IMG/VR virus record: IMGVR_UViG_3300042549_011229
Span: 1-27,419 of that record
Direction: 5' to 3' (one strand)
DNA from: a virus
Lineage: Duplodnaviria > Caudoviricetes
Length of the DNA stretch: 27,419 nt
Positions 1 to 27,419 of the stretch are shown one piece after another. Under the pieces are notes generated by a model that saw only the letters and a list, made by a program, of their open reading frames with translations, was not told the origin of the DNA and ran no database searches. A program made the translations under genes and the position numbers. The first letter of the stretch is position 1, and the number at the start of each line of letters is the position of its first letter.

Positions 1-180
1 ATGGAACCCGACATCCGCCCGCCCGCCAAGGCGCCCCCGCCGCCGACGATCAACGAGGCCCGGCTGAGGGCCGAGGAAGAGGATCGCAACCGCCGCCGGC
101 AGGGCCGGTCGGCCACCTTTCTCTCGGACGCGTTCGGCCGGACGAGCGGCGGGGTGGCGACGAAGACGTTGATGGGGTGA
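1..180 (+). CDS. Small phage virion assembly protein upstream of portal (T7 gp7.3-like position), 59 aa; may be 5'-truncated by the window edge
   Basis: ATG at 1 to TGA at 178-180: MEPDIRPPAKAPPPPTINEARLRAEEEDRNRRRQGRSATFLSDAFGRTSGGVATKTLMG. Pro-rich start, Arg-rich middle and C-terminal KTLxG resemble small proteins that precede the portal in BPP-1/T7-like modules. Confidence 0.6.
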   Translation: MEPDIRPPAKAPPPPTINEARLRAEEEDRNRRRQGRSATFLSDAFGRTSGGVATKTLMG

Positions 181-320
181 GGCGCGGCCTGGACCGCGAC
201 ATTGGGCCGTTCGACCTGATGGCGAAGAGGGTCATGTCCGGGTACGGCAGCCAAGAGCCGCTGCTGCCAGCCGCTGTCAGCAGGATCAGGATAGGGTGTC
301 TCCATCATCTGGAGCCGACC

Positions 321-498
321 ATGTCCGACCTCGTCTTCTGCACCGACCCACCTGTCCTTGGGGGCGAACTTCGGAAAGATCGAAAGGCGCCCGGCGTTCG
401 AGACCCAAGCGGAGCGCCACCGGCAGCGCCCCGCCGCCCGGCGCACCAACGAGATCGACAACGCGCTCATCGCCGCCGAAGCACAGCCGACGTGCTGA
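321..498 (+). pseudogene. Internally deleted glutathione S-transferase remnant
   Basis: Frame +3 from ATG 321 reads MSDLVFCTDP (GST-like N-terminus). Frame +1 from 361 reads GANFGKIERRPAFET...RPAARRTNEIDNALIA to TGA 496-498, resembling the FGxIEKRPAF...RPAAxRAxxIDDAL C-terminus of alphaproteobacterial GSTs. The middle of the gene is absent. Confidence 0.5.
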
Positions 499-601
499 GC
501 CGAGGCGTCGGCGACGTCCTCCTGGAGTGCGGGGCGGCGGAGTTGAACCCGAAAATCCCCGAACCGTTGCGGGCCCTCCTTGCCGGCGGTTACAAAACCC
601 C

Positions 602-934
602 ATGAGCGTTCACGGAAGCTGTCACTGCGGCAAGGTGCAGATCGACCTGCAAAGCGAGCCGGCTTGGGTCGCCGACTGCAACTGCTCGCTCTGTCGACGG
701 CTCGGGTGGCGTGTCGCCTACTTCCCGCCCGACCAAGTGCGGATTTCAGGTGAGACGACAGCCTATGTCTGGGGCGATCGCATGATCGGCATTCACCATT
801 GCCCGGTCTGCGGCTGCGGCACCCACTGGCAGTCTCTGGGGGAAGATTTCGGCAAGATGGGCGTCAATGCGCGCTTGCTCGATGGTTTCGATGAAGCCGC
901 CGTCGAGGTTAGACAATTCGACAATGCGGATTAG
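602..934 (+). CDS. GFA/CENP-V family zinc-binding protein, 110 aa
   Basis: From ATG 602: GSCHCG, DCNCSLCRR, HHCPVCG and VNARLL motifs are diagnostic of the Gfa family. The ORF-track start at 296 is an upstream extension. Confidence 0.9.
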   Translation: MSVHGSCHCGKVQIDLQSEPAWVADCNCSLCRRLGWRVAYFPPDQVRISGETTAYVWGDRMIGIHHCPVCGCGTHWQSLGEDFGKMGVNARLLDGFDEAAVEVRQFDNAD

Positions 935-967
935 GCATCGCCGGCCAGAGCCGCTCCCAATCATATA

Positions 968-982
968 GTTCCGTATTTGTTC
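968..982 (+). promoter_or_regulatory. LexA (SOS) box upstream of portal operon
   Basis: GTTC-cgtattt-GTTC is an exact match to the alphaproteobacterial LexA consensus GTTC-N7-GTTC. It lies just upstream of an extended -10-like TGCGATAAT at 991-999. Confidence 0.8.
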
Positions 983-989
983 TCCGGGA

Positions 990-1021
990 ATGCGATAATG
1001 GTCTTGCCGCTTCGATAGCGG
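990..1021 (+). promoter_or_regulatory. Putative promoter motif A, copy 1
   Basis: ATGCGATAAT-N6-GCCGCTTCGATAGCGG; the same motif recurs at 24261-24291 upstream of the tail fibre gene. Confidence 0.6.
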
Positions 1022-1048
1022 TTTGACCCGACCGCCCGGAGGATTTGC

Positions 1049-2692
1049 GTGACCGATAGCCGCGCCGAGGATGTGCTGCGCCAGCAGGCCTTCATGGAGG
1101 CCGAGAGGGCCAGTCTGGACAGCCATTGCCAGGAGGTGGCCGAGCGGGTGCTGACCCGCCAGAGCGACTTTGGTCAGGCGCGCAGAAGCGTCGGCGACAA
1201 GCGGTCGGAGAAGGTGTTCGACAGCACCGCGCCCCTGGCGCTCGACAAGTTCGCCGCCGCCATCGAGAGCATGCTGACGCCCCGGACGCAGCGATGGCAC
1301 GAGCTGTCGATGGGCGGCTGGCGGGATCGTCGCGGGCGGCCGGTGGAGACGCCGGATTCGGTGCGGGTCTGGCTGCAGGCGGTCAACGAGGCGCTGTTCT
1401 CGGCCCGCTATGCGCCGGGGGCCAATTTCGCCAGCCAGGCGCATGAGACCTATGTCGGGCTGGGCGCCTTTGGCAATGGGGCTTTGTTCGTTGACGAGGC
1501 GGTGGGCGGCGGGCTTCGCTATCGCTCCATTCCGTTCGCCGAGACCTGGTTCGCCGAGAACTTCCAGGGGGTGGTCGACACCGTCCACCGCAAGTTCGAA
1601 CTGACCGCCCGCCAGTGGGTGCAGCAGTTCGGCGACGAGACGCCGGACAGTATCGCCCGGGCGGCGGAGACCGAGCCGCAGCGGCGGTTCGAGCTGATCC
1701 ATTGTGTGCGGCCGCGCGAGGACGCCGACGGGTCGCGGCGCGACTGGCGCGGCATGCCGTTCGCCAGCTGGTATGTGTCGTTCGAGGGCCGAAAGCTGCT
1801 CAAGGAGCAGGGCTACCGGACCATGCGCTATGCGGTGGCGCGCTATGTGACCGCGCCGCGCGAGGTCTATGGGCGGGGGCCGGCGATGACCGTGCTGGCC
1901 GACATCAAGACGGTGAACGAACAGCAGAAGACCCTGCTGCGCACCGGCCAGCTGATCGCCGAGCCGCCGCTGCTGCTGTCCGACGAGGGCGGGCTGACGG
2001 GGTTCAAGATGCAGCCGCGGGCGCTTAATCGCGGGGCCCTGGGGATGGACGGGACCGAGCTGGTCCGGCCGCTTCAGGTGGGGGCGAACCTGCCGATCAC
2101 CCTGGAGATGGTCAACCAGACGCGGGAAGCGATCAACCAGGCCTTCCTGGTCACCCTGTTCCAGATCCTGGTCGAGACGCCGCAAATGACGGCGACCGAG
2201 GCGATGCTGCGGGCCCAGGAGAAGGGGGCGCTGCTGGCGCCGGTGATGGGGCGGCTGCAGTCGGAATTGCTGGGGCCGTTGATCCAGGCGGAGCTGGACA
2301 TCCTGGCCGGCGCCGGGGCCCTGCCCGAGCCGCCGCCGGAGATGGACGCGCTCGAGGATCTGGTCGCCGACATCGACTACACCTCGCCGCTGGCCCGGGC
2401 CCAGAAGGCCGACGAGGGGGTGGCGATCCTGCGGCTGCTGGAGGACGCGGCGGCGGTCGGACAGTTCGATCCGACGGCGGCGAAGATGATCAAGGGGCCG
2501 GAGACGCTGCGGCGACTGGCCGAGATTCGCGGTGCGCCGATGGCCCTTCTGCGCAGCGCCGAGGACATGGCGGCGGTGGCCGAGCAGGACGGGCGGATGG
2601 CCCAGCTGCAGGCCCTGCTGGGCGCGGCCGGCCAGGCGGCGGGGGCGGCCAAGGATGCGGCCGCGGCAGGCCTGCTGGGAGGCGGTCAATGA
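1049..2692 (+). CDS. Portal / head-to-tail connector (T7 gp8 / BPP-1-like family), 547 aa
   Basis: GTG start after GGAGGA. Motifs include FDSTAPLALDKFAA, LGAFGNG, EVYGRGPAM, MTATEAMLRAQEK..LLAPVMGRLQSELLGPLI and IDYTSPLARAQK. Confidence 0.93.
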   Translation: MTDSRAEDVLRQQAFMEAERASLDSHCQEVAERVLTRQSDFGQARRSVGDKRSEKVFDSTAPLALDKFAAAIESMLTPRTQRWHELSMGGWRDRRGRPVETPDSVRVWLQAVNEALFSARYAPGANFASQAHETYVGLGAFGNGALFVDEAVGGGLRYRSIPFAETWFAENFQGVVDTVHRKFELTARQWVQQFGDETPDSIARAAETEPQRRFELIHCVRPREDADGSRRDWRGMPFASWYVSFEGRKLLKEQGYRTMRYAVARYVTAPREVYGRGPAMTVLADIKTVNEQQKTLLRTGQLIAEPPLLLSDEGGLTGFKMQPRALNRGALGMDGTELVRPLQVGANLPITLEMVNQTREAINQAFLVTLFQILVETPQMTATEAMLRAQEKGALLAPVMGRLQSELLGPLIQAELDILAGAGALPEPPPEMDALEDLVADIDYTSPLARAQKADEGVAILRLLEDAAAVGQFDPTAAKMIKGPETLRRLAEIRGAPMALLRSAEDMAAVAEQDGRMAQLQALLGAAGQAAGAAKDAAAAGLLGGGQ

Positions 2693-2967
2693 CTGGCGTG
2701 CTGCATCCGCTGTTTCGCCGCAAGCGGGCCTATCAGGCGCTGTTCGCCGATGGCGGCCAGGGCGAGGCCCGGGCCGTTCTGGCCGACCTGAAGCGGTTCT
2801 GCATGGTCCCGGAGGCGCCGGTGGCGCGCAGCCCCGACGGCGCGGTCGATCCGCTGCAGTCGATGCGGCTGGTCGGCCGCCAGGAAGTGTTCAACCGCAT
2901 CCGCGCCATGGTCGCCATCGACGACCGGGCGCTGTTCAACCTGAGAGAAGAGGCAGGCGATGAGTGA
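2689..2967 (+). CDS. Bbp19-like small phage protein, 92 aa
   Basis: ATGA overlap with the portal stop. The YQALF...VLADLKRFC...GRQEVFNRI pattern is typical of the gene between portal and scaffold. Confidence 0.75.
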   Translation: MTGVLHPLFRRKRAYQALFADGGQGEARAVLADLKRFCMVPEAPVARSPDGAVDPLQSMRLVGRQEVFNRIRAMVAIDDRALFNLREEAGDE

Positions 2968-3784
2968 CGAGATGAGCGCGGGCGGACTGCTGGAGGCGGC
3001 GGGCGATGAGGCTGCCGCTCCGGTCCAGGCGGCGACGGGCGGCGGCTTCCTGGAGCATTTCAACGATCCGGCGACGCGGACCTATATGGAGCGCAAGGGC
3101 TTCAAGGACGTCCAGGCCCTGGGCGCCAGTTTCGCCTCGCTCGAGCGGATGATTTCCAGCGATACGCGGCGGGTCGTTCTGCCTACGGACGATACCGACG
3201 TCGACGGCTACAACCGGGTGTTCGCGGCGCTGGGCCGACCGGAGACGCCGCAGGACTATGGCTTTGGCGAACTGGCCGGGGCCGACGCCGAATTCAGCGC
3301 CCAGGCGGCCGACTGGCTGCATGAGGCGGGCGTCGGCAAGGCGCGGGCCGGAGCGCTGGCCGAGAAGTGGAACGCCTATGTGGAGAGCCGCGCCGCGGCC
3401 CAGCAGCAGGCCTTCGAGGCGCAGTCGCGGTCCGACTGGGCCGATCTGCAGACCGAATGGGGTCCGAAGTTTGCCGAGAATACCGAACAGTTCCGGCGCG
3501 GCGCCCTGACCTTCGGGGTCTCGCGGGAAGAGATGGAGACCATCGAGGCGGGCCTGGGCACCAAACGGACGGTGGATTTGTTCGCGCGGATCGGCCGGGG
3601 GCTGTCCGAGGACCGCTTCATCGAGGGCGAGGGGCGGCCGGGCTTCGGCATGAGCCGCGAGCAGGCGGAGAATCGCATCGCCTCCCTGCGCCGGGACCAG
3701 GCCTGGCAGGCCCGGTGGATGGCCGGCGGGGCCGATGAGAAGGCGGAATGGTCGCGGCTGGCCCGCGTGGCGGGAGGCGCCTGA
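2960..3784 (+). CDS. Putative capsid scaffolding/assembly protein, 274 aa
   Basis: Lies between portal and capsid genes. Acidic and helical, with LGRPETPQDY, LQTEWG and FARIGRGLSED motifs seen in scaffolds of this phage group. Confidence 0.75.
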   Translation: MSDEMSAGGLLEAAGDEAAAPVQAATGGGFLEHFNDPATRTYMERKGFKDVQALGASFASLERMISSDTRRVVLPTDDTDVDGYNRVFAALGRPETPQDYGFGELAGADAEFSAQAADWLHEAGVGKARAGALAEKWNAYVESRAAAQQQAFEAQSRSDWADLQTEWGPKFAENTEQFRRGALTFGVSREEMETIEAGLGTKRTVDLFARIGRGLSEDRFIEGEGRPGFGMSREQAENRIASLRRDQAWQARWMAGGADEKAEWSRLARVAGGA

Positions 3785-3963
3785 TGGCCGACACGAAAAA
3801 TCCTCCGGCCACGCTCGATGCTGTCGCTATCCGGCTGGAAGCGGTAAAATTGGTTCACCGCTTCGATCGGGAGCCCTGGCAGGTTCTGGGCGTGGCCCAG
3901 GCCTATGCGGACTGGATCCTGACCGGGACCCAGGCCGGGCCTGGGGCGCCTGAAGCCGACTAG
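3784..3963 (+). CDS. Hypothetical phage protein, 59 aa
   Basis: TGATG coupling to the scaffold stop with GGAGG upstream; MADTKNPP...IRLEAVKLVHR...AQAYADWILTG. Confidence 0.6.
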   Translation: MADTKNPPATLDAVAIRLEAVKLVHRFDREPWQVLGVAQAYADWILTGTQAGPGAPEAD

Positions 3964-3973
3964 CGGACGACCC

Positions 3974-3992
3974 GTCATCGCCCGGCGATGAC
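3974..3992. repeat. Perfect 9-bp inverted repeat
   Basis: GTCATCGCC-C-GGCGATGAC in the intergenic region before the capsid gene; function unknown. Confidence 0.5.
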
Positions 3993-4021
3993 CCTCCCGG
4001 CGGGGAGATTTCAAACGCCTC

Positions 4022-4072
4022 ACGGACCCGAGCCCTCTTTTCGCAGGAGGCCGCGGACAAGCCGATCCCCCT
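4022..4072 (+). promoter_or_regulatory. Putative structured leader motif B, copy 1 (before capsid gene)
   Basis: ACGGACCCGnGCC-N16-CCGCGGACAAGCCnnTCCCCCT; the same blocks with identical spacing occur at 24297-24347. Confidence 0.55.
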
Positions 4073-4105
4073 CATTCCTTTTGAGACATCGGAGACACCT
4101 GTCCA

Positions 4106-4993
4106 ATGACGGACCTGAGCGCCCACTACCGGATCGAATTCGCCAAGACGGCGAGCCTTCTGCTGCAGCAGCGCGGATCGAAACTGCGCAACCATGTGAT
4201 GACCGGCGCCCACAAGGGCGAGGGGGCCAGCCCCGTCGACCAGTACGGGGTGACCGAGGCGCGCGAGCGCACCGGCCGGGCCGTGCCCAAGGAGAGCGCC
4301 AACACCCCGGTCGACCGGCGCTGGGCCTATCCGCGCTTCTTCGACTGGAGCGACATCATCGACAACATCGACCTGCTGCAGACCGCCAGCGATCCGCAGA
4401 ACCCGCTGGTCCAGGCCTGCACCGCCAGCCTGGGCCGGCGGATCGACGACGAGATCATCCGCGCCTTCTGGGCCGACGCCCGCACCGGCAAACAGGGCGG
4501 CACCACCACGGCCTTTCCGGGCGGCGCCCAGCAGGTCGGGGTCGACGTCGGCGGGACGGCCAGCAAGCTGAACGTGCTGAAGCTGCGGGCCGCCAAGAAG
4601 GTGCTGATGGCCAATGAGGTCGATCTGGCCAGCGACCAGATCCTCTGCGTCGTCAACAGCGTGCAGCACGACGCCCTGCTGGGCGAGATGCAGATCACCA
4701 GCGCCGACTACAACGGCGGCGACCGGCCGGTGCTGAAGGACGGGATCATCACCCGCTTCCTGGGCATCGACTTTGTCCATTGCGAGCGGCTGACCCTGTC
4801 GGGCGCCAACCGCCGGGTGCCGATCTACGCCAAGAGCGGCATGCACCTGGGCATCTGGTCGGATGTCGCCACCGACATCGGTCCCCGCCGCGACCTGGAG
4901 GGCAACCCCATGGAGATCACCGGCTCGGTCACCGTCGGCGCCACGCGGACGGAGGAAAAGAAGGTGGTCGAGGTGCTCTGCGCGGAGACGTAA
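4106..4993 (+). CDS. Major capsid protein (BPP-1/T7-like podovirus), 295 aa
   Basis: Motifs LLLQQRGSKLR, DRRW, SLGRRIDDEII, ITSADYN, FLGIDFVHCERL and VGATRTEEKKVVEVLC. It follows the scaffold gene and has an RBS (GGAG). Confidence 0.92.
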   Translation: MTDLSAHYRIEFAKTASLLLQQRGSKLRNHVMTGAHKGEGASPVDQYGVTEARERTGRAVPKESANTPVDRRWAYPRFFDWSDIIDNIDLLQTASDPQNPLVQACTASLGRRIDDEIIRAFWADARTGKQGGTTTAFPGGAQQVGVDVGGTASKLNVLKLRAAKKVLMANEVDLASDQILCVVNSVQHDALLGEMQITSADYNGGDRPVLKDGIITRFLGIDFVHCERLTLSGANRRVPIYAKSGMHLGIWSDVATDIGPRRDLEGNPMEITGSVTVGATRTEEKKVVEVLCAET

Positions 4994-5008
4994 GGGCGAC
5001 TCCGCTGA

Positions 5009-5168
5009 CCTTTTCCCCTTGGGGAGAAGGTGGACGCGCAGCGGCCGGATGAGGGGTCGCGCCGGCCTTGAAGGCTGGCGTGGCAACCGCCGGCCGGCAG
5101 CCGAATCTTTCATCGACCCCTCATCCGACCCCCGTCGGGGGCCACCTTCTCCCCCAAGCGGGAGAAGG
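5009..5168. repeat. Caulobacter CIR / alphaproteobacterial REP-like palindromic intergenic element
   Basis: Two inverted arms: CCTTTTCCCCTTGGGGAGAAGGTGG..CGGATGAGGGGTCG and CGACCCCTCATCCG..CCACCTTCTCCCCCAAGCGGGAGAAGG. A GANTC site (GAATC 5103-5107) lies inside. Confidence 0.8.
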
Positions 5169-5188
5169 AAACCAAAGGACAAATCTTC

Positions 5189-5695
5189 ATGGCTGTCGCC
5201 AACACCAAGTCCACCGCTGTCGCCAATCGGGATGCGACGCCGCGGATTCCAAGCCCCGCCCATCTGGTCCGCGGGCCGCTGTTCGAGGCGGTGGGAACCG
5301 TCGAGATCGCGGCGGCGGACGACAACGCCAGCGTCTATCGGCTGGCGCGCCTGCGCTCGTCCGACCGGGTGTCGCAGATCAACCTGTTCAGCGACGCCAT
5401 CACCGGCGGCACGGCCTTCGACCTGGGCCTCTACCGCACCGCCGACGACGGCGGGGCCGCAGTGGATGCCGACCTCTTCGCCACCGACCTGGACCTGTCC
5501 AGCGCCGTGGCGGGGACGGACGTCACCTATGAGGCCACGGCCGCCAATATCGACAAGATCGAGAAGCGGCTGTGGGAGCTGCTCGGCCTCAGCGCCGATC
5601 CGCAGGTCGACTACGACATCGCCCTGACCGGCGACACCGTCGGCACGGCGGCCGGCACCGTCAGCCTGCGGGTGCGGTTTACCGGCGGCTACTGA
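5189..5695 (+). CDS. Putative capsid decoration/cement protein (Bbp16-like position), 168 aa
   Basis: Follows the capsid gene with an AAGGA RBS. Beta-rich, with DLGLY and VDADLFA motifs. Confidence 0.6.
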   Translation: MAVANTKSTAVANRDATPRIPSPAHLVRGPLFEAVGTVEIAAADDNASVYRLARLRSSDRVSQINLFSDAITGGTAFDLGLYRTADDGGAAVDADLFATDLDLSSAVAGTDVTYEATAANIDKIEKRLWELLGLSADPQVDYDIALTGDTVGTAAGTVSLRVRFTGGY

Positions 5696-5784
5696 GCCGG
5701 CCGGATCGATCGGTCCTGCCCGAGGGGCGGCGGCGTGTCGTCGTCCCTCATCCTTCCCCGCCTGCCCTTTGACCTGGAGCCCCC

Positions 5785-6387
5785 ATGCCCTCCTCGCAAA
5801 CCGCTGTCGGCAACGCCGCGCTCGCCAAGCTGGGGCAGGGGGCGGTGCTGTCGTTCGACGACCCGGACGATCGCGCGCGCTGGCTGAAGAGCCGGTTCGC
5901 CGATGTGCGGGACCTGACCCTGCGGTCCAACCGCTGGCACTTCGCCCTGGCCCGCGCGCGGTTGTCCGCGGAAGTCGCGGAGCCGGCCTTCGGCTATCAG
6001 CGGCAGTTTCCTCTGCCGACGGACTGTCTGCAGCTGGTCGAGGTGGCCGGCGTCTCGGTAACCCCGGGTCTGGCCGACTATGCGGCCGCGCCGCGTCCTG
6101 GCTTTGCCCTGGAGGGCGAGCGGATCCTGACCGACGCGGGGGCGCCGCTGGAGATCCGCTATGTCCGGCGGGTGACCGACGTCGGCGGCTGGGATCCCTT
6201 GTTCGCCGAGGCGGTGGCCTGCCGCCTGGCCTTCGACCTGGCGGAAAAGCTGACCCAGTCGAGCGGCAAGAAGGAGGCGGCCCTGCGCGACTACCAGCTG
6301 GCCATCCGCGAAGCCGTCCGCGTCAACGCCATCGAATCCCCGCCCGAGGAAGCCCCTGACGGCTCCTGGGTCCTGGCCCGTCTGTGA
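5785..6387 (+). CDS. Tail tubular protein A (T7 gp11-like adaptor), 200 aa
   Basis: Motifs NAALAKLGQ, WHFALAR, FPLPTDCL, IRYVRRVTD and DPLFAEAVACRLA. Confidence 0.88.
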   Translation: MPSSQTAVGNAALAKLGQGAVLSFDDPDDRARWLKSRFADVRDLTLRSNRWHFALARARLSAEVAEPAFGYQRQFPLPTDCLQLVEVAGVSVTPGLADYAAAPRPGFALEGERILTDAGAPLEIRYVRRVTDVGGWDPLFAEAVACRLAFDLAEKLTQSSGKKEAALRDYQLAIREAVRVNAIESPPEEAPDGSWVLARL

Positions 6388-6397
6388 GCGACCGCCG

Positions 6398-8785
6398 ATG
6401 AAAGCCAATCCCGCCATCACCTCGTTCAACGCCGGCGCGCTGTCGCCGCTGCTGGGCGGCCGGCCCGACCTGGAAAAGTGGCAGTCAGGCCTGAGCCGCT
6501 GCGAGAACCTGATCCCGCGTGTCCAGGGCGCCCTGCAACGCGCCGCCGGCTCGGTCTTCGTCGGGGCGGTAAAGGACAGCGGCCAGCGCTGCTGGCTGGC
6601 GCCCTTCGTGTTCAGCCAGTCCGACGCCTTCGTCCTGGAGTTCGGCCCAGGCTACATCCGCTTCTACAGGAACCGGGGCCGGCTGGTGACCGGCGCCGTG
6701 GCGGCATGGTCGGGCGCGGTGAGCTACGCGGTCGGCGATCTCGCCGCCCTGGCCGGGGTCACCTACGCCTGCACGGCGGCCCATAGTGGACACAGTCCTC
6801 CGGATACGGATTACTGGCGGGCGCTGGAAGGCGACGTCTACGAGATCGCCAGCCCCTATCAGGCGGGGGACCTGACCCGGCCGGACGGCAGCTTCGGCAT
6901 GCGGTTCGAGCAGTCGGGGGACGTGGTCTACCTAGCCTGCGCCGGGCATCCGCCGATGACCTTGAGCCGGCTGTCCAACATCCGCTGGCTTCTCAGCCCC
7001 TTCACCCCCAAGGGCGGCCCCTTCCAGGATCGCAATATCGACGAGGCCGTCACGGTCAGCGCCACGGGCGTCATGACAGTGGGCGGCAGCGTGACCCTGA
7101 CCGCCAGCGCCGCGATCTTCGAGCCTGGCCATGTGGGCGGGCTGTTCGAGCTGGAGCTGAAGGACGGAGCCAACGTGCGGGCGTGGCAGGTGCGCACCAC
7201 CACCGATGTCGGCGACTATCGGCGAGCCGACTATCGCTACTATCTCTGCACCCAGGTCGGTCCGGTGGACACCAGCGACAAGCCGGCCGTCTGCGGCGAG
7301 GAACTGCCGGTCCATACGCGCGGCAAATACTGGGACGGCACCGGCGAGGAGCAGAAGGGCGACGGCGCCGTCGGCTCGATCGGCGTCGAGTGGGAGTATC
7401 TGCATTCCGGCTACGGCCATGTGCGGATCACGGCGGTGACCAGCGCCACGGAGGCGGTCGGGGAGGTGTTGTCGCGCCTGCCCGACGAACTGGCCAGCCA
7501 GCCGAGCCATCGCTGGGCGCACGGCGCCTGGTCGAACGCCGCCGGCTGGCCGGACAATGTCTGTTTCTTTCGCGAGCGGCTGAGCTTCTTCCGAGGACAG
7601 AGGGTCTGGCAGTCGGTGGCCGGCGACTTCGCCAACTTCGAGGCCCGCACCCATGGCGAAGTGTTGCCCGACAGCGCCGTGGTCATCTCCATCCAGTCGG
7701 CCCAGGGCAATCCGGTGGAGTGGGTGACGCCCACCCGCTCGGTGCTGTTCGTCGGCACCAACGGCGGCGAACATAGCCTGAAAGCCCAGACCAGCAGCCA
7801 GGCCTACGGGCCCGGCAACACCCAGCAGGATCCGGAGACCGCCTGGGGCGGCATCGGGGTCGATCCCATCGTCGTCGGGGCCGGGGTGGTGTTCGCCGAG
7901 CGGCTGGGCCGGCGGCTGCGGCTGCTGGTCCCAGCGCAGGACGGATACGAGGCGCTGGATCTCAACAAGTATCGCGGCCTGACCGCCCCGATCGTCGCCA
8001 TGGCCTGGCAGCAGACGCCGCACGAGAGCGTCTGGTGCGCCACGGCCGAGGGCGGACTGGAGGCGCTGACCCTGCAGCTGGAAGACAAGGTCTTCGCCTG
8101 GCGGCGGCACAATCTCGGCGGCGCGGTCGAGGCGGTGGCGGTTATCCCTTCGCCTGATGGCGGCCGCGACGATGTCTGGTTGATCGTCCGGCGGCTGATC
8201 GATGGCGAGATGCGCCGCTATGTCGAGGTGCTGGCGGCCGAATACGAGACCGGCGACGACCAGGCCCTGGCGGTCTACGCCAACTGCGCCCTGACCTACG
8301 ATGGCGCGGCGACGGCGACGCTGTCCGGCCTCGAGCATCTGGAGGGCCAGGCCGTGGTGGTCAAAGCCGACGGGGCGGCCCATCCGGGGCGGGTGGTCAC
8401 CGCCGGCGCCGTCACCCTGTCCCGGCCCGTGTCGAAGGCGGTGGTGGGTCTGGCCAGTCCCTATGCCGGCCAGATCATGCCTCTGGAGGCCGGCGCCGCG
8501 GCGGGCAGCGCCCAGGGGCGGATCAAGCGGATCCATAGCCTGACCGTGCGGCTGCTGGAGAGCGGCGGCGGGCGGTTCGGCCCGGCATTGGGCGCCACCG
8601 ATCCGTTGCAGCACCGCCGCGCCGGCGATCCGATGGACGGTCCGCCGATCCTGACCACCGGCGACATCGCCATGACCTTTCCGGGCGGATACGAGGGCCG
8701 GGCCAGCATCGCCTTCGAGGGCGACGACGTCTTCCCCTTCACCCTGATCGGCCTCTACCCCGAACTGGTGACCTATGAAGGGTGA
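6398..8785 (+). CDS. Tail tubular protein B (T7 gp12-like nozzle), 795 aa
   Basis: Motifs SFNAGALSP, LEFGPGYIRF, QSGDVVYL, GWPDNVCFFRERL, FAWRRH, LSGLEHLEGQ and GRIKRI. Contains a CBM5/12-like W-motif insert near 6704-6817. Confidence 0.9.
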   Translation: MKANPAITSFNAGALSPLLGGRPDLEKWQSGLSRCENLIPRVQGALQRAAGSVFVGAVKDSGQRCWLAPFVFSQSDAFVLEFGPGYIRFYRNRGRLVTGAVAAWSGAVSYAVGDLAALAGVTYACTAAHSGHSPPDTDYWRALEGDVYEIASPYQAGDLTRPDGSFGMRFEQSGDVVYLACAGHPPMTLSRLSNIRWLLSPFTPKGGPFQDRNIDEAVTVSATGVMTVGGSVTLTASAAIFEPGHVGGLFELELKDGANVRAWQVRTTTDVGDYRRADYRYYLCTQVGPVDTSDKPAVCGEELPVHTRGKYWDGTGEEQKGDGAVGSIGVEWEYLHSGYGHVRITAVTSATEAVGEVLSRLPDELASQPSHRWAHGAWSNAAGWPDNVCFFRERLSFFRGQRVWQSVAGDFANFEARTHGEVLPDSAVVISIQSAQGNPVEWVTPTRSVLFVGTNGGEHSLKAQTSSQAYGPGNTQQDPETAWGGIGVDPIVVGAGVVFAERLGRRLRLLVPAQDGYEALDLNKYRGLTAPIVAMAWQQTPHESVWCATAEGGLEALTLQLEDKVFAWRRHNLGGAVEAVAVIPSPDGGRDDVWLIVRRLIDGEMRRYVEVLAAEYETGDDQALAVYANCALTYDGAATATLSGLEHLEGQAVVVKADGAAHPGRVVTAGAVTLSRPVSKAVVGLASPYAGQIMPLEAGAAAGSAQGRIKRIHSLTVRLLESGGGRFGPALGATDPLQHRRAGDPMDGPPILTTGDIAMTFPGGYEGRASIAFEGDDVFPFTLIGLYPELVTYEG

Positions 8786-9251
8786 GGCGGCGCAGGTTCT
8801 GCCGTTCCGCGCCGACCATCTGCGGGCCCTGACGCTGCAGCCGGCCCAGGCCGCCTGGCGCGGCCGGATCGATGGCGAGACCGGGGACGCCCTGGAGCAG
8901 GGGGGACTGGCCTGGACCCTGATGCGGGCCGGGCGGGTCATCGGCTGTGGCGGGGTCATCGACCGGGGATCGGGGCGGGGCGAGGCCTGGGCCCTGATCG
9001 CCCAGGACGCCGGTCCCGCCATGCTGGCCGCCACCCGGGCGGTGCGCCGCTATTTCCAGACCGCGCCCTTCCGCCGGATCGAGGCGGCGACCGCATGCCG
9101 GTTCGCGCCAGGCCGGCGATGGGCGGAGATGCTGGGCTTTCAGCCCGAGGGCGTCATGCGGGCCTTCTGCGAGGACGGCGACGACGCGATGCGCTGGGCG
9201 ATCATTCGACAAGAGGAGAGGGGCCAATGGCCTGGGCCGGAGCAATCCTGA
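8775..9251 (+). CDS. GNAT-fold protein (T7 gp13-like position), 158 aa
   Basis: GRVIGCGG, GEAW and RWAEMLGFQPEGVMRAF motifs; overlaps the tail B stop. Confidence 0.75.
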   Translation: MKGEAAQVLPFRADHLRALTLQPAQAAWRGRIDGETGDALEQGGLAWTLMRAGRVIGCGGVIDRGSGRGEAWALIAQDAGPAMLAATRAVRRYFQTAPFRRIEAATACRFAPGRRWAEMLGFQPEGVMRAFCEDGDDAMRWAIIRQEERGQWPGPEQS

Positions 9252-9706
9252 ACATCGTCGGCGCCGTGGCCGGCGTTGGCGGCAGCGTCGCCGACGGGCA
9301 GTCGAGCGCCGCCCAGCGGGGCTATGGCGCCCAGTTGGCGCGAGAGAATTCCAAGCTGGTCGGCGACCAGGCGGCGGCGCGGGAACTGTCCCTGCGGCGG
9401 GAGTCCGGCCAGGCGCTGGGCGAACAGCGGGCCGCCGTGGCGGAGAGCGGAACCGGGCTTGGCGGCAGCAATGGCCTGCTGATGGCCCAGGACGCGGCCC
9501 TGGCGGAACTGGATGCACTGAACACGCGGTATGAGGGGCGACTGAAGATGCACGAGTACGACGATCAGGCCCGGATGCTGGGCCAGGAACAGCCCAGCGG
9601 CCTGCAGCGGGTCTTTGGCAAGCGGGGCCTTGGGGCCATCAGTCACTACAACTGGGCGCCCTCGCTCCACTCGGCGACCTTCGGCTCGCCTCAGCGGGGG
9701 TGGTGA
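9227..9706 (+). CDS. Internal virion / ejection protein (T7 gp14-like), 159 aa
   Basis: ATG 9227 after GAGGAG. Hydrophobic Gly/Ala N-terminus plus GEQRAAVAESG.GLGGS and ELDALNTRYEG motifs, in the canonical position. Confidence 0.8.
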   Translation: MAWAGAILNIVGAVAGVGGSVADGQSSAAQRGYGAQLARENSKLVGDQAAARELSLRRESGQALGEQRAAVAESGTGLGGSNGLLMAQDAALAELDALNTRYEGRLKMHEYDDQARMLGQEQPSGLQRVFGKRGLGAISHYNWAPSLHSATFGSPQRGW

Positions 9707-9710
9707 GACC

Positions 9711-12059
9711 ATGGTGACCATTCCCCGATACCGCCAGCGCACCACCGTGCCATTGGGCGGCCTCGACTACAGCCTGGCCTTCGGCCCGACGACCGGCGAC
9801 GCCTTCCGCGCTGTCGGCCAGGTCGCCGGCGCGGCCGGCGGCATCCTGGGATCGGTGCAATCGCTCGGCGGCGGCCGTGGCGGCCGGCCGGCTTCCGGTT
9901 CCACTGGGGGCGAGCATCAGGGTGCGCCCCATGACTCCCGAGCCACGGGCGAAGGCTTCATCGACGGCGCGGCCGCGGACACCGAGGCCAAGGCGGCCGA
10001 TGTCGGCTGGCGGCGACAGGTGGCCGAATTGATGCGGGGCCTGCAGCATCAGGCGGACCGCAGCCCTCCGGCGGTCGAGGGGTCGGCGCCGGTCCAGGGT
10101 CCGGGCGCCGGCCTGGATGCGGGTCTGGCGGGCCTGCTGGGCGCGTTGCAGGACAGCCGGACTGAGGCGGCGAACGGCCTGGAGCCCGCCGCGAGGGCGC
10201 GGTTCGAAGCGGTCAGCGCCCGCCGTGAACCGGGCTTCGTCGCCGAGGCGGCGGCGCGGATGGCGCAGCAGACCAAGGCGCGGGCCCAGACGGTTTCTCT
10301 GGAGCGTGAAGCCCAGGGGGTGGCCGAGTTCGTCCGTCTCAGCGACATCGACGCGGACCAGGCGCGCGACGCCCTGGCTTCGGCGGTGGCGGAACGGACC
10401 GCGCGGCTGAGCGCCGAAGGGCTAGCCGCGGAGGTGGTGCGGACGGCTCGGCGGGACCTGCTGTCGCAGGCTCACGCCCAGCGGATCACCCAGGCGATCA
10501 GCCGCGATCCGGCGGCGGCCGAGGCCCTGCTGGAGGCCGATGGCGGGCTGATCGAGCCGGCGGCGCGGGACGGCCTGGCCGTGGCCATCCAGGACGAGCG
10601 CACCCGTACGGACGCGCGGGATCAAGTCGCGGCCCTGGCGCGTGGCATGGCCGATGTCGCCGGCGATCTCGATGGCCTGCTGGCCCGCGCTGGCGAGGCG
10701 GCGGGAAATGATCCGGCCAAGGCCGACGCCTACCGCGCCGCCGCCCTCGGCCTATGGCACGGCGCCCGTCAGGCCCGCGACGCGGCCGAAGACGCCGCCT
10801 GGACCGGCGTCCTGCCCCACCTGACCGGCGGGGCGGTCACCGCCTGGACCGACCTGCCGGCCGACGTCTGGCGCGCCTTGTCGCCGCGCCAGCAGGCGGC
10901 CGTCCGTGAGCGGACGGAAAGCCCCTATGGGGGGTCTGATCCGGAGGTTCTGGCCGAGTTGAAGGACATGGTCGCCAAGGACCCCGCGGGGTTCAAGGCG
11001 ATGGATTTGGGCGAGCTTTATGGGGCGCTGGCGCCGGAGGATGCGGCGCAGTGGCGGGCGCTGCAGGAGGAGGCGCGCACAAGCGGCAATGGGGCGCGAG
11101 CGGAGCTTGCATACATTTCAACGGTGTCGCGGGCCGTCGATCGGGTGATGCCGACGGGACTGGTCGGCGAGGGCGACCATGAGGCGTTCAGAAGCGGGGC
11201 CTACCAGGCGATCGCTGGCGCCGAAATCCTCGGAGATGGCAAGCTGAAGGCGTCCGAACTCGCGGACGCTTGCGGCGAGTTCCTTTCTGACTGGCTCGGA
11301 CAAAAAGAGCCGGCGGAAAGCTGGCAACGTCTGTTCGACGGCCTGATTGGCAGAAAGCCCGTGCCCAAAAAGACCGTTCCTCCAAAACCCGTCGTCAAGC
11401 CTCGGCCAGCGCTAAACCCCGACCTCGGCAGCTTGGCCAGGCTGATGGAAATCAGCAGCCGCAGCCCGAAGCCGGAGAAGTACTCATCCGGGCGCACGCG
11501 CGGCGGCCGGCCAGATTCCGGCGGCGTCTCGTTCGGTAGCTATCAGCTGAAATCCGCGAAGGATCCCAATACCCACAAGAGCCGCGTTGACGAGTTCCTC
11601 GCCGCTGAAGGGGCGAGGTGGGCCCCACGGTTCAATGGAATGGTTCCGACCGATGCGGGCTTCAAGGCCGAATGGAAGAAAATCGGGCTCAATGAGGCAG
11701 CGGCCTTTGAAGCTGCGCAGCATGCCTACATGAAGCGTACCCATTACGATATTCAAGTTACCAAAATTCTTAATGAAACCAGCGTCGATATAACAAATAG
11801 ATCGTACACGTTGCAGGATGTCGTCTGGTCGTCAGCAACTCAGCACGGACCACGCACCAGCGTTGTCTCGACCGCTGTAAAAAACCTTACCGGCTCTATT
11901 GGACCGTCCTTCACCGATGAGCAGCTGATTGCGGAGGTATATAAAGTTCGCACTAAAAAATATCCCGTAGAGGCGCCGCGGTTCGTGACGGAGGAGAAGG
12001 AGGCTCTGTCGCAGCTGGTTCAGGAAAGGGCTGCAAGCGCGCCGTTGACTCTACCTTGA
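9711..12059 (+). CDS. Full-length internal virion/ejection protein (gp15-like position) with C-terminal VgrG3-like peptidoglycan hydrolase (CT1, about 11407-12059), 782 aa
   Basis: Starts MVTIPRY immediately after the gp14-like gene, with an Ala-rich helical body and a Pro/Lys linker. The C-terminus (LGSLARLME..DSGGVSFGSYQL..AQHAYMKRTHYD..LQDVVWSSATQHG..RFVTE) matches the V. cholerae VgrG3-type muramidase pattern. GC content drops visibly in the CT. Confidence 0.8.
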   Translation: MVTIPRYRQRTTVPLGGLDYSLAFGPTTGDAFRAVGQVAGAAGGILGSVQSLGGGRGGRPASGSTGGEHQGAPHDSRATGEGFIDGAAADTEAKAADVGWRRQVAELMRGLQHQADRSPPAVEGSAPVQGPGAGLDAGLAGLLGALQDSRTEAANGLEPAARARFEAVSARREPGFVAEAAARMAQQTKARAQTVSLEREAQGVAEFVRLSDIDADQARDALASAVAERTARLSAEGLAAEVVRTARRDLLSQAHAQRITQAISRDPAAAEALLEADGGLIEPAARDGLAVAIQDERTRTDARDQVAALARGMADVAGDLDGLLARAGEAAGNDPAKADAYRAAALGLWHGARQARDAAEDAAWTGVLPHLTGGAVTAWTDLPADVWRALSPRQQAAVRERTESPYGGSDPEVLAELKDMVAKDPAGFKAMDLGELYGALAPEDAAQWRALQEEARTSGNGARAELAYISTVSRAVDRVMPTGLVGEGDHEAFRSGAYQAIAGAEILGDGKLKASELADACGEFLSDWLGQKEPAESWQRLFDGLIGRKPVPKKTVPPKPVVKPRPALNPDLGSLARLMEISSRSPKPEKYSSGRTRGGRPDSGGVSFGSYQLKSAKDPNTHKSRVDEFLAAEGARWAPRFNGMVPTDAGFKAEWKKIGLNEAAAFEAAQHAYMKRTHYDIQVTKILNETSVDITNRSYTLQDVVWSSATQHGPRTSVVSTAVKNLTGSIGPSFTDEQLIAEVYKVRTKKYPVEAPRFVTEEKEALSQLVQERAASAPLTLP
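10209..11406 (+). repeat. Master copy of the cassette repeat (core about 10565-10868 is shared by all six copies)
   Basis: Encodes RDGLAxAIQDERTRxxARDxVAALAxGMxDVAGDLDGLLARAG...AVTAWTDLPAxVW. It is repeated in direct orientation five more times downstream. Confidence 0.95.
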
Positions 12060-12060
12060 T

Positions 12061-12075
12061 GTTTATGTTTTGTTC
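12061..12075 (+). promoter_or_regulatory. LexA-like box (1 mismatch) before immunity candidate 1
   Basis: GTTT-atgtttt-GTTC. Confidence 0.55.
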
Positions 12076-12102
12076 TAGGGGTCTTTTTGAGGGTGTACGC
12101 GA

Positions 12103-12678
12103 ATGTACGCGACCAAGTCCCTGCTTGCCGGTTCAACGTTGTTGGCCGCCGCCGTGGGAATTTTCCTGACCGGTTGCGACAATCCCGCGCCGCGAGAAAC
12201 CGCGCCACCAGCACCGCCGGCTCAGCAGCCTCAGGACGAGGGCGAGCCTGGTCAGCCACCGGAGCACCGCCCAAAGGCATTCAGCACGCTGCCGGCCAAC
12301 TATGCTTTGGAAGGCACTTGGCGCCGACAGGACCGCGAAGGATGGATGACGATAACGGCCCTGCCGAAAGGACGTTGGCGAGTGCGGCTGCTGTCGTCCA
12401 GTCCGGACGAGGGTCCCGCTACCTCGGCGCCTTGCGGTCTGATCGCCGAGGGAGTGGTCAAAGATGGTTGGCTACTCGCATATATCGTACCGTACGACGA
12501 CGATGAGCTGGGTTTCGGCGTTGGCGAAGAAGAGTTAGCGCCCGGGGGCCGCCTATCGGGCAAGGTTCTGTTTATCGAATTTCTCGAGGGGAGAGCCGCC
12601 ATTTACGACGGGGCGTCTTGGGGAATCTGCGGGCACTTGGCCGATGTGACTGGAGATTACTGGCGAGCCAGCAAGTAG
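12103..12678 (+). CDS. Lipoprotein, putative immunity protein for CT1, 191 aa
   Basis: Lipobox FLTG-C followed by a Pro-rich tether. Lies directly after the toxin gene and is homologous to 21067-21675. Confidence 0.7.
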   Translation: MYATKSLLAGSTLLAAAVGIFLTGCDNPAPRETAPPAPPAQQPQDEGEPGQPPEHRPKAFSTLPANYALEGTWRRQDREGWMTITALPKGRWRVRLLSSSPDEGPATSAPCGLIAEGVVKDGWLLAYIVPYDDDELGFGVGEEELAPGGRLSGKVLFIEFLEGRAAIYDGASWGICGHLADVTGDYWRASK

Positions 12679-12724
12679 GGAGCCGCCAGTCCGAAACGGG
12701 GGCCGGCGTCCCTCACCAGTCCAA

Positions 12725-13597
12725 GAGGCCGGTGGCGGGCTGATCGATCCGACCGAGCGGGACGGCTGGCCCTGGCGATCCAGGACGAGCGCACCCGTAC
12801 GGATGCGCGCGACCGGGTCGCGGCCTTGGCGCATGGCATGGACGATGTCGCCGGAGACCTCGACGGCCTGCTGGCCCGCGCCGGGGAGGCGGCGGGGGAT
12901 GATCCGGCCAAGGCCGACGCCTACCGCGCCGCCGCCCTCGGCCTATGGCACGGCGCCCGCCAGGCCCGCGACGCGGCCGAGGACGCCGCCTGGACCGGCG
13001 TCCTGCCCCACCTGACCGGCGGGGCGGTCACCGCCTGGACCGACCTGCCGGCCGAAGTCTGGCGCGCCCTGTCGCCGCGCCAGCAGGCGGCTGTGCGTGA
13101 GCGGACGGAGAACCCCTATGGGGAGTCTGATCCGGCGGTTCTGGCCGGGTTGAAGGAGATGGTCGCGAAGGACCCGGCGGGGTTCAAGGCGATGGATTTG
13201 GGGGCGTTGTATGGTGCGCTGGCGCCGGCCGATGCGGCGGAGTGGAGGGCGTTGCAGGAGGAGGCGCGCACAAGCGGCAATGGGGCGCGAGCAGAGCTTG
13301 CATACATTTCAACGGTGTCGCGGGCCATCGATCGGGTGATGCCGACGGGACTGGTCGGCGAGGTCGACGATGAGGCGTTCAGAAGCGGGGCCTACAAGGC
13401 GATCGTTGACGCCGAAAACCTCGGAGACGGCAAGCTGAAGGCGTCAGAACTCGCGGACGCTTGCGGCGAGTTCCTTTCTGACTGGCTCGGACAAAAAGAG
13501 CCGGCGGAAAGCTGGCAACGTCTGTTCGACGGCCTGATTGGCAGAAAGCCCGTGCCCAAAAAGACCGTTCCTCCCAAACCCGTCGTCAAGCCTCGGC
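12725..13597 (+). repeat. Cassette repeat copy 2 (matches 10533-11406)
   Basis: Near-identical DNA including the linker, up to ..GTCAAGCCTCGGC. A 1-bp deletion near the 5' end (GGACGGCTGG vs GGACGGCCTGG) breaks the upstream frame. Confidence 0.95.
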
Positions 13598-14214
13598 TCA
13601 ACCACCGAGTGGACTGGTCATTCGTCGCGGAGCGGGAAGCGGTGGGCGGAAAACCAAAACTCGAGCTGTATGTTCCCCAAGAAGATGGCGTCGTCTTCGG
13701 ACGAAGCGGGGTAACCCTTGGACTGGGCGTCGATCTCGGAGGCTTGACGGTCCGCGACCTGACGGCGCTCGGCATTGAGCCGGCCCTCATCAATAAGCTA
13801 TCGCCATATCTTGGCCTGAAAGGCCAAACCGCCCTCTCGTTTGTAAAGGCGAAGCCGATGACCCTGACGCTTCGGGAGGTCGAGACTCTTGATAGGGCGG
13901 TTCAAGAGAAGGAACTTGGGTCTTTGATCCAGAAATACGATGCGGAATCGAAAGTTGGCGCGTTTGTGTCACTTCCGGCCGGAACTCAAACCGCGATCGC
14001 AGATGTCTTCTTTCAGTATGGCACCTCCGGACCCAAAGAAGCGGCGCCCGATTTTTGGGGAGCCATAACCACGGGAGATTGGAACAAGGCGCACGAGAGT
14101 CTTATGGATTTTCACGACGATTATCCAGATCGTAGGAAATTGGAGGCCGGTCTTCTGTTTGACGACATCAGGGCCGGGCGACTTCCAACAGCATCAACCA
14201 TCACGGAAAAGTAA
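12826..14214 (+). CDS. Orphan cassette 2: truncated ejection protein plus pesticin-like muramidase CT (about 13598-14214); possibly silent
   Basis: VDWSFVAERE..LYVP..SGVTLGLGVDLG..KLSPYLGLKG..LPAGTQTAIADVFFQYG..FW..DYPDRRKLEA matches the pesticin C-terminal domain pattern. The native N-terminus is missing. Confidence 0.8.
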   Translation: MAHGMDDVAGDLDGLLARAGEAAGDDPAKADAYRAAALGLWHGARQARDAAEDAAWTGVLPHLTGGAVTAWTDLPAEVWRALSPRQQAAVRERTENPYGESDPAVLAGLKEMVAKDPAGFKAMDLGALYGALAPADAAEWRALQEEARTSGNGARAELAYISTVSRAIDRVMPTGLVGEVDDEAFRSGAYKAIVDAENLGDGKLKASELADACGEFLSDWLGQKEPAESWQRLFDGLIGRKPVPKKTVPPKPVVKPRLNHRVDWSFVAEREAVGGKPKLELYVPQEDGVVFGRSGVTLGLGVDLGGLTVRDLTALGIEPALINKLSPYLGLKGQTALSFVKAKPMTLTLREVETLDRAVQEKELGSLIQKYDAESKVGAFVSLPAGTQTAIADVFFQYGTSGPKEAAPDFWGAITTGDWNKAHESLMDFHDDYPDRRKLEAGLLFDDIRAGRLPTASTITEK

Positions 14215-14263
14215 CAACGGCCGCCCAGCACAGCCGAATTCTCCTTGCGGTTCGCTTCGAGAT

Positions 14264-14278
14264 GTTCCATATTTGTTC
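14264..14278 (+). promoter_or_regulatory. LexA box before immunity candidate 2
   Basis: GTTC-catattt-GTTC, exact consensus. Confidence 0.8.
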
Positions 14279-14313
14279 TGGTTATTCAGTCGTCATACGT
14301 CGAGGCTACGGAT

Positions 14314-14940
14314 ATGCGGCGGGTCTGCTCGTTTTGGGCTTTTGCCTCGATTGGTTTTGCCGCTGCCTTGCTTCTAAATGGCTGCGAGGATTCGAGCGGT
14401 AAATTGTCCGCGAGCGCGCATCGAGTTGATCCTGCCTTCGAATGGAAATTATCCAGAGAATATCTTGAGTCGGGACAAGAAATTCTAGATTTCACAAGCG
14501 ACGGCCGATATTATGCTTCGAAGCGCGAATTCTTTGGCGATGAGCGCGGAAGCCAAATTCTTGAAGACGAATTGTTGTCCGTTCAGCTGGCGGTAGCCCT
14601 TACGGGGCCGCCTCAGGACGTGGTGAGCCTTCCCGGCGGCGCCAAACTTCTCTGGGGTTGCAGGCTACATAGTTGCGATGAAAAGGGTGTCGCGATCCTT
14701 GCCAACGACAAGCGTGTAATTACGGCTGGACTGATACACTCCAATTGCGCTGTTGAGCAGATGCAAAGGAGGAGAGGTCGGACCGATTGGGCGGACCCTA
14801 TTCGCCCTTGTCCGGAATTATTCCTGACAATCTTTACTGACGGCTCCGCCGCCGCCGAGAGCAATCGAAAGTACATTCAGCAATGGGCCGCCTTGTTTAT
14901 TGGCCATATTAAGACGCCTGAGGTGATCGCTGTCAGATGA
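14314..14940 (+). CDS. Lipoprotein with Ivy-like CxxHxC loop, putative immunity protein for CT2, 208 aa
   Basis: ATG 14314 after GAGG; lipobox LLNG-C. GCRLHSCDEKG resembles the CKPHDC inhibitory loop of Ivy lysozyme inhibitors. Confidence 0.7.
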   Translation: MRRVCSFWAFASIGFAAALLLNGCEDSSGKLSASAHRVDPAFEWKLSREYLESGQEILDFTSDGRYYASKREFFGDERGSQILEDELLSVQLAVALTGPPQDVVSLPGGAKLLWGCRLHSCDEKGVAILANDKRVITAGLIHSNCAVEQMQRRRGRTDWADPIRPCPELFLTIFTDGSAAAESNRKYIQQWAALFIGHIKTPEVIAVR

Positions 14941-14969
14941 TCCGCTGCCATCGTAGCGGCTTTGGGGGC

Positions 14970-15601
14970 CGGCTCGGCGGGACCTGCTGTCGCAGGCTCA
15001 CGCCCAGCGGATCACCCAGGCGATCAGCCGCGATCCGGCGACGGCCCGGGCTTTGCTGGAGGCCGACGGCGGGCTGATCGAGCCGGCGCAGCGGGACGGC
15101 CTGGCCCTGGCCATCCAGGACGAGCGCACCCGTAGGGAGGCGCGCGACCGGGTCGCGGCCCTGGCGCATGGCATGGACGATGTCGCCGGTGATCTCGACG
15201 GACTGCTGGCCCGCGCCGGCGAGGCGGCGGGGGATGATCCGGCCAGGGCCGACGCCTACCGCGCCGCGGCCCTCGGCCTATGGCACGGCGCCCGCCAGGC
15301 CCGCGACGCGGCCGAGGACGCCGCCTGGATCGGCGTCCTGCCCCACCTGACCGGCGGGGCGGTCACCGCCTGGACCGATCTGCCGGCCGACGTCTGGCGC
15401 GCCTTGTCGCCGCGCCAGCAGGCGGCCGTCCGTGAGCGGACGGAGAACCCCTATGGGGAGTCCGACCCGGAGGTTCTGGCGGGGTTGAAGGACATGGTCG
15501 CCAAGGACCCGGCGGCGTTCAAGGCGATGGATTTGGGGGCGTTGTATGGGACTCTGACGCCGGAGGATGCGGCGGAGTGGCGGGCGCTGCAGGAGGGGGC
15601 G
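14970..15601 (+). repeat. Cassette repeat copy 3 (matches about 10444-11075)
   Basis: Direct repeat from CGGCTCGGCGGGACCTGCTG to GCGCTGCAGGAGG. Confidence 0.93.
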
Positions 15602-16468
15602 AGAGCCATGACGCCGGAGTGGGCCACAAAGCGGGCCCATCTTTCAACCGCCTCAAGCACTATCGATTCCGCCGTCGCCAAGGTTGCTTCCGGCTTTGAA
15701 CGCGACGCGCTGCGAGCCCGACTTTACGAGAGCATATGGGACGCGGAGACCATCGCAGGGGGTGATCTGACACGCCAGCAACTCATTGAGCTTTGCGCAG
15801 ACCCTACGTGGTGGGAGGGCTTAGCCCGGAAAATCTGGCCAGACGACAAACAAGGCGGCGAACGCGCACTTCCACCGCCTCCGGGCCGCGTGGAAGAGCC
15901 CATGGGCGCACGGGACGACCGTCTACTTGAACAGGAGCGCCTGTCGGCCCGGTCCGGGATGACGAAGCAGCAACGCCTTCAAGCGGATAGGCGCGACTTC
16001 GCGCTATCTACCTGGCGAGGCGATCCGAGAGTCCAGGCGTTTCTGGACATGATCTCGAAGGCAGAGGGTTCAGACTATAACTCCCTCAGCGGCGATCTTC
16101 CTGACCAGCCGACAAAATGGGAGTTCCGTAGCTTTGACACGCATCCAGGCTGGGGAGCCCTATCTACCGCGTCGGGACGGTACCAAATCACCGAACCGAC
16201 TTGGAGAGATTTCGGGCAGCGCCTCGGCCTCAAGGATTTTTCGCCGGACACGCAGAACCTGATTGCAACGCAGATCCTTATCGACGCGGGTGTTCTGGCA
16301 GACCTTCGAAATAATAACTTCCCCGGCGCGATGGATCGGGCCTCAAGACGATGGGCGAGCTTGGCTTTTGCTCCTGGGAAGCCCGGACGGTACGGGCAAC
16401 CATCTAAGCCATTTGAATGGTCAGAAGCGGAATATCTGTCGAACCTTCGATCTCGTACCCAACAATGA
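15053..16468 (+). CDS. Orphan cassette 3: truncated ejection protein plus lambda-R-like lysozyme/transglycosylase CT (about 16022-16468)
   Basis: RVQAFLDMISKAEG..YN..STASGRYQI..TW..LGLKDFSP..Q..WASL..YGQP matches the lambda endolysin R family. Confidence 0.85.
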   Translation: MLEADGGLIEPAQRDGLALAIQDERTRREARDRVAALAHGMDDVAGDLDGLLARAGEAAGDDPARADAYRAAALGLWHGARQARDAAEDAAWIGVLPHLTGGAVTAWTDLPADVWRALSPRQQAAVRERTENPYGESDPEVLAGLKDMVAKDPAAFKAMDLGALYGTLTPEDAAEWRALQEGARAMTPEWATKRAHLSTASSTIDSAVAKVASGFERDALRARLYESIWDAETIAGGDLTRQQLIELCADPTWWEGLARKIWPDDKQGGERALPPPPGRVEEPMGARDDRLLEQERLSARSGMTKQQRLQADRRDFALSTWRGDPRVQAFLDMISKAEGSDYNSLSGDLPDQPTKWEFRSFDTHPGWGALSTASGRYQITEPTWRDFGQRLGLKDFSPDTQNLIATQILIDAGVLADLRNNNFPGAMDRASRRWASLAFAPGKPGRYGQPSKPFEWSEAEYLSNLRSRTQQ

Positions 16469-16499
16469 TGTGTTTCCGCGCAGATGCCTCTAAGCGCCC

Positions 16500-16530
16500 T
16501 TGACGGAGCAACAAAGTTCGCATTTTGTTC
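16500..16530 (+). promoter_or_regulatory. -35-like TTGACG plus LexA box before immunity candidate 3
   Basis: TTGACG at 16500-16505 and GTTC-gcatttt-GTTC at 16516-16530. Confidence 0.8.
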
Positions 16531-16568
16531 CTCTTCTGCCGTCTACTCGATCTTAGGGTAACCGTGTC

Positions 16569-17597
16569 ATGAGAGTGTCTCCCCGACGCGCCGTTTTGCC
16601 GTTGGCCTGCTTAAGCCTGTCCCTCGCCGCTTGCGGCAACCCGGCTTCCAACCTGCCGGTCGCCGAGGCCGCCTCGATGGATGCGGTTCCAACCCTAAGA
16701 GCCACCGGTGATGCTGCACCTGCTGCCGCCGCCAAGCCGGCGCCTGTTGGTGGTATGCATGAAACCGCCGATAGCCTTGCAGGCTGGCGGCGGGAAGTCT
16801 GTCCGGCCATGGGTAAAGAGTATGATTTGACCGACCGCGATACGCCAGCGTTGGCGCTGGCAATTAGGTCCGATGACTGGGTCAAGGCGAGGCAAATTCT
16901 ACTCTTTGGGCCCATCGAGCCAAGTGGTCTGACCATCGAGCAGGCGGCGAGACTCAAGACGGAACGGGCGTCCATCCGGATGATCCGCGCAGCCGCGGTC
17001 GGAGATGTCGCCGAGTTGGATCGGCTGGTCACCAAGGGCGGCAACCCGAACATCAACATCGCGATGGACGAAACGATGACGCCGCTGGCCTGGGCCGCCA
17101 AGTGCAACAATGTTGCTGCTGTGAAATACCTGATTTCAAAAGGGGCGAAGGTAAATGATCCGGTTGTCTACGCCATTGGCCGAGGAGAGTATCGCAACAG
17201 CAGCGCCTTGATGTGGGCGACCAGGCTCGGTTCAGAAGGCGCGGTGGCCGTCTTGTTGAAAGCCGGTGCGGATCCGAACATGCAGGTTCGCTTCAAGGTC
17301 CTTGGTGTGGGTGACGGGCTGGGGGAGACCGCCTTGCTCTTGTCGCCGACACTGAGTCTCACGCGGCGTCTACTGGCGGCTGGCGCAGACCCCAACCAAG
17401 CTACAAGCGAAGGCGAGGTTCGCCTAATGGCAACGGCCCGGTCCAACGATATTGAAGAAGCAACGCTGTTGATGAAATTCGGGGCGACGGTGAATTTGGT
17501 CAATAAAGATATGAAGACGCCAATCGATCTGGCCCGCGAAGGTGGTCACGGCGAAATGGTCAGGCTCCTGCTTGAGAAGCCCGATTCTGAAAACTAG
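16569..17597 (+). CDS. Ankyrin-repeat lipoprotein, putative immunity protein for CT3, 342 aa
   Basis: Lipobox LAA-C. Ankyrin motifs TPLAWAA, ALMWA..LLKAGADPN and KTPIDLA. Confidence 0.82.
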   Translation: MRVSPRRAVLPLACLSLSLAACGNPASNLPVAEAASMDAVPTLRATGDAAPAAAAKPAPVGGMHETADSLAGWRREVCPAMGKEYDLTDRDTPALALAIRSDDWVKARQILLFGPIEPSGLTIEQAARLKTERASIRMIRAAAVGDVAELDRLVTKGGNPNINIAMDETMTPLAWAAKCNNVAAVKYLISKGAKVNDPVVYAIGRGEYRNSSALMWATRLGSEGAVAVLLKAGADPNMQVRFKVLGVGDGLGETALLLSPTLSLTRRLLAAGADPNQATSEGEVRLMATARSNDIEEATLLMKFGATVNLVNKDMKTPIDLAREGGHGEMVRLLLEKPDSEN

Positions 17598-17639
17598 CCT
17601 TCACTGCGTAAACTAACCTATCTGGCAGCGCCCCCGCAT

Positions 17640-18280
17640 CGACATCGACCCGGACCAGGCGCGCGACGCCCTGGCCTCGGCGGTGGCGGAGCGAACCGCG
17701 CGGCTGAGCGCCGAAGGGCTGGACGCGGAGGCGGTGCGGACGGCTCGGCGGGACCTGCTGTCGCAGGCTCACGCTCAGCGGATCACCCAGGCGATCACTA
17801 GGGACCCGGTGACGGCCCAGGCTTTGCTCGACCGTGACGGCGGGCTGATCGAGCCGGCCGAGCGGGACGGCCTGTCCCTGGCCATCCAGGACGAGCGCAC
17901 CCGTACGGACGCGCGCGACCGAGTCGCGGCCCTGGCGCATGGCATGGAGGATGTGGCCGGCGATCTCGACGGCTTGCTGGCCCGCGCCGGTGAGGCGGCG
18001 GGGGACGATCCGGCCAAGGCCGACGCCTACCGCGCCGCCGCCCTCGGCCTATGGCACGGCGCCCGCCAGGCCCGCGACGCGGCCGAGGACGGCGCCTGGA
18101 CCGGCGTCCTGCCCCACCTGACCGGCGGGGCGGTCACCGCCTGGACCGACCCGCCGGCCGACGTCGAAGAAGCCTCAGCCGGCCAAATCGATGATTGAAT
18201 TGAGAGATCGCTACGAGCGGTACCTTATCGAGGAAAGGGCGGTCCCGCCGAAACCCGGTCCGTTTGACAGGAGGCAGTAG
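17640..18280 (+). pseudogene. Orphan cassette 4: repeat copy (17640-18165) joined by deletion to the 3' stub of a lost toxin
   Basis: The repeat stops abruptly at GCCGACGTC (18165). An out-of-frame stub at 18167-18280 (KKPQPAKSMIELRDRYERYL...*) resembles the end of lambda-R-type CTs. Confidence 0.75.
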
Positions 18281-18299
18281 TATCTGCCTTCTTCAAAAC

Positions 18300-18323
18300 T
18301 TGACAAAAGTTCCTATTTTGTTC
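18300..18323 (+). promoter_or_regulatory. Perfect -35 (TTGACA) plus LexA box before immunity candidate 4
   Basis: TTGACA at 18300-18305 and GTTC-ctatttt-GTTC at 18309-18323. Confidence 0.85.
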
Positions 18324-18354
18324 TTATATCTCGCAGGCTTTTGGAGAGCTCGAG

Positions 18355-19386
18355 ATGAGGGCGGCTGTGGTGTTTCTCTCAGTTATGACCATCGCTATCG
18401 TCATTTCGGGATGCAGGCCAGAACAGAAAAGCAAGACGACAGTCGGAAGTGACTCGGTCGACGACGGGCAGCCGATCTACAGCGATCCAAATGAGCCATT
18501 TCTTTTCTCAGATGACGACTTTGCAAAAAATCAGGCCGATTCTAGAAAGTCTTATTGCGCGACTGTCGCCTTTCGCACCTATCAAGGCAAGGGCCCTTCG
18601 TCACCGAAACTGGTCAAGGCCTTAAGGCAGGATGACCATTGGACGGCAAGGCAGGAACTGGCGGCCGACGTGGCGACACCGACAGGTTTAAGCGCGCCCC
18701 AGAGGCGATGGATCGATCTTACCCGAAAGTCTCTTGAGTTGACCGCTGCCTCGGCGCGAGGAGACGTGGATGCTGTCAAAAAGCTGCTGGCCGAGGGGGC
18801 AGATCCCAATTTTGCCGTCGAGGATCGTAAGACCATGGGGCCGATGGCCTGGGCCGCGCTGTGCGATAGGGCCGATGTCGTCAAGGCGCTGGTAGCGGCA
18901 GGAGGGCAAGTCGATCAGGTCTTTTCTTGGGAGGTTAGCAGAGAGCAACTCTTCTTCACACCGCTGGGGTTGGCCGCAGACCAAAGTGCGGCTGCATCCG
19001 TGGTGGCGCTCCTCAAAGCCGGGGCCGATCCCAATGCTTTCTACTCGACGCCAGAAGCCCGCCGAGGTTGGGGCGGGTCTGGGCTCCCGCCATTATTAGG
19101 CACCTCGACGCACAAGGTCGTTGAGGCCTTGCTCGACGGTGGGGCCAATCCCGACGTCGCCAACGCGGGAGGGTGGACTCCCTTGATGAATGCGGCGGAG
19201 TGGAATGACCCGGGGAAGATTACTTTGCTGCTGCAGTACGGGGCGAACCCCAAGCTGAGGAACGACAACGGCGACACGGCGCTCGATATGGCGCGTCGGA
19301 ACCCGTCGAATGAATCCGTTCTTGCCCTTACCGGAACTGCGCCAAAGCGCAGATATCCAAGGGGTCGGGCGCAAACCGTCCACTAA
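18355..19386 (+). CDS. Ankyrin-repeat lipoprotein, orphan immunity candidate and paralogue of 16569-17597, 343 aa
   Basis: Lipobox VISG-C. Ankyrin motifs TPLGLAA, GWTPLMNAA and GDTALDMA. Shares DDxxxARQxL..PxGL..TMxPxAWAAxC with immunity candidate 3. Confidence 0.82.
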   Translation: MRAAVVFLSVMTIAIVISGCRPEQKSKTTVGSDSVDDGQPIYSDPNEPFLFSDDDFAKNQADSRKSYCATVAFRTYQGKGPSSPKLVKALRQDDHWTARQELAADVATPTGLSAPQRRWIDLTRKSLELTAASARGDVDAVKKLLAEGADPNFAVEDRKTMGPMAWAALCDRADVVKALVAAGGQVDQVFSWEVSREQLFFTPLGLAADQSAAASVVALLKAGADPNAFYSTPEARRGWGGSGLPPLLGTSTHKVVEALLDGGANPDVANAGGWTPLMNAAEWNDPGKITLLLQYGANPKLRNDNGDTALDMARRNPSNESVLALTGTAPKRRYPRGRAQTVH

Positions 19387-19410
19387 ACGCCCCTTCGGGA
19401 TTGGCCGGCG

Positions 19411-21006
19411 GTGACGGCAGCGCAGCGGGACGGCCTGGCCGTGGCCATCCAGGACGAGCGCACCCGGACGGACGCGAGAGATCAGGTCGCGGCCCTGGCG
19501 CATGGCATGGCCGATGTCGCCGGGGATCTCGATGGCCTGCTGGCCCGCGCTGGCGATGCGGCGGGAAATGATCCGGCCAAGGCCGACGCCTACCGGGCCG
19601 CCGCCCTCGGCCTATGGCACGGCGCCCGTCAGGCCCGCGACGCGGCCGAGGACGCCGCCTGGACCGGCGTCCTGCCCCACCTGACCGGCGGGGCGGTCAC
19701 CGCCTGGACCGACCTGCCGGCCGACGTCTGGCGCGCCTTGTCGCCGCGCCAGCAGGCGGCCGTCCGTGAGCGGACGGAGAACCCCTATGGGGGGTCTGAT
19801 CCGGAGGTTCTGGCCGAGTTGAAGGACATGGTCGCCAAGGACCCCGCGGGGTTCAAGGCGATGGATTTGGGGCAGCTGTATGGGGTGCTGGCGCCGGAGG
19901 ACGCGGCGGAGTGGCGGGCGCTGCAGGAGGGGGCACGGTCGGGGGAGGAGGTATGGGGGCGGAGTCAGGCCCAGTTGGCGATGGTTAGCCGGGCCGTAGA
20001 CTTCGTGAACAGAGATAGATCAGGCAGGCGCTCACCATTCTACCAAGCAATCGAGCAGGCCAGCGCCCGACAAGCCGCACCCCTGACGTGGAATGAAATG
20101 CTGGCGGCCTGCCAGCCGGTGTCCTCGACGTCTCCAGGACTGTTCCAGCGGGAGGCTGAAGCAGATGCCGTTAGGAAATCCGTCGTAGCAGCCTTGCCGC
20201 AGAATGCATCGGCCGACGATCCTTTCGCACCCCCGCTTTCACCTGAAGACATGCTCTCGCCGGGGTGGCGTCGTCCGGATGAAAACCCCAACCTCGGCGC
20301 CTTATCCAAAGAAAAGGAGTCGGGCGGGGCGGGCCCAGGGCTGATCACTCGAGCAAAAGGTGACCCAGGGCAGGCCTCTTATGGTATTTATCAGTTCTCC
20401 ACCAGATACGGTGTCGCGAAGGACTTCGCGCTTTCTGCAGAGGCGGCTCCTTGGAGGAATCTCTTTGGTAGGGCGCCGGCTCCCGGTACGACCGCATTCG
20501 ACGTCGCATGGGAGTCGGCGGCGGCCGCCGATCCGAGCGGTTTCGCCAGTGCCCAACACCAATTCTACAAGCGATCCGCATTTGACCCGTTTTTGACGAC
20601 GCTCAACCTCGCAACTTCTAAAAAGCTGAGCGTCGGGACGACGCTGGATTTTCGGAAAAGCTCATACGTCCTTCAGGATGTTCTTTGGTCGACGCGCGTT
20701 CACCACGGCAATGACGGAGCTATAAATGTGGTTGAGAACGCGATGAGAGATGCCGATTTCATAAGAAGGGTCGAGGTATACAGCCACGGCCCATGGTCTA
20801 ACGATGAAAGGGAGCGGTTGAAATTCGATGCGGAGCGCGACCTTATCGCTGCTGTATACGCAGAGCGCGGTAGAACTGATGCTAACGGCGGTCTAGTATA
20901 CTTTAAGGCCGCCGGAGCCAGGTTTTCAAAGGGTCTGAAGCTGAGGTTCATTGACGAGGCCCGCTCTGCCTTGGCGGCTCAAAGCGAGGAGGCCCGACTA
21001 CGATGA
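19411..21006 (+). CDS. Orphan cassette 5: repeat copy (about 19420-19934) plus second VgrG3-like hydrolase CT (about 20284-21006)
   Basis: LGALSKEKES..GDPGQASYGIYQF..AQHQFYKR..SYVLQDVLWST..HG..LIAAVYAERG..RFIDE; a divergent homologue of CT1. Confidence 0.82.
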   Translation: MTAAQRDGLAVAIQDERTRTDARDQVAALAHGMADVAGDLDGLLARAGDAAGNDPAKADAYRAAALGLWHGARQARDAAEDAAWTGVLPHLTGGAVTAWTDLPADVWRALSPRQQAAVRERTENPYGGSDPEVLAELKDMVAKDPAGFKAMDLGQLYGVLAPEDAAEWRALQEGARSGEEVWGRSQAQLAMVSRAVDFVNRDRSGRRSPFYQAIEQASARQAAPLTWNEMLAACQPVSSTSPGLFQREAEADAVRKSVVAALPQNASADDPFAPPLSPEDMLSPGWRRPDENPNLGALSKEKESGGAGPGLITRAKGDPGQASYGIYQFSTRYGVAKDFALSAEAAPWRNLFGRAPAPGTTAFDVAWESAAAADPSGFASAQHQFYKRSAFDPFLTTLNLATSKKLSVGTTLDFRKSSYVLQDVLWSTRVHHGNDGAINVVENAMRDADFIRRVEVYSHGPWSNDERERLKFDAERDLIAAVYAERGRTDANGGLVYFKAAGARFSKGLKLRFIDEARSALAAQSEEARLR

Positions 21007-21011
21007 TGGGC

Positions 21012-21026
21012 GTTGCCATTTTGTTC
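21012..21026 (+). promoter_or_regulatory. LexA-like box (1 mismatch) before immunity candidate 5
   Basis: GTTG-ccatttt-GTTC. Confidence 0.55.
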
Positions 21027-21066
21027 TAGCCCGCATAGTTTTGACCTCTCCGCATGCGAGGAACCT

Positions 21067-21675
21067 ATGGCTTCAAAATGTACCCTCGTCCTGTTGATCT
21101 CGTCGCTGGCTGTCACGACCGGTTGCGACAAGCGAAATGGTCAACCCGATAGCTCTAATGTCGCCATCGCTGGACAGGAGGGCTATGCAAAATCATCTAC
21201 TCGACAGGCAACGGATAAATGCTGCGTCGACTATCGGGACGAGGTGACTCAGTCTCGCCTGCTTCAAAGGCAGGCTGATGAGGAGGAGAAGGCTCGGCAG
21301 CAGGATCAAGCTCTATTCAAACCAGTTAGCCGGTTTGAGCGAATTGTTCCTTCCGGCTGGCCAGGGGCCGAATTCGTATTGTCGCGTGACGGAGCGCGGT
21401 GGCGTGTGGAAATTGTTGTTGGCGCGGAGCCGGCCGGCATAGCAACAAAGGCCGACTGCCGCATGATCTTGATCGGCCACATGAAAAATGGCCGACTTGT
21501 GGTTGGGCCGAATAAAGAAACCTCTATTGCTGCCGATTATGTTAGGGGCAGCGTTGTTCAAATGATTTCAATAAATGGAAACTTTGCGAAAATATTAGAC
21601 AATAACTCTTCCGCATACTGTGATGGCCCGTACTATGCTAAGGGGGTCTATAAGAAATCTGGCAAAAATCGGTGA
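21067..21675 (+). CDS. Lipoprotein, putative immunity protein for CT5, 202 aa
   Basis: ATG 21067 after GAGGA; lipobox VTTG-C. The RWRV..GxATxAxC..G..KxGxL..C..GxY pattern is shared with 12103-12678. Confidence 0.7.
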   Translation: MASKCTLVLLISSLAVTTGCDKRNGQPDSSNVAIAGQEGYAKSSTRQATDKCCVDYRDEVTQSRLLQRQADEEEKARQQDQALFKPVSRFERIVPSGWPGAEFVLSRDGARWRVEIVVGAEPAGIATKADCRMILIGHMKNGRLVVGPNKETSIAADYVRGSVVQMISINGNFAKILDNNSSAYCDGPYYAKGVYKKSGKNR

Positions 21676-21720
21676 TCGTTGCGTCTTGGAAAATTAACTG
21701 GGCAAGGCGCCCCTCAGCGG

Positions 21721-22447
21721 GCGGTTAGCGCCCGCTGCGAACCTGGTTTTGTCGCCGAGTTCGTCCGTCTCAGCGACATCGATCCGCACTAGGCCCCTGA
21801 CGCCCTGGCTTCAGCCATGCAGTCTGCGCGGCGGGCGCTGCTGTCCCAGGCTTATGCCCAGAGAATCGCCCAGGCAATCGGCCGCGATCCGGCCGCGGCC
21901 CAGGCGTTGCTCGACCGGGACGGCGGAGCGGGACGGCCTGGCCCTGGCCATCCACGACGAGCGCACCCGTAGGGAGGCGCGCGACCGGGTCGCGGCCCTG
22001 GCGCATGGCATGGACGACGTCGCCGGCGATCTCGATGGCCTGCTGGCCCGCGCTGGCGATGCGGCGGGAAATGATCCGGCCAAGGCCGACGCCTACCGGG
22101 CCGCCGCCCTCGGCCTACGGCACGGCGCCCGCCAGGCCCGCGACGCGGCCGAGGACGCCGCCTGGATCGGCGTCCTGCCCCACCTGACCGGCGGGGCGGT
22201 CACCGCCTGGACCGACCTGCCTGCCGACGTCTGGCGCGCCCTGTCGCCGCGCCAGCAGGCGGCGGTCCGCGAGCGGACGGAGAACCCCTATGGGGAGTCG
22301 GATCCGGTGGTTCTGGCCCGGTTGAAGGACATGGTCGCCAAGGACCCTGCGGGGTTCAGATCATGGCCTTGGGAGAACTGTTTGAACGTCAGCGGCGATG
22401 CAGGTTATGGACAGGGCCAAGGGCCCCTTGAAATGTCCGGGCTATAG
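21721..22447 (+). pseudogene. Orphan cassette 6: decayed repeat copy with no toxin domain
   Basis: Matches the master from 10209 but has internal deletions and a TAG in the ancestral frame. The core is intact, then frameshifts after DPAGF (MALGELF vs MDLGELY). No CT follows. Confidence 0.8.
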
Positions 22448-22526
22448 GCTGCCCTCGCCCACTGCGGGGCGGCCGGAATGAACCAAACAGGCGGAAACAA
22501 GACCCAAACGGTCGGCTAGGATTGAG

Positions 22527-23660
22527 ATGATGCGGCGCGCGCCCAAACTGACAATCGAGGACATCATCCGTTTCAGCGCCCTGATCTGTGGGTGCCTGTT
22601 GTTTTTCGTAACCGCCGCGCCGGCGGCAGCCCAGACTCCTGCGCAAGATGTCGCCAATGGCATAGCCGCTCGAAACAAGGGCGATGAAGCCGGTGCGACG
22701 AAGCTGTTTGAACGCGCCTGTACGGCGAGGGTCACAGCGGGCTGTTTCAATATTGGGCTGGCCTATGAATTCGGCCGGGGCGTCACCATCGATCTGGCTC
22801 GCGCCACCGGACTCTACGACAAGGCCTGCAACGGAGGGGACGGCCGGGGCTGCACCTATCTTGGCAGCAGCTATGCCAGCGGCAAGGGCGTCGCCACCGA
22901 TGCAAACCGCGCCAACGGCTTGTTTGAGAAGGCCTGCGCGATGGGCGATGGGGAAGGCTGCACGATCCTTGGCTCGCAATATTCCGCGGGGTCGACCGTT
23001 CCCCGCGACCTGGCCCGGGCGAATGCGCTGTACGAGAAGGGCTGCAACGCCGGGCACGCAAGAGGCTGCGTGGCCCTCGCTGAGAACTATACGACCGGGA
23101 CGGGCCTTGCCGCCGATCTGGGGCGGGCCGATGTCTTCTTTGAGAAAGCCTGCAATGCAGATTCCTCCAACGCCTGTCTGCGGCTTGCAAGCAAGTACGC
23201 CAATGGCACAGGCGTCACCCGCGACGACAGCCGCGCCGCCGGCTTCTACGAAAAGGCCTGCAATTCGACGTATGGCGGAAACAAGGGGTGCTTCGGCCTC
23301 GGGGTCTTCTATGAAAATGGCAGAGGCGTTACGCGGGATCTCGTCCGCGCCAATGAACTCTATGCGAAATCCTGCACCCTCATGGAAGCGCGAGCCTGCC
23401 TGAACCTGGGATACAACTACCAGAACCAGAGAGGCATAGCGCGGGATCTGACCGGTGCTCAGGCGACTGCCCGCGCCATTCCGTTTTACGAGCGGGCGTG
23501 CAAAGGCGGCGTTGACAAGGGCTGCCTCAATCTCGGCAACATCTACCGGAGTGGGACAGGCGTCACGGCTGATCCGGCCCGGGCGAGGCAGTTCTACCAG
23601 CTGGCATGCACGGCGGGGAACCAAGAGGGCTGTCAGTTGGCCCGGGCTCCAAGCAACTAG
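22527..23660 (+). CDS. Secreted Cys-rich Sel1-like repeat protein, possible orphan immunity protein, 377 aa
   Basis: Signal peptide ending AAA-Q. Nine Cys pairs (mostly C-x7-C) in roughly 36-aa repeats of the form YEKAC..GCxxLGxxYxxGxGVxxD. Confidence 0.88.
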   Translation: MMRRAPKLTIEDIIRFSALICGCLLFFVTAAPAAAQTPAQDVANGIAARNKGDEAGATKLFERACTARVTAGCFNIGLAYEFGRGVTIDLARATGLYDKACNGGDGRGCTYLGSSYASGKGVATDANRANGLFEKACAMGDGEGCTILGSQYSAGSTVPRDLARANALYEKGCNAGHARGCVALAENYTTGTGLAADLGRADVFFEKACNADSSNACLRLASKYANGTGVTRDDSRAAGFYEKACNSTYGGNKGCFGLGVFYENGRGVTRDLVRANELYAKSCTLMEARACLNLGYNYQNQRGIARDLTGAQATARAIPFYERACKGGVDKGCLNLGNIYRSGTGVTADPARARQFYQLACTAGNQEGCQLARAPSN

Positions 23661-23665
23661 ATACT

Positions 23666-23694
23666 GTCAGGTTCTGAGGGAAACAGAACCTGAC
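23666..23694. terminator. Hairpin after the Sel1 gene, between convergent genes
   Basis: Perfect 11-bp stem GTCAGGTTCTG / CAGAACCTGAC with a 7-nt loop; no strong U-tract. Confidence 0.45.
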
Positions 23695-23819
23695 CAACGG
23701 TTTGCCGGGCCCCGGCGGCCTGGTTACTTACTGGCGCCGGCGTCGGCGTGTTCGAAGGGCCGCCGCTGCCGGGCCTGACGGCGGCTTCCCCTCGATGACG
23801 GCGTCCGGCCGCAGGCTGC

Positions 23820-24212
23820 CTAGGTGGGCCGGCGCCGGGCCGTCAGTCTCTCCCAGAGGACCCGCGGCCAGTCATGCTTCATGGTCGGTCGTTCGACCAA
23901 GGCGTAGAAGATAAGGCCGGCGACGATCGAGGCCAGGATGCTGAGGCTGAACAGGGCCCAGACCCCGAACAGGTTCCCTGGAATCCAGATCCGCCGCACG
24001 ATCTCGCCATAGACCTGCATCAGCGGAACGTGGACCAGATAGATCGAGTAACAGGCGCCCCCGATCAGCGCGATCCAGGGAGAGCCGATAAATCTCGACC
24101 CGCGGGGGCCGAGGACCGCCCCCAGATAGATGGCCAGGATCGCCGTCAGCAAGGCGGCGCCCTGGAGCAGCCCTGTAGGCTTTCCGGCCTGACGCGAGGG
24201 GGCCTTCTGCAT
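23820..24212 (-). pseudogene. C-terminal fragment of an acyltransferase-3 (OafA-like) membrane protein
   Basis: IGGACYSIYLVH and FYALVERP motifs with TM helices. Only about 130 aa are present; the N-terminal two-thirds is absent. Confidence 0.75.
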
Positions 24213-24260
24213 CCATCCACTGAATGCGGTGCCCGACAAATGAAATGCCTCTGCGGTTCC

Positions 24261-24291
24261 ATGCGATAATAGGCGGCCGCTTCGATAGCGG
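24261..24291 (+). promoter_or_regulatory. Putative promoter motif A, copy 2
   Basis: ATGCGATAAT-N5-GCCGCTTCGATAGCGG, as at 990-1021. Confidence 0.6.
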
Positions 24292-24296
24292 CCGAG

Positions 24297-24347
24297 ACGG
24301 ACCCGCGCCGATGCTCCCAGGGCGCCCGCGGACAAGCCACTCCCCCT
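24297..24347 (+). promoter_or_regulatory. Putative structured leader motif B, copy 2
   Basis: ACGGACCCGCGCC...CCGCGGACAAGCCACTCCCCCT, as at 4022-4072. Confidence 0.55.
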
Positions 24348-24372
24348 GACCCGCTCGCCACAAGGGAGTCGC

Positions 24373-27174
24373 ATGACCGTTTCCACTACGTCCCCCCGCT
24401 TCGTCCGCTATGCCGGCGACGGAAGCTCCGGCCCCTTCGCGGCGCCGTTCCGAATCCTCGACGAAAGCGATCTGATCGTCGAGCTGACCGCCGCCGACGG
24501 GACGAGGTCCCGCCTTGAGGACTGCAGCGTTTCAGGCGCGGGAGACCCTGGCGGCGGGGCCGTCACGACATCCCGGGCCATCGAACCCGGGGAGACCCTG
24601 ACCCTTTGGTCGGCCATGCCGGCGCTCCAGCCGGCGGACTATATCGCCGGTGACAGCTTCCCGGCCGAGACTCATGAAGCCGCCCTGGACCGGCTGACCT
24701 TGATCGCCCAGGATCTGCGGCGGGACGTCGACAGGTCTCTCAAGGTCGATTTCGGCGAAGAGACGCCGGAGGCCGGGGACTACCAGATGCTGCTGGACGC
24801 CGTGGCCGAAGAGGTCGGGGCGACGGCCATCCATCTGGTCGAGACCCAGGGAGACATCCAGACAGCCCGGGTCGGTTCCGAGGCCGATGCTTTGCTGGGC
24901 CACATCGCCCTGGCCCAGGCCACCGCCACTGCGGCCGTGCAGAACGTCCCGCAGGGCGAACTGACCCTGCTGCCCGAACTGCGGCCTTCAACCGGCCGGG
25001 CCGGGATCATGCTGGTCGGCCAGAACCAGACCGCCGACCCCTCGGCGGTCGGCGCCTGCGCCAGCTTGGCGACCCTCGCCCGCCGCGCCGGCAATCCGGG
25101 CTATGTCCTGCTGTCCGAACAGCAGCCCAACACATGGATCGGCTACGAAGTCTGCTGGGCGGGCTCCGGGGTGCCTGGGTACAGTTCCCCGGCCGTCTAC
25201 CGGCCGATGAAGCGGATCCGGGTCGATCATGCCGCCTGGACGTCCGGCGGCGGCGCAGTGAACCTGCCCTTCATGACCCTGGGCGGGACGGTTGATATCG
25301 ATATCGGATCCCTGGCGACCGACGTCACCCGCATCGGCCTGATCATAGGCTATGCCGTCAACATCTGCGGTGTCCTGTCGGTCAGCGCCACCGACAATGC
25401 CACCGGCCTGCCGGTCACGCCCAACTGGGTCCCGACGGGGCGGCAGTTGGCCGGAACAACCGGAGTTTCCGACCTGGCGCTGGACTGGCCCGAGGCCATC
25501 GCCTTCACCGGGTCCATCGCCGGGACCACCCTGACCGTCACCGCCGTTGCAAGCGGCGTGCTGATGGCGGGCCTGACGATCAGCGGCGCGGGCATAACAC
25601 CGGGGACCCGAATTACCGCCCTCGGCACGGGCCGGGGCGGGACGGGCAGCTATACGATCAGTGTTTCGCAGACCGTCGCCTCGACCAGTATCGCCGCGGC
25701 GATTCCCGCGGTGGTCACCGGGTCCATTGCCTCGACCGTGCTGACAGTGACCGCCGTCGCCTCCGGAACCCTGGGGGTCGGCATGGCCATATCCGGTGCG
25801 GGCGTTTCGGCGGGCACGCGGATCATCTCCCTGGGCACCGGGACCGGCGGCGCCGGGACCTACAATCTCAGTCTTTCCCAGACCGTAGGCTCGACGACGA
25901 TAACCGCCAACGGGCAGATTCTATCTACTGATTACGTACTGGGTACAAACGCCAATGACGTCAATGTTGCCGGCCACACCAAGCATTCTCATTTCTTAAT
26001 CTGGTCAAATGAGGACGATGCTGCCGGAAGGGATTTGACGCTCCATGTAAAACTTTGGGGGATTCCCGGGTTGCTGGGCGGAATCCCTGATCGCACTTAT
26101 CTCGCCTACGCAACCTACGGGACTGCAAACATGAGCCATACCGATGGCGGCGCTGAGCTTGAGCGCTGTGAGTGGCTCTCTCCGTGGAACGACGGCTCGG
26201 CGAACGAGACGGTGACGCTTACCGCCTGCAAGCAGGGGGGCGGGCCGACCCGGTACTTGATGGGGGGCGGGCATGGTCGGGAGACCATGGTGGCAGGCTC
26301 CCTCCAGACCTCTGTCGATGGCGTGGCCAGGACCCTGCGGTCGGTCACCGTCAGTCGCGCCCGCACCAGCAATGTCGCGACCCTGGGTGTTGCTTCGGGT
26401 CACACCCACTATGTCGGAGAGACGGTGACCGTCACCGGCCTGGGTGGATCGGCCTACAACGCCGAGGGCAAGGTCCTGACCGCGGTCAGCCCAACGTCGG
26501 TGTCCTTCGCCTCCACCGGGTCGAACGAGGCGACCACGGCGGATACAGCGGGGATCATCCATTCCCACCTGGTGGCGCTGGGCGGTTCCGCGGAACTCTC
26601 CTACGCCAGCAGCTTCCAGCATGACGCCGATGGCGTTCTGGCGACCAACAGCACACGGCTGATCGTCGATGCGGCGAAGCTGACGGTCGAGGGACGGCTG
26701 ACCGCCGTCCAGGCGCTGGATATCGGCACGGAGACCTATGTCACACTGGCGACCATAGGCGGTGGCGACCGGGCGGCGGGCGGCCCTCGATTCTGCGGCC
26801 GCAAGCGCTGGCGCGAGCTCAACAGCTTCCGCAACAAGGTGCTTGATACCGGCGACAATCAGGGGGTCTGGGGCGGCCTGGAGCCTCAGGGCTATATCGC
26901 CTGGGACGCGGCGGGCGGAACCATGGCGGCGCTGGTCGTCACCACGCCATGGCTGCATGCCGGCGGATGGCCTTCGCTGGGCGGCAGCGCCTATTCCATG
27001 GTTCAGGACCGTGCGGCCGGGGCAGGATCCATTGAGTCCATCGACAAATGGTACATCCGCTATTCCCAGACCAGCGGGACCATCGTCCCCCTCGGCACGG
27101 TAATCGACTACGGCTATCAGCGGTATGACGCGCTTTTGTCGCCGGGCTATTCCTCCAGCCTGCTGTGGCCGTGA
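24373..27174 (+). CDS. Tail fibre / receptor-binding protein, 933 aa
   Basis: N-terminal podovirus fibre anchor MTVSTT..RYAGDG...F..PFRI..SDL and [18 protein letters not shown]. The body is Gly/Thr/Ser-rich and beta-type, with a 70-aa tandem duplication. Confidence 0.85.
25504..25908 (+). repeat. Two tandem 210-bp (70-aa) modules within the tail fibre
   Basis: [19 protein letters not shown]..GxxISGAG...GTRIxxLGTGxGGxGxY..SxSQTVxST begins at 25504 and at 25714. Confidence 0.9.
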
Positions 27175-27176
27175 TC

Positions 27177-27419
27177 ATGGCGGTTCCCAAGCTCATCCTC
27201 GATGTCTTCACCGGTCCCGACGGCCGGACCTGGGCGATCGGAAGGCTCTACTCCCTGCCCATGCTCTGCGCCGGGTTGGCCCTTCCCTTTGTGATGATAA
27301 TCCGTGGACAGACCATCGATCCTCTGGCGGCCTTGACCGGCTATGGGGCCCTGGGCGGCGGCATCTGGGCGCTGATCCGTGGAACCCACGGGACCGAGCC
27401 CCCGGGGGAGGGCGCATGA
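27177..27419 (+). CDS. Small two-TM membrane protein, putative holin, 80 aa
   Basis: Two hydrophobic segments, located after the tail fibre. Ends in ATGA, suggesting a coupled downstream gene outside the window. Confidence 0.55.
   Translation: MAVPKLILDVFTGPDGRTWAIGRLYSLPMLCAGLALPFVMIIRGQTIDPLAALTGYGALGGGIWALIRGTHGTEPPGEGA

What the first reader, a model, noticed from the sequence alone, without database searches (positions are those of the whole stretch)
9711..23660. Polymorphic toxin-immunity array built on a T7-like phage ejection protein
Seen: one full-length gene in the gp15 position ends in a cell-wall hydrolase. Five direct-repeat, 5'-truncated copies of its mid-section follow, with different C-termini (pesticin-like, lambda-R-like, deleted, VgrG3-like, deleted), and each is followed by an exported protein (five lipoproteins, one Sec-type). 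Known: this conserved-N/variable-CT plus immunity plus orphan-cassette layout defines CdiA, Rhs, MafB and phage MuF toxin loci. T7 gp14-16 are ejected into the target envelope, which is where peptidoglycan hydrolases act. Inference: the podovirus ejectosome is used to deliver interchangeable periplasmic toxins, and the carrier is protected by periplasmic immunity proteins. I do not know of this scaffold as a described polymorphic toxin class.
Basis: partly seen in the sequence, partly recalled or inferred. Interest (0 to 1): 0.96.

Follow-up and report, generated by a model that had tools for sequence, protein, structure and literature searches.

The report
Podovirus-derived polymorphic toxin delivery particle
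A freshwater bacterium keeps a stripped-down short-tailed phage that lacks the protein phages use to push DNA through the inner membrane and instead has swappable cell-wall-cutting enzyme tips on an injection protein, each followed by a likely antidote gene, so it likely works as a new kind of weapon against rival bacteria.

Summary
One full-length gp15-position gene ends in a VgrG3-like muramidase. Five 5'-truncated copies follow (pesticin-like, lambda-lysozyme-like, none, VgrG3-like, none), each followed by an exported protein. Unitigs from a public run bridge every junction.

(1) gp16 is absent, whereas related intact prophages always have it after gp15.
(2) The cluster has terminase, portal, capsid, tail and holin but no integrase or replication genes, and sits at the same chromosomal site in a second genome.
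(3) Ten other loci show the same design with four hydrolase classes; near-identical elements carry different tips, and partner class tracks tip class (ankyrin, Ivy-like, LprI and others).
(4) A LexA-type box precedes 5 of 6 partner genes here and 10 of 10 elsewhere (background 0.8%), plus the portal.

Best reading (0.65): a domesticated, SOS-linked podovirus particle that injects interchangeable muramidases into competitors' periplasm. Killing, particle formation and toxin-partner binding are untested, and lytic phages also carry gp15 lysozymes. No description was found in five literature searches. The scan's earlier notes hold no match.

The parts
1..180 (+). small pre-portal phage gene; promoter motif 2 lies just upstream, outside the window
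   Evidence: homologs at the same place in G108, G027, G046
968..982 (+). exact LexA-type box GTTC-N7-GTTC before the portal
   Evidence: consensus in PMC12700426 passages
994..1017 (+). element-linked motif 2 (GATAAT-N6-10-CGCTTCGATA), likely late promoter or regulator site
1049..2692 (+). portal (head-tail connector)
   Evidence: PF12236 E 2e-112; phrog_332
2689..2967 (+). Bbp19-like protein
   Evidence: PF25181
2960..3784 (+). scaffold/protease-like
   Evidence: phrog_3742, phrog_458
4106..4993 (+). major capsid protein
   Evidence: PF19821, phrog_3437
5189..5695 (+). conserved virion gene after the capsid
   Evidence: 66-86% identical in related loci; no Pfam or PHROG hit
5785..6387 (+). 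tail tubular A / adaptor
   Evidence: phrog_394
6398..8785 (+). tail tubular B / nozzle
   Evidence: phrog_376 E 4e-176; 37% to BcepC6B gp12
8775..9251 (+). GNAT-fold gene in the gp13 position
   Evidence: phrog_4177, weak PF13302
9230..9706 (+). gp14-like internal virion protein
   Evidence: phrog_418 E 1.5e-14
9711..12059 (+). full-length gp15-like ejection protein (782 aa): helical body without the internal SLT domain of the prophage homolog, plus C-terminal VgrG3-like muramidase (about aa 569-773)
12061..12075 (+). LexA-like box (1 mismatch)
12103..12678 (+). partner 1: lipoprotein, family A (unnamed), predicted immunity to the EJ tip
   Evidence: 49% to the L034 gene behind a VgrG3-like remnant
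12725..14214 (+). cassette 2: truncated repeat plus pesticin-like tip; shares sequence with EJ to codon 565
14264..14278 (+). exact LexA-type box
14314..14940 (+). partner 2: lipoprotein, likely Ivy-like lysozyme inhibitor
   Evidence: Atlas 0.86 to a cluster 90% PF08816; VIA top hit Ivy 1uuz Z 7.1 on a low-confidence model
14967..16468 (+). cassette 3: truncated repeat plus lambda-lysozyme-like tip
16516..16530 (+). exact LexA-type box
16569..17597 (+). partner 3: ankyrin-repeat lipoprotein
   Evidence: same class follows lambda-like tips in L019 and L030
17637..18198 (+). cassette 4: truncated repeat, no tip
18309..18323 (+). exact LexA-type box, just after a TTGACA hexamer
18355..19386 (+). 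partner 4: ankyrin-repeat lipoprotein (33% to partner 3), orphan
19420..21006 (+). cassette 5: truncated repeat plus a second, divergent VgrG3-like tip (28% to the EJ tip)
21012..21026 (+). LexA-like box (1 mismatch)
21067..21675 (+). partner 5: lipoprotein, family A
21721..22447 (+). cassette 6: decayed repeat (stop, deletions), no tip
22527..23660 (+). Sel1-repeat protein with Sec-type leader; no LexA box; role uncertain
24265..24287 (+). motif 2 before the fibre gene
24373..27174 (+). tail fibre (conserved N-terminus, variable rest)
   Evidence: differing distal parts in related loci
27165..27419 (+). likely holin; spanin-like genes follow beyond the window
   Evidence: position and conservation; no Pfam hit

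Best explanation
This is a chromosomal podovirus-derived gene cluster that lacks gp16, integrase and replication genes and carries a gp15-like ejection protein with an exchangeable cell-wall hydrolase tip, likely serving as a particle-borne antibacterial weapon with predicted periplasmic immunity proteins. Shown: gene content, tip variation, partner-tip pairing across genomes and the promoter motifs. Inferred: after DNA damage some cells build heads and short tails and lyse; the fibre binds a competitor; gp14 opens the outer membrane; the gp15-like protein enters the periplasm and its tip cuts peptidoglycan; without gp16 nothing is passed to the cytoplasm. Packaged host DNA would act only as the driving pressure. 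Kin survive through the cognate exported inhibitor. Truncated cassettes are a store of old tips that can recombine into the full-length gene through the shared repeat, and their partner genes keep protecting.
For: gp16 missing: the fibre gene follows the array directly; no gp16 body found in G000 with the G046 gp16, two other gp16-type queries or phrog_342 (only short hits to profile positions 15-150). In 7 of 7 phage or prophage-like controls a large ORF follows gp15 directly (G046, L027, L038, L056, L058, L064, BcepC6B). Domestication: repressor, GcrA-like gene and HTH-TerL lie upstream on C33 (unique 127-nt overlap), with host genes on both sides and no integrase or primase seen; same flanks in G108. 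Polymorphism: 10 other distinct loci have a hydrolase-tipped ejection gene followed by an exported gene, with four tip classes. L020, L030 and G108 form one supported capsid clade (97/98) yet carry pesticin, lambda-like and VgrG3-like tips; P0007 and P0008 are 94-100% identical over 350 aa and then unrelated. Pairing: lambda-like to ankyrin lipoprotein 3 of 3; pesticin to a W-x2-R-x-H family 3 of 3; Hydrolase_2 to a 140-149-aa protein 2 of 2; VgrG3-like to family A 3 of 6, or LprI-type or unassigned 3 of 6. LexA-like box within 125 nt after the stop in 5 of 6 window junctions and 10 of 10 other loci, 0 of 9 prophage junctions, 26 of 3347 host stops. The same tip families are proven periplasmic toxins with immunity in T6SS (PMC9927483 passages). 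Pesticin T201/D207 positions are kept. VipB not found.
Against: No experiment, no RNA data and no complex model. Lytic phages carry hydrolases on gp15-type proteins as a normal infection aid (PhiM1 OEP residues 718-903; K1E gp35). In T7, gp16-N stabilises the gp15 tunnel, so a gp16-less ejectosome may not work. L049, in the same clade, keeps gp15 plus a gp16-derived protein that bears the tip, and L051 keeps a gp16 start, so gp16 loss is not universal. Three loci (L026, L032, G366) keep head and tail genes with a tipless protein and no partner or adjacent fibre, and L023 has lost both tail genes: decay is common. LexA repression of immunity genes is odd if unstressed kin must be protected. Structural support for gp15 identity is weak (PhiM1 ejectosome chain Foldseek E 0.06; VIA Z 7.5, rmsd 10.2, 237 aligned). 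Partner families are linked at only 19-26% identity; partner 2 versus the L020 partner was not significant by BLASTP (E 0.34). The pairwise alignment puts a gap at VgrG3's catalytic Glu; E580 is assigned only by eye from family sequences. No endolysin sits in this genome's lysis cassette; a 54% homolog lies on C38.
Confidence: 0.65

Rival explanations
1. GTA-like or helper-dependent particle: the element packages host DNA, the tip is an ordinary virion-associated hydrolase, and the partners only protect producers and recipients from it.
For: TerL is intact in 5 of 5 genomes tested even when moved away from the cluster. TerS-like genes are scattered in G000 and four of the six regions examined have a motif-2 variant upstream. 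Motif 2 occurs 16 times in G000. There are no replication genes, as in GTAs.
Against: gp16, which forms the inner-membrane and cytoplasmic DNA conduit (PMC8954989 passages), was not found. A DNA-transfer role gives no reason to swap four unrelated tips with matched partners or to keep orphan cassettes.
Confidence: 0.14
2. Anti-phage exclusion array: the exported proteins block the muramidases of incoming podoviruses during SOS stress, and the tip fragments were captured along with them.
For: Partners have their own LexA-like boxes and stay intact after their tips are lost (partner 4; L023, L034, L035). LprI and Ivy-like folds are general lysozyme inhibitors.
Against: Related intact prophages have internal SLT or GH108 domains and no such partners, so there is no donor for ready-made tip-partner modules. 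Simple loci hold exactly one full-length tipped gene with one matched partner beside intact head, tail and fibre genes.
Confidence: 0.1
3. Decaying prophage that has collected effector-immunity debris with no current function.
For: Cassettes 4 and 6 are broken; L023, L026, L032 and G366 show partial loss; capsid found in only 15 of 127 genomes of the genus.
Against: Core genes show more synonymous than non-synonymous codon differences (capsid 27:2 and 56:23). All window structural ORFs are open. The tip-partner-LexA design recurs in 11 loci.
Confidence: 0.08
4. Misassembly that strings together strain variants.
For: Short-read assembly with repeats; no single unitig spans the array.
Against: Unitigs join each partner gene to the next truncated repeat with 0 differences at even depth; copies differ by 4-12%; remnant cassettes also occur in L023, L034 and L035.
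Confidence: 0.02

Closest known systems
Polymorphic toxin systems (CdiA, Rhs, MafB, evolved VgrG such as VgrG3/VgrG3cp)
   Same: Conserved N-terminal carrier, variable C-terminal toxin, adjacent immunity gene and 5'-truncated cassettes (definition in PMC4436062 passages). The VgrG3-like and pesticin-like tips are the same pair that alternates on V. cholerae VgrG3 (PMC9927483).
   Different: The carrier is a podovirus internal ejection protein inside a phage-derived cluster; VipB not found; partners are not TsiV3 homologs by profile search.
MuF polymorphic toxins of temperate phages
   Same: Toxin fused to a phage head-associated protein and proposed to be delivered by capsids (PMC3482391, PMC12226406 passages).
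   Different: No MuF domain detected. Tips act on peptidoglycan, partners are exported, and the element lacks integrase, replication genes and gp16 rather than being an ordinary prophage.
BcepC6B/BPP-1-like temperate podoviruses; T7 and PhiM1 ejectosomes
   Same: Gene order TerL, portal, capsid, tail A/B, GNAT, gp14, gp15, fibre, holin; hydrolase domains on ejection proteins.
   Different: gp16 is replaced by partner genes and cassettes; the internal SLT is deleted and a variable tip added; LexA boxes; fixed chromosomal site.
Tailocins (R/F pyocins) and extracellular contractile injection systems (recalled, not tested)
   Same: Domesticated, SOS-linked, lysis-released phage particles used against other cells.
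   Different: Those derive from long-tailed phages and have no head; this keeps portal, capsid and terminase and has a short non-contractile tail with enzyme cargo and cognate immunity.
Caulobacter GTA (CcGTA)
   Same: Domesticated phage without replication genes, with dispersed co-regulated loci.
   Different: Different phage lineage; motif 2 does not match the GafZ element GCGCCCG-CTGGCGC (PMC11150451 passages); no gp16-type conduit.

Membership tests
Polymorphic toxin system | Conserved N-terminal region with variable C-terminal domains | tested here: met
   four tip classes on homologous bodies
Polymorphic toxin system | Adjacent gene whose class matches the toxin and compartment | tested here: met
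   exported partners track tip class across 11 loci
Polymorphic toxin system | 5'-truncated alternative cassettes sharing a recombination region | tested here: met
   remnants in L023, L034, L035
Polymorphic toxin system | Toxicity of the tip and neutralisation by the partner | not testable with these tools
Polymorphic toxin system | Delivery to target cells by the N-terminal carrier | not testable with these tools
   inferred from gene position and homology only
gp15-type podovirus ejection protein | Gene after gp14 and homologous to a gene lying between gp14 and gp16 in intact phages | tested here: met
   31-34% to G046 gp15; phrog_10475 shared with G046 and L027 gp15
gp15-type podovirus ejection protein | Helical fold like T7 gp15 / PhiM1 OEP | tested here: inconclusive
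   all-helical model; 8vb2 E 0.06 rank 3, T7 core E 0.76; VIA Z 7.5, rmsd 10.2, 237 aligned
Intact temperate podovirus (prophage) | gp16 after gp15 | tested here: not met
   locus order
Intact temperate podovirus (prophage) | Integrase and replication genes in the element | tested here: not met
   none among flanking ORFs; G046 recombinase, primase and helicase-like queries gave no tblastn hit in G000
MuF toxins | N-terminal MuF domain | tested here: not met
   no MuF family hit in Pfam or PHROG scans; body is homologous to gp15-position genes
T6SS evolved VgrG | VgrG domains and a T6SS in the genome | tested here: not met
   only the C-terminal family matches; VipB 0 matches in a 100%-complete genome, control rang in E. 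coli
Gene transfer agent | Packaging genes without replication genes | tested here: met
Gene transfer agent | Transfer of random host DNA to recipients | not testable with these tools
   the missing gp16 argues against it
Ivy lysozyme inhibitor (partner 2) | Ivy fold and His loop | tested here: inconclusive
   Atlas 0.86; VIA Z 7.1 and 6.6 for two Ivy chains, tied with a GNAT at 6.8, model pLDDT 52; no Pfam hit; His invariant in 3 of 3
LexA (SOS) regulon | GTTC-N7-GTTC box upstream of the gene | tested here: met
   4 exact and 2 one-mismatch boxes; the same scan finds boxes at recA-, radA-, dnaE- and ssb-like genes (labels by inspection)

The most novel reading that the evidence does not exclude
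A new class of bacterial weapon: a domesticated podovirus whose DNA-ejection machine has been cut back to gp14 plus a toxin-tipped gp15, so that SOS-induced particles inject interchangeable peptidoglycan hydrolases into the periplasm of rivals while kin are guarded by LexA-controlled exported inhibitors. It would be the short-tailed, head-bearing counterpart of tailocins, with host DNA packaged only as a spring.
Probability: 0.6. Interest if true: 0.95.

Novelty: new variant of a known kind. Interest (0 to 1): 0.87.

Why it matters
If true, it adds a new delivery route for polymorphic toxins and the first podovirus-derived killing particle I could find. It makes open questions directly testable: whether gp14 and gp15 can be ejected and act without gp16, and whether packaged DNA is needed only for pressure. 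It also supplies several candidate inhibitor families for known muramidases (ankyrin lipoproteins for lambda-type lysozyme, family A for VgrG3-type, Ivy-like for pesticin-type), and a natural series of intermediates (intact prophage G046; gp15 plus tipped gp16 in L049; gp16-less loci; decayed loci) showing how a phage becomes a weapon.

Tried and rejected
Pfam terminase searches of G000 were negative, but a TerL is present on C33, so 'no terminase' was rejected. 'gp16 lost in the whole clade' was rejected after L049 and L051; the G046 gp16 query was negative in 9 of 9 other genomes but cannot see the L056-type gp16. The L056 gp16 query hit G405, whose locus L037 ends before the ejection genes. 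The EJ body found no match among 50,697 annotated phages. A profile of family A found nothing in PDB sequences and only 3 unnamed proteins; the Atlas gave unnamed lipoprotein clusters. The pesticin-partner profile gave no Ivy hit by sequence, and Foldseek ranked Ivy only 24th. No RNA holder was listed. Motif 2 is not the GafZ element, and its strict form is missing in one toxin-bearing genome (G441). Literature searches (listings and abstract starts only) and term searches in PMC3482391 (0 hits for 'internal virion' or 'podo' in the first 300,000 characters) showed no description of this system; subscription journals and supplements were not seen. Earlier scan notes: nothing by place or sequence; one unrelated note by words.

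Full report
OBSERVATION. The window holds a podovirus structural cluster: portal, Bbp19-like, scaffold, capsid, tail A and B, GNAT, gp14-like. The next gene, EJ (9711-12059, 782 aa), ends in a VgrG3-like hydrolase (PF21277 E 2e-32; model versus 4nso Z 17.3). Five copies of its middle follow at 88-96% nucleotide identity, each starting at a different internal point. Copy 2 ends in a pesticin domain, copy 3 in a lambda-lysozyme domain, copy 5 in a second VgrG3-like domain only 28% like the EJ tip, and copies 4 and 6 have no tip. Each copy is followed by an exported protein: five with a lipobox, one Sel1 protein with a Sec-type leader (by inspection). Unitigs of run X1 bridge every tip-partner-repeat junction without differences at even depth; three more lake-water runs hold pieces. 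X1 may be the source sample, and order is not proven by a single piece.

CONTEXT. Contig C33 ends in a 127-nt overlap with C27 that occurs only at these two ends. Upstream lie an XRE-S24 repressor, a GcrA-like gene and a Cro-like-HTH-TerL fusion, then host genes; downstream lie fibre, a likely holin, spanin-like genes and a nitroreductase. No integrase, primase or helicase was seen. G108, a single-contig genome of the same genus, has the element between the same host genes. The capsid was found in 15 of 127 genomes of the genus; the EJ profile matched 6 of 401 family genomes, all in this genus. Record titles of loci mostly read Caulobacter sp. The nearest named phages are BcepC6B/BPP-1-like.

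gp16 IS MISSING. In 7 of 7 phage or prophage-like controls a large ORF follows gp15 directly. The G046 prophage gp15 is homologous to EJ but has an internal SLT domain that EJ lacks. Here partner genes and cassettes take gp16's place, and four queries found no gp16 body in G000. In T7, gp14 makes the outer-membrane pore, gp15 the periplasmic tunnel and gp16 the inner-membrane and cytoplasmic part (PMC8954989, passages). What remains would reach the periplasm, which is where the tips act.

OTHER LOCI. After merging near-duplicates, 10 other loci have a hydrolase-tipped ejection gene followed by an exported gene: G108, L020, L030, L019, L031, L023 (remnant), L034, L035, L049, L069. In 8 of them the fibre follows with no gp16; L031 ends at its contig; in L049 the tip sits on a gp16-derived protein behind an untipped gp15. 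Tips are VgrG3-like, pesticin, lambda-like or Hydrolase_2 (Hydrolase_2 below cut-off, lambda-like by BLAST to cassette 3). L020, L030 and G108 are one capsid clade with three different tips, and P0007/P0008 share 350 near-identical residues and then diverge. Partner class follows tip class: lambda-like to ankyrin lipoprotein 3 of 3; pesticin to a family with an invariant W-x2-R-x-H 3 of 3, Ivy-like by two weak tests; Hydrolase_2 to a 140-149-aa protein 2 of 2 (by inspection); VgrG3-like to family A in 3 of 6, to genes including LprI in 2 and to an unassigned lipoprotein in 1. These family links are at 19-26% identity and partly rest on alignment motifs. Three loci (L026, L032, G366) have a tipless protein and no partner or adjacent fibre; L051 keeps a gp16 start; several contigs (for example L029, L037, L050, L052, L054, L055) end before the ejection genes or were not annotated.

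REGULATION. GTTC-N7-GTTC is the Caulobacter LexA consensus (PMC12700426, passages). Four of the 21 exact AT-rich boxes in the 4.35-Mb genome lie in this window: before the portal and partners 2, 3 and 4. With one mismatch allowed, a box follows the stop in 5 of 6 window junctions and 10 of 10 other loci, against 0 of 9 prophage junctions, 1 of 3 tipless loci (inside the next ORF) and 26 of 3347 host stops. A second motif precedes the small gene, portal and fibre, and variants precede scattered TerS-like genes. It occurs in 11 of 127 genomes, 10 of which have the capsid; 5 capsid-positive genomes lack it. TerL is intact in 5 of 5 genomes tested.

MECHANISM. Shown: anatomy, variation, pairing, motifs. 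From established knowledge: roles of gp14-16; VgrG3-like and pesticin-like domains are periplasmic toxins neutralised by adjacent genes (PMC9927483, passages); cassettes can recombine into a full-length toxin gene (PMC4436062, passages). Inferred: SOS-linked particle production and lysis, fibre-directed binding, ejection of gp14 and tipped EJ, wall cutting, and kin protection. Cassette 2 shares sequence with EJ to codon 565, about 110 codons further than cassettes 3 and 5, which suggests a recent tip exchange between them. I put this reading at 0.65.

AGAINST. Hydrolases on gp15-type proteins are normal in lytic phages (PhiM1, PMC11440229, passages). gp16-N helps stabilise T7 gp15. The fold match of the body to ejectosome chains is weak. 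The catalytic Glu of the EJ tip is assigned only by eye; its role in VgrG3 is recalled. LexA control of immunity is unexplained, unless the repression is leaky. Decay is frequent. No binding model or RNA data could be had. Rivals: GTA-like particle 0.14, anti-phage exclusion array 0.10, debris 0.08, misassembly 0.02.

COMPARISON AND NOVELTY. It meets the genomic definition of a polymorphic toxin system but is not a MuF, VgrG or intact-prophage locus. The nearest idea is capsid delivery proposed for MuF (PMC3482391 and PMC12226406, passages). Searches (listings only) showed no account of ejection-protein toxins in a domesticated podovirus; subscription journals and supplements were not seen. 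The comparison with tailocins is recalled. Verdict: a real and unusual locus, a new delivery variant of a known kind, which would be a new class of particle weapon if killing is shown.

Noticed in passing
G000 C26:36300-36761, C38:66829-67853, C41:31682-32113, C7:38-184, C23:173-397: Six TerS-like matches scattered over the chromosome, four with a motif-2 variant just upstream; G449 and G437 also have motif-linked TerS genes. About a dozen further motif-2 sites precede degenerate 'PIPIR..DP'-type repeats. Could be dispersed packaging-start sites or a regulon.
   Followed up: partly
G000 C33:91758-93572; G108 3923411-3925279 and 3960184-3962556: TerL is fused to a Cro/YdaS-like HTH; G108 has two copies, and in several genomes TerL lies away from the cluster yet stays intact.
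   Followed up: partly
L049:13167-19719: Possible intermediate: untipped gp15 plus a gp16-derived protein ending in a VgrG3-like tip, followed by a LexA-box lipoprotein.
   Followed up: partly
L031:13298-15763, L049, L051: A second, barely related gp15 lineage is used in the same element; only the first 50-70 residues are shared with EJ, perhaps a capsid-loading signal.
   Followed up: no
G000 C38:45803-46168: A Tlde1-domain endolysin sits between holin and spanin in related loci, but this genome's homolog (54%) lies alone on another contig.
   Followed up: partly
window 23820-24170 (-): Fragment of a membrane protein gene, acyltransferase-like by eye, between the Sel1 gene and the fibre.
   Followed up: no
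window 605-934: GFA-family gene inserted between the small pre-portal gene and the portal; other genomes have other insertions at this spot.
   Followed up: no
window 24373-27174 and homologs: Fibre genes share only the first 130-200 residues across loci, suggesting target-range variation alongside tip variation.
   Followed up: no
L026, L032, G366: A lineage keeps portal, capsid and tail genes at high identity but has a tipless ejection protein and no adjacent fibre, lysis or partner genes.
   Followed up: partly
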